64,000 nucleotides of DNA from Flavobacteriales bacterium (lineage in GTDB: Bacteria; Bacteroidota; Bacteroidia; Flavobacteriales_F; PHOS-HE28): NCBI GenBank assembly GCA_023382455.1, contig JAHDVX010000005.1, positions 133,861 to 197,860 on the forward strand. Reading direction: 5' to 3'. A program made the translations under genes and the position numbers. Under the pieces are notes generated by a model. It ran no database searches, was not told where the DNA came from, and saw only the letters and a list, made by a program, of their open reading frames with translations. Each line of letters starts with the position of its first letter. Position 1 is the first letter of the stretch. Positions 1 through 64,000 of this stretch are shown piece after piece.

Positions 1-51
1 ATCGTTTTTCGAGGCCGCGAAAGTAACCATCCCCGCGGTTCGGTCAAAAGC

Positions 52-1245
52 TCATTCCTTTTTTCCGATGATCGGCAGCCGTTCAAAGGGCTTGTTGCGG
101 TCAAATAGATAGCGGTAGGTGGCCAGGTTGCGGTAGTTGTGCGCGCCGAGGTTCTCGCACACACGCAACATCTTGGGGTTGAAATCGCCGATCCAGGTGA
201 GCACCGTGGTGGTGTAGCGCCGCGTGCGCAGCAGCCACTCGCCCATGAAGGCGATCATGGCGCCCTCCACGCCCTTGCCCTGCCATTCCTTGGCCACGCC
301 GAACACGATGCCCGTCATGGTGGTGGCGGTGCCGCGCCATTTGTGCCAGAGGAACTTCAACTTGCCCAGCCAATTGAGGTCGCCGTTGACGTGCCGGAAG
401 ATCTCGTTGAGCTCGGGCAGGTTGATGTAGAAGGCGATGGGCGTTTGCTTGTGGTACACGAAGACGATGATGCGCGGGTCGATCACCGGCTTCATCTGCT
501 GGATGGTCTTCAGCGCCACCTCCTTGGGCATGGGCTTGAAGTTCTCGTGGTCCACCCAGGCCGCGTTGAGCACCGTGCGGAAATCCTCAGCGAGCCTTTC
601 CACGGACATGCCGCGTGCGTCGCACACCTTATAGTCGGGGTCGTGCTTCAGCTGGTTGTACTTGCGCCGGAAGATGGGCTGCACCTCTTCCAGCGCATCG
701 CGTTTGAAGAAGAGCTGTTTGAAGTACAATTGGAAGCCGTACCGCTCGAAGAGCTGCACGTAGTAGGGCGGGTTGTAGTTGGTGCCGTAGATCGGTGCGT
801 CCGTGAAGTTCTCGATCAGCAGGCCCCAGAACATGTTGCGCTCACCGAGGTTCACCGGGCCGTCCATGGCTTCCAGGCCTTGGGCCTTCAGCCAATCGCG
901 GGCGGTGTCGAACAATAGGTTGGCGGCGGCCTGGTCGTTGATACACTCGAAGAAGCCGCATCCGCCGGTGGGCTGCTGCTCATCGGTCCAGGCGGTCTTG
1001 GGGTCGATGAAGGCGGCGATGCGCCCGCAGGCCTTGCCTGCACCGTCGTACAGCACCCATCGCTTCACGGCGCCAGCCTTGCGGTCGGGTCGGGGCTGCA
1101 GCAGCTTGTTTCGCTTGGGGTCGAAGACCTTCTCGATGTCCTGCTTCAGGTGCGGCACCCAGTTGGGGTCGTCGGCGTAGATGCGCCAAGGCAGCCGCAT
1201 CCAATCGTGCAGGGCTTGGCCGCTATCCGCTTCCTGGATCTTCAT
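52..1245 (-). CDS. GNAT-family N-acetyltransferase, ~397 aa (start uncertain; the track ORF extends to 1773 through low-complexity sequence)
   Basis: The C-terminal two-thirds has a GNAT-like acyl-CoA N-acyltransferase pattern. The upstream part of the 573-aa ORF is P/R/S-rich and overlaps the divergent aroK start. Met-177 leaves a 64-bp divergent promoter region. Confidence 0.6.
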   Translation of the reverse strand: MKIQEADSGQALHDWMRLPWRIYADDPNWVPHLKQDIEKVFDPKRNKLLQPRPDRKAGAVKRWVLYDGAGKACGRIAAFIDPKTAWTDEQQPTGGCGFFECINDQAAANLLFDTARDWLKAQGLEAMDGPVNLGERNMFWGLLIENFTDAPIYGTNYNPPYYVQLFERYGFQLYFKQLFFKRDALEEVQPIFRRKYNQLKHDPDYKVCDARGMSVERLAEDFRTVLNAAWVDHENFKPMPKEVALKTIQQMKPVIDPRIIVFVYHKQTPIAFYINLPELNEIFRHVNGDLNWLGKLKFLWHKWRGTATTMTGIVFGVAKEWQGKGVEGAMIAFMGEWLLRTRRYTTTVLTWIGDFNPKMLRVCENLGAHNYRNLATYRYLFDRNKPFERLPIIGKKE

Positions 1246-1309
1246 GGCTGTTTTGCAGGCGGCCAAGATAGGATCGACGGACCGGGACGGATGCTTACTT
1301 TGTGTCACC

Positions 1310-1825
1310 ATGCGCATCTTCATCATCGGCTTCATGTGCAGCGGCAAGAGCGTGGTGGGGCGGGAACTGGCCCAGCTGACCGGCCGCCGCTTCGTGGACC
1401 TGGACCGGGTGATCGAGCAGCGTATCGGGCCGATCCTGCCCTGGATGCAGCAGCATGGTGAAGCGAAGTTCCGCGAGGTGGAAAGCGCGGTGCTGGGCGA
1501 ATTGCTCACCGGTGGTGATGTGCTGGTGGCCTGCGGCGGCGGCACGCCGATGGCGGCGGACAACATGGACCGCATGTTGGCCGCCGGCCGTGTGGTGTAC
1601 CTGGACGTGCCCCATGAAGTGCTGCTGGCCCGGGCCATCCGCTCCGGCGGCGACCGCCCGTTGCTGTTCGGCCTGCATGGACAAGCCCTGAGCGACCGCA
1701 TCGGGGAGTTGATGCGCGTACGGGAACCGGTGTACCGGCGAGCGCCGGTGCACGTGCCGGGAGGGGGCACCACGGCGGAGACCGCGCAATTGATGGCGGA
1801 AATGCTCGGCCTTCAGGAAAGGTAG
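1310..1825 (+). CDS. aroK: shikimate kinase
   Basis: N-terminus MRIFIIGFMCSGKSVVGRELA carries a Walker A motif. Size is 171 aa. A TACTTTG -7-like box lies ~10 nt upstream. Confidence 0.85.
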   Translation: MRIFIIGFMCSGKSVVGRELAQLTGRRFVDLDRVIEQRIGPILPWMQQHGEAKFREVESAVLGELLTGGDVLVACGGGTPMAADNMDRMLAAGRVVYLDVPHEVLLARAIRSGGDRPLLFGLHGQALSDRIGELMRVREPVYRRAPVHVPGGGTTAETAQLMAEMLGLQER

Positions 1826-2316
1826 ACAGTGTCCTTGCGGCCCAGCTCCACGCTGATGTGTTCCTGCAACGTGGTGGTAAGGGTGAGCCCCACGATGTCC
1901 GCGCGGATGGGGAAGGTGCGGTGTAAGCGGTCCACCAGCACCACGGTGGTAAGGCGCTTGAGCGGTGCGGCCACCAGGTGCGCGGCGGCGTACATCAGGG
2001 TGCGGCCGCTCATCAGTACATCATCCACCAGCACCACCGCGCGGCCGTTGAGGTCCACATCGCCCTTGCCCAATTTGGCAGGGCCTTTCATCGGGGCGTC
2101 CTTGTCCAACGCAAGCTCGTGCAGTTCCACCTTCAGGGGTGAGATCTCCTCCAAGTGGGCCTTGAGCCGCATGGCCAGCTTGGCGCCGCGCGGGGCCACG
2201 CCCACCAGCACCACCGAGGTTTCGCCCACATGGCCTTCATACACCTGAAAGGCGATACGCCGCAACTTCCGCTGGATGCGGTCGTGCTCCAAAATCACTG
2301 TGCGTGTCCCGGCCAT
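1813..2316 (-). CDS. pyrR: PyrR-like phosphoribosyltransferase family protein (pyr operon regulator / uracil PRTase type)
   Basis: VVLVDDVLMSGRTL PRPP-binding motif and a PyrR-like N-terminus (ILEHDRIQRKLRRIAFQV). ATG at 2316; the track start at 2331 is TTG. Confidence 0.7.
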   Translation of the reverse strand: MAGTRTVILEHDRIQRKLRRIAFQVYEGHVGETSVVLVGVAPRGAKLAMRLKAHLEEISPLKVELHELALDKDAPMKGPAKLGKGDVDLNGRAVVLVDDVLMSGRTLMYAAAHLVAAPLKRLTTVVLVDRLHRTFPIRADIVGLTLTTTLQEHISVELGRKDTVYLS

Positions 2317-2382
2317 GGGCCGAAAGTACAAGAGCGGCGGATGATCCGCGGTTTTCCCCGCCGGTGCTGAACTTCGCCGCCG

Positions 2383-3135
2383 ATGCTGATCGTCCTTTCC
2401 CCCGCCAAACGACTAAACGAAGGACCCGTTGACAGCCTTCGAGGCACCACGGAGCCGGTGTTCGCTGAACCCGCCCTGCAACTGGTGGAGAAGCTGAAGA
2501 AGCTTTCCGCCAGCAAGCTGCGTACGCTGATGGGCGCCAGCACGGAGATCGCCGCGCTGAACCACGCCCGCTTCCAGGCCTGGGAGGAAACACCGCGCAA
2601 GCCCGCGGCCCTGCTTTACGACGGCGAGGCCTACCGCAAGCTGGACGCACCTTCACTCGATGCCGACGACCGGCGCTTCGCCCAGCGCCACCTGCGGCTG
2701 CTCAGCGGCCTCTACGGCGTGCTGCGCCCCTACGACCTGATCACCCCGTACCGCCTGGAGATGGGCACGCGCCTTCCCGTGGGCCGCGCCAAGGACCTGT
2801 ACGCCTTTTGGGGCGGACGTATCACCGCGGAACTGGCCGACACCGCACGAAGGAACAAGGATGAGGTGCTGCTGAACCTGGCCTCGGAAGAGTACGCCAA
2901 GGCCATCCACCGGGAAACGCTCGGTGTGCCGGTGATCACGCCGGTCTTCAAGGAACGCACGGCCAAAGGGCTGCGTACCGTGATGGTGCATGCCAAGCAC
3001 CAGCGCGGGGCCATGGCACGCTGGATCATCCAGCGGCGGGTGCTGGATGCGGATGCCATCAAAACATACGAGGTGGACGGCTACCGCTTCCAGCCCGGGG
3101 AGAGCAACGGGGCGGAATGGCTGTTCGCGCGGTAG
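2383..3135 (+). CDS. yaaA: YaaA/UPF0246 (DUF328) peroxide-stress family protein
   Basis: N-terminus MLIVLSPAKRL with length and pattern typical of the YaaA family. Confidence 0.8.
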   Translation: MLIVLSPAKRLNEGPVDSLRGTTEPVFAEPALQLVEKLKKLSASKLRTLMGASTEIAALNHARFQAWEETPRKPAALLYDGEAYRKLDAPSLDADDRRFAQRHLRLLSGLYGVLRPYDLITPYRLEMGTRLPVGRAKDLYAFWGGRITAELADTARRNKDEVLLNLASEEYAKAIHRETLGVPVITPVFKERTAKGLRTVMVHAKHQRGAMARWIIQRRVLDADAIKTYEVDGYRFQPGESNGAEWLFAR

Positions 3136-3155
3136 ACCGGGGATAACTTTACGCG

Positions 3156-3980
3156 GTGCTCGCCTTTCTCCTATACTCGTTGGGCCTGTTGGGCCTGGTC
3201 TACCTGGGCGTCTGCCTCTTCTACTGGTGGTTCCAGGAGCGGTTCATCTTCGTGCGCTTCCCCTTGCCCGAGCGTTATGTGTTCCGCTTCCCGCAACCCT
3301 TCGAGGAATGGCGCATGGAACGGCCGGACGGGGCAAGGCTGCATGCGCTGTTCTTCACGGTGGACGAACCGGCCGGCGCGGTGCTCTACCTGCACGGCAA
3401 CACCGGCAGCCTGCGCCGCTGGGGCAAGCGCGCACCGCGCTTCACCAACCAGCGCCATGCCGTGCTGATGCCCGACTACCGGGGCTACGGCAAGAGCACC
3501 GGCGCACTCTCCGAGGCCGCCCTGCACGCCGATGTGCTGGCCTGGTACGACCGGCTGGCCGCCCGTTTCGGCGAGGGGAAGGTGCTGGTCTACGGCCGCT
3601 CCCTGGGTACCGGAATGGCCGTGCCCGTGGCCGCGGCCCGCTCGCCCCGCGCCCTGGTGCTGGAGTCTCCGTTCGCCAATTTCCTGGATGTGGCCCGGCA
3701 CTACCTGGCCATCCTGCCCTACCGCTGGCTGCTGAAGTACCGCTTCCGCAGCGATACAGCCATCCGCAAGGTGCGCTGCCCGGTGTACATCTTCCACGGC
3801 ATGCGCGACCCGCTGGTGCCCTACAGCAGTGCGCTGCGCCTGTATGCCGCCATACCGACGGACGTGCCCCGCGAGCTCATCACCTTCCCCAAGGGCTACC
3901 ACAGCGACTTGGCGGGCTATCCGCGCTTCCGGCGCAAGCTGCGCGCCATCCTGGGCCGGGGAGAGGAAAAGCCCCGTTAA
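3156..3980 (+). CDS. alpha/beta hydrolase (membrane-anchored)
   Basis: N-terminal TM segment, GRSLG nucleophile-elbow-like motif, HG oxyanion region. Confidence 0.75.
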   Translation: MLAFLLYSLGLLGLVYLGVCLFYWWFQERFIFVRFPLPERYVFRFPQPFEEWRMERPDGARLHALFFTVDEPAGAVLYLHGNTGSLRRWGKRAPRFTNQRHAVLMPDYRGYGKSTGALSEAALHADVLAWYDRLAARFGEGKVLVYGRSLGTGMAVPVAAARSPRALVLESPFANFLDVARHYLAILPYRWLLKYRFRSDTAIRKVRCPVYIFHGMRDPLVPYSSALRLYAAIPTDVPRELITFPKGYHSDLAGYPRFRRKLRAILGRGEEKPR

Positions 3981-4037
3981 CGATCATTGCGCCGCCGCAT
4001 GTGCCGGCCGTGTACCTTCGCCGACCATTTCAAACCC

Positions 4038-4763
4038 ATGAACATCAAACTTTCCTTTTTCACCTTGCTCGCCATCCTGGCCAGCGCCTGCACCAACCAG
4101 GCCACCGGACAGCTGGGCCGCGACCTGAAACTCGCCAGCCGACTGGATTCCGTGAGCTACGGCATCGGTTCGGACGTGGGGGGCAACCTGAAGATGAACC
4201 TGGAGCAGGCCGGGCTTGATTCCCTGAACATCGACGCCCTCTTCATCGGCATGCGCGACGCCATGGACAGCAACATGCGCTTCGACCTCGAGAAGATCAA
4301 GGCCACCGTGCATGCCTACATGCTGGATGCCCAGAAGGCCGCCATGGCCAAGCAGCAGGCCGAGGCCGAGGCCACCTTGGCGGAAGGAACCAAGTTCCTG
4401 GCCGAGAACGGCAAGAAGCCCGGCGTGGTGACCACGGCCAGCGGATTGCAGTACGAGGTGCTGCAGATGGGCAAAGGCCCGAAGCCCGCGGCCGAGGAGA
4501 CCGTGAAGGTCCACTACAAGGGTACCCTGATCAACGGGAAGCAGTTCGACAGCTCCTACGACCGCGGCGAGCCGGCCGAGTTCCCCGTGAACGCGGTGAT
4601 CCCCGGGTGGACCGAGGCCCTGCAGCTGATGCCGGTGGGTTCGCGTTGGAAGCTGTACATCCCCAGCGACCTCGCCTACGGCCCGCAGGGCGCCGGGCAG
4701 GACATCCCGGGCAACAGCACGCTCATCTTCGAGGTGGAGCTGCTGGACATCGTGAAGAAGTGA
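4038..4763 (+). CDS. fkpA: FKBP-type peptidyl-prolyl cis-trans isomerase, FkpA-like lipoprotein
   Basis: Lipoprotein signal MNIKLSFFTLLAILASAC. C-terminal FKBP domain (YKGTLINGKQFDSSYDRGEPAEF...LIFEVELLDI). Confidence 0.85.
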   Translation: MNIKLSFFTLLAILASACTNQATGQLGRDLKLASRLDSVSYGIGSDVGGNLKMNLEQAGLDSLNIDALFIGMRDAMDSNMRFDLEKIKATVHAYMLDAQKAAMAKQQAEAEATLAEGTKFLAENGKKPGVVTTASGLQYEVLQMGKGPKPAAEETVKVHYKGTLINGKQFDSSYDRGEPAEFPVNAVIPGWTEALQLMPVGSRWKLYIPSDLAYGPQGAGQDIPGNSTLIFEVELLDIVKK

Positions 4764-4781
4764 TCCCGGACCACGGCACAT

Positions 4782-4810
4782 GGAAAGGCCCGGGCGACCG
4801 GGCCTTTTTC
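4782..4810 (+). terminator. rho-independent terminator after fkpA (GGCCCGG-GCGA-CCGGGCC followed by TTTTT)
   Basis: Perfect 7-bp GC stem, 4-nt loop, T5 tract seen directly in the sequence. Confidence 0.7.
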
Positions 4811-5093
4811 ATTCCGCGGCCGGGCCTTCGGGCAGGGGCCGCCAATGCGAGACCTGCTCGAAGAAGCAGTTGCTGCTGCCCTCCCCAAGCCAAAAGTGCC
4901 GGTGCGTGGCGCGGCCGGTCTTGCTGGGGTTCTTGATGAACCAGTCCTCGGCGAAGCGCAGGATCACCACCAGGCGGGCCTCCCGGCCGGCCAGGCCGGG
5001 CAGCTGAACGCCATGGCCGGGCAGCCAGCAGAGCACGCGTTGCCCGTCGGCGGGCAGCCGTTCGGTGCAGGGTATCCAATCCGCCGTGCTCAT
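4809..5093 (-). CDS. small DUF551-like protein (94 aa) translationally coupled downstream of malate synthase
   Basis: The start ATG overlaps the aceB stop as ATGA. N-terminal W-I-P-C-T-E-R-L-P and C-terminal S-H-W-R-P-L-P-E-G-P motifs resemble DUF551 (phage-associated). The ORF ends at the terminator. Confidence 0.5.
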   Translation of the reverse strand: MSTADWIPCTERLPADGQRVLCWLPGHGVQLPGLAGREARLVVILRFAEDWFIKNPSKTGRATHRHFWLGEGSSNCFFEQVSHWRPLPEGPAAE

Positions 5094-6655
5094 GCGTCCG
5101 TGCCGGGCTTGGCGTCCTCCTCCAGCAGGTCCGGGGGCACGGCCGGCGAAAGTGCGGCGGACAGCAGGCGGTCCACGGCGCGGTCCGCGCTTTGCTTGTC
5201 CTGCGCGATGCCACGCTCGGCGAGCTTCTTGCCCTCCTTGCGGATGAGGTATTTCACCACCTCCTCATGCACCTCCAGCCCGGTGTTGGTGATGAAGCAG
5301 ACCTTGCTGCGCGTCCAGTGCCAGATCAGCAGCGTGGCCAGGCGGATGGAGGTGCGGTCATGCACGCGGCCGCCTTGCACCACCAGCCCTTGGTGGCCCG
5401 GATACTGGACCAGGGCGTGGAGCACCGTGCGGATGCAACGCTGCATCCCCTCGGTGGTGAGGTCGCCGGCCGGGTGCATCACCAGGTCCTCGGGGGTGCT
5501 GGTGTCCGGCCGTTGGAAGTACATCTGGTGGGAGCGGGGCATGCTCTTGTTGAACTCGGCCATGGCGGGGTTCACCAGGCCGGGGAGGGCCACCAGCGTA
5601 CCGTCATGCCCGTCCACCGCCTCGCGTTCCTTGTCCGCCAGCATCTCCAGGAAATCGGCGCGCAGCACGCCGTCCGGCTGGGGCGGCAGAACGAAGGCCG
5701 GTGCGCCGATGGCGTGTGCCTGGCGGCGGTGGCAGATGCTGATGGTGCGCAGGCTGGCGCTGCGCAGGAAATGCGCATTCAGCCCGATGTGCTCCCGGTC
5801 GGGCAGCACGGGCTTGTCCGGGTGGCTGAACAAGGCCACATGGTCGGCGGCGAAGGCCTGCGGGGCCATGGCCAACCCGGCGGAATGGTGCCGCAGTTCG
5901 TGCAGCACCTCGTCGGCCTCCAGCAGCACGGCCAGGCTGTCCATCATCACCGTGGCCTTGAAGGTGCCGCGCGCGAATTCAAGCCGGTCCTCCAGCAGGC
6001 TGAAGATCTCCTTCCACAGCCGCGCTTCCGCATGGCCGCCCAGGTCGCGCAGGTACAGGTACACGCCGCCTTGGCGCAGGCGCATGCGCTCGGCACTGAG
6101 CACGGCCACCAGGGCCAGGTCCACGAAGGTGGCGGCCAGGGGTTCGCCGGGCGTGCCGATGCAATGGTCCGTGGCGTGCAGCGGCCGGGGCACCACCATC
6201 AGGCGCGTGGTGCTTCCGGGGTTGATCCGTACCCGCGATCCGTCGTTGCCCACGTAGGCGAGGTGCAGTGCGGCGGCCCGCTCGATGTTCTTGTGGGCCC
6301 GAAGGATGGCGCCCCGCTCATTGGGCGTCATGTCCCAGAGGTCGGCCACATAGCTCTTGGCCCCGGCGTTCATGCCGTCGATCAGTTCCTTTCGGCTGCA
6401 TCCCCCGATCAGTTCCACCCGGCGTTCCAGCAATTCGGCCGGCACAGGGTCCACCTGCCAGTTGCCATGCCGCGTGGCCGCGGTCTCCGCGAGCTCGCCC
6501 ACGGACCCCGTCCGCAGGGCATCGCGGCGCGCTTCCCCTTGCTGCAGCACCTGTAGCCGCTGCTCGCCGAAGCGCGCGTGGAGCAGGTGCACCAGCTCCA
6601 TCACCGCAGGGGTGAACAAGCGGTCCGTGTTGCGGGCTGTCAAGGTGGTCGGCAT
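5090..6655 (-). CDS. aceB: malate synthase A
   Basis: 521 aa, collinear with E. coli AceB (RRVEL.G..RKELIDGMNAGAK...DLWD; DGHDGTLVALPGL; EGMQRCIR). No isocitrate lyase gene is present in the window. Confidence 0.9.
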   Translation of the reverse strand: MPTTLTARNTDRLFTPAVMELVHLLHARFGEQRLQVLQQGEARRDALRTGSVGELAETAATRHGNWQVDPVPAELLERRVELIGGCSRKELIDGMNAGAKSYVADLWDMTPNERGAILRAHKNIERAAALHLAYVGNDGSRVRINPGSTTRLMVVPRPLHATDHCIGTPGEPLAATFVDLALVAVLSAERMRLRQGGVYLYLRDLGGHAEARLWKEIFSLLEDRLEFARGTFKATVMMDSLAVLLEADEVLHELRHHSAGLAMAPQAFAADHVALFSHPDKPVLPDREHIGLNAHFLRSASLRTISICHRRQAHAIGAPAFVLPPQPDGVLRADFLEMLADKEREAVDGHDGTLVALPGLVNPAMAEFNKSMPRSHQMYFQRPDTSTPEDLVMHPAGDLTTEGMQRCIRTVLHALVQYPGHQGLVVQGGRVHDRTSIRLATLLIWHWTRSKVCFITNTGLEVHEEVVKYLIRKEGKKLAERGIAQDKQSADRAVDRLLSAALSPAVPPDLLEEDAKPGTDA

Positions 6656-6893
6656 GGATGGAGCGGGCCGTTATACGGTGCCGGACAGACGGGAGTTCCC
6701 CTGCCGGGCGGCGCAAAGTTCGCAACGGTTCGGCGTTGCACACATCCCGGTCCAGGCCCGTTCACGAAGGTATGGCCACCTTGCCTTCTTGGTTGCGCGG
6801 CCGGGCGGGAAGTGGCGAGGCGCAAGCGGCCCGGCCGTCGGGGTGGCATGCCGTACTTTCGCCACCCCCTTTGCGCTACCAAGGCAATTCAGC

Positions 6894-8213
6894 ATGAGAG
6901 CGATCCCCACAATTTCCGCCTGCATGATGGCAACCATCACGGCCACGGCCCAGACCCGCGAGATCCAATTCACCGAGTTCGACCTGCCCAACGGGCTCCA
7001 TGTGATCCTCCATGAGGACCACAGCACCCCGATCGTGGCCGTGGGCGTGATGTACCACGTGGGCAGCAAGGACGAGGCCAACGACCGGCGCGGCTTCGCC
7101 CACTTCTTCGAGCACCTGCTCTTCGAAGGATCCGATAACATCGGCCGTGGTGAGTTCGCCAAGTACGTGGAGAAGGCCGGCGGCGTGCTCAACGCCAACA
7201 CCACCGGCGACCGCACCTACTACTACGAGGTGCTGCCCAGCAACCAGCTCGACCTCGGCCTTTGGCTGGAGAGCGAGCGCATGCTCCACGCCAAGGTGGA
7301 CACCAAGGGCATCGAGACGCAGCGCGAGGTGGTGAAGGAGGAGCGCCGCCAACGCTATGAGAACCAGCCCTACGGCAGCATCCTGCCCGAGGTGCTCCGC
7401 CGCGCCTACCACAAGCATCCCTACCAGTGGCCCACCATCGGTTACATGGAGGACCTCAACGCCGCGACGGAGAAGGACTACCGTGAGTTCTACAAGACCT
7501 TCTACGTGCCCAACAACGCCGTGCTGGTGCTGGCCGGAGACCTGGACAGCAAGAAGGCCACGGCGGCGCTCACCAAGTACTTCGGCCCCATCGCCAAGGG
7601 CAAGGCCGTGCCCCGCAACAAGGTGGTGGAGCCGCCGATGACGGGCGAGGTGCGCGACACCGTGTATGACAAGATCCAACTGCCCGCCGTGGTGCAGGCC
7701 TACCGCATCCCCGCGCTGGGCACGCCCGACTTCTATGCCGTGGACATGCTGAACCGCCTGCTGAGCAACGGCAACAGCAGCCGCCTGGTGAAGAACGTGA
7801 AGGATGCCGAGCAGAAGGCCGTCTTCGTCGGATCCTTCAGCCTGCCCTTCGAGGATCCCGGCTTGGCCATCGCCTTCGCCGTGGCCAACATGGGCGTGGC
7901 GCCCGACAGCCTGGAAGCCAGCATGGACCGGCAGTTCGCACGGGTACGGGAGGAGCTGGTGCCCGAGGGCGAACTCGCCAAGCTGAAGGTGCAGATCGAG
8001 ACCGAGCACGCCAACGACAACGGGCGCGTGAGCGGCATCGCCCACAACCTGGCCAACGCCTACACCTTCCTGGGCGGGGCGGACAAGGTGAACACGGAGA
8101 TCGAGCAATACCTCGCCGTCACCCCGGCCGACCTGCAGCGCGTGGCCCGCAAGTACTTCATGCCGGAGAACCGCGTGGTGCTCTATTACCTGCCCTTGAA
8201 CCAGAAGAATTAA
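6894..8213 (+). CDS. M16 family zinc peptidase (insulinase-like), secreted
   Basis: Signal peptide, then HFFEHLLFEG (inverted zinc motif HxxEH). ~439 aa. Confidence 0.85.
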   Translation: MRAIPTISACMMATITATAQTREIQFTEFDLPNGLHVILHEDHSTPIVAVGVMYHVGSKDEANDRRGFAHFFEHLLFEGSDNIGRGEFAKYVEKAGGVLNANTTGDRTYYYEVLPSNQLDLGLWLESERMLHAKVDTKGIETQREVVKEERRQRYENQPYGSILPEVLRRAYHKHPYQWPTIGYMEDLNAATEKDYREFYKTFYVPNNAVLVLAGDLDSKKATAALTKYFGPIAKGKAVPRNKVVEPPMTGEVRDTVYDKIQLPAVVQAYRIPALGTPDFYAVDMLNRLLSNGNSSRLVKNVKDAEQKAVFVGSFSLPFEDPGLAIAFAVANMGVAPDSLEASMDRQFARVREELVPEGELAKLKVQIETEHANDNGRVSGIAHNLANAYTFLGGADKVNTEIEQYLAVTPADLQRVARKYFMPENRVVLYYLPLNQKN

Positions 8214-8230
8214 CCCGCCATCCCAGGAAC

Positions 8231-10390
8231 ATGAAAAGCCTCCTGCTTCATCCCCTTGTGCTGGCCTCAACATTCCTGATCCCGGCCATGACCATCGCCC
8301 AAGTGGACCGCACCAAAGCCCCCGCACCCGGCCCCGCCCCTGAAGTCCATCTCGGCGGGCACAAGAGCTTCACGCTGGACAACGGCATGCGCGTGATCAT
8401 CGTGGAGAACCATAAGATCCCCATCGTCAGCGCCCAGCTCCGCTTCGATTTCCCGCCGGTGCTGCAAGGCGACAAGGCCGGCTACCTGGAGCTGGTGGGC
8501 GAGCTGCTCACCAGCGGCACTGCCCGCCACACCAAGGCCGAGCTCGATGAGCTGGTGGACAGCCTCGGTGCCCGCCTCAGCGGATCGAGCGACGGGCTCT
8601 ATGCCTCCAGCCTGAAGAAGAATTTCCCCGCGCTGATGGACCTGGTCTACGAAGTGGCCACCGCCGCCAACTTCCCGGCCGATGAGTTCGAGAAGGCCCG
8701 AACCCGCCTGCTTTCCCAAGTGCAGGCCCGCACCGACGACCCCGACCAGATCGCCGATGTGGTGGGCCATTCCCTGACCTACGGCAAGGACCATCCCTAC
8801 GGCGAAGTGAGCACCGAGGCCAGCTTGGGCAAGGCATCCCGCGATGCCGTGTACCAGTACTACCGCTACTTCTTCCAGCCCAAGCAAGGCTACCTGGTGC
8901 TGGTGGGCGACATCACCGCGCAGGAAGGCGAGGCCATGGCCCGCAAGTACTTCGGCCTGTGGAAGGGCGCGGATGTGGCCGTGACCAAGGATGCCGAGGG
9001 GCATGACGTGGTGAAGGACCTCGGACCGGTGATCACCGGCGGGAAGCAGCCCAAACTGCCCGGCAAGACCCGGGTGGCCTTCGTGGACCGCCCCGGCAGC
9101 GCCCAGAGTGTGATCAAGGTGGTGTTCCCCGTGCAGTTGAAGCCCAATGATCCCATGGCCCTGCAGGCCCAGGTGCTCAACACCATCCTGGGCGGAGGCG
9201 TGTTCAACGCCCGCCTGATGCAGAACCTCCGCGAGGACAAAGGCTACACCTACGGCGCCTATTCCAGCCTGGACGCCGACCGCTGGTGCGGCGCCTTCAG
9301 CGCGGGCTGCAGCGTGCGCAACGAAGTGACCGACAGCGCCGTGGCCGAGGTCTTGGGCGAGATCCGGCGCATCCGTACCGCGCCGGTGACCGCCGATGAG
9401 CTGGCCCTGGCCAAGAACTACATGGCCGGCAGTTTCGCCCGCGGCCTGGAGGATCCCCGAACCGTGGCCCGCTTCGCGCTGAACACCTACCTGAACGACC
9501 TGCCCGAGGACCACTACGCCAGCTACCTCAAGCGCTTGGATGCCGTCACCGCGGAACAGGTGCAGCAGGCCGCCGTGCGTTTCCTCCACCCCGACAGCTG
9601 CACGGTGCTGGTGGTGGGCGACAAGCAGTCCGTGGCCAAAGGGCTGGAGCGCATCAGCCCCACCGGGCGCCTGCAGGACTACGATGCCAACGGCGATAAC
9701 GTGCGCCCAGACCCCTCCGAGGGCGCAACGCCGGCCCCTGCGGGCATGACCGCCCAGGACGTGCTCGATGCCTACATCAAGGCCATCGGTGGCAAGCAGG
9801 CCGTGGGGAAGGTGCGCGACCTGCGCATCGACTACACCACCAGCATCCAAGGCATGGACGCCGCGCTGACCGAGTACCACAAGGAGCCCAACAAGTACGC
9901 CATGGAGATGAAGGCAGGCAGCATGCTGCTGCAACGCATCGCCTATGACGGCGGCGACAAGGCGACAATGAAGAGCATGATGGGGGAGAAGGACCTGGTG
10001 GATGCCGACCTGGACGAGGTGCTCCAAAGCGCCTACACCTTCCCGGAGCTGCACTATGCCGACCTGCAGTACGCGGCCACGCTCATCGGCGTGGTGGACC
10101 TCAACGGAGCCAAGGCCTACCGCGTGAACGTGAAGACCCTGCCCGGCGGGCAGTTCGATGAGTACTACGACGTGAAGACCGGCCTGAAGCTGCGCCGCAA
10201 GGAGAACAAGACGCAGGAAGGCGGCGGGTTCCTCCAGGTGGTGACGGACTTCAGCGACTACCAACCCGAGGGCGGTGTGCTCTTCCCGCGCCAGGTGAAG
10301 CAAGGCGGCGGCCCCATGGCCATGACCTTGAAAGCCGTGGCCGTCGCGGTGAACAAGGGCATCGATGGGGCCGTCTTCAGCGTGGAATAG
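8231..10390 (+). CDS. M16 family peptidase paralog (719 aa) with ~230-aa C-terminal extension
   Basis: Signal peptide. Tandem arrangement with the upstream M16 gene, as in PqqL/insulinase pairs. The extra C-terminal domain is of unknown function. Confidence 0.8.
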   Translation: MKSLLLHPLVLASTFLIPAMTIAQVDRTKAPAPGPAPEVHLGGHKSFTLDNGMRVIIVENHKIPIVSAQLRFDFPPVLQGDKAGYLELVGELLTSGTARHTKAELDELVDSLGARLSGSSDGLYASSLKKNFPALMDLVYEVATAANFPADEFEKARTRLLSQVQARTDDPDQIADVVGHSLTYGKDHPYGEVSTEASLGKASRDAVYQYYRYFFQPKQGYLVLVGDITAQEGEAMARKYFGLWKGADVAVTKDAEGHDVVKDLGPVITGGKQPKLPGKTRVAFVDRPGSAQSVIKVVFPVQLKPNDPMALQAQVLNTILGGGVFNARLMQNLREDKGYTYGAYSSLDADRWCGAFSAGCSVRNEVTDSAVAEVLGEIRRIRTAPVTADELALAKNYMAGSFARGLEDPRTVARFALNTYLNDLPEDHYASYLKRLDAVTAEQVQQAAVRFLHPDSCTVLVVGDKQSVAKGLERISPTGRLQDYDANGDNVRPDPSEGATPAPAGMTAQDVLDAYIKAIGGKQAVGKVRDLRIDYTTSIQGMDAALTEYHKEPNKYAMEMKAGSMLLQRIAYDGGDKATMKSMMGEKDLVDADLDEVLQSAYTFPELHYADLQYAATLIGVVDLNGAKAYRVNVKTLPGGQFDEYYDVKTGLKLRRKENKTQEGGGFLQVVTDFSDYQPEGGVLFPRQVKQGGGPMAMTLKAVAVAVNKGIDGAVFSVE

Positions 10391-12329
10391 GCTCCGCCGG
10401 GCCTTGCCGTACCGGGACGGGGCCATCCCCGCAGGCAACCCGTGGCACACGTTGGGGCTGCTGGTCCGCCGGCTCGGCCTGGTCGTCCTGCTGTTGGGCC
10501 TGTTGCGGCTGGTCTTCTGGTTCCTCTACCGGACCTCCTTCGGCAACGTACCCCCGGGCCAGGTGCCGCAGGTGCTGTTGCAAGGCCTGCGCTTCGATGT
10601 GGCCACGGTGGTGATCTGGAACGCGCCGCTGATCCTGCTGTTCCTGTTGCCAGTTCGCTGGCGTGATTCGCGCGCGGGCAGGCGCGTCTTCCGCACGGGC
10701 TTCATGCTGATCAACGGCTTGTTGCTGGCCGTCTGCTGCATCGACCTCATCTACTTCGGCTTCAACCACAAGCGCGTGGGCCGCGACCTGCTGGGCCAAC
10801 TCGGTGCCGGAACCCGCAACCTGCCGTCCTTCCTGGCGGACCACGGCTGGGTGGCGGCCGTGTTCATCCTGCTCCTGGTGGTGCTGTGGCGGGCCGCGCG
10901 AGGAACGCCCGGCCACCGCCCTGCGCCCCCGCGACCGTGGCTGGAGATCCCCGTGGCCTTGGGTGTGCTGGGCCTTTGCCTGTTGCTGGGGCGCGGCGGC
11001 TGGCAGTACCAAGGCATTTCACCGGCCCACGCCGCTGACCATGTGGATGTGGCCTTCGCTCCTTTGGTCACCAATTCGGCCTTCACCCTGGTCCACTCGC
11101 TGGGGCAACCCGTGGTGGAGCAGCGGCACTGGTTCAGCCAGGACGAGCTGGACCGCCGGATGCCCTTGCGCTACGCCATTCGCAGGGATCCCGGGGACCG
11201 CAAGGAGAACGTGGTGCTGATCATCGTGGAGAGCCTGGGCCAGGAGTACCTCGCCTCGCTCAGCGGGGCACCCGCCTACATGCCCTTCCTGGATTCGCTG
11301 GCCGGCCATTCCCTGGTGTTCGACAGGGCCTTTGCCAACGCCGAGCGCAGCAACAAGAGCTTCTGCGCCATCCTGGCCGGCATCCCCTCCTTCACCGATG
11401 AGGCCTTCATGAACACGCCCTACGCCGCCAACCGCCTGGACGGCCTGGGCACCCGCATGAAGCAGGCCGGGTATGCCACCTCCTTCTTCCATGGCGGCAT
11501 CAACGGCGAGTACAAGTTCGATTCATTCAGCAGGGCCGCGGGCTTCGATCGCTACTACGGCCGCGATGAATATCCAGACCCGGCCGGCTATGACGGGCAT
11601 TGGGGCATCTACGACGAGGAGTTCCTCCAGTTCTTCGCCGACCGCCTGGACCGGGAGCAGGTGCCCTTCTGCTCCGCGGTCTTCACGCTTTCCTCGCACC
11701 ATCCCTTCCTGGTGCCCGACAAGTGGAAAGGCCGATTCCCCAAGGGAACGCAGGAAATCCACGAATCGCTCGGCTATGCGGACATGGCCCTGCGCCGGTT
11801 CTTCGGGCGGGCCGCGCGAAGCCCTTGGTACCGGAACACGCTTTTTGTCATTACCGGCGACCACACCTTCCTGTACAATGCCCATCCGGCGTGGTACATG
11901 AATGCCGCCGGCCGATTTGCCGTGCCCATCCTGTTCTTCCGGCCGGACGGCAGCCTCAACGGGCGCGACCATGCCGTGGCCCAGCACCTGGACATCCTGC
12001 CGTCCATCCTGGACATCACCGGGTTCCAGGGCGAGGTGAACACCTTCGGCCGCAGCCTGTTCAAGCGCGACCGCGAACCGTACGCCGTGCAGTACCTGAA
12101 CGGACAGTACCAATGGATCTCCGCCGACCGCCTGTTGTTCTTCGATGGTGAGCGCGCCACCGGCCTGTATGCCTACCGCACGGACACCTTGTTCCACCAG
12201 GACCTGACAGCGGCGGAGCCCGACACCGTGACGCGCCTGCGGGAACGCCTCGAGGCCGTGATCCAGCGCCACGCCTGGGCACTGGACCGCAATGCTCTGC
12301 TGCCGCCAGCCCCGGACGGTCAGCCCTGA
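10365..12329 (+). CDS. LTA-synthase / sulfatase-like (alkaline-phosphatase superfamily) membrane protein
   Basis: N-terminal multi-TM region followed by a sulfatase-like domain (VVLIIVESLGQEY, FTLSSHHPF). The ATG at 10365 overlaps the upstream gene by 26 nt; an alternative TTG at 10452 is possible. Confidence 0.75.
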   Translation: MGPSSAWNRLRRALPYRDGAIPAGNPWHTLGLLVRRLGLVVLLLGLLRLVFWFLYRTSFGNVPPGQVPQVLLQGLRFDVATVVIWNAPLILLFLLPVRWRDSRAGRRVFRTGFMLINGLLLAVCCIDLIYFGFNHKRVGRDLLGQLGAGTRNLPSFLADHGWVAAVFILLLVVLWRAARGTPGHRPAPPRPWLEIPVALGVLGLCLLLGRGGWQYQGISPAHAADHVDVAFAPLVTNSAFTLVHSLGQPVVEQRHWFSQDELDRRMPLRYAIRRDPGDRKENVVLIIVESLGQEYLASLSGAPAYMPFLDSLAGHSLVFDRAFANAERSNKSFCAILAGIPSFTDEAFMNTPYAANRLDGLGTRMKQAGYATSFFHGGINGEYKFDSFSRAAGFDRYYGRDEYPDPAGYDGHWGIYDEEFLQFFADRLDREQVPFCSAVFTLSSHHPFLVPDKWKGRFPKGTQEIHESLGYADMALRRFFGRAARSPWYRNTLFVITGDHTFLYNAHPAWYMNAAGRFAVPILFFRPDGSLNGRDHAVAQHLDILPSILDITGFQGEVNTFGRSLFKRDREPYAVQYLNGQYQWISADRLLFFDGERATGLYAYRTDTLFHQDLTAAEPDTVTRLRERLEAVIQRHAWALDRNALLPPAPDGQP

Positions 12330-12955
12330 AGCAGGACCTCCCTGGCGCGTGGCCCGTGGTTCATCACCAGGTCCAGGATGCTGAGGTGCGGCCGGAAACC
12401 GTGGCGATCGCCGAACACCTGCGCATACGGCCCCACCGCGGGCACCCCGGCCGGCAACGGCCGCTTGGGGTGCAGGGTGTGGCGCAGGTTCCACAGCTTC
12501 CGCTCCTCCACGGCAACCGGCTCCACATACGTTTCCTCCACCACCAGCTCCGGCTTCAGCCCCAGCCATCCCAAGGCCATGCGCAGGGTGGCCAGGTCCA
12601 GGTCGGCCAGCCGCTCATGCCGGTGCCGCAGCAGCTTCCCCAGGTCGTCGATGTAATGGATGAACCACGGCGTTTGCCCGTACGCGCTGCGGATGGCGTG
12701 CAGGTGCCGCGCATGCCACGGCTCGGCATAGGAAAGCCCCACCGTGCGCATCGGCATGCGCTCCCCGCTTCGGCGCGTGATGTGCACGTCCAGCGCCTGC
12801 GGCCCGTTGGCCCCCAGGATGACCGTGCGCGTGCGGTGGCTCTGGCGTTCGTAATGCTCACCGATGTCCACCACGGCCCGCCCGCTGCGCGCAATCAGGG
12901 CGTAGTGCTCAACCGTCCCGAAGTAAAAGGCGGAGAACAACGGCGTGGCGACCAT
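12320..12955 (-). CDS. WbqC-like family protein
   Basis: N-terminus MVATPLFSAFYFGTVEHYALI matches the WbqC pattern (MQPYFFPYIGYF-like). ~212 aa. The upstream part of the track ORF is R-rich and likely not coding. Confidence 0.7.
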   Translation of the reverse strand: MVATPLFSAFYFGTVEHYALIARSGRAVVDIGEHYERQSHRTRTVILGANGPQALDVHITRRSGERMPMRTVGLSYAEPWHARHLHAIRSAYGQTPWFIHYIDDLGKLLRHRHERLADLDLATLRMALGWLGLKPELVVEETYVEPVAVEERKLWNLRHTLHPKRPLPAGVPAVGPYAQVFGDRHGFRPHLSILDLVMNHGPRAREVLLQG

Positions 12956-13062
12956 GGCGCGCAAAGATCGCCGCACGGCACTTGCTTTGCATGTGCAGAA
13001 GGCACCTTCCCGCGAAACACACGCACGAAGTGCCAACCGGCGATCAGCAACCAGAATACCCC

Positions 13063-13737
13063 ATGAAACCCCTCTTCCCGATCCTCTCCACCGCACTCCT
13101 CCTGGCATCCTGCACCGGCACCGCCGACCAAGTCCAGGAGACCGAGGCAGCGAAGGACAGCACCGCGACGCCAACGGCCACGGCCTGGGTGGGCAGCTAT
13201 GCCGATACGCTTCCCTGCGCCGACTGCCCGGGCATCTTCACACGCCTGGAATTGCGCCCGGACAGCACCTACATCCGGCGCGACCTCTACCTGGAGCGCG
13301 ACAGCATCCCCTTCGGGGAGATCGGCCGCTGGTCCGTGCAAGGGGATGTGCTGACCTTGGCCACCGGTGATGTGCCCGACCGCTGGCGCATGGGGGCCAA
13401 CGGCCTGGAGATGTTGGACCAGGAGGGGAAGGCGGTTGAAAGCCCCTTGAACTACACCCTGCGCCGGGTAGCGGGCGTGGCCCCGTCCAGCATGCGCCTG
13501 TCCGGGGGCTATGTGTACTACGCGGATGCGCACAGCTTCACCCCGGACGGCAGCAACCAGGCCATTCCGGTGGCCGCGGACAGCATCTCCATGGAATTGG
13601 GGAAGCTGTACACCCAAAAGGTGCAATCACCTCCTGCGCCGATGCCGGTGCGCATTGTTGCCCACCTGCAGGAAGGGCCCGCCATGGAAGGCAACGGCAC
13701 CGAGGAATACCTCTACGTGGAACGCGCGGAGCAGTAG
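13063..13737 (+). CDS. nlpE: NlpE/CutF-like lipoprotein (copper-resistance NlpE N-terminal domain)
   Basis: Lipobox LLLASCTG; WVGSYADTLPCADCPGIFTRLELRPDSTY motif typical of the NlpE N-domain. Confidence 0.7.
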   Translation: MKPLFPILSTALLLASCTGTADQVQETEAAKDSTATPTATAWVGSYADTLPCADCPGIFTRLELRPDSTYIRRDLYLERDSIPFGEIGRWSVQGDVLTLATGDVPDRWRMGANGLEMLDQEGKAVESPLNYTLRRVAGVAPSSMRLSGGYVYYADAHSFTPDGSNQAIPVAADSISMELGKLYTQKVQSPPAPMPVRIVAHLQEGPAMEGNGTEEYLYVERAEQ

Positions 13738-13744
13738 GTGCCGG

Positions 13745-13906
13745 TCAGTTTGCACAGGCGCGCACGGCCATGACCACCAAGCAGGCCAGGAACAGCAGGA
13801 TGCTGATCCGGTTGATGCCGTGCATGAACCGCAGGTTGATGTTGCGGTCTCCCTTGCCGAACAGCGTGACCGGATTGAGGTAGTGAAGAAGGCGCTTGAG
13901 GAACAT
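13745..13906 (-). CDS. unannotated small ORF (53 aa, MFLKRLLHYLNPVTLFGKGDRNINLRFMHGINRISILLFLACLVVMAVRACAN) with a predicted C-terminal TM helix
   Basis: Below the 60-aa track cutoff. GC3 is ~88%, matching genuine genes here. ATG start and TGA stop. Sits between nlpE and uvrB and is divergent from uvrB. Confidence 0.3.
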   Translation of the reverse strand: MFLKRLLHYLNPVTLFGKGDRNINLRFMHGINRISILLFLACLVVMAVRACAN

Positions 13907-13984
13907 GGGGTGGGCAGCTTCGCCCGCACGGTGAAAGTACTGCCATTCGCTCCCTGGGGCCTGAAGCTAACTTTACGCCCCTCC

Positions 13985-16030
13985 ATGCCCTTTACGCTTT
14001 CCTCGGAATTCCAGCCCACCGGCGACCAGCCGGAGGCCATCCGCCAATTGGTGGAGGGCGTGAATGAAGGCGTGAAGTACCAGACCCTGCTGGGCGTCAC
14101 CGGCTCGGGCAAGACCTTCACCGTGGCCAACCTGATCGCCCAGCTGGACCGGCCCACGCTGGTGCTGAGCCACAACAAGACCCTCGCCGCACAGCTCTAC
14201 GGTGAGTTCAAGCATTTCTTCCCCAAGGACCGGGTGGAATACTTCGTGAGCTACTACGACTACTACCAGCCCGAGGCCTACCTGCCGGTGACGAACACCT
14301 ACATCGAGAAGGACCTCTCGATCAACAGCGAGATCGAAAAACTGCGCCTGAGCACCACCAGCGCGCTGCTGAGCGGGCGGCGCAACGTGATCGTGGTGGC
14401 CAGCGTGAGCTGCATCTACGGCATCGGCAACCCGGCGGAGTTCCACAAGAGCGTGGTACACGTGCATCGCGGGCAGAAGGTCTCGCGCAACGCGCTGCTG
14501 CACCAGTTCGTCTCGGCGTTGTACAGCCGCAGCGACATCGAGCCGGGGCGCGGCAACTTCCGCGTGCGCGGCGATGTGGTGGAGGTGTACCTGGCCTACG
14601 CCGACGAGGGCATCCGCATCCACTTTTGGGGCGACGAGATCGAGAAGATCGAACGCTTCGACCCGACGAACGGCAAGACCCTGGAGGCCGTGGACGAAAC
14701 GCCGATCTACCCGGCGAACATCTTCGTCACCAGCAAGGACACGCTCAACGGCGCCATCCACGCCATCCAGGACGACATGGTGAAGCAGACCGGATTCTTC
14801 CAGGAGATCGGCAAGCACCTGGAGGCCAAACGGCTGGAGGAGCGCGTGAATTACGACCTGGAGATGATGCGCGAGCTGGGCTATTGCAGCGGCATCGAGA
14901 ACTACAGCCGCTACTTCGACCGCCGCCAGCCCGGCCAACGGCCCTTCTGCCTGCTGGACTATTTCCCGGAGGACTTCCTCACCGTCATCGACGAGAGCCA
15001 CGTGACCATCGGGCAGATCGGGGCCATGTACGGCGGCGACCGCAGCCGCAAGAAAAACCTGGTGGAGTACGGCTTCCGCCTGCCCAGCGCCATGGACAAC
15101 CGGCCGCTGACCTTCGAGGAGTTCGAGGGCATGCTCGGGCAGGTGGTCTTCGTCAGCGCCACCCCGGCGGACTTTGAGCTGGAGCGCAGCGAGGGCGTGG
15201 TGGTGGAGCAGGTGGTGCGGCCCACCGGCCTGCTGGACCCGCCCATCGAGGTGCGCCCCAGCAAGGACCAGATCGACGACCTGCTGTACGAGATCCGCAA
15301 GCGCAGCGAAAAGGAGGAGCGCGTGCTGGTGACCACCCTCACCAAGCGCATGGCCGAGGAACTGACGGAATTCCTGGGGAAGAACGGCGTGAAGTGCAAG
15401 TACATCCACAGCGACGTGGAGACCCTGGAGCGCATCGAGATCCTGCGCCAGTTGCGGCTGGGCCTTTTCGACGTGCTGGTGGGCGTGAACCTGCTGCGCG
15501 AGGGCCTGGACCTGCCGGAGGTCTCGCTGGTGGCCGTGCTGGATGCCGACAAGGAAGGCTTTCTGCGCAGCAACCGCTCGCTTACCCAGACGGCGGGCCG
15601 CGCCGCGCGCAACATCAACGGCCTGGTGATCTTCTACGCCGACACCATCACGGACAGCATGCGCCGCACCATGGAGGAGACCGACCGGCGCCGCGCCAAG
15701 CAGATGGCCTACAACGCGGAGCACGGCATCACGCCCACGCAGATCAAGCGCGACAGGGCCTCGGTGATGCAGCAGACCGCCGTGGTGGATCAGGTGGACC
15801 ACCCGGGCGGAAGGGCCTACGTGGAGCCCGAGGAGAGCAGCCTGGCCGCCGACCCCGTGGTGCAATACATGCCCGTGGAGCAGTTGGAGAAGAACGCCAG
15901 CTTGCTGGAAGCGCAGATGAAGAAGGCCGCCAAGGAGCTGGACTTCATCGCCGCCGCACAGCTGCGCGATGAGCTCTTCGCCATGCGGAAGCTGATCGAC
16001 GAGCGGACCAAGGCCACGGCCAAACCCTAG
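13985..16030 (+). CDS. uvrB: excinuclease ABC subunit B
   Basis: 681 aa. GVTGSGKTF Walker A and a full UvrB architecture including the C-terminal UvrC-binding coil ([13 protein letters not shown]). Confidence 0.95.
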
Positions 16031-16124
16031 GTGGCGGCCCGGCACACGCGGGGACAACCTACTTTCGCTGCAACCAATCGCCCCGGTTGCGCGTCACCCC
16101 TGCGCGACAAGATCCAAGCCCCCG

Positions 16125-18350
16125 ATGAACCAGATCATTACGCTGCTCGCCCTCGCCGCCGCCTTGGCTCCCTCCCAACTTTCAGCCCAATTGTCATTCG
16201 GCGGCCACCCCTACGGCGACAAGGCCGAGAAGCGCGGCATGCCCGTGGCCGTGGCGGTCCATTTACCCGCAGTGGACGTGGCCGCGCTGCTGGACGAGGA
16301 TGCCGCACGCGCCGCCCAGGGGATCAAGGGGCCGTTCCGCTTCGGTTTCGAGCACCACACCGACTTCACCTTGCAGAACAGTGGTTCCTGGTTCACCATG
16401 CCCAACGGCGACCGCGTGTGGCGGCTGATGTTGCACTGCCCGGAGGCGCTGGCGATCAACCTCCAGTTCAGCGAGTACGTGATCCCCGAGGGCGCACGCC
16501 TGTTCCTCTACAACGAGGCGGGCACAGTACGCGGCGCCTTCACCGCGCAAAGCAACCCGGGGCACACGGCCTTCGGCACGGCACCGCTGGAAGGTGACCG
16601 CATCACGGTGGAATACATCGAGCCGCCGGCGCGGGCCGGGCAGGGGAGGCTGACCATCAGCACCGTGGTGCACGGCTACCGCCTGCTGGGCAAGGGCAGC
16701 GACCGCGGCTTCGGCGACAGCGGCCCCTGCAACGTGAACACCATCTGCCCCGAGGGCGACCAGTGGCGGCCGGAGATCCGCTCGGTGGCCCACCTCGTCC
16801 TGGGCGGGGGCGTGTGCACCGGCACGCTGCTGAACAACTGTGCCAACGACAGCACGCCGTACTTCCTCACTGCCAACCACTGCACCGAGGGCAACAACTC
16901 CAATGCCTCCTGGGTCTTCATCTTCAACTGGGAGAGCCCCACCTGCGACCCCACGGAGAATGCACCGATGGACCATAGCATCACCGGTTGCGACAAGCTG
17001 CTGGAGAACCCGCCCACCGATGCCTCCTTCCTGCTCCTGAGCAGCACCCCGCCGCCCGACTTCCAACCCTACTTCGCGGGCTGGGACATCACCGGCACAG
17101 CCCCCGACTCCGTGGTCGGCATCCACCATCCCCGCGGCGACATCAAGAAGATCACCAGCTCCCACGGCCCCATCATCGAAGGGCAGATGAGCGGCGCGGA
17201 TTGCTGGCAGGTGACCGAATGGCATTCCGGCACCACCGAGCCCGGCAGCTCCGGCAGCGGCCTCTGGAACCAGGACCACCGCCTCATCGGGCAGCTCTTC
17301 GGCGGCCAGGCTTCCTGCGGCAACAACGTCAACGATTTCTACGGACGTTTCAACCTGACCTACCCGCTGCTGGAGGAATGGCTGGGTGCCTGCGGCGATA
17401 CGCTGGACGGCTTTGAGCCCGGTGTCGTCATCCCCGGCACCCTGGACGGCGCCGTCACCAGCATTGCCCAAGTGCCCAACGTGGTGTGCAACAGCGACAG
17501 CATCACCCCGGTGATCACGCTGAAGAACAACGGCGAAGAGGCCATCCAGTTCGCCAACATCAACTACGCGGTGGACGGCGCGCCGCTGGGCTCGATGCCT
17601 TGGTACGGCTCCATCCAACCGCTGCAGACGGTGAACGTGACCCTGCCCACCCTGCACCTGCCCAGCGGTGTGCATTGGCTGCATGTCTCGGTGAGCGACC
17701 CCAACCTCGCCGGGGATGCGAACCCGCTGAACGATACGGACAGCCTGCAGTTCATGATCAGCAGCCCGGGCCTCACCGCCGTGGTGCAGTTCGACCTGGA
17801 CCGCTTCGGCACCGAGACCACGTGGCGCATCGAGACCCCGGAGGGCTTCGCCGTGGCCACCGGCGGCCCGTACCTGAACAGCCCGAACGGATACGCCGTG
17901 ACCGAGGAGGTGTGCCTGGCGCATGATTGCTACCTGCTCACCGTGCAGGACGCCGTGGGCGACGGCATCTGCTGCAATTACGGCGAAGGGGATTTCCGCG
18001 TGGTCGACATCCTGGGGGATACGCTGCTGAACGGCTACGGCGATTTCGGCGCGAGCTACAGCGGCGAGTTCTGCATGAACTGGACCGGCGTACCGGAGGC
18101 GGCGGCCACGGCCTTGCAGGTGGCGCCCAATCCCAGCGATGGCCGCTTCACGCTCTACCTGCCGGGCCCGGCGGGCCGCACCGACCTGCGCGTGCAGGAT
18201 GCCTTGGGCCGCCTGGTTTGGACCGGCCGGACCATACCCGGCGCGGACCGCATGCTGATCGACCTCGGGCACCTGGCCAATGGCACTTACCTGCTAGTGG
18301 CGGAAGGGAAGGAGGCCCGCGCCGTGCAGCGCCTGGTGGTGAGGCACTGA
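16125..18350 (+). CDS. secreted S1-family serine endopeptidase (lysyl-endopeptidase-like) with T9SS C-terminal sorting domain
   Basis: Signal peptide; LTANHC (His), GSSGSG (Ser) catalytic motifs. The C-terminal ~80 aa (FTLYLPGPAGRTDLRVQDALGRLVW...YLLVAEG) is a Por/T9SS CTD. Confidence 0.8.
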   Translation: MNQIITLLALAAALAPSQLSAQLSFGGHPYGDKAEKRGMPVAVAVHLPAVDVAALLDEDAARAAQGIKGPFRFGFEHHTDFTLQNSGSWFTMPNGDRVWRLMLHCPEALAINLQFSEYVIPEGARLFLYNEAGTVRGAFTAQSNPGHTAFGTAPLEGDRITVEYIEPPARAGQGRLTISTVVHGYRLLGKGSDRGFGDSGPCNVNTICPEGDQWRPEIRSVAHLVLGGGVCTGTLLNNCANDSTPYFLTANHCTEGNNSNASWVFIFNWESPTCDPTENAPMDHSITGCDKLLENPPTDASFLLLSSTPPPDFQPYFAGWDITGTAPDSVVGIHHPRGDIKKITSSHGPIIEGQMSGADCWQVTEWHSGTTEPGSSGSGLWNQDHRLIGQLFGGQASCGNNVNDFYGRFNLTYPLLEEWLGACGDTLDGFEPGVVIPGTLDGAVTSIAQVPNVVCNSDSITPVITLKNNGEEAIQFANINYAVDGAPLGSMPWYGSIQPLQTVNVTLPTLHLPSGVHWLHVSVSDPNLAGDANPLNDTDSLQFMISSPGLTAVVQFDLDRFGTETTWRIETPEGFAVATGGPYLNSPNGYAVTEEVCLAHDCYLLTVQDAVGDGICCNYGEGDFRVVDILGDTLLNGYGDFGASYSGEFCMNWTGVPEAAATALQVAPNPSDGRFTLYLPGPAGRTDLRVQDALGRLVWTGRTIPGADRMLIDLGHLANGTYLLVAEGKEARAVQRLVVRH

Positions 18351-18468
18351 GGGCATTGGTGATCGGTGGTAGGACGCAGGCCGTAGGGATGCTCTCAGCC
18401 TGCGGATGGAGGCTTGTGCCTCGCAGCCAAACGCTCAACGCCGCCTTCTGCGACGCCCCTTGCAGCAA

Positions 18469-19131
18469 TCAGTACCGGAACCGGTAGTAGACCAGCTTCA
18501 CGTACTCGTTGTTCAGCATGATCAGGCCTTCCTCGGAGCGCCACCAGTGTGCCTCATCGAAGGTGGAGGAGGGTGCCCCATGCAGCAGCACGGTGATGCC
18601 GGCCTTGCGGAACGGCTCGCGGAAGACCCTGCCGATCCGCCGCAGGTGGAAGCAGCTGGAGATGACCATCACGCTGTCGATGCCTTCGGCCCGGGCATGG
18701 GCCAGCAGCGCCTCGAATTCCTCGTAGGTGCTGGTGCCGGCGTTCAGCACCGTGGTCAGCTCCCGTGGAAGGCCGGCCTCCACCGCGGCATTGCGCGTGC
18801 ATTCCGCCTCGGTGCTGTCAATGCCCAGGGCCTCCAACGCCGATGGCACGGGTGCCCCGGTGAAGACGAAGCGGTCACTCAGGCCTTGCCGGTGGACCCG
18901 GGCCGCCTCCAGGCCGCGGTCCTTCACGGAGCCGCCCAGCACGTACACGGCATCCACGTGGGCATCGGCATCCGCCGCGGACAGGTACCTGCCCAGACCG
19001 CGCATCACGGGTGTGCGCAGCAGCCATAGCGCGGAGGCGGCCAATGCCAGCCAAACGGTCCAGCGCAGCAGCCGTGACCGGGAACGTCTTGGCCTTACGG
19101 CCTCCCTGGTCGTGGGCTCGTCTTGCTGCAT
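18469..19131 (-). CDS. DUF218 (YdcF/ElyC/SanA-like) protein
   Basis: N-terminal TM, DAVYVLGG...FVFTG motif typical of DUF218. Confidence 0.7.
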   Translation of the reverse strand: MQQDEPTTREAVRPRRSRSRLLRWTVWLALAASALWLLRTPVMRGLGRYLSAADADAHVDAVYVLGGSVKDRGLEAARVHRQGLSDRFVFTGAPVPSALEALGIDSTEAECTRNAAVEAGLPRELTTVLNAGTSTYEEFEALLAHARAEGIDSVMVISSCFHLRRIGRVFREPFRKAGITVLLHGAPSSTFDEAHWWRSEEGLIMLNNEYVKLVYYRFRY

Positions 19132-19137
19132 GGCCGG

Positions 19138-21222
19138 TCAGTAGGCACCGCTGCGGCGGCGCAGCAGCCATTCCAGCGTGAGCAGGCCCAGCAGCAGGAA
19201 GAAGATCCAACGCAGCCCGATCAGGTCGCTGAAGCGGTTGTGGGAATAGGAGCGGGCCGCCAGCTCGGGCTTTGCCTGCAGGGCCTCCGCGATGCGGCCC
19301 ATGTCCGCCGGCGTGGTGGCGATGCCACCGGTGCGCGCGGCCATGTTGCGCCACAGCCCATGGTCGGCCACGGTGTTCAGGCGCTCGGCCACCAAGGGTT
19401 TCACCAGGAATTCACCCTTGGCCGTGAGCCGCTCCCCGTCCAACGTGGTGGCCGCGGACCACGTGTAGCGGCCTGCCGGGAGCATCCCGGCATCCAGGCG
19501 GTAGCCGGTGCCGGTGCGGCTAAAGGTGTAGGGCAGCTGGCGCCCCTCCTCGTTCACCAGGGTGATGGTGGCCTCCGGCGTGTTCACGGGCTCGTAGCTG
19601 GCGTTGTACAGCTCCGCGTCCAGCACGATGCGGTCACCTTGGCCGAACTCGCGCTCACCATGCACGCGGAAACGGCTCTTGTCCTCCTTGAGCGCCAAGA
19701 ATTGCACGGTCTTTTGCACCAGCTCGTCGAAATGGGCGGTGGTGTTGTTCTGCCGCATGTCGGCCAGGCGCCAGCGCCACAGGCCCTCGCCGCAGGTGAT
19801 GGCCGTGCGCCGCTCGGTCCGGGCCTGGAAGGCGAACAAGGGCTGGTCCGTCACCACCTGGCCGATGCGCTGCTCCAACAGGGCGGTGGCCGAACGGCCC
19901 AAGGAATAACGGCCGAAGGGCACCTGCAGCGGCGGGAAGCGTTCGATGGCCTTTCGGGTCCCTTCCTCCAGCACGAAGAGCGAAAATCCATCCGGCACCT
20001 TCGCCTGCACGTCCGAATAGCTGCCGCGCCCGGGCTCGATGGCCACGCCGTTGCCGAGTTCATCGGCTTGCCGCAGGTTGGTCTGCTGGCCCAGGATGGT
20101 CCAAGTGGGCGTGCCGCGCTTGGCAATCTGCTGGAACACCGGCTGAAGCGGGGCGTCCGTGGCGGGCAGCTGGTGGAGGATGATCAGGTCGTAGGCCTCT
20201 GCACGCCCCGCGAGGTCGGCCGCCAGGGCCACGTCCACCGCGTAGCCCTCCATGCCGGCCAGCGCCTGCCGGATGGCGGCCACGTCCGGATGTGGCGAAC
20301 GTGCGAGGATCAGCACCTTGCGCCGGTCGTCCAGCACGTCCACATAGATCTCGCGCCGGTTGTTCTCCACGCTGATCTCGCCATCCACCGTGCGCAGCAC
20401 CACCGTGAAGCGCTGCAGGCCCGAGGCCTCGGCCTTCACCATCAGGGGCACCTCGGCCATCAACGGGTCCTGCCCGATCACGAGGTCCTTGCCGGCCACC
20501 TCCTTGCCTGCATGCAGCACGCTCACGCGCGTTTTCCCGCCCTTCAAGTGGTCGGCCCGCAGCTTCACCAGCACCGGGAATTCATTGCCCAGGTAGGTGA
20601 TGCGGTTGTGTTCCACGTCGCGCAGCACAAGGTCGGGCCGCACGGTGGTATCGCCCAGCATGATGGCAAAGACCGGCACCCCCAGGCGTTCCGCCGCCAG
20701 GCGCGGGTCGCGGCCACGGTTGTAGATGCCGTCCCCGTCGATGATCACCGCTCCCAGGTCAGGTCCGGCGAAACGGTCGTACACCGTGCGGAAGAGTTCG
20801 TCAATGTCCGTCTCTTCCTCGTGCTGGCCGAAGTGCAGGCCGTCCGAAACGCCGTTGCCGTATGTGAAACTGCGCACCTCATAGCGGTCGCCCAGTGCAG
20901 CCGCCAGGTCGGTCAGTTGCGCCGGATAGCTTCCACGGAATGCCGTGCTGTCCCCGACCGCCAGCAGGGAGGAGGACCCATCGTGCGCCAGCACCACCAC
21001 GGGCTTGCGCACCTCGCGCACCAGTATGCGCACCATGGGTTCCAGCAGGAAGAAGGCCACCAGCGCGATCACCACTGCACGGCAGGTCCCCAGGAACCAT
21101 TGCAGCCCGGGGCTCCAGCCATGCTGCATGCGCGTGCCGCGGTACAACAGCCAGGCCGCCACAATGCCCAGCAGCGCGCACAACGGTGCCAGCCAAAGGG
21201 AATGCGCGGTGGTGAGGCTCAT
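19138..21222 (-). CDS. N-terminal double-TM (two-anchor, Bat-like) membrane protein with degenerate vWA-like region and C-terminal TM, 694 aa
   Basis: Two N-terminal TM helices, VVVLAHDGSSS, and a C-terminal TM (IFFLLLGLLTLEWLL). Function unknown. Confidence 0.55.
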   Translation of the reverse strand: MSLTTAHSLWLAPLCALLGIVAAWLLYRGTRMQHGWSPGLQWFLGTCRAVVIALVAFFLLEPMVRILVREVRKPVVVLAHDGSSSLLAVGDSTAFRGSYPAQLTDLAAALGDRYEVRSFTYGNGVSDGLHFGQHEEETDIDELFRTVYDRFAGPDLGAVIIDGDGIYNRGRDPRLAAERLGVPVFAIMLGDTTVRPDLVLRDVEHNRITYLGNEFPVLVKLRADHLKGGKTRVSVLHAGKEVAGKDLVIGQDPLMAEVPLMVKAEASGLQRFTVVLRTVDGEISVENNRREIYVDVLDDRRKVLILARSPHPDVAAIRQALAGMEGYAVDVALAADLAGRAEAYDLIILHQLPATDAPLQPVFQQIAKRGTPTWTILGQQTNLRQADELGNGVAIEPGRGSYSDVQAKVPDGFSLFVLEEGTRKAIERFPPLQVPFGRYSLGRSATALLEQRIGQVVTDQPLFAFQARTERRTAITCGEGLWRWRLADMRQNNTTAHFDELVQKTVQFLALKEDKSRFRVHGEREFGQGDRIVLDAELYNASYEPVNTPEATITLVNEEGRQLPYTFSRTGTGYRLDAGMLPAGRYTWSAATTLDGERLTAKGEFLVKPLVAERLNTVADHGLWRNMAARTGGIATTPADMGRIAEALQAKPELAARSYSHNRFSDLIGLRWIFFLLLGLLTLEWLLRRRSGAY

Positions 21223-21237
21223 GGGTTCAAGTTGCCG

Positions 21238-21352
21238 GTTGTCAGTTGTTAGTTGTTAGGGGGAGAATCGACAACGGACAACGGACAACCAACAACTAAC
21301 AACTGACAACTGAGAACTGAGAACGGACAACAGACAACGAACCACGGACAAC
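21238..21352. repeat. 20-bp inverted repeat (21238-21257 / 21291-21310) embedded in a 12-unit degenerate tandem heptamer array (NNACAAC / TGAGAAC, 21269-21352)
   Basis: Units are cgacaac ggacaac ggacaac caacaac taacaac tgacaac tgagaac tgagaac ggacaac agacaac gaaccac ggacaac. Three reverse-orientation units (gttgtca gttgtta gttgtta) lie upstream. The 7-nt period precludes coding. Confidence 0.8.
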
Positions 21353-21357
21353 CACCA

Positions 21358-22107
21358 TCACGTCAACATCCCCCCGCATACATGCAGGGTCTGCCCGGTG
21401 ACGTAGCCGCTGAGGTCGCTGGCGAGGAAGACGCAGGCATTGGCCACGTCCACGGGTGTGCCGCCGCGCTTCATGGGGATGGCCTCGCGCCAGCCTTGAA
21501 CGGTCTTTTCGTCCAAGGCTCCCGTCATCTCGGTTTCGATGAAGCCCGGCGCCACGGCATTGCAGCGGATGTTGCGGCTGCCCAGCTCCAGGGCGGTGCT
21601 CTTGGTGAAGCCGATCACGCCGGCCTTGCTGGCCGCGTAGTTGGCCTGGCCCGCGTTGCCTTTCACGCCCACCACGCTGCTCATGTTGACGATGCTGCCG
21701 CTGCGCTGCTTCAGCATGGTGCGCAGCACCGCCTTGGTCATGTTGAAAACGCTCTTGAGGTTGGTGGCGATCACCGCGTCGAAGTCGGCCTCGCTCATGC
21801 GCATCAGCAACTGGTCCTTGGTGATGCCCGCGTTGTTCACCAGGATGTCCAGCCCGCCGAAGGCCTCCACCACCTGGTCCACGGTGGCCTGTGCCGAATT
21901 GAAGTCCCCCGCGTTGCTTTGGATGGCCAGCACCTTGCGGCCATGCTTCGCGCCCAGTTCCTCGGCCAGGGCGTTCGCCTTTTCCGGGCTGCTCACGTAG
22001 GTGAACGCCACATCCGCGCCCTCTTCAAGGAAGCGCTCCACGATGCCTTTGCCGATGCCGCGCGTGCCGCCGGTGACCAGCGCCTTCTTGCCTTGTAACA
22101 GTGCCAT
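21358..22107 (-). CDS. fabG: 3-oxoacyl-ACP reductase
   Basis: KKALVTGGTRGIGKGI Rossmann motif, NNAG and YAASKAG SDR catalytic motifs. 249 aa. Confidence 0.9.
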   Translation of the reverse strand: MALLQGKKALVTGGTRGIGKGIVERFLEEGADVAFTYVSSPEKANALAEELGAKHGRKVLAIQSNAGDFNSAQATVDQVVEAFGGLDILVNNAGITKDQLLMRMSEADFDAVIATNLKSVFNMTKAVLRTMLKQRSGSIVNMSSVVGVKGNAGQANYAASKAGVIGFTKSTALELGSRNIRCNAVAPGFIETEMTGALDEKTVQGWREAIPMKRGGTPVDVANACVFLASDLSGYVTGQTLHVCGGMLT

Positions 22108-22217
22108 GCCTTGTTAGCGGTTGCTTGATATGGGGCGAAGGTAAACGGGGGGGAGTAATGGGGCGCCAGAATAGGAAAGTTGCGCAGTTGCGGCCTTCAT
22201 TGGACGCAGGCCACGCC

Positions 22218-22266
22218 CAACAACCGGGAACCAACAACTGAGAACCGACAACTGAGAACCGACAAC
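22218..22266. repeat. second degenerate heptamer array (7 units: caacaac cgggaac caacaac tgagaac cgacaac tgagaac cgacaac) immediately upstream of fabG
   Basis: Same unit family and orientation as the 21269-21352 array. The two arrays bracket fabG. Confidence 0.8.
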
Positions 22267-22277
22267 GACCCTTCAGG

Positions 22278-22346
22278 CCACCACCTCCTTCACCTTCGCC
22301 CCGATCGCCGCCGGGCTGTCCACCACGTGGATGCCGCATTCGCGCA
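22278..22346 (-). pseudogene. 69-bp perfect direct-repeat copy of the sucD 3' end (encodes ...[23 protein letters not shown]), a displaced gene-end fragment
   Basis: Identical to 23116-23184 inside the sucD 3' end. The track ORF 22273..22665 is chimeric: a SucD-identical C-terminus on an R/P-rich non-protein-like N-terminus. Confidence 0.75.
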
Positions 22347-22539
22347 AGAAGATCATCCGCGATGGACGATCTTGTGCCGGCATGTCAGCAGCGGAGCACC
22401 GGAAGGGAAGGCGGCCCAGTACAAAGGGCAAACATGAACGTGGCGCTGCGCGACGGATCCGGGATGCCGGGAAGGAGGCAGTGGATCGGAACCGGTGGCC
22501 GCCGCGCAAGCGCCCGATAGGTTGGAAGGGGCCATGGCC

Positions 22540-22547
22540 GTAACTTT
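22540..22547 (+). promoter_or_regulatory. TAACTTTG Bacteroidota -7 box (TAnnTTTG) a few nt upstream of the Sel1 ATG (leaderless or short-leader transcript)
   Basis: Perfect consensus match read directly in the sequence. Confidence 0.4.
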
Positions 22548-22555
22548 GGCATGCC

Positions 22556-23041
22556 ATGGCAAATCCTGGAAACGCATACCTGGCCCAGGCCAAACGGGCC
22601 GTGGTCCTGCACGGCCATGGCGAAGCCGCGTTCAGTCTGCTGGAGCGGTCGGCCGGGTTGGGCAACGCGGAGGCGATCTATGCCATAGGCACCTGGCACT
22701 TGTTCGGCACGCATGTGCGAAAGAATTTCCGCAAGGCTGCTGAATACCTTCAGCGGGCATCGGACCTCGGGCATGCTGCCGCCAGTTTCGACCTGGCCGT
22801 TTCGTATGAGAAGGGCAAAGGTGTGGAGCGCGATAAAGGCCACGCTTTCCGGCTGTACATGAAGGCAGCGCTGTTGGGGGACCGCCAGGCCAAGTACGAA
22901 GTGGGGCGCTGCTTTTACTGGGGCATCGGCACCGCCAAGGACCGGCAAGCCGCAGAGGTCTGGTACCAGGCTTATGGCCAGGAACCGCAGGCCAAGGCAG
23001 CGGCATCGCGGAAACCGCTGGCCCGCTTGCACGGACACTGA
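22556..23041 (+). CDS. Sel1-repeat (TPR-like) protein, 161 aa
   Basis: Three or four Sel1 repeats (AxYxxGxWHLFG..., FDLAVSYEKGKGVERD, KYEVGRCFYWGIGTAKD...AEVWYQ). Sits between the two 69-bp sucD-end repeats. Confidence 0.8.
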   Translation: MANPGNAYLAQAKRAVVLHGHGEAAFSLLERSAGLGNAEAIYAIGTWHLFGTHVRKNFRKAAEYLQRASDLGHAAASFDLAVSYEKGKGVERDKGHAFRLYMKAALLGDRQAKYEVGRCFYWGIGTAKDRQAAEVWYQAYGQEPQAKAAASRKPLARLHGH

Positions 23042-23110
23042 GGTCTTGGCATGGCGTAGTTGAACGCCCACCGGCGCACACGACGCTCCTTCGCCCTACG
23101 CCACTTCCAA

Positions 23111-23980
23111 CTAGCCCACCACCTCCTTCACCTTCGCCCCGATCGCCGCCGGGCTGTCCACCACGTGGATGCCGCATTCGCGCATCACCATCTTCTTGGC
23201 GGCCGCGCTTTCGTCGGCCCCGCTTACGATGGCGCCCGCGTGGCCCATGGTGCGGCCCGCGGGGGCGGTCTCACCGGCGATGAAGCCGACCACGGGCTTC
23301 TTGCAGTTCTCCTTGATCCATCGTGCGGCACGGATCTCCAGGTCGCCGCCGATCTCGCCGATCATCACGATGGCCTCGGTCTCCGGGTCATTGGCGAAGA
23401 GCTGGATGGCCTCCAGCGTGGTGGTGCCGATGATCGGATCGCCCCCGATGCCGATGGCCGTGGTGATGCCCATGCCGGCCTTCACCACTTGGTCCGCCGC
23501 CTCGTAGGTGAGCGTGCCGCTCTTGGAGACGATGCCCACCTTGCCCTTCTTGAAGACGAAGCCCGGCATGATGCCCACCTTGCATTCTTCCGCGGTGATC
23601 ACGCCGGGGCAGTTGGGCCCGATCAGCGTGCAGCCCTTGCCCTTGATGTACTCGCGGGCCGTCACCATGTCCTTCACGGGGATGCCCTCGGTGATGCACA
23701 CGATCACCTTGATGCCCGCCTCGGCGGCCTCCATGATGGCATCTGCCGCGAAGGCCGGCGGCACGAAGATGATGCTCACGTCCGCCCCGGTGGTCTTCAC
23801 CGCATCGCTTACCGTCTCGAACACGGGCCGGTCCAAATGCTTCTGCCCGCCCTTGCCCGGGGTGACGCCGCCCACCACGTTGGTGCCGTACTCGATCATC
23901 TGGGTGGCGTGGAAGGTGCCTTCGCTGCCGGTGAAGCCTTGTACAATGACCTTGCTCTGCTTGTTGACGAGTACGCTCAT
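23111..23980 (-). CDS. sucD: succinate--CoA ligase [ADP-forming] subunit alpha
   Basis: 289 aa. [25 protein letters not shown]-terminus and the conserved His-phosphorylation region GHAGAI. Confidence 0.95.
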
Positions 23981-24030
23981 GGTTGTATTGCGGTGTTCAG
24001 GGCCGCGAAGGTAACGCCTGGTGAAAATGC

Positions 24031-25206
24031 CTATGCACGATCGGTTGGTGCCCGGCGAAGGTCGCGCACATAGTACAGCACCGCCAGCATGATGGCCCCG
24101 GCGGTGACGTAGGGCAGGGCATGGCCCATGGAATAGAGCCGGCCGCCCAGGGCCGGGCCCGCAATGCGCGCCAGGGAGCCGAAGCTCTGGTTGGTGCCCA
24201 GTACTTCGCCCTGCTCATGCTGCTCCGCATTTCGGCTCAGCAGGCTGAGAATGGTGGGGTTCAGGCAGCCGTTGCCCAGGGCGATCAGCGCGATGGAAAC
24301 CGCGCTCAACGGCACGAACCAGGCCAGGGGGATGAAGGGGATCATGCCCAGGCCCACCACCAGGCACAGGCTGCCGTACACCATCAGCCGGTGCTCGCCG
24401 AAGGTGTGCTGCAGCCAGCCGATCATGCCGCCCTGCACAATGGCCGAGGCCACGCCCACCGCGGCGAACATCAGGCCGATCTGCTTCTCGGTGAGGTGGT
24501 AGTCGTCGATCCACAGCAGGGCCACGGTCATCTGCATCATGCTGGAGGCGGTGATGAAGATGAAGCTGATGAGGTAGAGGTTGCGGAAACGCTGGTCCTT
24601 CAACGCGGCCCAGGCACCGCTCACGGGCTTCACACGCACCTTGCGCCCGGCATCCCGGTGGGCGAGGGATTCGGGCAGGAAGGCCCAGACCGCCCAGAGG
24701 TTCAGCAGGCACAGGGCGGCAGCGAGGTAGCCCACCCATTCCACCCCCGAATGCGCGAAGACGAAGCTACCCAACGGCGGCCCGAAGATGAAGCCCAGGC
24801 CGAAGGCCGCGCCGATGATGCCCATGGCCTTGGCCCGGCCTTCCGGCGGCGTGATGTCCGTGATGTAGGCCTGCGCCGCCGTGATGTTGCCCGATCCCAG
24901 GCCGGTGAGCATGCGGCTGGCCATCAGCAGGAACAGGGTGGAGGCATGGGCGAAGATCACGTAGCTCACGGCCGAGATGGCCACGGCGATCATGATCACC
25001 GGGCGCCGGCCGTAGCGGTCGCTCAGGCTGCCCCATACCGGCGTGGCGATGAACATCATCAGCGAGAACAGCGCGCCCAGGTCGCCCACCAATGCGTCGC
25101 TCGCATTCAGCTCCCGGGCGTAGACGGGGATCACGGGAATGAAGATCCCGAACCCCATCAGGTCGATGAAGATGGTGAGGAAGAGAATGAGCAGGCGCCG
25201 GTCCAT
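24031..25206 (-). CDS. MFS transporter (Tet/TCR-like efflux family)
   Basis: 12 TM pattern; [12 protein letters not shown] motif A. Confidence 0.85.
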
Positions 25207-25276
25207 GGAAAAAGGGGCGCGAATCTACTCCATGGACCGCCCTGCTTGGTCGTGCCGTGCAGCCCGGTGGCCGGCG

Positions 25277-26626
25277 TCAGGCATGAACCGCCTTCGGGCG
25301 GGGCCCGCCGTCCTCCTGCGGGCCTTGCACCACGTATTCCTTCCGCACGTACGGCCGGATGATCAGCCGGATGGTATTGCGCCAGCTCAGGTATTTCCAC
25401 GCCCAATGGGTAAGCACCATGATGCGGCTGCGGAAGCCCACGATGCTCATCAGGTGCACGAAGAGCCACAGGAACCAGGCGATGGGGCCGCCGAACCGGA
25501 GCTTGCCGAAGTCCACCACGGCCTTGTACCGCCCGATGGTGGCCATGGAACCCTTGTCGCGATAAGCGAAGGGTTGCCATTGGGCCCGGTCTTTCCGGAG
25601 CAGGTTCTTCGCCAGGTGCCGGGCCTGCTGGATGGCCACCGGTGCCACTTGCGGGTGCCCCTTGGCCCATTTCGGGTCGGAGCGGTCCAGGGCGATATCG
25701 CCGATGGCATAGATGTTCGCCTTGCCCTCCACCCGGTTGAAGGCGTCCACGCGGTAGCGCGCCGGGCGCTCCTCCACGGCGCTTTCAAGGCCCGGGATCG
25801 GACGGCCCTTCACGCCCGCGGTCCAGATCACCGTGCTGCTGTCCATGGTGCTTCCGTCCTTGAAGGTGACCCGCTTACCGTCGTAGCCGGTGACGAGTGC
25901 GCCCAGCTTCACGTTCACGCCCAGCTGCTCCAGGAATTTCCGCGCCAGCTGCTGCGCCTTCGGCGAGAAATTGCCCAGCACGGCGTCGCCGCTATCCACC
26001 AAATGGATCTGCATCCGCCGGTTGTCCACCTCGCGGAATTCATGCTTCAGGATGGTCTTGCGGATCTCGGCCAAGGCCCCGGCCAATTCCACACCGCTGG
26101 GCCCGCCGCCCACCACCACGAAGTTCAGCCGTTGGCGCTGCTCTTTCTCATCGTCCAGGTAAAGCGCCGCCTCGAATTCCTGCAGGAAGTCGCTGCGGAT
26201 GTCCAGCGCCTGGTTGATGCTCTTGAGCTGCATGGCCTCGTGGGCGATGCGCTGGTTGCCGAAGAAGTTGGTCTCCGTGCCCGTGGCCAGCACCAGGTGG
26301 TCGTAGCGGAAGTTCCCGTGGTCGGTCTCCACCCGGTTTTCCGCGGGATTGATCCGCAGCACCTCCGCCATGCGGTACATCACGTTGGGCATGGGGCCCA
26401 CGCTGCGCCGGAAAGGGTAGGCGATGTTGTCCGCACCCAGGCTGCCGGTGGCCACCTGGTACAGCAGCGGCTGGAAACAGTGGTAGTTGTTCTTGTCCAG
26501 CAGGATCACCTTGAATGGTTTTCCAGAAAGCCGGTGGATCATCTCCAGCCCGGCGAACCCACCGCCCACCACCACCACCACCGGGTGGTCCAGGGCATCG
26601 AATGCGGCACGCTCAGGTGTTTTCAT
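25277..26626 (-). CDS. ndh: type II NADH dehydrogenase (NDH-2)
   Basis: VVVVGGGFAG and VVVGGGPSGVE dinucleotide-binding motifs, ~450 aa. The upstream part of the track ORF is non-coding-like. Confidence 0.85.
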   Translation of the reverse strand: MKTPERAAFDALDHPVVVVVGGGFAGLEMIHRLSGKPFKVILLDKNNYHCFQPLLYQVATGSLGADNIAYPFRRSVGPMPNVMYRMAEVLRINPAENRVETDHGNFRYDHLVLATGTETNFFGNQRIAHEAMQLKSINQALDIRSDFLQEFEAALYLDDEKEQRQRLNFVVVGGGPSGVELAGALAEIRKTILKHEFREVDNRRMQIHLVDSGDAVLGNFSPKAQQLARKFLEQLGVNVKLGALVTGYDGKRVTFKDGSTMDSSTVIWTAGVKGRPIPGLESAVEERPARYRVDAFNRVEGKANIYAIGDIALDRSDPKWAKGHPQVAPVAIQQARHLAKNLLRKDRAQWQPFAYRDKGSMATIGRYKAVVDFGKLRFGGPIAWFLWLFVHLMSIVGFRSRIMVLTHWAWKYLSWRNTIRLIIRPYVRKEYVVQGPQEDGGPRPKAVHA

Positions 26627-26817
26627 GGCTTGCAAAGGTTTCCGCCATGCGCGGTGGCCGGCATGAGGCACATCAGCTCCGTGGAATGTTGCATATCCGT
26701 GATGTTCATGCGCATGGCCGGTCCAAGCAAAGATCGTGCGGTTGGCCGTTCCTCGCCGGGGAGCCCCGTGGCATGGGGAATGAGCGGGCATGGCCGCGCC
26801 GTGCCCACCTTTGTGCC

Positions 26818-28179
26818 ATGTTCCAAGGCGATACCATTGCGGCTGCGGGCACGGCTGCGGGCACGGGGGCCATCGCCGTGCTGCGCATCAGCGGGCCGGA
26901 CACGCAGCGGATCATGCATGCGGTGGCGCCCACGATGCTGCTGACGCCCGAACCGCGCCACGCGGTGTTCGTCCGCTTCCGCGATGCGGAAGGGCCGGTG
27001 GACGAAGGCCTGCTCACCTGGTTCAAGGCGCCGCACAGCTACACGGGGGAGGATGTGGCGGAGTTCAGTGTGCACGGGTCGCCATACATCCGGCAGCGCA
27101 TGCTGGAAGCCTTGGTGAACGCGGGTGCGCGCCTGGCCCGGCCCGGCGAGTTCACCCAGCGCGCCTTCCTCAACCGCAAGTTGGACCTCAGCCAGGCCGA
27201 GGCGGTGGCCGACCTGGTGGCGAGCGAAAGCAAGGCCGCGCACAAGTTGGCCCTGCAGCAGCTGCGCGGCGGGTACAGCCAGCAGATCGACCACCTGCGC
27301 GAGCAGTTGATCAGCCTCAGCGCCCTCGTGGAGCTGGAGCTGGATTTCGGGGAGGAGGATGTGCAGTTCGCCGACCGCACCGAGCTGGTGACGCTGCTGG
27401 ACGGCATCGTGGCCGTGTGCGACCGGCTGATCGGCAGCTTCCGCTACGGCAATGCCGTGAAGCAGGGCATTCCCGTGGCCATCGTGGGGGCGCCCAACAG
27501 CGGCAAGAGCACCCTGCTGAACGCGTTGCTGCAGGAGGACCGCGCCATCGTGAGCGATGTGCCCGGCACCACGCGCGACACGGTGGAGGAAGCGATCACG
27601 CTGGAGGGTGTGCTCTTCCGCTTCATCGACACGGCGGGCTTGCGCCACACGGGCGATGTGGTGGAGCGCCTGGGCATCGAGCGGAGCTACCGGAAGGCCG
27701 CCGAGGCCAGCATCGTGGTGTTCCTGGGCGATGCCGCCTCGCTGAACGAGGACGCATTCCTGACCCAGGCCGACATGCTGCGGAAAAGGATCGGCGGGGA
27801 GCCGGTGATCATCCCCGTGCTGAACAAGTGCGATCTGCCCGGAACCGGCCATGCCAAGCCGGGAAGCACGGTGCTGCGCATCTCGGCGCGGCATGATCAG
27901 GGGCTGGAGGCACTGAAGGAGCGGTTCATCGCCCTGGTGCATGCCATGCAGGGGGGCGAGGGCGACGTGGTGGTCACCAATGCCCGGCACGTGGAGGCGC
28001 TGACCAAGGCCCGCTTGGCCCTGCTGGCCGCCAAGAAGGGCGTGGAGGAGGAGCTGAGCGGCGAATTGCTCGCCACCGACCTGCGGCAGGCGCAGTATCA
28101 CCTGGGCGAGATCACCGGCAAGATCACCCCGGATGACCTGTTGGGCAGCATCTTCTCGCGGTTCTGCATCGGGAAATAG
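26818..28179 (+). CDS. mnmE: tRNA modification GTPase MnmE (TrmE)
   Basis: N-terminus MFQGDTIAAAGTAAGTGAIAVLRISG; G-domain GAPNSGKSTLLN, DTAGLR; C-terminal CIGK. Confidence 0.9.
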   Translation: MFQGDTIAAAGTAAGTGAIAVLRISGPDTQRIMHAVAPTMLLTPEPRHAVFVRFRDAEGPVDEGLLTWFKAPHSYTGEDVAEFSVHGSPYIRQRMLEALVNAGARLARPGEFTQRAFLNRKLDLSQAEAVADLVASESKAAHKLALQQLRGGYSQQIDHLREQLISLSALVELELDFGEEDVQFADRTELVTLLDGIVAVCDRLIGSFRYGNAVKQGIPVAIVGAPNSGKSTLLNALLQEDRAIVSDVPGTTRDTVEEAITLEGVLFRFIDTAGLRHTGDVVERLGIERSYRKAAEASIVVFLGDAASLNEDAFLTQADMLRKRIGGEPVIIPVLNKCDLPGTGHAKPGSTVLRISARHDQGLEALKERFIALVHAMQGGEGDVVVTNARHVEALTKARLALLAAKKGVEEELSGELLATDLRQAQYHLGEITGKITPDDLLGSIFSRFCIGK

Positions 28180-28270
28180 CCGGAGCGGCAGATGTGCCTT
28201 GCTGCTGAAGGAGCAGGGCTGGCGGGGTTATCCATATAAACTTGAATAACGCCGTACGGGAAGGATGACC

Positions 28271-29749
28271 CTAACGCCCGTGCTCCTTCACGTACCGCTC
28301 CAACTGCTCCAGCAGGATGTCCACCTCGCGCTTGTGCGTGCGGAAGGACAGCACCGCCAGGCGAAGCCAGAATTGCCCGTGGAGCAGGGTGGTGGAGATG
28401 AAGACGCGGCCTTCCTGCTGCACCGCGTGCGCCATGGCCTTGTTGAAGGCGTCGGCATCGCCGCTGGCCGGCACGTAGCGGTAGGCCATCACCGATAGGT
28501 CGGGCGCTGGGGTGGTCTCAAAGCCGAGCTGTGCGATCCGGTGATGGAAATAGCGGGTGAGCCACAACTTCTCTTCCAGCGCGGCGCGGAAGGGCGTGAT
28601 GCCGTGCAGCTTCAGCGGCAGCCACATGCGCATGCCGCGGAAATGCTTGCTCAGCTCGGGCGAGAGCTCGGCCGGGGAGTGCTCCAGCGTCTGCTCCTGC
28701 GCATCCTGCATGTAGTTGGCCTCGTAGCTGTGGGCCTGCAGCAGGTGCCGCACGTCCTTCACCAGCACGATGCCCGTGCCGTAGGGCAGGAAGAGCCCCT
28801 TGTGCGGGTCCATCACCACGGAATCGGCGCGGTGGATGCCGGCCATCATGTGCATGCCGTGTTCCGTGAGCAGGAAGTAGCCTCCATAGGCCGCGTCCAC
28901 GTGCATCCACAGCTTGTGTTGCGCGGCCAAGTCGGCCAAGGTGTTCAGCGGATCCACGGCGCCCACATCGGTGGAGCCGGCATTGGCAATGAGCAGGAAG
29001 GGGTGCAGCCCGGCCGCCTTGTCAGCTTCCACCTGCGCTTGCAGGGCCTCGGGGTCCATGCGGAAACGGGCATCCACCGGCACCTTGCGCACGATGCACT
29101 CACCCAGTCCCGTGATGCGCAGCCCTTTGCCCAGGCTGTGGTGCGCCTGGTCCGATAGGTAGACCACGGTGCGCTCCAGGTCCCTGCCCTTGATGCCCTT
29201 GGCCGCCCGCGCCGTGGCGATGGCGATCAGGTTGGCCAGGCTGCCGCCCGAGGCCATCACCCCGCCGAAGCCTTTGCCGTAGCCCACCAATTGGCCGCTC
29301 CATTGCACCATGGCGTTTTCCATCCGCACCGCCCCCGGTGAGGCGTAGAAGGTGCCCGCATAGCGGTTGGTGATCCCCGCCAGGTAATCGCCCAGTGCCG
29401 CTTCAGGGATGCCCCCGCCCGGTATGTAGCCCAAGTGCCCGCCCGAGGCCGGGTTCAGGCCGGTGGTGTCCACCCGTTCCCGGATGAAGGTGAGCATACC
29501 CGCAATATCGCCCGGGGTTTCCTCCAGCTCGAAGCCGCGATCCGCCGGCGTACGCTCGTAGCCGGAAGCCTCGAAAGCCTTGCGATCGGGCATGGCCCCG
29601 ATGAACTCGCTTGCGTAGTGCGTCACCGCCTCCAACACCTTGGCCCGTTCACCGGGCGGCATTTCCAGCTTCCGGGCCGTACATTCACTTTCCTCCAGTT
29701 GCTGAAGGATCCGCTGCAATTCCCGGTCAGTGCCCACTAGTTCCAGCAT
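28271..29749 (-). CDS. pyridoxal-dependent (group II, aromatic-L-amino-acid-type) decarboxylase
   Basis: MHVDAAYGG and SLNPHKGLF-like PLP-lysine region (MDPHKGLFLPYGTG). 492 aa. Confidence 0.8.
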   Translation of the reverse strand: MLELVGTDRELQRILQQLEESECTARKLEMPPGERAKVLEAVTHYASEFIGAMPDRKAFEASGYERTPADRGFELEETPGDIAGMLTFIRERVDTTGLNPASGGHLGYIPGGGIPEAALGDYLAGITNRYAGTFYASPGAVRMENAMVQWSGQLVGYGKGFGGVMASGGSLANLIAIATARAAKGIKGRDLERTVVYLSDQAHHSLGKGLRITGLGECIVRKVPVDARFRMDPEALQAQVEADKAAGLHPFLLIANAGSTDVGAVDPLNTLADLAAQHKLWMHVDAAYGGYFLLTEHGMHMMAGIHRADSVVMDPHKGLFLPYGTGIVLVKDVRHLLQAHSYEANYMQDAQEQTLEHSPAELSPELSKHFRGMRMWLPLKLHGITPFRAALEEKLWLTRYFHHRIAQLGFETTPAPDLSVMAYRYVPASGDADAFNKAMAHAVQQEGRVFISTTLLHGQFWLRLAVLSFRTHKREVDILLEQLERYVKEHGR

Positions 29750-29766
29750 GGCGCAAAGATGCGCGC

Positions 29767-30432
29767 TCAGAACTGCACGTCGATCATGCTTTCGCTGGCA
29801 CCCAGTTCCACCAGGGCGTTCTTTACGGCCTTCACGAAGCCTTCCGGACCGCAGGTGTAGAACGGCTGGTTGAAGTTGGTGATGTGCTTCTTCAGGAAGT
29901 CCGCGCTAATGATCCCGTTCAAGTAGCCCGCTGCGTTCTCATTGCTGAGCACGGCCTGGAAGTTGTCGCCCAGCAAGCTCTTGAACTCATCTTCCATGAA
30001 CACGTCGGCCTTGGTCTTGTTGAAGTGGAACAGCGAGTTGCCGGCCAAAGTGCCGTCCACCTTCTTCTGGCGCAGGATGGCGATGAACGGGGTGACGCCC
30101 GTGCCACCCGCGATGAACACGCCCGGGCCTTTCAGCGCCACGGTGTCGAACGGCTCGCTGATGATCACCTCGTCGCCCTCCTTGAGCGTGGCCACCTGCT
30201 CGGTCATACCGTGGTGCGCGGGATAGCACTTGATCGTCAGTTGAAGGAAAGGGTCCGAGTTCAGGCCGGTAAAGGTGAATGCGGACACCTTGTCCTTTAC
30301 CTCGGGGCGGTTCAGCTTGAAGTCGATGGCTTGGCCGGCGCTGAAGAAGTAGTCTTTGGGGCGGTCCAGGGTGAGCCGGACCACATCGTGCGTGAGTTGT
30401 TCCTTTTTTCGGATCTTGACGGGAATGTCCAT
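29767..30432 (-). CDS. FAD-binding oxidoreductase (ferredoxin-NADP reductase-like)
   Basis: GVFIAGGTGVTPF NAD(P)-binding motif; FNR-like fold length. Confidence 0.75.
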   Translation of the reverse strand: MDIPVKIRKKEQLTHDVVRLTLDRPKDYFFSAGQAIDFKLNRPEVKDKVSAFTFTGLNSDPFLQLTIKCYPAHHGMTEQVATLKEGDEVIISEPFDTVALKGPGVFIAGGTGVTPFIAILRQKKVDGTLAGNSLFHFNKTKADVFMEDEFKSLLGDNFQAVLSNENAAGYLNGIISADFLKKHITNFNQPFYTCGPEGFVKAVKNALVELGASESMIDVQF

Positions 30433-30643
30433 GATGGGCTTATTGGTTGTTGGATGGGTTCAATGAGGCCTTCGCAGGGAACACTTGAGCGGCCTTGGCG
30501 GTTCAGCGGCCGGACGTGATCGCCTGCTTCCCCCATGGGATGCACGAAGATCGGAATGGTTACGGATCTTGTAACCTTGGGTCCACGGGTGTATCCAATG
30601 GGTGACACCGGAGCGGAAGCAAACCCCAAGCCGAACAGCAGAC

Positions 30644-31309
30644 ATGGAAGCATTGCGAATGAACATACCGGGGCCGACAGGCCTGCCGGACCAGGAGGTG
30701 GTGGAACGGGTGAGGAGCGGGGAGAAGGGCTTGTATGAGATCTTGATGCGGCGCTACAACCAGACGCTGTACCGGGCGGTGCGCAGCTATCTGCGGGATG
30801 GGGACGACGTGCAGGACGCGATGCAGGAGGCCTATGTGAAGGCCTACACGAAGCTGGACCAGTTCAAGGGGGATTCGGCCTTCTCCACGTGGCTGGTGCG
30901 CATAGGCATCAACGAAGCCTTGCAGGTGTTGCGCAAGCAGCGCACGATGCACATTTACACGGATCCCGGCCAGCGGGCCGAAGGATTGACACAACTACCG
31001 GACACCGGACAGATGAACCCTGAACAACGAACCATTCGGGACGAGCACAGGCGGCTCCTGGAGCAGGCGGTGGACCGGTTGCCCGACGGCTACCGCGCGG
31101 TGTACATGCTGCGCGAGGTGGAGGAAATGAGCGTGGCCGAGGTGTCCCAGGTGTTGGGCATCACCGAGTCCAACGTGAAGGTGCGCCTGCACCGCGCCAA
31201 GATCATGGTGAAGGATGCCCTGCTCAGCGCACACCAGGCGGGGGCGGCCTTCGAATTCGGCAATGCCCATTGCGATGCCTTGGTGGCGGCCGTGATGGCG
31301 CGGATCTGA
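30644..31309 (+). CDS. ECF-subfamily RNA polymerase sigma-70 factor
   Basis: Region 2 (YNQTLYRAVRSYLRD...DAMQEAYVKAY) and region 4 (MSVAEVSQVLGITESNVKVRLHRAK). ATG at 30644; the track start is GTG at 30602. Confidence 0.8.
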   Translation: MEALRMNIPGPTGLPDQEVVERVRSGEKGLYEILMRRYNQTLYRAVRSYLRDGDDVQDAMQEAYVKAYTKLDQFKGDSAFSTWLVRIGINEALQVLRKQRTMHIYTDPGQRAEGLTQLPDTGQMNPEQRTIRDEHRRLLEQAVDRLPDGYRAVYMLREVEEMSVAEVSQVLGITESNVKVRLHRAKIMVKDALLSAHQAGAAFEFGNAHCDALVAAVMARI

Positions 31310-31319
31310 GGGCGGTTGC

Positions 31320-32084
31320 TCACCCCTTGCGGGCGGCTTGCCAGATGCGCCAGGCCTCATCGGCCTGCACACGCAGCATGCCGGCCCCGCCGATGGCCTT
31401 GGCGCCGCGCTCCAGGCCGTGTTTCAGGAAGAGCGTCTCCTCCGGATTGTACACCAGGTCGATCAGGGTGTGCTGCGGGGTGAGCGCCGAGTAGGGCAGG
31501 GGTGGTGCGTCATGCACGTCGGGGTACATGCCGAGCGGCGTGGTGTTCACCACCAGCCGGCAAACGCGCAGGATGACGGGGTCGATCAGGTCCCAGGTGA
31601 GGTCGCCCCGGTTGCGGCTGCGGCTGACAATGCGGAAGCGGATGCCGGCCTCGCGCAGCACGTACGCCACGGCCCGGCTGGCCCCGCCGCTGCCGAGCAC
31701 CAGGGCCCTCGGCCGAATGGCGCTGCCCGGCTTGTCCAGGGCCCGTGCCGCCCGCGCCAGCAGCGACCGGAAACCCGCCACGTCGGTGTTGTGCCCTTGG
31801 GTGCGGCCGTCCTTCACCACTATGGTGTTCACCGCGCCCACTGCGGCCGCCAACGGGTCCAGTTCATCCAGGAAGGGGATCACCGCCTCCTTGTACGGCA
31901 CCGTCACGTTCAGGCCATGCAGGCCCGGCGTACGGCGCAGCAGGTCCGGGAGCGCCTCGATCTCCGGCAGCTCGTACAGGTCATAGCGGTGGTCCTTCAG
32001 CCCCGCCTTGCGGAAGACGGCCGTAAAGTGCTTCTTGCTGAAGCTGTGGCCCAGCTTGCGCCCGATCAGGCCGTAGCGATGCAT
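31320..32084 (-). CDS. aroE: shikimate 5-dehydrogenase
   Basis: MHRYGLIGRKLGHSFSKKHF N-terminus, VLGSGGASRAV NADP site. 254 aa. Confidence 0.85.
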   Translation of the reverse strand: MHRYGLIGRKLGHSFSKKHFTAVFRKAGLKDHRYDLYELPEIEALPDLLRRTPGLHGLNVTVPYKEAVIPFLDELDPLAAAVGAVNTIVVKDGRTQGHNTDVAGFRSLLARAARALDKPGSAIRPRALVLGSGGASRAVAYVLREAGIRFRIVSRSRNRGDLTWDLIDPVILRVCRLVVNTTPLGMYPDVHDAPPLPYSALTPQHTLIDLVYNPEETLFLKHGLERGAKAIGGAGMLRVQADEAWRIWQAARKG

Positions 32085-32147
32085 GTACGAAAGTTAGCCC
32101 GGGATGTGATCGGGATCGGGTTGAACGTGGAGGAACGATGGCGAAAA

Positions 32148-32192
32148 GGTGATCGGTGAATGGTGGTCGGGGATCATCATTCACCGATCACC
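32148..32192 (-). terminator. intrinsic terminator of the DedA gene: perfect 15-bp inverted repeat (GGTGATCGGTGAATG ... CATTCACCGATCACC), 15-nt loop, followed on the minus-strand transcript by UUUU
   Basis: Seen directly; lies between the DedA stop (32212) and the aroE start (32084). Confidence 0.6.
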
Positions 32193-32211
32193 ACTTACCG
32201 ATCAGCAATTT

Positions 32212-32874
32212 TCACTGCGCAGCAGCCTTCCCCCCGAACCGCATCCGCGCGAACTCGATCAGCATGGGCAGCACCGAGATGAACACGATGGCCAGGATCA
32301 CCATCTCGTAGTTCTTCTGCACGAAGGGATGCTGGCCGAACAGGTAACCGGCCAGGGTGAGCAGGGTGATCCACAGGATGCCCCCCGCGATGTCGAAAGG
32401 AAGGAACTTGCGGCGGTAGTCCATGCGGCCCACCCCCGCCACGAACGGGGTGATGGTGCGCACAATGGGCACGAACCGTGCGATGATGATGGTGCGCACG
32501 CCGTATTTGGCGAAGTAGCCCTGGGTCTTCGCCAGGTCCTTTTCCCGCACCAGCCGCTTGCCGAACAGGGTCCATTGGGTGACGCGTTCGCCGAAATAGC
32601 GGCCCACCCAGTAGTTGATGTTGTCGCCCAGGATGGCGGCCGGGATCAACAGCGCCAGCAGCAAGGAAAGCTCCAGGGAGCCCAGCGCGGCCAGCGAACC
32701 GGCCACGAACAGCAGGGAATCACCGGGCAGGAAGGGCATCACCACCAGGCCGGTCTCCACGAAAATGATGGCGAAGAGCAGGAGGTAGATCAGGTTGCCG
32801 TGGTCCTGGATGAACGCGGGCAGTGTCTCGTTCAAGTGGGTGATGAAGTGCCAGAAGGAGAGAATGAGATCCAT
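32212..32874 (-). CDS. DedA/VTT-domain membrane protein
   Basis: FVETGLVVMPFLPGDSLLF and GRYFG DedA signature. Confidence 0.85.
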   Translation of the reverse strand: MDLILSFWHFITHLNETLPAFIQDHGNLIYLLLFAIIFVETGLVVMPFLPGDSLLFVAGSLAALGSLELSLLLALLIPAAILGDNINYWVGRYFGERVTQWTLFGKRLVREKDLAKTQGYFAKYGVRTIIIARFVPIVRTITPFVAGVGRMDYRRKFLPFDIAGGILWITLLTLAGYLFGQHPFVQKNYEMVILAIVFISVLPMLIEFARMRFGGKAAAQ

Positions 32875-32993
32875 GCAGGGGGGAATTCAAGGGGCGGTGA
32901 TCGGACGAAGTTGCGGGAATGAAAAGGTGAACGCGATGATGGGTAACCCTTCCGGGTGTTGTACGAGCCTGGGTGGTGGGGAAAGCCTTCAGG

Positions 32994-33311
32994 TCAATCG
33001 CAGTGCAGGCTTTGGTCCACTTCGGCCTGCCAGGCCAGGATGCCGCCTTGCAGGTGCATCAGGTTGGTGAAGCCGTAGCGCGTGGAGAGGGTGTCCACCA
33101 CGGCACAGCTGCGCGAACCGCTGCGGCAATGCACCACCACCGGCCGGTCCTTGGGGATGTCGGCCAAGTGGTCCATCAACTGGCTCATCGGCATCGGCTT
33201 GCCGCCCATGGAGCACATTTCCGTTTCATAGGGCTCGCGCACGTCGATCAGCTCGAACGCCACGTCCTGCTCCCGGAACTTGCGCAGCTCCTGTACCGTG
33301 ATCAGCTTCAT
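32994..33311 (-). CDS. rhodanese-like single-domain sulfurtransferase
   Basis: VVVHCRSGSRS active-site Cys loop; 105 aa. Confidence 0.8.
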   Translation of the reverse strand: MKLITVQELRKFREQDVAFELIDVREPYETEMCSMGGKPMPMSQLMDHLADIPKDRPVVVHCRSGSRSCAVVDTLSTRYGFTNLMHLQGGILAWQAEVDQSLHCD

Positions 33312-34162
33312 TTTGCCTTTGCCTTCTCGGTGGCGTGTTCAGCCTCCTTGCCCGATCCCATGGGCTTTTCCTGCTTCACCTGGCGAAGGCCTTCGGCCAT
33401 GGCTTGGGGCAGGTACTCGAAGAAGGTGTCGCCCCGCAGGCCCAGACGCAACGCCTCCAGCGCGATCACTTCGTCCGGGGCCACGTTGCCCAGGTTCACG
33501 TTGGGGCCCACCTGCTTGATGAACCAGGTCTGCTGGCTCTTGATCGGGGCTTCCCAGATGATGTCCTTGCCCGGTACCTTGGCCATGATGCGGTTCACCA
33601 GGGTGGTATGGGCGTGGCCGCTGGGCCGGTAGATGCCCACGGTGCCGCTTTCACGGGCCTCGGCGATCACCTTCCAGCTGCCGGCGTCCAGTTCGGCGTT
33701 CATCATGCGCACCCACCGGGCGGGGCTGATCAGGATCCCCGTTTCCTTGCTGCCCACCTCGCTCAGCACCGTGCGGTCGCGGGCCAAGGTGTTGATGAAG
33801 CCGAGCTTCTGGTCGTGTTTCAGGTCGATGGACCCGTCGGAAACTTCCACGGTATCGAGCTTCAGGGTGTCCAGCAGTTTGCGGTAGTCGTCGAACTGGC
33901 CGCGTGCAACGAAGGCCTCGAACAGGGTGCCGCCGAGGTAGACCTTGATGCCGGCGCTCTGGTAAAGCGCGATCTTTTCCTTCAGTTTGGGGGTGGTGTA
34001 GCTGGTGCCGAAGCCCAGCTTCACCAGGTCGGCCAAGTGGCCGGCCCCATCGATCAGGTCCTCGGCCTGGCGCAGGCTCAAGCCCTTGTCCATCACCATG
34101 GTGAGCCCTTCCTCCCGGGGCTTTTTCGTTCGTGCGGGGATATGGTCAAGCCGGAAGTTCAT
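33308..34162 (-). CDS. comA: phosphosulfolactate synthase (ComA) family protein
   Basis: MNFRLDHIPARTKKPREEGLTMVMDKG N-terminus and (2R)-phospho-3-sulfolactate synthase-like pattern. 4-nt overlaps with both neighbours. Confidence 0.65.
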   Translation of the reverse strand: MNFRLDHIPARTKKPREEGLTMVMDKGLSLRQAEDLIDGAGHLADLVKLGFGTSYTTPKLKEKIALYQSAGIKVYLGGTLFEAFVARGQFDDYRKLLDTLKLDTVEVSDGSIDLKHDQKLGFINTLARDRTVLSEVGSKETGILISPARWVRMMNAELDAGSWKVIAEARESGTVGIYRPSGHAHTTLVNRIMAKVPGKDIIWEAPIKSQQTWFIKQVGPNVNLGNVAPDEVIALEALRLGLRGDTFFEYLPQAMAEGLRQVKQEKPMGSGKEAEHATEKAKAK

Positions 34163-35571
34163 CGGCGGTAAAGCTCAATTAGGTGGGCCACCAGGGGCAG
34201 TTTGGCCGCATCAGGCCAGTACTCCAGCAGTTGGCTATGTGCCGCGTGGTCGGTGGTGAGCGCCTCCTCCAGCTCCAGCAGGGCCTGCTGCTCACGCCCG
34301 GAGCGGAAGAGATAGCAGACCAGCCTATAGCGGTAGCGCACATCCAGCTTATGGACTTGGGCCGCTTCCTGGAATTTTGCCAACGCCGCGTCCGGACCTT
34401 TCAATTCAAGCAGCAGGTCGGCGTGGTCCATCCAGCCGTCCAGGTTGCCGGGTTCCAGTTGGTTCAGTTTGTCGTAGGCTGCCAGGGCCTCCTCGTACCG
34501 GCTCGCCCGGGCCAGGACGGCCGCGTAGTAATACAGCGCATCGGGATTCTCCGGGTGCAGCCGCACGGCATGCAGCAGCGCGGTCAATGCCTCGCCGGTC
34601 TTTCCCTGCATGTCCTTCACCACGCCCCGGCCGATCCAGGCATCCACCCATTCGGGGTCCAGCGCGATGGCCTGGTCGTAGCTGATCAGCGCCTGCTCCA
34701 GGTGCTCCATCTTCTCGTAGCATTCGCCGATGAAGCTGTAGGTGATGGCCTGCGGGCCATCGAAGGTGAGCGTTTCCTCGTAGCAGGCGATCGCCTCCCG
34801 GTAGCGTGCCGCGATCAGCAGGTTGCGTGCCTTGCTGAACCAGGCCGAGCTGAACCGCTCGTCGATGGCGATGGCCAGGTCCAGCGCCTCGTTGCTTTCA
34901 TCATAGCGCTCCAGCTTGGCCAGCACGTTGCCCAGACTGTACCAGGCCACGCTGGAATAGGGCTGGTCGTCGGTGAACTGCCGGAAGAAGCTGATGCTGG
35001 CCTCGTCGGCACCGGCCAGGTCGTAGCAGAAGGCCAGCTCATAGAGCACCGCCTCGTTCTCCGGGTTCAGCTCCAGCGCATTCTTCAGGCACTCGATGGC
35101 CGATTCGTAGTCCTCCAGGTTCTCATACTCGAAGGCCAGGTCGAGGTAGATCTCGTCCAAGCCTTCCTCGGCCAGTTCCAGGGCCCGCTTGTAGTGCTCC
35201 ACCGAGCGGCGGTGGTTGCGCTGCTGGCTGAAGATGCCCGCCTTGTTCAACTGCACCTCCTCGTTGTACGGCTCCACCTTTTCGATGGCGTCCAGCAGTT
35301 CCAAGGCCTTGCCCAAGCGGCCCAGGGCCATCATCACCACCGCCTCGCAGAAGGTGATGTCCGTGGAGGCCGGATGCAGCTTCTTGGCGAACACCAGCAC
35401 CCGCTCCGCACGCTTCGGTTCGTTCTTCTCCAAGTAATGGTCCACGATCATCTCGATCTCCTCCACATCGAAGAAGGCCTGGTCGTGGGCGGCCTCCATG
35501 GCTTCGTAGCGCCTTACGCACTGCTCCTGGTCGGCATTGTGCTCGGGCACGTTTCGCGGGGCTTCGCTCAT
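34159..35571 (-). CDS. tetratricopeptide repeat protein
   Basis: Multiple TPR units throughout; ATG at 35571. Confidence 0.75.
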   Translation of the reverse strand: MSEAPRNVPEHNADQEQCVRRYEAMEAAHDQAFFDVEEIEMIVDHYLEKNEPKRAERVLVFAKKLHPASTDITFCEAVVMMALGRLGKALELLDAIEKVEPYNEEVQLNKAGIFSQQRNHRRSVEHYKRALELAEEGLDEIYLDLAFEYENLEDYESAIECLKNALELNPENEAVLYELAFCYDLAGADEASISFFRQFTDDQPYSSVAWYSLGNVLAKLERYDESNEALDLAIAIDERFSSAWFSKARNLLIAARYREAIACYEETLTFDGPQAITYSFIGECYEKMEHLEQALISYDQAIALDPEWVDAWIGRGVVKDMQGKTGEALTALLHAVRLHPENPDALYYYAAVLARASRYEEALAAYDKLNQLEPGNLDGWMDHADLLLELKGPDAALAKFQEAAQVHKLDVRYRYRLVCYLFRSGREQQALLELEEALTTDHAAHSQLLEYWPDAAKLPLVAHLIELYRR

Positions 35572-35692
35572 ATGGTCAACCGGTAAGGTTGCCCCAAAGG
35601 TAGAAAAGCACGCGCCGACACGCCCCGGGTCCGCCCCGGTTGTGAACAATGGGCGGTGCACCCTTTTTGCTCCAACTGCTTGATGCTCTCGG

Positions 35693-35700
35693 TACTTTTG
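35693..35700 (+). promoter_or_regulatory. TACTTTTG -7 box (perfect TAnnTTTG) ~57 nt upstream of the glmM ATG
   Basis: Seen directly in the TPR/glmM divergent intergenic region. Confidence 0.4.
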
Positions 35701-35757
35701 CAGCCCTTCATCCCGGGTCCGGCACGGGGTGGCAATCTCCCCGAAGCGACAAATACC

Positions 35758-37149
35758 ATGACCTTGATCCGTTCCATTTCCGGCATCCGCGGCACCATCG
35801 GCGGAAAGCCCGGCGAAGGCCTTTCACCGATCGATGTGGTGCGCTACACCGCCGCCTTCGGCCAGATCATGAAGCAGCAGGCGGCAAAGGACCGCCCCAA
35901 GGTGGTGGTGGGCCGCGATGCCCGCCCCAGCGGCCCCATGGTGGCCGACCTGGTGCGCGGCACGTTGGTCGGCCTCGGCTTTGAAGTGATCGACCTCGGG
36001 CTGGCCACCACCCCCACCACCGAGATGGCCGTGGCCGGGGAGAAAGCCGATGCCGGCATCATCCTCACCGCCAGCCACAACCCCAAGCAGTGGAATGCCC
36101 TGAAGCTGCTCAACGCCAAGGGGGAGTTCATCAGCGCGGAGCTGGGGGCCGAAGTGCTCCGCTTGGCGGAGCGCGAGGAGTTTGCCTTCGCACCGGTGGA
36201 TGACCTGGGCACTGTGCGCGTGGATGAAAGCTGGACCGACAAGCACATCGCGGCCATCCTTGCACTGGACCTGGTGGATGTGCAGGCCATCCGGGCCAGT
36301 AGATTCAAGGTGGCCGTGGATGCCGTGAACTCCGTGGGCGGCATCGCCGTGCCCAAGCTGCTGAAGGCCCTGGGCGTGGCCGAGGTGGTGGAGGTGAACT
36401 GCACGCCCGATGGCCAATTCGCACATAACCCGGAGCCGCTGCCGGCCCACCTCGCCGACCTCAGTGCGGCCGTAGCGAAGGAGAAGGCCGATCTCGGCAT
36501 CTCCGTGGATCCCGACGTGGACCGCTTGGCGCTGGTCTGCGAGGACGGCTCCTTCTTCGGCGAGGAATACACCTTGGTGGCCTGCGCCGATCACGTGTTG
36601 GCCCACCGGCCCGGCGACACCGTGAGCAACCTGAGCAGCAGCCGCGCCCTGGACGATGTGGCCGCACGCCATGGCCGCAAGCGCCACGCCAGCGCCGTGG
36701 GCGAGGTGAACGTGGTGGAGCTGATGCGCCAAGTGAACGCGCCGATCGGCGGCGAAGGTAACGGCGGGGTGATCCTCAGCGAGCTGCACTACGGCCGCGA
36801 TGCGCTCGTGGGCATCGCGCTCTTTCTCACCCTGCTCGCCAAGAAGGGCATGAAGACCAGCGCACTGCGGAAGAGCTATCCGGACTATTTCATCAGCAAA
36901 AACAAGATCGAACTGAGCCCAGGAATGGATGTGCAAGCATTGGTGGATGCCATGCAGCAACGCCACAAAAACCAGCCCCACAGCACCGTGGACGGCCTCC
37001 GCATCGAGTTCGGCAAGGAATGGGTGCACCTGCGCAAGAGCAACACCGAGCCTATCATCCGCATCTATGCCGAAAGCGCTTCCAAGGAAAGCGCCGATGC
37101 ACTGGCGGAGCGAATCATGGCGGAGATGAAGGAGTTGGTGGTGGCGTAA
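35758..37149 (+). CDS. glmM: phosphoglucosamine mutase / phosphomannomutase family
   Basis: SISGIRG, TASHNP phosphoserine loop, GEGNGG sugar-binding motif. 463 aa. Confidence 0.85.
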   Translation: MTLIRSISGIRGTIGGKPGEGLSPIDVVRYTAAFGQIMKQQAAKDRPKVVVGRDARPSGPMVADLVRGTLVGLGFEVIDLGLATTPTTEMAVAGEKADAGIILTASHNPKQWNALKLLNAKGEFISAELGAEVLRLAEREEFAFAPVDDLGTVRVDESWTDKHIAAILALDLVDVQAIRASRFKVAVDAVNSVGGIAVPKLLKALGVAEVVEVNCTPDGQFAHNPEPLPAHLADLSAAVAKEKADLGISVDPDVDRLALVCEDGSFFGEEYTLVACADHVLAHRPGDTVSNLSSSRALDDVAARHGRKRHASAVGEVNVVELMRQVNAPIGGEGNGGVILSELHYGRDALVGIALFLTLLAKKGMKTSALRKSYPDYFISKNKIELSPGMDVQALVDAMQQRHKNQPHSTVDGLRIEFGKEWVHLRKSNTEPIIRIYAESASKESADALAERIMAEMKELVVA

Positions 37150-37985
37150 ATCGAATCGTCCATTAAATTGATTGGTACGAAGGTGACCTCATACGAGGTA
37201 TATTATACAATGAAGAGGCTTTGTTACTTAAATGACATTCTTTTCATTCCGAATATACGAGCTAAGCCATGGAATGTAGCCCTGACTAACTAATTTCAAT
37301 CGGTTATTTGACTTGCTCCGTACATTATCAAGCACCCAAGCAGTAAACCTTTTTGTCTCTTCAAGTGTAGTATCGTCCTTATCGCAAAACATCCAAGTGT
37401 TATTTTTTTTCCATATTATCCAGCTGTATTTCTGTACATGACATATAGCTTGTATGTGATTTATATTTTTTGATAGCCATGACTTGTCATGACCATTTTT
37501 CAATTCGGATATGCGATTTCCAGTAAAGCCGATTATGCCCTTTAAGACACTTATATCGCTTTTTAATCTTTTACTCTTATTCATGACTGAATCGAAATGT
37601 TTGAATTTTTCTTCTGTATCTTCTATTGATTTCTTGGTTAATGATGACTTCACCTCAATAACTGCCAGTACACTTTCATATGGAAAAACACCTAATCCAC
37701 TATTCTTAATTATCGGCGGTAAAATGCGATTATCCGTAATTATTATGTCCATCTGGTGACTTTGATTTCCATAAGCGTCCACGACTATTCCTGTTCCTAT
37801 GTCAAATTGGCTTGTTAAGTAGTTTGATAATAATTCACTTGTAAACAATTCTCTAAGTTCGCCCTTTGTTAGTTTGTGATTGAGCTTGGTTAATGATAAT
37901 ACGCGCTCATAAAAGCCCTTGAATTGGGCACTTGCATAGTCTTTAATCAACGTGCTATTGGTCATTCTGAGCAACAGTTAAGATT
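37150..37985. mobile_element. AT-rich (~36% GC) ~0.8-kb foreign insertion between glmM and the parDE module, carrying a single gene
   Basis: Abrupt GC drop from ~65% to ~36% at both edges. The right edge falls inside the parE coding region. Confidence 0.7.
37228..37974 (-). CDS. hypothetical PD-(D/E)xK nuclease-like protein (248 aa) on the AT-rich insertion
   Basis: QMDIIITD ... x30 ... VLAVIEVKSSL fits a D...(D/E)xK restriction-endonuclease-fold core. AT-rich codon usage is foreign to this genome. Confidence 0.5.
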   Translation of the reverse strand: MLRMTNSTLIKDYASAQFKGFYERVLSLTKLNHKLTKGELRELFTSELLSNYLTSQFDIGTGIVVDAYGNQSHQMDIIITDNRILPPIIKNSGLGVFPYESVLAVIEVKSSLTKKSIEDTEEKFKHFDSVMNKSKRLKSDISVLKGIIGFTGNRISELKNGHDKSWLSKNINHIQAICHVQKYSWIIWKKNNTWMFCDKDDTTLEETKRFTAWVLDNVRSKSNNRLKLVSQGYIPWLSSYIRNEKNVI

Positions 37986-38163
37986 TTGCTGATTCGTAGT
38001 TCATCCCGGAAGGCGGTGTGTTAGCGGCTTCCTGGCAGCCATGGATCAAAAGCCTGTAATAGGTCTCAGCCTGTTGCTCGGACCATCGCTTGATCGTGTA
38101 GGCCCAAATTAAGTTCAGTTCAGCAATGGCCTTGCGGCTCAGGACGAACCTGCGGTTAGCCAT
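37978..38163 (-). pseudogene. parE: C-terminally truncated ParE/RelE-family toxin (61 of ~95-100 aa)
   Basis: LSRKAIAELNLIWAYTIKRWSEQQAETYYRLLIHGCQEAANTPPSGMNYESAKS matches the ParE N-terminal two-thirds. The ORF terminates exactly where the AT-rich DNA begins, and the expected C-terminal beta-sheet region is absent. Confidence 0.6.
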
Positions 38164-38401
38164 GTTTGCGGGCCTTCAGTTCCTGGAGATGCCTTTCCGG
38201 GTCGAAGTCGGGGTCGAAACCACTTTCAATGCCTTCGTCTATGGCATGCTGAAGCGCCAAGATTCGCTTCTCATCGGGTTCCAATAGGCGAATACCTGCA
38301 CGGATCACCTCGCTCACATTCCGGTACCTGCCACTGGTGATCTGTCGCTGTATGAATTGCTCGAAATGTTCACCCAACGAAACGGAAGTGTTGCTCGCCA
38401 T
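38156..38401 (-). CDS. parD: ParD/CopG-family antitoxin
   Basis: 81 aa ribbon-helix-helix antitoxin ([41 protein letters not shown]). Overlaps parE by 8 nt. A TACTTTTG -7 box (38418-38425, minus strand) lies ~19 nt upstream. Confidence 0.8.
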
Positions 38402-38547
38402 GGAAGTTGACTTTGAACAAAAGTACCAATAACGGGTAAGTGGGAAATCCTTCTGCATATCGCTTCCCGCTCCCCATGCCCGCCAGCGCTTTAACCGTTG
38501 CTGAGGAATGGGGCAGCCTCCCCGCAACTCCGTAATTTCGCCGCCCC

Positions 38548-39687
38548 ATGGAACGCATCTATCTCGACAACGCCGCCACTACCCAACTGGACCCCGAGGT
38601 GATTGAGGCCATGCTGCCCTACATGCACGAGGTCTACGGAAACCCCAGCGCCATCCATGCCTTCGGGCGCAAGGCGCGGGCCGGCATCGAGCAGGCGCGG
38701 CGCATGGTGGCCAAGCTGCTCCACTGCGCACCGGGCGAGATCGTCTTCACCAGCTGCGGCACCGAGGCCGACAACATGGCCGTGTTCGGCAGTGTGCGCG
38801 ACCTGGGCGTGAAGCACGTGATCACCTCGCCCATTGAGCACCATGCCGTGGAGCATGTGGCCCAAGCGCTGGAGCGTACCAAGGAGGCCGAGGTGCATTG
38901 GCTGCGGCTGCAACCCGACGGCAAGGCCGACCTGGCCCACCTGGAGGAGTTGCTGAAGGCGCACCAGAACGTGCTGGTCTCGCTGATGCACGCCAACAAC
39001 GAACTGGGCACCCGCAACGACCTGATGGCCATCGGCACCCTCTGCCGCAAGTACGGCGCGCTTTTCCACACGGACACCGTGCAGACCATGGGCCACTACC
39101 GCTTCGACCTGGAACAGCTGCCCATCGACTTCCTCACCTGCAGCGCGCACAAATTCCATGGCCCCAAGGGCGTGGGCTTCCTGTACATGCGCAGCAGCTC
39201 GGTACTGCGGCCCATGATCGTGGGCGGGGCGCAGGAGCGCAACATGCGTGCCGGCACGGAGAACATCATCGGCATCGTGGCGCTGGCCAAGGCCATGGAA
39301 GTGGCCTACCGCGACCTCGATGAGCACCAGCGCCACATCCAGGCGTTGAAGGACCGCATGCGCGAGCGCATCCTGGCCAACATCCCCGGCAGCAGCGTCA
39401 ACGGCGACCCAAGCCCCGACAGCCTGTACACCGTGCTCAACATCCACCTGCCGGATGACGGCAAGGCCGAGATGCTGATCTACAACATGGACATCGAGGG
39501 CATCGCGTGCAGCGGCGGCAGCGCCTGCAGCAGCGGCAGCAACAAGGGCAGCCACGTGATCGACGCGCTCTATCCCGGCCGCATGGGCGCCAACATCCGC
39601 TTTTCCTTCAGCAAGTTCAACACCGAGGCCGACGTGGACCGCGCCGCGGAGGTGCTGGAGAAGGTGGTGATGCCGGTGGGGGTGTGA
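38548..39687 (+). CDS. cysteine desulfurase (NifS/IscS, class V aminotransferase)
   Basis: [13 protein letters not shown]-terminus, [13 protein letters not shown]-lysine, catalytic Cys loop [12 protein letters not shown]. 379 aa. Confidence 0.9.
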
Positions 39688-39696
39688 GTGGGTCCA

Positions 39697-39710
39697 GTTC
39701 TTAGTTGTCA
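39697..39710. repeat. two heptamer units (gttctta gttgtca) of the same family as the fabG-flanking arrays, in the 20-bp gap between the nifS stop and the HIRAN stop
   Basis: Seen directly; overlaps the HIRAN stop codon. This is the left boundary of the ~8-kb segment that ends at the nifS 3'-end remnant. Confidence 0.5.
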
Positions 39711-40244
39711 GATGCCGGTCGGGGGGGCATCCTCCTCCCCGCCGTATTCCGGCCGCAGCTTGTACCCCGCATCAGGCCGCGCCATGTACTCGTCCAAATA
39801 GGCGTCGAAGCTGGGGGTGCTGGGCAGCAGCAGGTACACCGAGAAGAAACATTGTTCCCACGGCGGCAGTTCGGGCGCGGTGTAGGCCACCTCGGCTTCC
39901 AGCAACAGGCCATGGTCCAACATGGCGGCCAGGCTGATGTTCTCGCCCATGGGCAGGTAGCCCAGCTTGTGCCCTTCCCAGTACACGGCCACGGCGTTGC
40001 TGTCGTGTTCATTGCCATGTTCGCGCACCAGGTCCAGCGGGTCCTGCGCCTTCATGCGATGGATCACCTTCGCACCATCGTGGTATTGAAAGCCGCGCAC
40101 GAAACTGTCGAACACGAACACCGAATGGCTATCCTTCGTCCAGGCCAAGCGGTCCTGCTCCTTGGCGCTCAGCAGCGTCCACGGCGGCAACGTCAGCAGC
40201 GCGGTGCCGCCCATCAGGCGCTTTAGGAAGGTGATGCGGTCCAT
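39708..40244 (-). CDS. HIRAN-domain protein (178 aa)
   Basis: HIRAN-like core ...EHDSNAVAVYWEGHKLGYLP.... ATG at 40244; the upstream part of the track ORF is non-coding-like. Confidence 0.65.
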   Translation of the reverse strand: MDRITFLKRLMGGTALLTLPPWTLLSAKEQDRLAWTKDSHSVFVFDSFVRGFQYHDGAKVIHRMKAQDPLDLVREHGNEHDSNAVAVYWEGHKLGYLPMGENISLAAMLDHGLLLEAEVAYTAPELPPWEQCFFSVYLLLPSTPSFDAYLDEYMARPDAGYKLRPEYGGEEDAPPTGI

Positions 40245-40346
40245 GGGGGGAAGGTAGGGTGATCCCGTGCGCCACCCCGAACCCGAAGATTTCCGGGGTC
40301 TGTCCGTTCCCAAATGCGATCTTCGCAAGGTAGCTTCCCGATCGCC

Positions 40347-40843
40347 ATGGACCTTACCCAATTGACCGATGCTGAACTTGAAGGCCTCAGGAAGATGCCC
40401 AAGCATGTCGTGAACGCTAAGGCCAGGACAGTACAGTACAGAAAGATGGAACGGACCAGCGTAACTACAACATTGTCAGCGACATCGGCAATCAGGAGTT
40501 CATCCTGTACTTGCGCCAGAACTTGCGGCCGGGCATGGAAGATGATTTCTCCTGTGGGCTCCGGATCGTAAGGCGGAACGGCCTTTCCTTGACCCTTTGC
40601 CGGTATAATGGTCCCAGCCATCGCCACAGGAATCATTTGGAAGGCAATGAGTTCAGGTTCAAGGCCCACATCCATCAGGCTACAGGGCGATATATCGATG
40701 CCGACTTACAGCCGGAAGGCTATGCAATTGATACCGACCGGTTCAGAACTTTGAAGGGCGCGCTCCACTGCTTGGTTCAGGATTGCGCTATTTCGGGCTT
40801 GGATACCGAAGCTGATGCACCTACGTTATTCGAAATGCCATGA
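40347..40843 (+). pseudogene. hypothetical gene disrupted by a 5-bp tandem duplication (ACAGT/AGTAC x2 at ~40428-40441)
   Basis: The N-terminus (MDLTQLTDAELEGLRKMPKHVVNAKARTVQ) is in frame 0 and the remainder (...KDGTDQRNYNIVSDIGNQEFILYLRQNL...TLFEMP) is in frame +2. Deleting one repeat unit restores a continuous 168-aa ORF. The 3' end overlaps the next gene as ATGA. Confidence 0.55.
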
Positions 40844-41622
40844 ACCTCGACCTCGATCAGCTCCAATCCAACCTTTGCAAGGCACTGTGCGCCGAGGTAC
40901 AGGTGGTGCCCCGGTCCAAGGACCTGGCCGTGGTGCTTACGCCATTCGAGTTTCCGGACGGTGATGCCTACCAACTCTATCTGAAGGAGTTGCAGGGAGG
41001 CAGACTTCGATTGAGCGACATGGGCCACACGTTGCTGCATCTCAGTTATGAGAACGAGACAGGCAAATTCCGCAATGGCACCAGGGCCAAATTGCTTGAA
41101 CGCATATTGGCCGAGACCGGTGTGGGCGAGGCGGATGGTGAATTTTATGTGGACACCGATCCCGCCGGTCTGGCACCAGCCATTTGGCATTTGGGGAAGG
41201 CGTTGGTGCAGGTGAACGACCTTACCTTCTTGAACCGGGAGCGGGCGGAAAGCACGTTCTATGAAGATCTGCGGGAGCAACTATTCGATCTGGTCCCGAA
41301 TGACAAGATCCAGGCGGACTACATCGTCCCGGAATTGCCGGAGGCCAAGTTGTACCCCATCGATTACCGGATAGAGGGCAAACATGCCCCGCTCTTTGTG
41401 CTGGGCATACCCAATAAGGACAAGGCGCAACTGGCCACGATCGTACTACAACAGTTGCAAGGCCAAGGCGTGGAGCACGAATCGCTCTTGATCTTCGCCG
41501 ACCAGACCGGCCTGCCCCGCAATGTATTGGCGCGCTTGAGCAATGTGGGCGGTGAACAGATCGCCAGCCTGGATGCGGAAGAGGATATCAAGCGTAAGAT
41601 CCTGCGGAAGGTGGCCGGTTAA
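40840..41622 (+). CDS. hypothetical protein (260 aa), translationally coupled to the upstream frameshifted gene; mid-GC (~52%)
   Basis: Clean ORF with ATG start and an ATGA overlap. Possibly a DUF1828-like family (uncertain). Confidence 0.55.
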   Translation: MNLDLDQLQSNLCKALCAEVQVVPRSKDLAVVLTPFEFPDGDAYQLYLKELQGGRLRLSDMGHTLLHLSYENETGKFRNGTRAKLLERILAETGVGEADGEFYVDTDPAGLAPAIWHLGKALVQVNDLTFLNRERAESTFYEDLREQLFDLVPNDKIQADYIVPELPEAKLYPIDYRIEGKHAPLFVLGIPNKDKAQLATIVLQQLQGQGVEHESLLIFADQTGLPRNVLARLSNVGGEQIASLDAEEDIKRKILRKVAG

Positions 41623-41943
41623 CAAACAGCATTTCAATCCAAGCTCCTATTCCGAGCCTGGTACGTATAGGCCCGGGGCCAGTAAGCATACCTCTACCCT
41701 TATGCGGTCACGGTATTTGAGGCTCCGACCTGACCAATGCTTGGCATGGTTGCGACTGGCATCCTGACCCGCGCAATGAGTTATTTTCCAGTGAACGGCG
41801 AGGATGTGCCCCTGCGCTGCATGGGCTTGCGATGGCAATGGTAAAGCATGGGGGAATCCAGCAAGAGCATCTTCGGGAGTTCACTTTTGCCGGCAGACCC
41901 TGCCCAAGAGCCATGCAGAGGCTGGAATCACTGTGGATCGGCT

Positions 41944-42312
41944 TCACAATGGGAATTTCTTCTCATCCAAGGCATTGGCTGCGATCTGCGCTGCTTGGCC
42001 GAGTTCCTCCGCGCAAGTGGCATTCTTGGTAAATTCCATGGCTAGGACCAGTTGGGCACGTTTCTGTTGATCGTTCATGGATGCCAACAATTTCTCTATG
42101 GCCTTCCGTAGCCTGCCCTTTATCTGTTTTCTGAGCTCCTTCGGACTGATGCCAATTTGCGGCTTGCCTGATCTTTCTCTTTCCTCGTGGTACGCTAATC
42201 CGATCAAATCCTTTTCCGATGGGTCCCGGGCATCACCGGTACCATATTTCTTGCCCCGCACATGGAGGCACACCACTTCATAGGCCATTGCTGCCTTCTC
42301 AATGTTCGTCAT
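41944..42312 (-). CDS. hypothetical protein (122 aa), mid-GC
   Basis: Clean ORF, ATG start, 37-bp gap to the upstream co-oriented gene. Confidence 0.45.
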   Translation of the reverse strand: MTNIEKAAMAYEVVCLHVRGKKYGTGDARDPSEKDLIGLAYHEERERSGKPQIGISPKELRKQIKGRLRKAIEKLLASMNDQQKRAQLVLAMEFTKNATCAEELGQAAQIAANALDEKKFPL

Positions 42313-42348
42313 GACCTCGCTGTTCTGTAATCGTCACCTTTGACTTTT

Positions 42349-42918
42349 CTAAGCCCCTGCGGGCAGGTACGCCGAAAGGGATCCCATGGCCCCTGCAATT
42401 TTTTCCACCAGCGGTTTCGCCACCGCCTCGGATACCATCCCGGCCGCCACCCAATCGCCTACCGTCCCGGCAAACTGCCGTTTCCATTTCCGCTTGCCTA
42501 AATACATCAGATCCTTCAGGTCTTCCACGTCCTGGGCAATGATGCCCTGTCCGTCCCTGATCTGTTCGAGGTCCTTGAGGATCTGGTCCAAGCGATCCAG
42601 CATGGAATCCCGTTCTTCCGGCGTAAAGGCATCCTCATCCACATTCACCCCCAGGCGAGCCAGTTCCTGGTTCAGGAAGTAGCTGTTTTTCGGGTACGCC
42701 TTTTCATACGAACAATTCGGGCTGGTGCAGTTGGTCGCACGGTGTTCCATGATCCATTTGACCTGGTCTTCCAACAGAATGGTGAGAAAGTCGATCCGGT
42801 CTTTCCTGGAGTCGATCTCGTGTGCCGCCTGCCTCGCCTTGGGCAGGTAGTCCTTCGATTCGTAGTAGTTCCTGTTCTTTTTGGTAAACTCTTCAGCGAG
42901 CTGGCGGATGACATTCAT
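42349..42918 (-). CDS. hypothetical protein (189 aa), mid-GC, divergent from the MmeI-like gene
   Basis: Clean ORF, protein-like composition (CTSPNC motif, coiled-coil-like C-terminal half). Confidence 0.5.
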   Translation of the reverse strand: MNVIRQLAEEFTKKNRNYYESKDYLPKARQAAHEIDSRKDRIDFLTILLEDQVKWIMEHRATNCTSPNCSYEKAYPKNSYFLNQELARLGVNVDEDAFTPEERDSMLDRLDQILKDLEQIRDGQGIIAQDVEDLKDLMYLGKRKWKRQFAGTVGDWVAAGMVSEAVAKPLVEKIAGAMGSLSAYLPAGA

Positions 42919-43026
42919 GTTTCGAGTGGGTTGACGGCTATTTTGTCAAGTGAGGTTTAGTAAGATATGCCGCAAGGTGCAGCCCGTACACGGTAGTTAT
43001 CCACATCCTTCCCCATCTTCGCCTCC

Positions 43027-45873
43027 ATGCCGCTCAGCCGCCGCGAGATCCGCACCCGGGCCGTCCGTTTTGTGAAGCACTGGAAGGAGGCCGCCAACGA
43101 GGAGGCCGACGCCAAGCCCTTCTGGTACGAGTTCTTCCACATCTTCGGCATCCGCGCACGCACCGTGGGCAGCTACGAAGTACACGTGCGCAAGCTGGAC
43201 AATGCCCTGGGTAAGATCGACTACTTCTGGCCCGGACTGCTGCTGATCGAGCACAAGAGCCGTGGCCGCGACCTGCAGAAGGCCGCCGTGCAGGCCGCCG
43301 ACTACCTCCATGGCGTAAAGGAGCATGAGAAGCCCCGCTACATCATCGTCAGCGATTTTACACGCTTCGTGCTGCATGACCTGGAGGAGGGCAGCGAAAT
43401 CGAACTGGCCCTGGAGGAACTGCCGGAACGCATCGGCCTCTTCGACTTCATCGCCGGCTACGAGGCGCGGCCCGTGCGCGAGCAGGACCCCGTGAACATC
43501 CGCGCCGCCGAGCTGATGGGCCAATTGCACGACGAGCTCAAGGCCTCCGGCTATGCCGGCAAGGAGCTGGAAGTCTACCTCGTGCGCCTGCTCTTCATCC
43601 TCTTCGCCGACGATACCGGCATCTTCGAGCTCGATGCCTTCTACAACTACATCGTGGACCAAACGCGTGAGGACGGCACCGACCTCGGCCCGCAACTGGC
43701 CCGCCTGTTCCAACTGCTGAACACCCCGCCGGAAAAGCGCCAGAAGAACCTGGACGAGCGCCTGGCCGACTTCAAATACATCAACGGAAAGCTCTTCGCC
43801 GAGCCGCTGCCCATCGCCGATTGGAACGGCGGCATGCGCGTCACCTTGCTGGAATGCGCCAGCCTCAACTGGAGCCGCATCAGCCCGGCCATCTTCGGCG
43901 CCCTCTTCCAAAGCGCCATGGACGCCAAGGCCCGCCGCAACCTCGGCGCGCACTACACCAGCGAGGCCAACATCCTCAAGCTCATCAAGCCGCTCTTCCT
44001 CGATGAACTCTGGGCCGAGTTCGAGAAAGTGAAGGGCAGCAAGCCCAAGCTGGACCGGTTCCACAAGAAGCTCAGCGAACTGCGCTTCCTGGACCCCGCC
44101 TGCGGCTGCGGAAACTTTCTGGTGATCACCTACCGCGAGCTGCGCGAACTGGAGATCGCCGTGATAACCGCGCAACTGAAAGGCCAGCAGGTGGTGGACG
44201 TGGACAAGCTGGTGCTGCTGAACGTGGACCGCTTCTACGGCATCGAGATCGAGGAATTCCCCGCGCAGATAGCCCAGGTGGCCCTCTGGCTGATGGACCA
44301 CCAGATGAACCAGCGCATCAGCGCCGCTTTTGGCGAGTACATGGTGCGCATCCCGCTGCGGGCCAGCGCCACCATTTTATGCGCGAATGCGTTGCGTACC
44401 GATTGGCAAAGCCTGCTGCCGGATGGCGAGCGGTACGATTACATACTTGGGAATCCGCCGTTCATCGGCAGTAAACTGATGACCCCTGAAATGCGCGCGG
44501 CCATCCTGCGCATCTTCCCCGGGGTGAATGGCGCGGGCACATTGGATTTCGTGTGCGGCTGGTACGGTCTGGCCGTGCAGTACATGAAGGCACAGCGTGT
44601 CAGGCCGAGCGAAGCCGAGCAGCGTGTCAGGCCGAGCGAAGCCGAGCAGCGTGTCAGGCCGAGCGAAGCCGAGGCCACACGCTGCGCTTTTGTGAGCACC
44701 AACAGCATTACGCAGGGCGAACAAGTGGGCGCACTGTGGGGACCGCTGCTTGCCCAAGGCATCAAGATCCACTTTGCACACCGCACCTTCCGCTGGAACA
44801 ACGAGGCCCGTGGCGTGGCCGCTGTGCACTGCGTCATCATCGGCTTCGCGGATCACGATACGGACAAGAAGCACCTCTTCAGCTACGCCGATGAACGCGG
44901 CGAAGCGGAAGAACAGTTGGTGCGGAACATCAACCCGTACCTGGTGGATGGGCCGGACGTGGTGATCCGCAGCCGAAGCAAGCCGCTTTGCAAGGTGCCA
45001 GAGATCGGCATTGGAAACAAGCCCATCGACGGAGGTAACTACCTCTTCACCGATGAGGAGAAGGCTGCGTTCATCCATTTGGAACCAGCGTCCAAGAAGT
45101 ATTTCAGGCGCTGGTTGGGCAGTGATGAATTCATCAACGGCTGGCACCGCTGGTGCCTTTGGCTAGGCGAAGCGGCTCCAGGTGAGTTGCGCTCCATGCC
45201 GGAGGTGATGAAGCGCGTGGAAGCCGTGCGCAGGTTGCGGCTGGAGAGCAAGAGCGCGCCCACCCGCAAGCTGGCCGAAACCCCGACCCGCTTCCATGTG
45301 GAGAACATGCCGAAGAAGGAATACCTGATCATTCCGGAAGTTTCTTCGGAACGGCGGCCATTCATTCCGATCGGCTTCGAGAACCCAAGTACGCTTGCAA
45401 GCAACTTGGTCAAGATCCTTCCCAACGCATCGAAATACCACTTCGGCATCCTGAGCAGCACCATGCACAATGCGTGGATGCGAGCCGTCTGTGGAAGGTT
45501 GAAGAGTGACTACCGCTACTCCAAGGACATTGTCTACAACAACTTCCCTTGGCCCACCAATCCTACTGTCGCGCAACAGGCGGCCGTGGAGCAGGCCGCG
45601 CAAGGCGTGCTGGATGCGCGTGCAGCGCACACCACCCCTGTCAGTTCGAGCGCAGCCGAGAACGGCAGGGGTGCCAGCCTCGCCGACCTCTACGACCCGC
45701 TCACCATGCCGCCCAACCTGGTAAAGGCCCACGCCGCGCTGGACAAGGCCGTGGACAGGTGCTATAGGCCGCAAGCCTTCGAGAGCGATGCCAAACGGGT
45801 GGAGTACTTGTTCGGGTTGTATGAGAAGTACACGGCGGGGTTGGTGGGGGTGAAGTTGACCAAGAAGATGTGA
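43027..45873 (+). CDS. MmeI-family Type IIL restriction-modification enzyme (fused PD-ExK endonuclease + gamma-class N6-adenine methyltransferase + TRD), 948 aa
   Basis: N-terminal D-x-EHK nuclease motif (GKIDYFWPGLLLIEHKSRGRDL) closely resembling the MmeI N-terminus; DPACGCGNFL (motif I), ILGNPPF (motif IV), FVSTNSITQGEQV; length close to MmeI (919 aa). Confidence 0.85.
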   Translation: MPLSRREIRTRAVRFVKHWKEAANEEADAKPFWYEFFHIFGIRARTVGSYEVHVRKLDNALGKIDYFWPGLLLIEHKSRGRDLQKAAVQAADYLHGVKEHEKPRYIIVSDFTRFVLHDLEEGSEIELALEELPERIGLFDFIAGYEARPVREQDPVNIRAAELMGQLHDELKASGYAGKELEVYLVRLLFILFADDTGIFELDAFYNYIVDQTREDGTDLGPQLARLFQLLNTPPEKRQKNLDERLADFKYINGKLFAEPLPIADWNGGMRVTLLECASLNWSRISPAIFGALFQSAMDAKARRNLGAHYTSEANILKLIKPLFLDELWAEFEKVKGSKPKLDRFHKKLSELRFLDPACGCGNFLVITYRELRELEIAVITAQLKGQQVVDVDKLVLLNVDRFYGIEIEEFPAQIAQVALWLMDHQMNQRISAAFGEYMVRIPLRASATILCANALRTDWQSLLPDGERYDYILGNPPFIGSKLMTPEMRAAILRIFPGVNGAGTLDFVCGWYGLAVQYMKAQRVRPSEAEQRVRPSEAEQRVRPSEAEATRCAFVSTNSITQGEQVGALWGPLLAQGIKIHFAHRTFRWNNEARGVAAVHCVIIGFADHDTDKKHLFSYADERGEAEEQLVRNINPYLVDGPDVVIRSRSKPLCKVPEIGIGNKPIDGGNYLFTDEEKAAFIHLEPASKKYFRRWLGSDEFINGWHRWCLWLGEAAPGELRSMPEVMKRVEAVRRLRLESKSAPTRKLAETPTRFHVENMPKKEYLIIPEVSSERRPFIPIGFENPSTLASNLVKILPNASKYHFGILSSTMHNAWMRAVCGRLKSDYRYSKDIVYNNFPWPTNPTVAQQAAVEQAAQGVLDARAAHTTPVSSSAAENGRGASLADLYDPLTMPPNLVKAHAALDKAVDRCYRPQAFESDAKRVEYLFGLYEKYTAGLVGVKLTKKM
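44593..44673 (+). repeat. perfect 27-bp x3 in-frame tandem repeat (cagcgtgtcaggccgagcgaagccgag) inside the MmeI-like gene, encoding (QRVRPSEAE)x3
   Basis: Seen directly. Located between the MTase motif IV region and the FVSTNS motif. Confidence 0.85.
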
Positions 45874-45976
45874 GTCCGCCCGCGCATGCAGCGCAGGTGT
45901 GGCGGGGTACTGGCAAACCCTGCATCTGCCCTGGCATGAACTTGGCGCGGTCTCGCGGAAGACAAGAAGCATCCCC

Positions 45977-46591
45977 ATGTCCCGTTCAACCTTCATGCCT
46001 AGGATCCATCTCCACGCCGTCCGGCTATTGCTCGCCCTGCTGGCCGCATCGCCCGTAGCGGCGCAATCCGACTTCTGCGACCGCTTGGCCGATTCCGCGC
46101 TGGTGCTCACCACGCAACATGTGCAGTACGACCCGTCCTATTTCCGCATCGCCTACCCCAACGGGGATGTGCCGACCGGCAAGGGCGTGTGCACCGATGT
46201 GGTGATCCGCGCCTATCGGAAGGTGGGCATCGATCTGCAGAGGTTGGTGCATGAGGACATGCGCGCCGCCTTCGACGAATACCCTCGCAATTGGGGCCTT
46301 GCTCGTCCCGACCCCAACATCGACCATCGGCGCGTGCCCAACCTGATGACCTTCTTCAAGCGGCACGGGACCGTTTTGAAGCCGTCCAACGATGCCCGCG
46401 ATTACAAGCCGGGCGACGTGGTGTGCTGGGACCTCGGTGGGGGTATCACGCACATCGGGATCGTATCCAGGAAACGCTCCACGGATGGCCAACGCCCGTT
46501 GATCGTTCACAACATCGGGGCAGGGCAGGTCCTGGAGGATTGCCTTTTCCGCTTTCAGGTGATCGGGCACTACCGCTACGGGAATTTGTAA
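45977..46591 (+). CDS. DUF1287-domain secreted protein
   Basis: Signal peptide. YDPSYFRIAYPNGDVPTGKGVCTDVVIRAYRKVGIDLQ...NIDHRRVPNL...HIGIV matches the DUF1287 pattern. Confidence 0.7.
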   Translation: MSRSTFMPRIHLHAVRLLLALLAASPVAAQSDFCDRLADSALVLTTQHVQYDPSYFRIAYPNGDVPTGKGVCTDVVIRAYRKVGIDLQRLVHEDMRAAFDEYPRNWGLARPDPNIDHRRVPNLMTFFKRHGTVLKPSNDARDYKPGDVVCWDLGGGITHIGIVSRKRSTDGQRPLIVHNIGAGQVLEDCLFRFQVIGHYRYGNL

Positions 46592-46689
46592 ACAAGTGTG
46601 GTACTTGGCGGAAATTCCGGTCGGCATCATTGCATGTACTTCAGGGTACAATTGCCCCCGGAACTGTGGCCAGGGATACATTTGTAATC

Positions 46690-47400
46690 ATGCGGGTCGG
46701 CCTCTTCATCCTATTAGTCGTTTCGGTGGGTGCGGTTCGTGCGCAGCAGCCGGATACCACGGATCTGAAGGCCGACGGTGTGTATAAGCACATCGTTGGC
46801 GTGCATAACAAGAAAGGGGTTTATTCCGGCCATGTGGAGTACTTCGATTCGACTTGGACGCTCCGGCTACGGGGCTTTGCCAAGCGCGGGAAGTGGGAGG
46901 GTCTCGTGGAATATTTCGACTCTACGGGCGTGCTGCAACGAAAGGGCATGGCCCTACACGGCAAATGGAACGGGCTGGTCATCAGCTATTGGGGCAACGG
47001 GCAGGTCTTAAGCGAGACCCCCTTTGTCAAAGGCAAAGCCAGTGGTGTGTTTAAGGCGTATTATGCCAACGGCCGGATGTCCTACACCTTTCCGTACCAC
47101 GACGGGCGCATGTCAGGGGAATGGATGATGTGGGATTCCACCGGTGCCGCCGCGAATGGTGACCTGCTGATCAGGTGGCCTGGCGGTGGTTCCTTGCAGG
47201 TGCATTGCATCCAAGGCCGGCCGGAAGGTAAGATGGTCAGCAAGCGGATGGATGGCCAGTTTGCGGGGATCGGCATATTCCGGTCGGGCTTGCCGGAGGA
47301 TGACCTCATCTATTACAACCGCAACGGCACACCGGTCAGGAAGGACAGCTACAAGCAAGGCCGCTTCGTGAAATCCGTTCCCTTGAACCAGTATCCTTGA
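46690..47400 (+). CDS. YwqK-family / MORN-repeat protein, secreted
   Basis: Signal peptide, repeated G-x-W-x-Y-x-x-G MORN-like units. A TACATTTG -7 box (46677-46684) lies 5 nt upstream of the ATG, so the transcript is probably leaderless. Confidence 0.7.
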   Translation: MRVGLFILLVVSVGAVRAQQPDTTDLKADGVYKHIVGVHNKKGVYSGHVEYFDSTWTLRLRGFAKRGKWEGLVEYFDSTGVLQRKGMALHGKWNGLVISYWGNGQVLSETPFVKGKASGVFKAYYANGRMSYTFPYHDGRMSGEWMMWDSTGAAANGDLLIRWPGGGSLQVHCIQGRPEGKMVSKRMDGQFAGIGIFRSGLPEDDLIYYNRNGTPVRKDSYKQGRFVKSVPLNQYP

Positions 47401-47489
47401 TGAGGCCCCGAAAAGCTGGACAACGGAGTCCCACCTACCGAATCTGTCCGTCCCCGAAGGGTCCGCCATGAATCGGAGATCTGGGTAGG

Positions 47490-47580
47490 CGCGACCCGGC
47501 GGGGACGGGGACAAGGGCGGTCACGTCATTGATGCGCTCTACCCGGCCGTACCGGGGCCAACATCCGCTTTTCCTTTCGT
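47490..47580 (+). pseudogene. decayed ~75-bp remnant of a NifS/IscS cysteine desulfurase 3' end (about 80% identical to 39541-39610, with a frameshift)
   Basis: acaagggcggtcacgtcattgatgcgctctacccggccgt-accggggccaacatccgcttttcctt aligns to the intact gene's ...[23 protein letters not shown]... region, including a 19-nt identical run. Confidence 0.55.
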
Positions 47581-47785
47581 GGAGCGTCTGGTGTTCCATT
47601 CATGCCCGACGCGGCCCATGGCACAGGCATGGTTTGCTTCCTACAAGAGAAGCCCTTGAAGTGATGGTTCCTGCCGCGAATTGCAAAGCGCAATGCGAAG
47701 AGGAAACCGGTCCGCATGCCGGGACATTCCGTGGAAAAGGGGGTGGAGTCGCGGGTGGATGCGTGCTGGCTGCTACTTTCCCACC

Positions 47786-48733
47786 ATGAAATTGCGACAG
47801 CTTCCGCTCTTCCTCCTGCTCATCGCCGCCCTGAGCTCATGCAATGTGGTGCATATGGGCGTGCGCCGCGACACCAAGGCCATGGAGAAGGCAGGGCTGA
47901 AGGCCTACACCTTCACCGATGCCGCGGGGCCGCACTACGTGTGGAGCAGCACCAAGCCGGGCAGCGCCGATGATGGCCGGCCGAAGCTGATGCTGGTGCA
48001 TGGCATCACCAGCCAAAGTCTGATGTGGGCCAGGAACGTGAAGGACCTGTCCGCACACTACGACCTGATCATCCCCGACCTGATCGGCCATGGCCACAGC
48101 ACCGCGCGGTGGACCGGCAACAGCGTGAATGCCCAGACAGCGCACTTGGACCAGATCCTGGACAGCCTCAAGATCGAACAACCGGTGAACCTGGTGGGCG
48201 GTTCCTACGGCGGCGCCATCGCGGCCAACTTCGCCGAGCAGTACCCGGAACGCGTGAAGAAGCTGGTGATCTACGACGGGCCGGCCAGCGATTACACGCG
48301 CGCCATGGCGGACAGCGTGGCGCGGTCCGTGGGCGCCGCGGGCATCAAGGACCTCTTTGAGCCCAAGGACCCGGAAGGCCAGAGGCGCCTCATCTCATTG
48401 GTCACCTACAAACCGATGAAGGTGCCGCGCTTTGCCCTGCACCAGCTGTACGAGGCCATGAAGGACAAGATGCCGAACTACTCCTCACTGCTGCAGGACC
48501 TGCTGGACCGTGCACCGCAGTATGAGCAGAAGACCTACCGCTGGCCCATGCCGGTGTATGTGTTCTGGGGCGCGGGCGACCGCCTGATCCCGATCTCCGT
48601 GGGCCGGGGCATCGTGGCCCGGAACCACCTGCCGGCGGACCATTTCCTGGTGATCCCCCAAGCGGGCCATTCCGGAAACGTGGAGCAGCCGGAGTGGTTC
48701 AACGCCCATTTGATGGAGGTGTTGGGCAAGTAG
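47786..48733 (+). CDS. alpha/beta hydrolase lipoprotein
   Basis: Lipobox LSSC, HGITS, GGSYGG nucleophile elbow, C-terminal His. Confidence 0.8.
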   Translation: MKLRQLPLFLLLIAALSSCNVVHMGVRRDTKAMEKAGLKAYTFTDAAGPHYVWSSTKPGSADDGRPKLMLVHGITSQSLMWARNVKDLSAHYDLIIPDLIGHGHSTARWTGNSVNAQTAHLDQILDSLKIEQPVNLVGGSYGGAIAANFAEQYPERVKKLVIYDGPASDYTRAMADSVARSVGAAGIKDLFEPKDPEGQRRLISLVTYKPMKVPRFALHQLYEAMKDKMPNYSSLLQDLLDRAPQYEQKTYRWPMPVYVFWGAGDRLIPISVGRGIVARNHLPADHFLVIPQAGHSGNVEQPEWFNAHLMEVLGK

Positions 48734-48755
48734 GAAGCCTCTTGCCCGGGCTTCG

Positions 48756-49655
48756 TCATCGCGCTGCCGTCATCCTCCCCAAGACCAAGGTGAGCCAACA
48801 ACCCGCCACGAACGGAAAGGTGAACACCCCGCCAAAGGGGGCCAACCATCCTGAGGCCAGCAGGCCGAAATGCAGCGCCAGGGTGATCAGTACGGCGATG
48901 AACAGCCATCGCTTGCCTTGGCCTTCCTCGCCGGAGAAGGCAATGGCCGTAAGCAGTGCATTGAAGCCGAACAACCCGGACTGAACGGCCGCGTCCGGCT
49001 CGCCCAGGGCCAAGGCCACCGCAGAACCGGCGTATGCAGCCGCCAAGCCCAACAAGGCCGCGCGGGGCGAGGCCACCAGCACCCCGAGGAAGAAGAGGAT
49101 GCCGGACCAGGTGTTCCCCTGGAAAATGACCTGTCCGTAGCTCTTGGCCCCCCACAGCAGCATGGAGGATGGGCCTGCCGTTTCCATGGCTGCGGGCGCC
49201 GCCTCGGCAGCCCCGGGGAATTGGTGCAACACGAAGATGAAAACCCATGTGATCAGCACGTACGGGAAGGTGTATCCCGGAAGCTGCCGCCGAATGAAGA
49301 TGTGCTGCAGCATGGCCGCCAGCACGCCGCCCGCCACCACCATGGCCCAGATCAAGGTGGTTCCTTGGAAGACCAACACCAGCGCCACGCCCACCAACGC
49401 CGCACTGAAGCCGTGCAGCCCGGCTTGTACATCCGCCGGGCTGAAACGCAGCAACCGGGCGGTGAGCGTGCCCGCCACCGTGGCCACCAGCGCCGCCGCA
49501 CCGAAGTGCAGGCCGCCCACGAACAGGCCGGCCAGAAAGAACAGACCGGTAAAGCGATCTCCCTGCAGCATGATCTGCCCCAGGCCCTTCAGGACGGCAT
49601 CCGCGAAAGGCCAGCGGAGGAAGAACCGGTCCATGTGTGTGCGGAGGGCGTTCAT
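48756..49655 (-). CDS. urea transporter (UT family)
   Basis: ~10 TM; N-terminal region LKGLGQIMLQGDRFTGLFFLAGLFV resembles the UT signature. Start uncertain (49655 or 49634); the track M1 at 49733 is also ATG. Confidence 0.6.
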   Translation of the reverse strand: MNALRTHMDRFFLRWPFADAVLKGLGQIMLQGDRFTGLFFLAGLFVGGLHFGAAALVATVAGTLTARLLRFSPADVQAGLHGFSAALVGVALVLVFQGTTLIWAMVVAGGVLAAMLQHIFIRRQLPGYTFPYVLITWVFIFVLHQFPGAAEAAPAAMETAGPSSMLLWGAKSYGQVIFQGNTWSGILFFLGVLVASPRAALLGLAAAYAGSAVALALGEPDAAVQSGLFGFNALLTAIAFSGEEGQGKRWLFIAVLITLALHFGLLASGWLAPFGGVFTFPFVAGCWLTLVLGRMTAAR

Positions 49656-50049
49656 GGAAATCGGGTCCGTGGCCAAGGTAGTCCGCCGGGTGGCATGGGC
49701 ATCCCGGTACTGCTTGACTGGACCGTCGCCCATTGGGCCTGAGGCGATGGCCCTAACAATGCCTTGCGAGTGCCTCGAAGAACCTCGCTCCGGTCTCTTG
49801 CGCCATAACTCCTTGCTCCGCCGAAGCGGCTACTCAAAGGCGAAGTCAGCGACGGCGCGCGTCGTTCATGGCAAGGGCGTATAGCGGTCATCGCTTGCCT
49901 TCATTCGCCCCTACTTCTCCCGCCAAGTCGGAATGAAACAGTTGCCTCCGCCGGTCGGATGCTTCGTTCCCGTTTTCTCTCTTCGGAACGCCTCGTTTGG
50001 ACGAATGATAGCGGCGCGCGCCATCCGTTCGAGGTTTTTCGAGGCACCT

Positions 50050-50601
50050 TTATTCCACCGGCACTTGCCGATCCTCGCCGCGCAGGATCCGGCATTTGCC
50101 GGAAAAGGCCAGGTCCTGGGTGATGCTCCTGCGGCCATGGCCGAAGAACACCGCGGTATCCGGCTGGGAGGCATTCAGGTTCAGCAGCACGGTGTTCTCC
50201 TTCCATCGCCCGTCGGGCATCAGCGAACGGTCGTACCAGATCACGCCCACCGTGTCCCGGAGTACTTCACCGACGAAGACCTGGGCCTCATAGAAGCACT
50301 TCCCATCGCCACCGCCCAGCAGACGCCCGGGCATATGCCACGGGGTGAATCGTTCAAGGTTGGCCGTGCTGTCTGCCAGCGGAATGATGTACAGCCCGTC
50401 ACCGGCGGGTCCCGCACCATTGTCCGGCCTGTGCATCAGCAACCATGTGCCCCCGCTGGGCGTGGAAAGGCGCCGGAGCTCAACAGCGCCGGCAGGAGCA
50501 GGGCGCTTGTCCTGTTTTGAATCCGGTTGAAGGCCGGCACGGAATGGGGCTACCGCAACGGCCAAGGGAAGGAGGAGAAGCAGTGCGGGCTTGGCGTGCA
50601 T
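50050..50601 (-). CDS. hypothetical secreted protein (183 aa)
   Basis: Signal peptide MHAKPALLLLLPLAVAVAPFRAG; no recognisable domain. Confidence 0.45.
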   Translation of the reverse strand: MHAKPALLLLLPLAVAVAPFRAGLQPDSKQDKRPAPAGAVELRRLSTPSGGTWLLMHRPDNGAGPAGDGLYIIPLADSTANLERFTPWHMPGRLLGGGDGKCFYEAQVFVGEVLRDTVGVIWYDRSLMPDGRWKENTVLLNLNASQPDTAVFFGHGRRSITQDLAFSGKCRILRGEDRQVPVE

Positions 50602-50759
50602 GGGGGCAGGCTGGCTGGTGCACGAAGCTACTGAGGGCAGGTGAAAATTCAGCATCGCCCACCTGTTGGACGGATCATTTTGGCCCCGGAGAAGCAACGG
50701 GTCGCCATCGTCCTTGCCTGGTTCAACACACGCCCGCAGTTGGCGTGTTGGCGGAGTTG

Positions 50760-52178
50760 TCAAGGCGCAAGGCTTCCGGCCAGCCACTTCAGGCGCAGCT
50801 CCGCCATTTTCGCCTCGAACTGCGCGGTAAGCAACCGGTTCTCCGCCGCCAGCACGCCTTGTTGCACGTCGCGCAGCTCCACCGCCGTGAGCATGCCCAA
50901 CCGGTAGCTCTCCAGGGCCACGTGCTGCTGGGTGCGGAAGCCTTCCAGGTTTCCTTCCTCCAGGGCCACACGTTGGAGGGCATTCCGGTACTGCGTCCAG
51001 AGGTCGAGCAGGTCGCGTTCCAGTTCCAGTTGCACCTGTTGCACGGCGAGGTCCGCCTGCTCGCCCGCCAGGCGTGCCTGCTTCACCGCTTTCACGGCCC
51101 CGCCGCGGAAGAGCGGCACGCTGAGCGTGAGGCCGTATTGCGGCCCCAATCGCTCGTTGCTCTTGAGGAAACCGGCATTGGAGGTGCTGCGCGACCAGCC
51201 GTAGTTGGCGAAGCCATCCAGCTTGGGCAGCAGGGTGCCCCGCAGCTCCTTCACGCTGAGGTCCGCGGCGATGCGCTCCTCGCGGGCCAGTTGCAGGCCG
51301 GAGTTGGCGTTGAGTGCGGCCTGGCGCAAGGTGTCCAACTGCAACGGCGCCGTGGCGGGGATCACGCTGTCCACGGTGAAGGGGGTGCCGGGGTCGCGGC
51401 CCAGCAGCGTGTTCAACGCGGTGTGGGCCATGGCGGCCTGTTGGGCGAGGTCCAGCAGTTGGGCACTGTCGGTGCCCAGGTCCAGGCGCGCTTGTACCAG
51501 CTCCAGGCCGGAAGCGGCACCGAGGCGTTCACCGGTCTCCGCGATGGCGTAGCGCTCGCGGGTGGTTTCCAGGGAACGCTGCAGCACCCGCACGGCCTTT
51601 TCCAGCTGCACCAGCTGATAGTAGCCGGTGAGCACGCTGTAGGTGGTGGCCTCCAGTTGTTGGCGCAGTTGCTGCCCGCCTATGCGCTCCTGGGCTTCCA
51701 AACGGTCCTTGGCGGCGAACATCGTAAGGCCGTCGAAGAGGGTCCAGGTCAGTTCCACCTCGCCGCCGATCGATCGGGCGTCCGCGTTGTCCGTGGTGCG
51801 ATTTTCCCCGGTGAAGAACTCCTGCGTGGTGCTTGCATTGTCCACGCTGTAGCTGCCGTTGGCGTTCACCGACGGCAGCATGCCGGCCGCTCCGGGATTG
51901 TTGCCCAGCTTGGTGATGGCCGCGGCATTCCGCGCGATGCGCACGCCGTGGTTCTTCTCCAAGGCGATGGCCACGGCCTGCTCGGGCGTGAGCACTTGGG
52001 CCGTGGAGGCGAGGGGGAGGAGGAAGAGGAGGAAGGTGAGGAGGGTGACGGAGGGAAAGGAGGTAAGGATGGTAAAGGGGGTAAAGGAGGTGAGGCAGGT
52101 ATGGCCGGAACGGAGGCGGGGGATGCGGCGCCGCCCCGATGAACATGCCTGAGGCCACGGGAGGGTGGAGGTGATCAT
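50760..52178 (-). CDS. TolC-family outer-membrane efflux protein
   Basis: Two TolC repeats; ATGA overlap with the RND gene. Unusually long low-complexity N-terminal leader (LTSF/P repeats) before the signal-peptide cleavage region ASTAQ. Confidence 0.8.
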   Translation of the reverse strand: MITSTLPWPQACSSGRRRIPRLRSGHTCLTSFTPFTILTSFPSVTLLTFLLFLLPLASTAQVLTPEQAVAIALEKNHGVRIARNAAAITKLGNNPGAAGMLPSVNANGSYSVDNASTTQEFFTGENRTTDNADARSIGGEVELTWTLFDGLTMFAAKDRLEAQERIGGQQLRQQLEATTYSVLTGYYQLVQLEKAVRVLQRSLETTRERYAIAETGERLGAASGLELVQARLDLGTDSAQLLDLAQQAAMAHTALNTLLGRDPGTPFTVDSVIPATAPLQLDTLRQAALNANSGLQLAREERIAADLSVKELRGTLLPKLDGFANYGWSRSTSNAGFLKSNERLGPQYGLTLSVPLFRGGAVKAVKQARLAGEQADLAVQQVQLELERDLLDLWTQYRNALQRVALEEGNLEGFRTQQHVALESYRLGMLTAVELRDVQQGVLAAENRLLTAQFEAKMAELRLKWLAGSLAP

Positions 52179-55100
52179 GGTTGCGCGTTCTCGTTTTCCC
52201 CGGATCCACCGGCTTGTGCCTTCAGGTATTCCTTGCTTTCCCCGCTCATGTAGCTGTACAGCCCCGGCACTACGTAAAGGGTGAGCACCAGCGAGAACAG
52301 CAACCCGCCGATGATGACGATGCCCATGGGGATTCGGCTCTTGGCCGCCGCACCAAGCCCCAGCGCGATGGGCAGCACGCCCAGTACCATGGCCAAGGTG
52401 GTCATCAGGATGGGGCGCAGGCGCTGCGTGGCGGCATCGATCACCGCGTCGTACTTCCGCAGGCCATGTTCTTTGCGCTGATTGGCGAATTCCACGATGA
52501 GGATGCCGTTCTTGGTCACCAGGCCGATGAGCACGATGATGCCAATGTTGCTGAAGATGTTCAGCGTATGGTCGCCCAGCCAGAGCGAGATCACGGCACC
52601 GGTCAAGGCCAAGGGTACGGTGAACATGATCACCATGGGGTCCACCCAGCTTTCGAACTGGGCGGCCAGGATGAGGAAGACCAGCACCAGTGCGAGGGCA
52701 AAGGCGAACACCAGGCTGCTGCCGCTCTCGGCGAATTCCTTGCTTTCCCCGGCCAGTGCGGTGCTGAAGCTGTCGTCCAGCAAATCCTCGGCGATGCGGT
52801 CCATGGCGGCGATGCCGTCGCCGATGGTGTAGCCTTCGGCGGGATCGGCGCTGATGGTGGCACTTACGAAACGGTTGTACCGGAAGAGTTGCGGCGGCGT
52901 GCTTTCGTCGGTGAGGCGCACCAGGTTGTCCAACTGGATCAGGTCGCCATTGGTGTTGCGCACGTAGGCGCTGCTGAGGTCCACGGGGGCATCGCGGTTG
53001 CTGCGCATGGCCTGGCCGATCACCTGGTACTGCTTTCCCCGGAAGATGAAGTAGCCGTAGCGCTGGCCGCTGAAATAGAGCTGGAGCGTCTCGGCCAGGT
53101 CCTGCATGGTGACACCCATGGCACGCGCCCGGTCGCGGTCGATCTCCACTCGCATCTCCGGCTTGTTGAACTTCAGGTTCAGGTCGCTCACGCGGAAGGT
53201 CTTGTCCTGGTTCACCCGCTCCATGAAGGCCGGGATCACTTCGCGCAGCCGCTCGAAGTTCGGCGCCTGAAGTACGTATTGCACTGGCAGCCCGCCGCCC
53301 CGGCCCCCGCCGATGGTGGCTTCCTGTGCCACGAAGGTGCGGGCGAAGTTGTGCTTCTGCACCTGCGCCATCACCTGTTTGGCCAGTTGGTCCTGCGTAC
53401 GTGTCCGGTCCTCCGGTTGTACCAGGGCCACCATCACAAAGCCGGTGTTGGTGCTCAAGGCGGACCCGAAGCTGGGGGCGGTAACGCTGAGCAGGGATTG
53501 GCGCTCGGGCAATGTGTCCACGGTCTCGATGATGTCCGTCAAGTAGTCGTTCATCATCTCATAGCTGGTGCCTTCGGGCGCGGTGCTCATGATCCGGAAG
53601 CGGCTCTTGTCCTCCAAGGGCGCCAGTTCGCTCTGCAGCTGGCTGCCCACCAGGAGCGTGAGCCCCACGCTGGCGAGCATGATCACCCAGGCCACCCACC
53701 GCACGGTCATGAACCGCTTCAGCGACTTGTTGTAGCCCTCGGTCATCCGGTGGAAGAAGCGTTCGGAAGCCTCGAACAGGCGGCCACGGCGGTGGCGCAC
53801 CTTCAGGAAATGGGCGCTCATCATGGGGGTGAGCGTAAGGCTGACCACGGCGCTGATGATGACGGCACCCGCCACGGTGACGCCGAACTCGCGGAAGAGC
53901 CGGCCGGTGAGGCCGCTGAGGAAGATCACCGGCAGGAACACCGCGGCGAGCGTGATGGTGATGCTCACGATGGCCATGGCGATCTCCTTGCTGCCCTCGT
54001 GCCCGGCACGGATGGGGTCCATGCCGTGTTCGATCTTGCTGTAGATGTTCTCCAGCACCACGATGGCGTCGTCCACCACGATGCCCGTGGCCAGCAGCAC
54101 GGCCAGCAGCGTGAGGATGTTGATGCTGAAGCCCGCGATGTACATGATGAAGAAGGCGCCGATCAGCGAGATGGGGATGGCGATCACGGGGATGAGCGTG
54201 GTGCGCCAGTCGCGCAGGAAGATGAAGATGATGAGCACCACCAGGGCGAAAGCGATGAAGATGGTCTCCTCCACCTCGCTGATGGCCTTGCGGATGCCCA
54301 CGGTGGTGTCCATGGCCAAGGTGTAGCGCAGGTCGTCCGGCAGTTCCTTCTTGATCTGCTCGACACGCTGGTGGAAAGCATCGGCGATGGCGATGTAGTT
54401 GCTGCCCGGCTGCGGGGTGATGGCCACGGCCACCATGGGCACCGCGCCAATGCCGCGCAGCAGGCTCCTCTCGTTTTCCGGAAGCAGCTCGGCGCGGCCC
54501 ACGTCGCGAAGGCGCACCACGGTGCCGCCGTTGTCCCGCAGGATCAGGTCGTTGAATTGCACGGGCGTGCTCATCCGGCCCATGGTGCGGATGGTGAGCT
54601 CGGTGCGGTAGCCTTCGATGCGGCCGCTGGGCAGTTCCACGTTTTCACGCAGCAGGGCCGCGCGGACGTCACTCGGGGTGACGTTGTACCCCGCCATTTT
54701 CACCGGGTCCAGCAGCAACTTCATGCTGTACTTCTTCTCGCCCCAGATGTTGATCTGGCTCACCCCCGGGATCGTCTGCAGCCGTTCCTTGAAATCATTG
54801 TTGGCGATCTCGGTCAGCTCCAGCAGGTCGCGCTGGTCGCTTTGGATCGTCATGGAGATGATCGGGCTGCTGTCGGCATCGCTCTTCACCACGATGGGCG
54901 GGTCGGCATCCTGTGGCAGGTTGCGCACGGCCCGGCTCACGCGGTCGCGCACGTCGTTGGCTGCGGCCTCCAGGTCCTGGTCCAGCTCGAATTCCACCGT
55001 GATGGTGCTGCGCCCGTCCGTGCTGATGCTGCTCAGCGTGCGGATGCCGGCGATGCCGTTGATGCTTTCCTCCAGGATCTCGGTGATCTGGCTCTCGATG

Positions 55101-55273
55101 ATGTCGGCGTTGGCGCCGGGGTAGTTGGTGGTGACGGTGATCACCGGCGGGTCCACGCTGGGGTATTCCCGTACACCGAGGTAGGTGAAGCCGATCACCC
55201 CGAACAGTACGAGCAGGATCGAGATCACCGTGGCCAGCACGGGCCGGTTGATGGAGAGGGAGCTGATGTTCAT
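52175..55273 (-). CDS. RND multidrug efflux permease (AcrB/HAE1 family)
   Basis: 1032 aa, 12-TM AcrB architecture. Confidence 0.95.
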   Translation of the reverse strand: MNISSLSINRPVLATVISILLVLFGVIGFTYLGVREYPSVDPPVITVTTNYPGANADIIESQITEILEESINGIAGIRTLSSISTDGRSTITVEFELDQDLEAAANDVRDRVSRAVRNLPQDADPPIVVKSDADSSPIISMTIQSDQRDLLELTEIANNDFKERLQTIPGVSQINIWGEKKYSMKLLLDPVKMAGYNVTPSDVRAALLRENVELPSGRIEGYRTELTIRTMGRMSTPVQFNDLILRDNGGTVVRLRDVGRAELLPENERSLLRGIGAVPMVAVAITPQPGSNYIAIADAFHQRVEQIKKELPDDLRYTLAMDTTVGIRKAISEVEETIFIAFALVVLIIFIFLRDWRTTLIPVIAIPISLIGAFFIMYIAGFSINILTLLAVLLATGIVVDDAIVVLENIYSKIEHGMDPIRAGHEGSKEIAMAIVSITITLAAVFLPVIFLSGLTGRLFREFGVTVAGAVIISAVVSLTLTPMMSAHFLKVRHRRGRLFEASERFFHRMTEGYNKSLKRFMTVRWVAWVIMLASVGLTLLVGSQLQSELAPLEDKSRFRIMSTAPEGTSYEMMNDYLTDIIETVDTLPERQSLLSVTAPSFGSALSTNTGFVMVALVQPEDRTRTQDQLAKQVMAQVQKHNFARTFVAQEATIGGGRGGGLPVQYVLQAPNFERLREVIPAFMERVNQDKTFRVSDLNLKFNKPEMRVEIDRDRARAMGVTMQDLAETLQLYFSGQRYGYFIFRGKQYQVIGQAMRSNRDAPVDLSSAYVRNTNGDLIQLDNLVRLTDESTPPQLFRYNRFVSATISADPAEGYTIGDGIAAMDRIAEDLLDDSFSTALAGESKEFAESGSSLVFAFALALVLVFLILAAQFESWVDPMVIMFTVPLALTGAVISLWLGDHTLNIFSNIGIIVLIGLVTKNGILIVEFANQRKEHGLRKYDAVIDAATQRLRPILMTTLAMVLGVLPIALGLGAAAKSRIPMGIVIIGGLLFSLVLTLYVVPGLYSYMSGESKEYLKAQAGGSGENENAQP

Positions 55274-55277
55274 GGTC

Positions 55278-56390
55278 CTAATTCTCCTCGTCCGATTCCG
55301 CGATGTCCGGCTTGGCGGTGCCGTTGGTGGTCTTTTTGGCCAGGGCGGGCTTCACCGCCATGCCGTCGCGCACGGCCAGCAAGGCACTGGTGATCACCGT
55401 GTCCCCGGGCTGCACATGGCTGGTCAGTTGCACGCTGGTCTCCGTGCGGATGCCGATGTGGACCCGCACGCTGTGTGCCTTGCCGCCCTTCATCACCATC
55501 ACCTTTTCCCCTTGGATATCGGGCACCAGGGCTTCAGCAGGAATAGTAAGCGCATCCGGGATGGTCTCCAGCCGCACATCCACTTTTGCAAAGCTGCCCG
55601 GCACCAGGCGCCCGCCCGGATTGGCGCACCGCGCGCGCACCTTGATGCTGCGCGTGGCCAGGTCCACGCTGGCCTCCTCGGCATAGACCTCCGCCACGTG
55701 TTTCGTGGTGTCCCCTTCCAGGGTGAAGCCCACCTTGGTGCCCGGCCGCAGCTGGCGGGCATAGCGCTCAGGTACGGAGAAGTCGAGCTTGATGGGGTCC
55801 GACTGGGTAAGGGTGGCAATGGGCGAGTTCGGGCTCACGAAACCGCCTGCGCTGACATTGCGCAGGCCTACGGTACCGCTGAAAGGCGCCCGGATGGTGT
55901 ACTTGGCGATCAAGGCCTGCAGGTTGTCCACCTCGGCCTGCTTGCCGATACGCTGTGCGCGTGTGGCGTCGAAGGCCTCTTGGCTGATGCCCTTGGCCTG
56001 CAGCAGCTGCGCCTGCCTGTCCTCGGTGACCTGCGCCAACTGGAGCTCGGCCTGCGCCTTGCGCAGCTGGGCCTGCAGGTCGTCGTCCTGGAGGCGCACC
56101 AGCACTTGCCCTGCGGCCACGCGCTCGCCTTCACGGAAGTTGATCGACGCGATCCGGCCGTTCACCTCGCTTTGCAGCTCCACCGTTTCATTGGCCAGCA
56201 GCGTGCCGCTAGCACTGAACCGGTTGGTGAGTGGAGCGGGGGAGAGCACATGTACCTGCACGGCCATCGGGCCCGAGGGGCCCATGCCACCGGCAGGGCC
56301 GGCGCCCTTGTCCTCGCCACCGCAGCCGGCGGTGAGCATCAATAAGGCCAGGGCGGCTGTCCCGGACATGGACACATCGTTCTTCCTCAT
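55278..56390 (-). CDS. RND efflux periplasmic adaptor (membrane fusion protein)
   Basis: Lipobox LTAGCGG, coiled-coil hairpin, beta-barrel domains. Confidence 0.9.
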   Translation of the reverse strand: MRKNDVSMSGTAALALLMLTAGCGGEDKGAGPAGGMGPSGPMAVQVHVLSPAPLTNRFSASGTLLANETVELQSEVNGRIASINFREGERVAAGQVLVRLQDDDLQAQLRKAQAELQLAQVTEDRQAQLLQAKGISQEAFDATRAQRIGKQAEVDNLQALIAKYTIRAPFSGTVGLRNVSAGGFVSPNSPIATLTQSDPIKLDFSVPERYARQLRPGTKVGFTLEGDTTKHVAEVYAEEASVDLATRSIKVRARCANPGGRLVPGSFAKVDVRLETIPDALTIPAEALVPDIQGEKVMVMKGGKAHSVRVHIGIRTETSVQLTSHVQPGDTVITSALLAVRDGMAVKPALAKKTTNGTAKPDIAESDEEN

Positions 56391-56854
56391 CGCGTACTGC
56401 TTGGGTTCGTTTTGGTGCTTGAGTTGGCCTTTTTAAGCCGCTCCACCATGTATTTCACTTCCTGGATCGCCGCCCATCGCTCCGCTGCCGGCATCCCGTC
56501 CAAGGCGATGCTGTTCAAGGAACTGTAGGACCGCCGTATGGAGCGGACCAATGGACGGGCCTTGGGCAGCAGCTCCAGATGATGCTTCCGGCGGTCGTTC
56601 GGGCAAGGCCGGCGTGCCACGTACCCCTCGGCGCTCAGGTGGTCGATGGCACGCACCATGGTGGCCTTGTCCAGGCTCAGCTCATCCGCCAATTGCTGCT
56701 GCGAGAGCGGGGCTTGGGCATCGGCCAGGTGTACCAGGATGTAGAACCAGCGGTCCAGCCCCTGGGGAACCAGCATCCTGCGCATGGCCAGCAGGTATTG
56801 TTGCCCGGCCATGGCACACCAATAGCCCAATGAATCCTCCTTATTCTTCGGCAT
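56387..56854 (-). CDS. MarR-family transcriptional regulator (first gene of the efflux operon)
   Basis: wHTH region LSQQQLADELSLDKATMVRAIDHLSAEGYVAR. 4-nt overlap with the MFP gene. Confidence 0.8.
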   Translation of the reverse strand: MPKNKEDSLGYWCAMAGQQYLLAMRRMLVPQGLDRWFYILVHLADAQAPLSQQQLADELSLDKATMVRAIDHLSAEGYVARRPCPNDRRKHHLELLPKARPLVRSIRRSYSSLNSIALDGMPAAERWAAIQEVKYMVERLKKANSSTKTNPSSTR

Positions 56855-57024
56855 CCACGATTTTCCGGGGCGCAAAGGTACCATGGAGATCGTTTCAAGT
56901 GAAACTATCTCCGCCCGCCGGGTTAATGATCGTGAAAGTCCCGGTGAACAGGCGGTCCCGGTGGTGCCCGTTCGGTAGGCTTCCCTTACTTTGCCGCCCT
57001 TGAACGGATCAAATCGAACCATCC

Positions 57025-58203
57025 ATGCCCATGTACCGTACGGCGATCCTCGCCGCCCTCCTCATTGCCGGATCGCTCCATGCCCAGGACGATCTGGTGC
57101 GCAAGACCAGCGCCACCGCCACGGACAGCACCGGCTACCGCTTCACCACGGTGGTGAGCACCGAGGCGACCCCCGTGCAGAACCAAGCCTCATCCGGCAC
57201 CTGCTGGAGCTACGCCACCAACAGCTTCCTGGAGTCGGAGATGATCCGCAACGGCGGGCCCGCCATCCACCTCTCCAAGATCTACACCGCGCGCCGCTCC
57301 TATGAGGACAAGGCCGATGCCTACGTGCGCATGCACGGCAGCCTCAATTACGGCGACGGCGGGGAGCCGCATGACGTGGTCAATATGTACGCCAAGTACG
57401 GCACCATGCCCGAGGAGGCCTACACCGGCCTGAACTATGGCACGGACAAGAACCAGTTCGCCGAACTGCAGGCCATGCTCAAGGCGATGCTCGACGTGGT
57501 GATCAAGGCCCCCAATCGCGGCAAGCTCACGCCCGTGTGGAAGAAGGCCTTCAGCAATGTGCTCGATGCCTACCTCGGCCCCGTGCCCGAGACATTCACC
57601 TACAAGGGAAAGAGCTACACGCCCCAAAGCTTCGCCAAGGAGGTGGTGAAGCTGGACCCCGCGGACTACGTGGAGTTCCTCTCCATGACCACCGCGCCGT
57701 ACTATGCGGAGACCATGATGATGGTGCCCGACAACTGGGCGCTTCAGCAGGCGTGGAACATTCCCATGGAGGATATGGTCACCATCATCGACCATGCGCT
57801 GAAGAACGGCTACTCGGTGGCCTGGGGCGGTGATGTGAGCGAGCCTTCCTTCAGCTGGAAGAACGGCATCGCCTGGATCCCCGTGACACCGGCCGATGAT
57901 CTCACCAAGGAGCAGAAGGAGGACCTTTTCACCGGTCCGAAGCCGGAAATGACCATCACGCCGGAGCTGCGCCAGGAGGCCTTCGACAACTACACCACCC
58001 AGGACGACCACGGCATGCAGATCACCGGCATCGCCAAGGACCAGGCCGGCAACGAGTGGTACATCGTGAAGAACTCCTGGGGTGTGAAGAACGACCACGA
58101 AGGCTACCTCTACATGAGCAAGAACTTCGTGCGGTACAAGACCACCAGCTTCATGGTGAACCGCAAGGGCGTTCCTTCGGGCATCATGAAGAAGCTTAAG
58201 TGA
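57025..58203 (+). CDS. C1-family cysteine peptidase (aminopeptidase C / bleomycin hydrolase-like), secreted
   Basis: QNQASSGTCWSYA active-site Cys motif, signal peptide. 392 aa. Confidence 0.85.
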   Translation: MPMYRTAILAALLIAGSLHAQDDLVRKTSATATDSTGYRFTTVVSTEATPVQNQASSGTCWSYATNSFLESEMIRNGGPAIHLSKIYTARRSYEDKADAYVRMHGSLNYGDGGEPHDVVNMYAKYGTMPEEAYTGLNYGTDKNQFAELQAMLKAMLDVVIKAPNRGKLTPVWKKAFSNVLDAYLGPVPETFTYKGKSYTPQSFAKEVVKLDPADYVEFLSMTTAPYYAETMMMVPDNWALQQAWNIPMEDMVTIIDHALKNGYSVAWGGDVSEPSFSWKNGIAWIPVTPADDLTKEQKEDLFTGPKPEMTITPELRQEAFDNYTTQDDHGMQITGIAKDQAGNEWYIVKNSWGVKNDHEGYLYMSKNFVRYKTTSFMVNRKGVPSGIMKKLK

Positions 58204-58222
58204 GGGGCCTCGAACCCGGTGC

Positions 58223-58654
58223 TCAACCGGCCAGGTAGGCCAGTCCGCTGTTCACCTCCTCGTACAGGTCGCGCACCCGGTGGCTTTCGCACAGCTGCCG
58301 GAATTGGTCGCGGATGGGCTTGTAGCGCTCATGGAACGGGCAGGGGTGGGCATCGCTGCACTTGCTCAGGCCGAGCCCGCAGTTATTGAAGATGTCCCGC
58401 CCGTCAATCGCCTCTACGATCCTCACCACGCGCTGGTCCGCCTGTTTCGGCGTCAGGTAGAATCCGCCGGTGGGGCCCTTTGCGCTGCAGATCAGTCCGG
58501 CCTTCGCCAGTTTCTGCAGCATCTTGCCCACGGTGTGCTCGTTCTCGCCGATGTAGGCGGCCACTTCTCTCAGGCTGGAGCGCTCGCCCGTGGCCAACCG
58601 CGACCCCAGGAAGATCACGGCCTTGATGGCCGCTTTGCACGTCAAGCTCAGCAT
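58223..58654 (-). CDS. Rrf2-family transcriptional regulator (NsrR/IscR-like)
   Basis: Rrf2 HTH (SLREVAAYIGENEHTVGKMLQKLAKAGLI) and three Cys (CGLGLSKCSDAHPC) for an Fe-S cluster. Confidence 0.85.
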   Translation of the reverse strand: MLSLTCKAAIKAVIFLGSRLATGERSSLREVAAYIGENEHTVGKMLQKLAKAGLICSAKGPTGGFYLTPKQADQRVVRIVEAIDGRDIFNNCGLGLSKCSDAHPCPFHERYKPIRDQFRQLCESHRVRDLYEEVNSGLAYLAG

Positions 58655-58658
58655 CGTC

Positions 58659-58979
58659 CTATCCGCCCAGGTACATGCGGCCCGCCTCGGAGATCATGTC
58701 CTGCCGCCAAGGCGGGTCGAAGGTGATGTTCACCTGCACCTCCGCACCGGGGAACGTCATCTTCAAAGCCTCGGTCACATTGGACTGGATGGATTCCCCC
58801 ATGGGGCAGAACTCCGTGGTAAAGGTCATCAGGCAGGTCACCTTCCCGCTTTCCGGGTCGATGTCGATCTCGTAGATCAACCCGAGGTCAACCACGTTGA
58901 GGCCTACCTCGGGATCGTCCACGAAACGCAGGGCATCCAGCGCCCGGTCGATTTTATCGTCCTGTTCCTGTTCGTTCAT
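58659..58979 (-). CDS. DUF59 / SufT-like Fe-S cluster assembly factor
   Basis: 106 aa, VVDLGLIYEIDID...TFTTEFCPMGE matches the MIP18/SufT family. Confidence 0.8.
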   Translation of the reverse strand: MNEQEQDDKIDRALDALRFVDDPEVGLNVVDLGLIYEIDIDPESGKVTCLMTFTTEFCPMGESIQSNVTEALKMTFPGAEVQVNITFDPPWRQDMISEAGRMYLGG

Positions 58980-60271
58980 GGTTTGAACTTTTTGGTGAAC
59001 ACCATGCGGCCGATGTTCCAGTTGTAAAGGATGGCCGCTAGCAAGAGCAAGGCCGCGCCCGATTGCAACAGCAGCATGTTCCCGGCCAGGATGCCCACCG
59101 CGAAGCCGGCGAAGCCTGCCAAGTAGGTGAAGGCCATTGCCACGAACACCCGGTCGCTGTACAGGTCCTTGGGGCTGGGCATTTTCCCGATGTAGGCGCG
59201 TGGGCGGTATACTTTGTTCCACACGATGAATGGCAGCGTCTTGAAGGTCATGCCCAGGATGATCGCCGTGATCCATCCGAAGAAGATGGTGAAGCCGTAG
59301 AGGAGCGTCACCTCCGTGCGCTCGCGGCCGGTGAGCACCAGGATGGCGATCAGCACCAGCAGCACCAGCGTGGGCAGCACCAGCAGGCCCACTGAGAGCA
59401 GCGATACCTTCATCTGGTGGTCCACTTTCCTGCGGATCCGCACCATGTACGCTTTGCGGCAGTACCCGGCGAAAAGCAGCAGCGCCGCCAGCACCATCAG
59501 GGCCGGTATGAAGTTGAGCCCGGCTTGGGGGAAGTACAGGAAGAGCACGGCATAGCCCAGCAGGGCCGCGTTCACCAAGGCATAGATGGTCCACAGCATG
59601 CGCGGGTCGCTGTGCTTGCTGATCAGGAACATGGGGATCAGGCGCGACCCCACGCCCAGCACCAGCAGCAGGAACCAGCCCACGATGCCCAAGTGCGCGT
59701 GCAGGCTGAGGTAATGCAGCGAACCGCGCGGCAGCAGGTGGTGCGTGCCGGTGAAGTCGATCACCAACGTCAGGCCCAGCGCAACGGTCAGCAGCAACCA
59801 GAGCGCGGCGGTGAAGACGAACACAGCATGCACGTTCTCCCGCTTGCTCTTGCTGATGCTGATGAAGATGTTGGCCAGGTAGCAAAGCACCCCGGCCACC
59901 ACCAGGCTGCCACCCAGCTGCGCCGCCGCGCCCATGCTGAACCGGAAGAAGGCTTGCACAAGCACCGGAATGCCGAGGCCGGCCAGGAGGAATGAGGCAT
60001 AGGCCAGTTTCTCGCTGTACAGGTCCGCCTCGATCAGCACCGGGAACAGTTGGTGGCTGGCGCCCAGGATGATCATGGTGCCCCAGCCCAGCGCCATCGT
60101 GTGGGTGATCGCCAGGATGTGCGGCTGGAAATAGTGCCCGGTAAAGGCGCCGTGCGAGAGGAACAGCAGCACCGTGCCCGCCAGGAAGGAAACCGCGGCG
60201 TAGAGGTAAAAGGGGATCACCACTTTGTGGGAAGTGGTGCGTGCCACGTTGCCGAGCGGGGAGCCGACCAT
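58976..60271 (-). CDS. NnrS-like polytopic membrane protein (NO-response associated), 431 aa
   Basis: ~12 TM helices with conserved His. Sits inside an Rrf2/DUF2249/RIC operon. Family assignment is by pattern and context only. Confidence 0.5.
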   Translation of the reverse strand: MVGSPLGNVARTTSHKVVIPFYLYAAVSFLAGTVLLFLSHGAFTGHYFQPHILAITHTMALGWGTMIILGASHQLFPVLIEADLYSEKLAYASFLLAGLGIPVLVQAFFRFSMGAAAQLGGSLVVAGVLCYLANIFISISKSKRENVHAVFVFTAALWLLLTVALGLTLVIDFTGTHHLLPRGSLHYLSLHAHLGIVGWFLLLVLGVGSRLIPMFLISKHSDPRMLWTIYALVNAALLGYAVLFLYFPQAGLNFIPALMVLAALLLFAGYCRKAYMVRIRRKVDHQMKVSLLSVGLLVLPTLVLLVLIAILVLTGRERTEVTLLYGFTIFFGWITAIILGMTFKTLPFIVWNKVYRPRAYIGKMPSPKDLYSDRVFVAMAFTYLAGFAGFAVGILAGNMLLLQSGAALLLLAAILYNWNIGRMVFTKKFKP

Positions 60272-61087
60272 CTACGCCTTGAAGATCAACAGCTTCACGT
60301 TGCCTTCCGCGATCTCCCAGCTCCGGTGTTCAAACTTCCTGTCCTCCAGTTCGGGCAGCAGGAACATGGGGATCCGTTTATGGTTCACATACAACGCATG
60401 GTCCGCGGGCAAATGGTCCAACTCCTCCAGGATGGTCATCATCGGCAGGGGCATCTCCAGCTCGCGGACGTCGATCTCCTTCATCCGCCCCGCGTATTGC
60501 TTGAGCTTTTCCTCCCAGTCCGAACTGCGGCGCTCGGCCTTGGCAGCGCCCATCCGCACTTCGTCACCCTTGAAGAAGTACGTGTGGAACACACCGCCGT
60601 CCAACACCTCCCCGTAGGTCTGGAAGCCGCGTTTGCCCAGCAGTTGCACCAAGGGGATGGGGTCGAAATCGTTGATGATCCGCAAGGCCTGGCCAGGTGA
60701 CAACTCACCCACGTACTTCAGGATCAGGTTGAAGGGGTCCTGGCCTCCCGCGAGGATCGGGCGCACATCCAGGTCAACCACGTCGCCGGGCTTCAAGTGC
60801 TTCATGAAGGCCGGCATCGGCGCGGCCTGTGCGGCAACTTCGGCCACGGGTGCGGAACTGGCCTGGAATCCCAGGGGCTGCAGCTTGGCGAAAAAATCCT
60901 CCGGCCGGCAGCCGCCGATCTTGCTCGCCATGCCGATGGTGGTGCGCGAGGCCATCAGCTTGCGCAGCAACGGGTTCCGCAGTTTGGTGAACTTCGGGGA
61001 GAGCGATACAATGGCCTCCAGCGCCTCCGGGTTCTCCCGCAGCAGGGCGGAGATCTTGGTGTTTGCGTCAATCGTCATTTTGGCCAT
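60272..61087 (-). CDS. DUF1858 (ScdA N-terminal-like) + 2x DUF2249 fusion protein
   Basis: N-terminus MTIDANTKISALLRENPEALEAIVSLSPKFTKLRNPLLRKLMA (DUF1858), followed by two DUF2249-like units. Start at Met-13; the track start is GTG. Confidence 0.65.
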   Translation of the reverse strand: MAKMTIDANTKISALLRENPEALEAIVSLSPKFTKLRNPLLRKLMASRTTIGMASKIGGCRPEDFFAKLQPLGFQASSAPVAEVAAQAAPMPAFMKHLKPGDVVDLDVRPILAGGQDPFNLILKYVGELSPGQALRIINDFDPIPLVQLLGKRGFQTYGEVLDGGVFHTYFFKGDEVRMGAAKAERRSSDWEEKLKQYAGRMKEIDVRELEMPLPMMTILEELDHLPADHALYVNHKRIPMFLLPELEDRKFEHRSWEIAEGNVKLLIFKA

Positions 61088-61199
61088 GTTGATATCCTTC
61101 TTCCACCACACCCCGTTCACCACACGGCAAAGGAAGCAAGCGGCGCGGCGCGGCGTACGGATAACTCCGCATGGTCCGCGCCCCGGCTTTTATCATCTG

Positions 61200-62636
61200 T
61201 CAGAAGGATTTCTCCATCTCCGCGGCCTTGCGGAAGAGCAGGTGGTTCTCCAGGGAGATGTGGATGTGCGTGTCGTCGTCCAGTTCCTTCAGTTTGCGGA
61301 ACAGCAGCGAGTAGCTGGCACAGGCATCCTCCGGCGGCGCATAGCCTCCGGTGATCTCATGCAGCTCGTCGATCATGCCGCCTACCGAGGTGTGCTCCTT
61401 CACCAGCTTGTCCAACTTGTCCTGGAAACGGCCCATGCTGCTCGCGGGCAGCGGCTGGCCGGAGTTCTTGGCGGCCACCAGTTGCTTGATGTACGGGAAC
61501 ATGGTCTTCTCCTCGTCCGTGGCGTGCTCCAGCAGTTCATCGCTCACGGCCTGTACCAATTCGTTCACGCGGTGCAGCTCGGGGTGGTGCGCGCCGTGCA
61601 CCTTTTCCACCTTGGCCGAGTACATCTTGATGTCCGGGAGGTTCTTCCGCAGGAAGCCGTGGTGGGTATTCACGATGAAGTCCGCCAGGAAGTCGATGCT
61701 CCATTCATGGTAGGGCAGGGCGGAGCGGCTTTGGTCCTTCTCCACTTCACGCAGTTCCTGTTCCACGCGCGTCACGTCGATGCCCTTTGCGGCGCAGGCT
61801 TCGTTCAGGGTCATGTCGCCGTGGCAGCAGAAGTCCAGGTCGTGTTTCTTGAACACTTCGGCCTTGCGCATGTCCTTGGCCACGATCTCGCCGAGGGTCT
61901 CACCCGTGGTGCCTTGCGGCCGCTTGGTGATCTTCACCCGCCACCACCGCGGGCCCTGCTCCAAGTATTCCCAGGTGAACACGTCACCCATTTCTCCCTG
62001 CATCTGGTAGTACAGCGGCTTGGGGTCATGGTCGTTGTGGATGGTCAGGCTTTCACCTCCTTGCAGGGCGTGGTAGCGGCTGAAGATGGTGGGGTGCTTC
62101 TCGCGCGGGGCCAGCTTGGTCACGTCCAGGATGTTCTCGCCGCTCCCATCGGCCCCGGCGATCTTGCGGGTGATCTTCACTTTCCACCACACCGGGCCTT
62201 GCTCCAGATACTCCCAACCGAAGGCGTCGCCATGCTCGGCTTCCAAGTGGTAGCGTAGCGGAACGGGATCGTGGTCGTTATGGATGGTTAGGCTTTCGCC
62301 GCCCTGCAACTGGTCGATCCGGGCGAAGATGGTGCTGTGCTTCACCATCGGCGGCAGCTGGGTGACGTCAAGGATGTTCCGGCCTTTCTCATTCTGTGGG
62401 GCGCGCTTGGTGAGCTTCACCTTCCACCATTCCGGGCCTTGCTCCAGGTATTCCCAGGCAATGGTGTCCTGGTGCGTGTGGGCCAGCTGGTAGCGCAGCG
62501 GGGCGGGGTCGTGGTCGTTGTGGATGATCAGGCTTTCGCCATCCTGCAATTGGGCGATGCGGTTGAAGATGGTGCTGTGCTTCATCATCGGCGCCAGTTG
62601 GGTCACGTCCAGGATCTGCTCGGTCGTTGTTTCCAT
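61200..62636 (-). CDS. 3x DUF2249 repeats fused to a RIC (ScdA/YtfE, repair of iron centres) hemerythrin-like di-iron domain, 478 aa
   Basis: Three ~85-aa units ILDVTQLxPxxKHxTIFxRxxxLQxGESLxIHNDHDPxPLxY...WEYLEQGPxWWxVKI, then a ScdA/RIC-like domain with His-rich motifs (HHGFLRKNLP, HGAHHPEL). Confidence 0.7.
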   Translation of the reverse strand: METTTEQILDVTQLAPMMKHSTIFNRIAQLQDGESLIIHNDHDPAPLRYQLAHTHQDTIAWEYLEQGPEWWKVKLTKRAPQNEKGRNILDVTQLPPMVKHSTIFARIDQLQGGESLTIHNDHDPVPLRYHLEAEHGDAFGWEYLEQGPVWWKVKITRKIAGADGSGENILDVTKLAPREKHPTIFSRYHALQGGESLTIHNDHDPKPLYYQMQGEMGDVFTWEYLEQGPRWWRVKITKRPQGTTGETLGEIVAKDMRKAEVFKKHDLDFCCHGDMTLNEACAAKGIDVTRVEQELREVEKDQSRSALPYHEWSIDFLADFIVNTHHGFLRKNLPDIKMYSAKVEKVHGAHHPELHRVNELVQAVSDELLEHATDEEKTMFPYIKQLVAAKNSGQPLPASSMGRFQDKLDKLVKEHTSVGGMIDELHEITGGYAPPEDACASYSLLFRKLKELDDDTHIHISLENHLLFRKAAEMEKSF

Positions 62637-62814
62637 GGTTGGTTCGTGTAAGGAGGGGAACGGGGTGCAAAGGTAGGTAGCGGCGCCCTATAAAAGTAAA
62701 CAAATACCTTTATTGGACCGTCTGAACTCCTGGGGCGAACGATCGGGGGGCATCAGATCCCCAAGGGGGCCAGGCCTATCGGGAACGGAGGAGGTTGGAG
62801 GAATGGGAGACGGG

Positions 62815-63998
62815 TCACACGCCGGCCTTCAAGGTCCCTTGCTTCGCGGCGCCGTTGCCGGGCATGTAGCCGAAGAGCTTGTTGTCCTTGATCATGTTGT
62901 CCACGAAGGGGGGTACCAGCACTTCCCAGCCGGGTTTCCCTTCGCGGATCATCTGGAGCACCTGCACGCTGAAGATGTGCAACACCTGGGGGTCGAAGGT
63001 TTCGATGTCCACCATCCGCTTGTTGCTCATCAGGTAATCGTAGAGCGGCTTCACGCGCGGGGAGATTGCCATGTTCTCCAAGGTGATCAAGGAGGCTTCG
63101 GGGGCCGGACGGCTGGGGTAGACGTAGATCTTCAGGTCGCGGGTGAAGAGGATCCCGAAGGCTTCGAGCATGCCGCCGTTGAGGCCGCGGTAGTACTTCT
63201 CGTCGAAGACCTTCACCAGGTTGTCGATGCCCATGATCAACCCCATGCGCGCCTTGGTGTAGCGGCTGAAGTATTCCACCAGCTTGTAGTATTCCTGGTA
63301 GTTGCTGATCAGCACCGTCTGCCCCAGTGAGCACAGGATGTCGGCCCGGTCGATGAAGTCCTTCTCGTCCACGTCGCCGCTGTCGGCCTGCAGGTTGTTG
63401 AGGGTGATCTCGAAGAGCACCTGGAGGTTCTGCCGGTCTACACGCTGCTCCTTGATGAACATGTTGTAGCCGTTCATGATCATGTCGATGTTCACCTTGG
63501 TCACCGGCCGGAAGCTGCCACGGATGGCCAGGATGTTCTTCCGGTAGAGCACTTCGGCGGCTTGCAGGTTCTGCCCGTCCGGCCCGAAGATCACGGCATC
63601 GGTGTAGCCACGCTTCACCAGCTGCAGGCTCAGCAGCCTGTTGTCCACCTGGCTGAAGTCCGGGCCGGTCATCTGGATCATGTCGACCTCCACCACATGG
63701 CGGCTCACGTTGTCATACAACGTGGTCATCATCATGTCCGGGTCCTCATGGTGGAAGCAGCAGGCATGCAGGAGGTTCACGCCCAGCACGCCGATGGCTT
63801 CCTGCTGCAGGTTGATGTCCGGGTCGTGCAGCCGCACGTGGATCACCACATCATTGGTTGGCCGGCCCGGAGCGGTCTGGAAGCGCACGCCCAGCCAGCC
63901 ATGCCCTGTGTGCGGGTGGTTGTAGGTGCTGGTGGCCACCGTGTTGGCAAAGCTGAAGAAACGCTTGGAGGGATGGTCCTTGCGGTCAAGCCGTTCCA
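62815..63998 (-). CDS. hypothetical protein, first gene of the Rrf2-regulated cluster; may extend beyond the window edge
   Basis: 394-aa ORF with protein-like composition; GTG at the window edge; no family recognised. Confidence 0.4.
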   Translation of the reverse strand, partial: ERLDRKDHPSKRFFSFANTVATSTYNHPHTGHGWLGVRFQTAPGRPTNDVVIHVRLHDPDINLQQEAIGVLGVNLLHACCFHHEDPDMMMTTLYDNVSRHVVEVDMIQMTGPDFSQVDNRLLSLQLVKRGYTDAVIFGPDGQNLQAAEVLYRKNILAIRGSFRPVTKVNIDMIMNGYNMFIKEQRVDRQNLQVLFEITLNNLQADSGDVDEKDFIDRADILCSLGQTVLISNYQEYYKLVEYFSRYTKARMGLIMGIDNLVKVFDEKYYRGLNGGMLEAFGILFTRDLKIYVYPSRPAPEASLITLENMAISPRVKPLYDYLMSNKRMVDIETFDPQVLHIFSVQVLQMIREGKPGWEVLVPPFVDNMIKDNKLFGYMPGNGAAKQGTLKAGV

Positions 63999-64000
63999 CG

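What the first reader, a model, noticed from the sequence alone, without database searches (positions are those of the whole stretch)
38548..47600. Decayed copy of the cysteine-desulfurase 3' end 7.9 kb downstream of the intact gene delimits an ~8-kb segment carrying an MmeI-family RM enzyme
A ~75-bp stretch at 47490-47580 is ~80% identical, with a 19-nt perfect run and a 1-nt frameshift, to the region encoding ...[23 protein letters not shown]... at the nifS/iscS 3' end (39541-39610). Everything between is accessory-looking: a HIRAN protein, a frameshifted gene, mid-GC (~52%) hypotheticals, an MmeI-like Type IIL RM enzyme, DUF1287 and YwqK proteins. It begins 10 bp after the nifS stop, where two GTTGTNN heptamers sit. 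This repeats the sucD pattern: an intact gene end, an inserted block, then a displaced and degraded original gene end. That suggests a defense-carrying island integrated at the 3' end of a housekeeping gene, with no integrase retained. Alternatively it is a decayed tandem paralog of nifS.
Basis: partly seen in the sequence, partly recalled or inferred. Interest (0 to 1): 0.7.

Follow-up and report, generated by a model that had tools for sequence, protein, structure and literature searches.

The report
Recombination scar beside a cysteine-desulfurase gene
A 67-base dead fragment of a cysteine-desulfurase gene lies 8 kb downstream of the intact gene; it is a leftover of DNA exchange between related Flavobacteriales strains in a stretch that swaps defence genes, which is an ordinary kind of genome plasticity.

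Summary
The repeat is real. Window 47511-47576 matches nifS codons 332-353 (39542-39608) at 85% over 67 nt, with a 1-nt deletion (E 7e-15; shuffles never approach it).

It is a fragment of an orthologous nifS allele, not a decayed copy of the adjacent gene. Seven of nine substitutions fall on third codon positions. It is also closer to sister-clade nifS genes (91%, 90%) than to its neighbour (85%).

Distant relatives carry nifS, a 190-aa pentapeptide gene, then the hydrolase.

But the 8 kb is not one integrase-borne island:
- DUF1287 and MORN_2/YwqK are regular nifS neighbours in close relatives.
- MmeI and a 189-aa ORF (plus a 122-aa ORF in some strains) sit in an internal slot. In conspecific strains that slot holds IS3+VapBC or a Y1 transposase, and one such strain keeps the remnant without MmeI.
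- nifS and the hydrolase act as homologous anchors. All four combinations of left and right variants exist, and the two resolved crossovers lie inside the hydrolase.

Best reading: a recombination scar (a displaced gene end) in a flank-anchored variable, defence-rich region. It is ordinary in kind and of modest interest.

The parts
35683..37149 (+). Phosphoglucosamine/phosphomanno-mutase gene. Conserved left-flank core gene and part of the low-divergence tract shared with the sister clade.
   Evidence: Pfam PGM_PMM I-IV in the called genes. It is syntenic in all relatives. K4 is 0.19-0.21 against L091/L112, versus a background of about 0.55.
37139..38041 (-). Strain-specific low-GC (34-46%) insert with a DUF6602 / NucC-like PD-DExK gene (37228-37974). 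It takes the place of ParE in other strains.
   Evidence: GC profile. Pfam DUF6602 at 6e-26. PADLOC PD_DExK and NucC models. Homology with strains L082, L083, L084, L086 and L087 breaks at 37138 and resumes at 38042; those strains have ParE here.
38156..38458 (-). ParD-family antitoxin gene immediately upstream of nifS.
   Evidence: NCBIfam TIGR02606 at 2.2e-26, above its cut-off. Pfam ParD_antitoxin in the called genes.
38548..39687 (+). Intact class-V aminotransferase / cysteine desulfurase (NifS/IscS-like), 379 aa. It serves as the left homologous anchor and its sequence is a mosaic of related lineages.
   Evidence: Pfam Aminotran_5 at 4.9e-80. NCBIfam NifS scores 406 bits, below the 530 cut-off. 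Graded orthologue series from 95% down to 70%. Mosaic informative sites.
39542..39608 (+). Resident copy of the repeated segment (codons 332-353, ...[23 protein letters not shown]). An 18-nt x2.3 GGCAGC-rich micro-repeat (39499-39540) abuts it on the left.
   Evidence: for the alignment; for the micro-repeat.
39708..40244 (-). HIRAN-domain gene (178 aa), convergent with nifS.
   Evidence: Pfam HIRAN at 6.2e-17. PADLOC PDC-M03B at 9e-13. Present in all conspecific strains and in none of the other lineages examined.
40300..41622 (+). Two-gene pair, DUF6978-like plus DUF1828 (PADLOC candidate system PDC-M24 A/B). The first gene is frameshifted here by a 5-nt ACAGT duplication within 40422-40445. 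The DUF1828 gene is 40840-41622.
   Evidence: Pfam DUF1828 at 3.9e-21. PADLOC PDC-M24B at 5e-16 and PDC-M24A at 0.0075. PHROGs 27326 and 5059. The ORF is an intact 174 aa in L083, and the 5-nt indel is shown and located.
41663..45962 (.). Strain-variable slot. Here it holds a 122-aa ORF (41944-42312, -), a 189-aa ORF (42349-42918, -) and MmeI. L083 has IS3 plus a 117-aa/PIN pair, with its breakpoint at about 42140. L082, L084, L086 and L087 have a Y1 transposase plus a 149-aa ORF, with their breakpoint at 41662.
   Evidence: Gene tables. blastn breakpoints. Junction alignments.
43027..45873 (+). MmeI-family single-chain restriction-modification enzyme (Type IIL/IIG), 948 aa.
   Evidence: All five MmeI Pfam domains at 1e-22 to 1e-84. 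PADLOC REase_MTase_IIG at 1184 bits. 1067 bits to MmeI, PDB 5HR4, over the full length, with D..ExK, DPACGCGNF and NPPF aligned.
44593..44673 (+). Perfect 3 x 27-nt tandem repeat inside MmeI. It encodes (QRVRPSEAE)x3 and is a 27-aa insertion relative to MmeI residues 528-530.
45977..46591 (+). DUF1287 gene. A lineage-typical downstream neighbour of nifS.
   Evidence: Pfam at 8.8e-71. It sits directly after nifS in L091/L119 and L109, and is fused to MORN_2 in L112. K4 is 0.40-0.42 against the sister clade.
46690..47400 (+). MORN_2 (YwqK-like) repeat protein gene. A lineage-typical neighbour.
   Evidence: Pfam MORN_2. It sits directly after nifS in L095, L096 and L097 and is fused to DUF1287 in L112. 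K4 is 0.64 against L112.
47466..47509 (+). Relic of a VapB-like 117-aa antitoxin gene (codons about 26-40). It abuts the nifS relic.
   Evidence: 44 nt, 86% identical to L083 6312-6355, which lies inside the intact 117-aa gene of the 117-aa/PIN pair; E = 1e-8.
47511..47576 (+). nifS pseudogene fragment (codons 332-353; [23 protein letters not shown], with a 1-nt deletion).
   Evidence: It is identical in strain L083 and absent from L091, L092, L095-L097, L112, L109 and L119.
47577..47771 (.). 195-nt spacer of unknown origin between the relic and the point where homology with the sister clade's hydrolase locus begins.
   Evidence: It matches only the window's own record (L081) and L083 among the 130 loci. 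No Rfam hit. No trace of the 190-aa gene.
47786..48733 (+). Alpha/beta hydrolase gene. The ancestral right-hand neighbour and the right homologous anchor.
   Evidence: Pfam Abhydrolase_1 at 1e-29. Synteny nifS, 190 aa (-), hydrolase in L116-L118. Crossovers within its first ~110 nt in L083 and L119.
47772..56341 (.). 8.57-kb tract (hydrolase, urea transporter, 201-aa gene, and the OEP, ACR and MFP genes of an RND efflux system). It is nearly identical to the tract in a sister-clade strain (L119).
   Evidence: 97.9% identity over 8,570 nt with no gaps. K4 is 0.00-0.02 for five genes, against 0.53-0.57 just outside the tract.

Best explanation
The DNA between nifS and the alpha/beta-hydrolase gene is a replaceable interval. 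It is held between two conserved genes that serve as homologous anchors for exchange among related Flavobacteriales populations.

The 67-nt fragment is the displaced 3' end of an earlier nifS allele of the sister-clade type. DNA from a related lineage, beginning inside the nifS 3' region and carrying that lineage's own downstream genes (at least DUF1287 and MORN_2), was captured through its nifS homology. The most likely route is a single crossover with a re-circularised fragment; a less likely route is one-sided homologous plus illegitimate joining. The incoming piece completed the gene. The old gene end was pushed about 8 kb downstream, next to the old neighbour.

The old end was no longer needed. 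It took a frameshift and was trimmed by deletions that also removed the 190-aa pentapeptide gene. A VapB-like gene relic sits against it.

MmeI entered later and separately, into an internal slot that turns over between strains. No dedicated integrase is involved.

Shown: the relic, its allele affinity, the synteny, the strain-variable slot and the flank crossovers. Inferred: the order of events and the capture mechanism.
For: 1. The relic is real and lies on the same strand as nifS.
2. Most divergence between the relic and the resident gene arose under protein-level constraint, that is, in two functional alleles. Seven of 9 substitutions are at codon position 3 (P = 0.008). The encoded [19 protein letters not shown] is exactly the peptide of orthologues P0002-P0005 and P0007-P0009, whereas the resident gene has M for T.
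3. At the 7 sites where the resident gene differs from L112, the relic sides with L112 at 5, with the resident at 1, and 1 is the deleted base. Identities are 91.0% (L112), 89.6% (L091) and 85.1% (resident).
4. The relic sits 210 nt upstream of the hydrolase, which follows nifS (with only a 190-aa gene between) in distant relatives L116-L118. The 190-aa gene is absent from the whole window.
5. PGM, nifS and the hydrolase share a young divergence from the sister clade (K4 0.19-0.21). DUF1287 (0.40-0.42) and MORN_2 (0.64) between them are close to the background of about 0.55. Against L117 all genes are 0.54-0.74, so the low values are not gene-specific constraint.
6. Informative sites in the resident nifS change character at the repeat's left edge. 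The ratio of sister-like to L109-like sites is 72:24 before 39542 and 9:10 after it (Fisher 0.026).
7. Exchange by flanking homology is visible directly. L083 is identical to the window from 38642 to 47762 outside the slot, but carries the L091-type hydrolase and downstream gene. L119 is L091-type on the left but window-type from the hydrolase onward. Both crossovers lie within the first ~110 nt of the hydrolase.
8. No integrase, tRNA or RNA family is present.
9. Single crossovers with re-circularised DNA are known to leave 109-950-bp duplications of the homologous gene end flanking the insert (PMC3240628).
10. The same layout (intact gene end, block, displaced copy) recurs at sucD in this window (72 nt, 98.6%) and at the hydrolase in L091 (109 nt, 96.3%).
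Against: - The relic is only an internal 67 nt, and both of its ends are secondary junctions: a VapB-like relic on the left and unmatched spacer on the right. The original junctions are gone, so the mechanism cannot be read from them.
- The ancestry switch in the resident gene is only suggestive. Fourfold-site divergence of its last 50 codons from L091 (0.22 raw, 23 sites) is no higher than in the rest of the gene. The gene also has other mosaic patches, for example 38833-39022, which is L109-like.
- The closest relatives already have DUF1287 after nifS. The recipient would therefore have had to lack it, or have lost it first, which adds a step.
- No genome was found with the uninterrupted arrangement of sister-type nifS, the 195-nt spacer, then the hydrolase, and no empty-site strain was found.
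- Most comparison sequences are metagenome contigs. L083 is a single 10.8-kb contig, although its right part is 100% identical to the independent contig L104.
Confidence: 0.45

Rival explanations
1. An imported second copy. A fragment from a sister-clade-like donor was joined in after MORN_2. It carried a TA pair, a whole nifS, perhaps the 190-aa gene, and the hydrolase. It was anchored by homology on its right side (hydrolase and downstream) and joined illegitimately on its left. The redundant second nifS was then whittled down by deletions to 67 nt. On this view the relic belongs to the hydrolase side, and the HIRAN-to-MORN_2 block is native.
For: - The relic is sister-clade-like, and the window's hydrolase is also closer than background to the sister clade (K4 0.20 against L091).
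- A VapB-like gene relic lies directly to the left of the nifS relic. TA pairs sit just upstream of nifS in many relatives, though on the opposite strand.
- DUF1287 and MORN_2 show background-like divergence, as native genes would.
- DUF1287 and MORN_2 are regular nifS neighbours in the clade.
Against: - It needs a donor with nifS close to the hydrolase and at least two internal deletions.
- It gives no reason for the change of informative-site pattern in the resident nifS at the position where the relic begins.
- In present-day recombinants the relic travels with the block, not with the hydrolase. L083 keeps the relic with a different hydrolase allele.
- The TA pairs upstream of nifS in relatives are on the minus strand, whereas the relic's antitoxin fragment is on the plus strand.
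Confidence: 0.3
2. A single ~8-kb mobile defence island integrated site-specifically into the nifS 3' end. It brought a replacement gene end as part of its attachment site and has since lost its integrase.
For: - The layout of intact gene, block and displaced partial copy in direct orientation is the one left by islands that target tRNA or gene 3' ends.
- The block is rich in defence-type genes: HIRAN/PDC-M03B-like, PDC-M24, MmeI.
- GC is lower at 40.2-43.2 kb.
Against: - No recombinase is found in this or any conspecific variant, apart from an IS3 transposase and a Y1 transposase inside the variable slot.
- The block is never seen present or absent as a unit. Only its internal slot varies, and MmeI is missing from a strain that keeps the relic.
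- DUF1287 and MORN_2 are ordinary nifS neighbours in relatives.
- The repeats differ mainly at synonymous sites instead of sharing an identical core that then decayed.
- The repeat stops 79 nt short of the stop codon.
- The same layout at sucD and at the L091 hydrolase would need three different lost integrases.
Confidence: 0.08
3. A decayed tandem paralog. The resident nifS, or its 3' part, was duplicated in place within this genome, and the extra copy eroded.
For: Same strand and same locus. Short internal fragments are what late-stage pseudogenes look like.
Against: - The substitution pattern is that of two selected alleles, not neutral decay of a copy (7 of 9 at codon position 3).
- The relic shares third-position and T-for-M states with sister-clade orthologues and not with the resident gene.
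- The copies are 8 kb apart with unrelated genes between them.
Confidence: 0.05

Closest known systems
Core-gene-flanked defence hotspots (for example the 'core defense hotspots' of Pseudomonas aeruginosa, PMC10250203)
   Same: A fixed chromosomal site bounded by conserved genes, with different defence, TA or IS cargo in different strains and no resident integrase. That paper proposes transfer of the whole region by homologous recombination in the conserved flanks. Here flank crossovers are seen directly.
   Different: This interval is small (about 8 kb) and was seen in uncultured Flavobacteriales assemblies. The flanks are nifS and a hydrolase, not tRNA or tmRNA markers. The interval also holds non-defence lineage genes (DUF1287, MORN_2) and a pseudogene scar.
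C-terminal / 3'-end displacement in rhs and T6SS effector-immunity arrays (Jackson et al. 2009, as cited in PMC5361080; Kirchberger et al. 2017, PMC5361080)
   Same: Incoming DNA shares the conserved upstream part of a gene and brings a new 3' end plus cargo. The old 3' end is shifted downstream and persists as an orphan. [quoted passage not shown]
   Different: Here the gene is a housekeeping enzyme, and the new and old ends encode the same protein, so nothing new is gained at the gene end. The orphan is a 67-nt non-functional relic, not an expressed module, and no toxin/immunity logic applies.
Single-crossover (Campbell-type) capture of re-circularised DNA (PMC3240628)
   Same: In experiments it yields an insert flanked by a direct duplication of 109-950 bp of the homologous gene end, without any site-specific recombinase. 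That matches the duplications at sucD (72 nt), the L091 hydrolase (109 nt) and, before trimming, nifS.
   Different: This was a laboratory plasmid system in E. coli. Here the event is only inferred from its product, and the nifS copy has lost both of its original boundaries.
Integrative islands that target the 3' ends of tRNA, tmRNA or protein genes
   Same: The order of intact gene, inserted block and displaced partial gene copy as direct repeats.
   Different: There is no integrase, no identical att core and no unit-wise presence or absence. The repeats differ by allele-type (synonymous) changes.
Minimal mobile elements of Neisseria (Saunders and Snyder 2002; from my own knowledge, not checked here)
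   Same: Alternative gene cassettes between the same pair of conserved genes, exchanged by homologous recombination in the flanks.
   Different: Natural competence is not known for this lineage, and the cargo and taxon differ.
MmeI (Type IIL restriction-modification enzyme, PDB 5HR4)
   Same: Full-length collinear match of 1067 bits. All five MmeI domains are present, and the nuclease D..ExK, the SAM motif and NPPF all align.
   Different: It carries a 27-aa perfect triple repeat in place of MmeI residues 528-530. Its recognition sequence and activity are unknown.

Membership tests
MmeI-family Type IIL/IIG restriction-modification enzyme | Single polypeptide with the MmeI N-terminal nuclease, helical spacer, methyltransferase, TRD and C-terminal domains in order. 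| tested here: met
   Pfam MmeI_N, MmeI_hel, MmeI_Mtase, MmeI_TRD and MmeI_C are all above their cut-offs. Collinear alignment to 5HR4 over residues 1-945.
MmeI-family Type IIL/IIG restriction-modification enzyme | Catalytic motifs: PD-ExK-type nuclease residues, the SAM-binding motif and NPPF/NPPY. | tested here: met
   In the 5HR4 alignment, IDYFWPGLLLIEHKSRG aligns with VDLFWPGILLIEMKSRG. DPACGCGNFL and GNPPF are identical.
MmeI-family Type IIL/IIG restriction-modification enzyme | Enzymatic activity: cleavage about 20 nt from the site and one-strand m6A modification. | not testable with these tools
   The ORF is intact (948 aa), but it carries a 27-aa tandem-repeat insertion in the methyltransferase region. 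Its effect is unknown.
Site-specific integrative genomic island at a gene 3' end | An integrase or recombinase gene within or next to the island. | tested here: not met
   None among the window's ORFs. In conspecific variants the only transposition genes are IS3 (rve) and Y1_Tnp, both inside the variable slot.
Site-specific integrative genomic island at a gene 3' end | Direct repeats (attL/attR) that include the gene's end, with an identical core. | tested here: inconclusive
   The direct repeat is 67 nt at 85% with a 20-nt exact run. It stops 79 nt before the stop codon and differs mostly at synonymous sites.
Site-specific integrative genomic island at a gene 3' end | The whole element is present or absent as a unit among close relatives. 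| tested here: not met
   Only the inner slot 41663/42141-45962 varies among conspecific contigs. No empty site was seen in any relative.
Core-gene-flanked variable / defence hotspot | The same conserved flanking genes across related genomes. | tested here: met
   TPR, PGM and nifS on the left are conserved in all the relatives examined except L095-L097, where the genes upstream of nifS differ. On the right, the hydrolase and/or UT and the RND genes are conserved in L091, L119, L083, L095, L098 and L116-L118.
Core-gene-flanked variable / defence hotspot | Different cargo between strains and lineages, enriched in defence, TA and mobile-element genes. | tested here: met
   Window: HIRAN, PDC-M24 and MmeI. 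L083: IS3 plus a 117-aa/PIN pair. L082 type: Y1_Tnp. L109 and L112: PemK TA. L112: Amidohydro_3 plus TMEM175. L091: GEVED, FGE-sulfatase and MFS.
Core-gene-flanked variable / defence hotspot | Exchange by homologous recombination in the flanks. | tested here: met
   All four combinations of left and right variants exist (window, L083, L119, L091). Crossovers map to hydrolase nt ~30-110, and the left edge of the L083 tract lies inside nifS at about 38642.
Gene 3'-end displacement scar (single-crossover or HFIR capture) | An intact gene followed downstream, on the same strand, by an orphan copy of its 3' part. | tested here: met
Gene 3'-end displacement scar (single-crossover or HFIR capture) | The orphan is a different allele of the same ortholog (donor/recipient divergence), not a decayed self-copy. 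| tested here: met
   Seven of 9 substitutions are at codon position 3. The orphan is closer to L112/L091 than to the resident gene, and its peptide is identical to the P0002-P0005 type.
Gene 3'-end displacement scar (single-crossover or HFIR capture) | The orphan is followed by the gene's ancestral downstream neighbour. | tested here: inconclusive
   The hydrolase follows 210 nt later, and it is the second gene after nifS in L116-L118. However, the 190-aa gene and the last 79 nt of nifS are missing, and close relatives have DUF1287 next to nifS.
Gene 3'-end displacement scar (single-crossover or HFIR capture) | Original junctions: microhomology for HFIR, or a duplication running to a common boundary for a single crossover. 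| tested here: inconclusive
   Both ends of the relic are secondary junctions: a VapB-like relic at 47466-47509 and unmatched spacer after 47576.
PADLOC candidate system PDC-M24 | Adjacent A and B proteins matching both models. | tested here: inconclusive
   B matches at 5e-16. A matches only at 0.0075 (tested with the intact L083 protein), with Pfam DUF6978 marked weak. The A gene is frameshifted in the window.
NifS (FeS-cluster assembly cysteine desulfurase, TIGR03402 equivalog) | Score above the curated equivalog cut-off. | tested here: not met
   406.6 bits against a cut-off of 530.75. IscS and other models are also below their cut-offs. Class-V aminotransferase membership is met (Pfam, 269.7 bits against 21.5). 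'Cysteine desulfurase family' is therefore safe, while 'NifS' is only a label.

The most novel reading that the evidence does not exclude
In this Flavobacteriales lineage, new genes may be routinely inserted just downstream of conserved genes by an integrase-free, homology-driven 'gene-end displacement'. The incoming DNA carries the gene's last 70-150 nt, completes the gene and shifts the old end downstream. Three independent examples fit this: nifS and sucD in this window, and the hydrolase in relative L091. If so, displaced gene ends would be a general, datable marker of gene gain in genomes without recognisable mobile elements.
Probability: 0.25. Interest if true: 0.5.

Novelty: new member of a known kind. 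Interest (0 to 1): 0.3.

Why it matters
The finding shows how an RM enzyme and other defence candidates can sit next to a housekeeping gene without any mobile-element machinery. The region is held between two conserved genes and is swapped among related populations by ordinary recombination.

The short pseudogene fragment is a datable scar of one such event. It warns against reading every 'gene end, block, gene-end copy' layout as an integrase-borne island.

The locus also documents very recent exchange of 8.6 kb (hydrolase, urea transporter, RND efflux) between populations that differ at roughly 40% of fourfold-degenerate sites (raw 0.38-0.40; about 0.55 substitutions per site after correction). 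That is useful for judging species boundaries and chimerism in metagenome-assembled genomes. None of this is new in kind.

Tried and rejected
1. The genome-contig scan with NifS gave a nearest species representative at only 70% identity, on a 6-kb contig. It was useless for synteny.
2. The metagenome scan with the hydrolase returned only one close locus (L104), truncated at its 5' end.
3. I looked for traces of the missing nifS tail, of the 190-aa pentapeptide gene, and of relatives' intergenic DNA in 47401-47785, using blastn (word size 7), tblastn and tblastx. Nothing turned up beyond the 67 nt and the 44-nt VapB-like piece.
4. tRNA, tmRNA, Rfam and promoter/terminator scans of the region found nothing above chance.
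5. I looked for remnants of nifS downstream in relatives and found none in the loci compared (L091, L092, L095-L097 directly; L098, L100, L102, L109, L112, L116, L117 and L119 in window-versus-locus blastn).
6. I tested whether the resident nifS 3' end is foreign. The informative-site switch is suggestive (Fisher 0.026), but fourfold-site divergence is not raised. I use it only as supporting evidence.
7. I looked for an empty site for the analogous sucD duplication among strains with the identical SucD. All 8 keep the Sel1 gene, so no mechanism could be read from it.
8. I checked whether the 149-aa ORF in L082-type strains is the start of another MmeI. There is no similarity; only a shared 23-mer lies upstream.
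9. The 'GTTGTNN heptamers' were rejected as a junction signal. They lie within the 27 nt after the stop codon, across which the blastn alignment with L112 continues at about 91% identity overall.
10. Chance similarity was rejected.

Full report
**The observation**

The resident gene at 38548-39687 (+) encodes a 379-aa class-V aminotransferase of the cysteine-desulfurase family. It matches Pfam Aminotran_5 at 4.9e-80. Its NCBIfam NifS score of 406 bits is below the 530 equivalog cut-off, so 'nifS' is only a label.

A local alignment pairs 39542-39608 with 47511-47576. It spans 67 columns with 57 matches, 9 substitutions, a one-base deletion in a C run and a 20-nt exact run. blastn of the gene against the window gives E = 7e-15 for this pair and 0.075 for the next best hit. 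Codon-shuffled genes reach 32.7 +/- 2.8 (maximum 44) against 82 observed. A self-comparison of the window shows only three other repeat pairs.

The fragment covers codons 332-353 only. Nothing is detectable to the left of about 47508 or to the right of 47576, so the last 79 nt of the gene are not represented.

**What lies between the two copies**

The features, in order:

| Coordinates | Strand | Feature |
|---|---|---|
| 39708-40244 | - | HIRAN gene |
| 40300-40843 | + | DUF6978-like gene, broken by a 5-nt ACAGT duplication |
| 40840-41622 | + | DUF1828 gene |
| 41944-42312 | - | 122-aa ORF, no family match |
| 42349-42918 | - | 189-aa ORF, no family match |
| 43027-45873 | + | 948-aa MmeI homologue |
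| 45977-46591 | + | DUF1287 gene |
| 46690-47400 | + | MORN_2 / YwqK-like gene |
| 47511-47576 | + | nifS relic |
| 47786-48733 | + | alpha/beta hydrolase gene |
| 48756-49733 | - | urea transporter gene |

The DUF6978-like and DUF1828 genes together correspond to PADLOC candidate system PDC-M24 A/B. The 5-nt duplication is shown and located. The MmeI homologue has all five MmeI domains and scores 1067 bits to PDB 5HR4, with the nuclease, SAM and NPPF motifs aligned.

GC drops to 52-56% only between about 40.2 and 43.2 kb. There is no integrase, tRNA or Rfam match.

**Where the window comes from, and what its own species shows**

The exact NifS protein occurs on 20 contigs. One of them, GCA_048500375.1 contig JASNYC010000001.1, is identical to the window. 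Sources name the homologues 'Flavobacteriales bacterium' MAGs.

Among conspecific contigs, homology with the window is continuous from 38042 to 41662. After that point the content differs:
- L082, L084, L086 and L087 carry a Y1 transposase and a 149-aa ORF.
- L083 carries IS3 plus a 117-aa/PIN pair, with breakpoints at about 42140 and 45963.

L083 contains the relic unchanged but has no MmeI. MmeI and the 189-aa ORF, with the 122-aa ORF in L082-type strains, therefore occupy an inner, strain-variable slot. They arrived independently of the relic.

A second variable slot lies upstream of nifS. The low-GC DUF6602 / NucC-like gene (37139-38041) replaces ParE there.

**What relatives show**

I walked down the NifS orthologue series and fetched contexts. 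The percentages are protein identity to the window's NifS, except for the last row.

| Locus (orthologue, identity) | Gene order downstream of nifS |
|---|---|
| L091, L119 (P0003, P0004; 94%) | nifS, DUF1287, 190-aa pentapeptide gene (-), GEVED, FGE-sulfatase, MFS, hydrolase |
| L112 (P0002, 95%) | nifS, Amidohydro_3, TMEM175, a DUF1287::MORN_2 fusion, 190 aa (-), PemK TA, MFS |
| L109 (P0006, 93%) | nifS, DUF1287, PemK TA |
| L095 (P0011, 89%) | nifS, MORN_2, 190 aa (-), urea transporter (-) |
| L098 (P0016, 87%) | nifS, 190 aa (-), urea transporter (-), RND efflux genes |
| L116-L118 (found through hydrolase homologues at 69% protein identity) | PGM, TA pair, nifS, 190 aa (-), hydrolase, ..., YkuD genes, RND efflux genes |

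The hydrolase is therefore an old near-neighbour of nifS, with only the 190-aa gene between them. DUF1287 and MORN_2 are regular neighbours within the closer clade, and everything else turns over. The 190-aa gene is absent from the entire window. None of the relatives' loci compared carries a nifS relic.

**Nature of the relic**

Seven of the 9 substitutions against the resident gene are at third codon positions (P = 0.008 under equal rates). Most of the divergence therefore accumulated while both sequences were parts of working genes.

The encoded [19 protein letters not shown] is exactly the sequence of orthologues P0002-P0005 and P0007-P0009, whereas the resident gene has M for T.

Nucleotide identity of the relic:

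| Compared with | Identity |
|---|---|
| L112 | 91.0% |
| L091 | 89.6% |
| Resident gene | 85.1% |
| L098 | 85.1% |
| L109 | 79.1% |

At the seven sites where the resident gene differs from L112, the relic agrees with L112 at five and with the resident at one. The seventh is the deleted base.

The relic is thus a piece of another allele of the same ortholog, of the sister-clade type, and has been a pseudogene only briefly. A recent self-duplicate or a distant paralog is not supported.

**Recombination landscape**

K4 below is the divergence at fourfold-degenerate sites (Jukes-Cantor corrected) between the window and the named relative.

| Gene | K4 vs L091 / L112 |
|---|---|
| Four genes further upstream | 0.50-0.72 |
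| TPR | about 0.36 |
| PGM | 0.19 / 0.21 |
| nifS | 0.21 / 0.20 |
| Hydrolase | 0.20 (L091) |
| DUF1287 | 0.42 / 0.40 |
| MORN_2 | 0.64 (L112) |
| Two genes beyond the RND cluster | 0.53-0.57 (vs L119) |

Against L117 all genes, including nifS and the hydrolase, are 0.54-0.74. The low values are therefore shared recent ancestry and not gene-specific constraint.

The two anchors are younger than what lies between them. nifS itself is a patchwork: 38833-39022 is L109-like and 39023-39537 is sister-like. The ratio of sister-like to L109-like informative sites changes from 72:24 before 39542 to 9:10 after it (Fisher 0.026). This is suggestive only, because fourfold-site divergence of the last 50 codons is not raised.

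Ongoing exchange is visible directly:
- Window 47772-56341 equals L119 9987-18556 at 97.9% with no gaps, and K4 is 0.00-0.02 across five genes.
- L119 is otherwise conspecific with L091: 99.3% over 10.9 kb, with the differences confined to the hydrolase.
- L083 is identical to the window from 38642 to 42140 and from 46113 to 47762. From about 47894 onward it carries the L091-type hydrolase and downstream gene, at 98.95% to L091 and 100% to L104.

All four combinations of left and right variants therefore exist. The two resolved crossovers lie inside the first ~110 nt of the hydrolase, and the left edge of the L083 tract lies inside nifS. The interval is exchanged by homologous recombination in its flanks.

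**The relic's immediate surroundings**

Directly to the left of the relic, 47466-47509 is 86% identical to codons about 26-40 of the 117-aa VapB-like gene that is intact in L083's slot (E = 1e-8). To the right, 195 nt match nothing outside this species. Both ends of the relic are therefore secondary junctions in a patchwork of gene fragments, and the original junctions are lost.

An 18-nt GGCAGC-rich micro-repeat in nifS (39499-39540) abuts the duplicated segment.

**Mechanism**

The layout of intact gene, block and orphan 3' piece on the same strand recurs twice more:
- At sucD in this window: 22275-22346 against 23113-23184, 72 nt at 98.6%, flanking a Sel1-repeat gene.
- At the hydrolase in L091: 109 nt at 96.3%, flanking a Por_Secre_tail gene.

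In both of those cases the duplication runs up to the stop codon.

Experiments in E. coli show that single crossovers with re-circularised DNA leave exactly such 109-950-bp duplications of the homologous gene end. Homology-facilitated illegitimate recombination usually leaves deletions instead (PMC3240628). Displacement of old 3' ends by incoming homologous DNA is also the accepted model for rhs and T6SS effector arrays (PMC5361080).

I therefore favour capture of a related lineage's DNA that began inside the nifS 3' region, followed by one or more deletions that trimmed the orphan and removed the 190-aa gene (confidence 0.45).

The main rival is import of a second, sister-type nifS together with the hydrolase, followed by erosion of that second copy (0.30). 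It fits the allele affinity and the adjoining antitoxin relic equally well. It does not explain the change of signal in the resident gene at the repeat's edge.

A lost-integrase island (0.08) and an in-place paralog (0.05) fit poorly.

**Comparison with known systems and verdict**

The locus works like a core-gene-flanked defence hotspot (PMC10250203) with a 3'-end displacement scar. The MmeI gene passes all sequence-level membership tests for its family. Integrase-island membership fails on the recombinase and on unit-wise mobility.

Caveat: most comparison sequences are metagenome contigs. However, the key arrangements recur in independent assemblies: L119, L120 and L121; L091-L094; and L083 with L104.

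The finding is a real and nicely resolvable example of a known kind of genome plasticity. Interest is modest (0.3).

Noticed in passing
window 47772-56341 (and L119 9987-18556): An 8.57-kb tract (alpha/beta hydrolase, urea transporter, a 201-aa gene, and the OEP, ACR_tran and MFP efflux genes) is 97.9% identical, with no gaps, to a strain of the sister clade. Fourfold-site divergence is 0.00-0.02 inside the tract and 0.53-0.57 just outside it. This is either a very recent inter-population transfer or, less likely, a consistent assembly chimera. It recurs in three assemblies.
   Followed up: partly
window 22275-22346 and 23113-23184: The last 72 nt of sucD (23111-23980, minus strand), up to the stop codon, are duplicated at 98.6% identity. 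The copies flank a 766-bp block that holds a 161-aa Sel1-repeat gene (22556-23041). All 8 contigs with the identical SucD protein keep the block, and no empty site was found.
   Followed up: partly
L091 17701-17809 (also L104 2611-2719): In a sister-clade genome the last 109 nt of the hydrolase gene are duplicated at 96.3% identity, 1.9 kb downstream. The copies flank a convergent Por_Secre_tail gene. This is the same layout as at nifS and sucD.
   Followed up: partly
window 44593-44673: A perfect 3 x 27-nt tandem repeat inside the MmeI methyltransferase region encodes (QRVRPSEAE)x3. Relative to MmeI (5HR4) the whole 27 aa is an insertion replacing residues 528-530. It may be a recent in-frame expansion, and copy-number variation was not examined.
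   Followed up: partly
window 37139-38041: A low-GC (34-46%) strain-specific insert carries a DUF6602 gene that matches the PADLOC NucC / PD-DExK nuclease models. It replaces the ParE toxin found next to ParD in other strains.
   Followed up: partly
window 47466-47509: A 44-nt relic of a VapB-like 117-aa antitoxin gene, 86% identical to the intact gene in L083 (6312-6355), lies directly against the left end of the nifS relic. The MORN_2-hydrolase spacer is therefore a patchwork of gene fragments.
   Followed up: partly
window 40422-40445: The DUF6978-like (PDC-M24A) gene is inactivated by a 5-nt ACAGT tandem duplication. Strain L083 has the intact 174-aa ORF, and L082-type strains share the duplication.
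   Followed up: yes
window 43001-43023 and L082 14093-14115: An identical 23-mer (CCACATCCTTCCCCATCTTCGCC) lies just upstream of the MmeI start codon. It also lies inside the otherwise unrelated cargo of L082-type strains, just upstream of a possible start codon. It could be a shared promoter or leader piece, or a cassette boundary.
   Followed up: no
L112 12025-13386: In one sister lineage DUF1287 and MORN_2 are called as a single 453-aa fused ORF.
   Followed up: no
window 61921-62622: A tandem array with a period of about 243 nt, with copies 73-74% identical, appeared in the self-comparison of the window.
   Followed up: no
window 38548-39687: nifS is a mosaic of alleles from related lineages. 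For example, 38833-39022 is 95-97% identical to L109 but about 90% identical to the otherwise closest L112/L091. PGM shows alternating stretches with fourfold-site differences of 0.04 and 0.2-0.4.
   Followed up: partly
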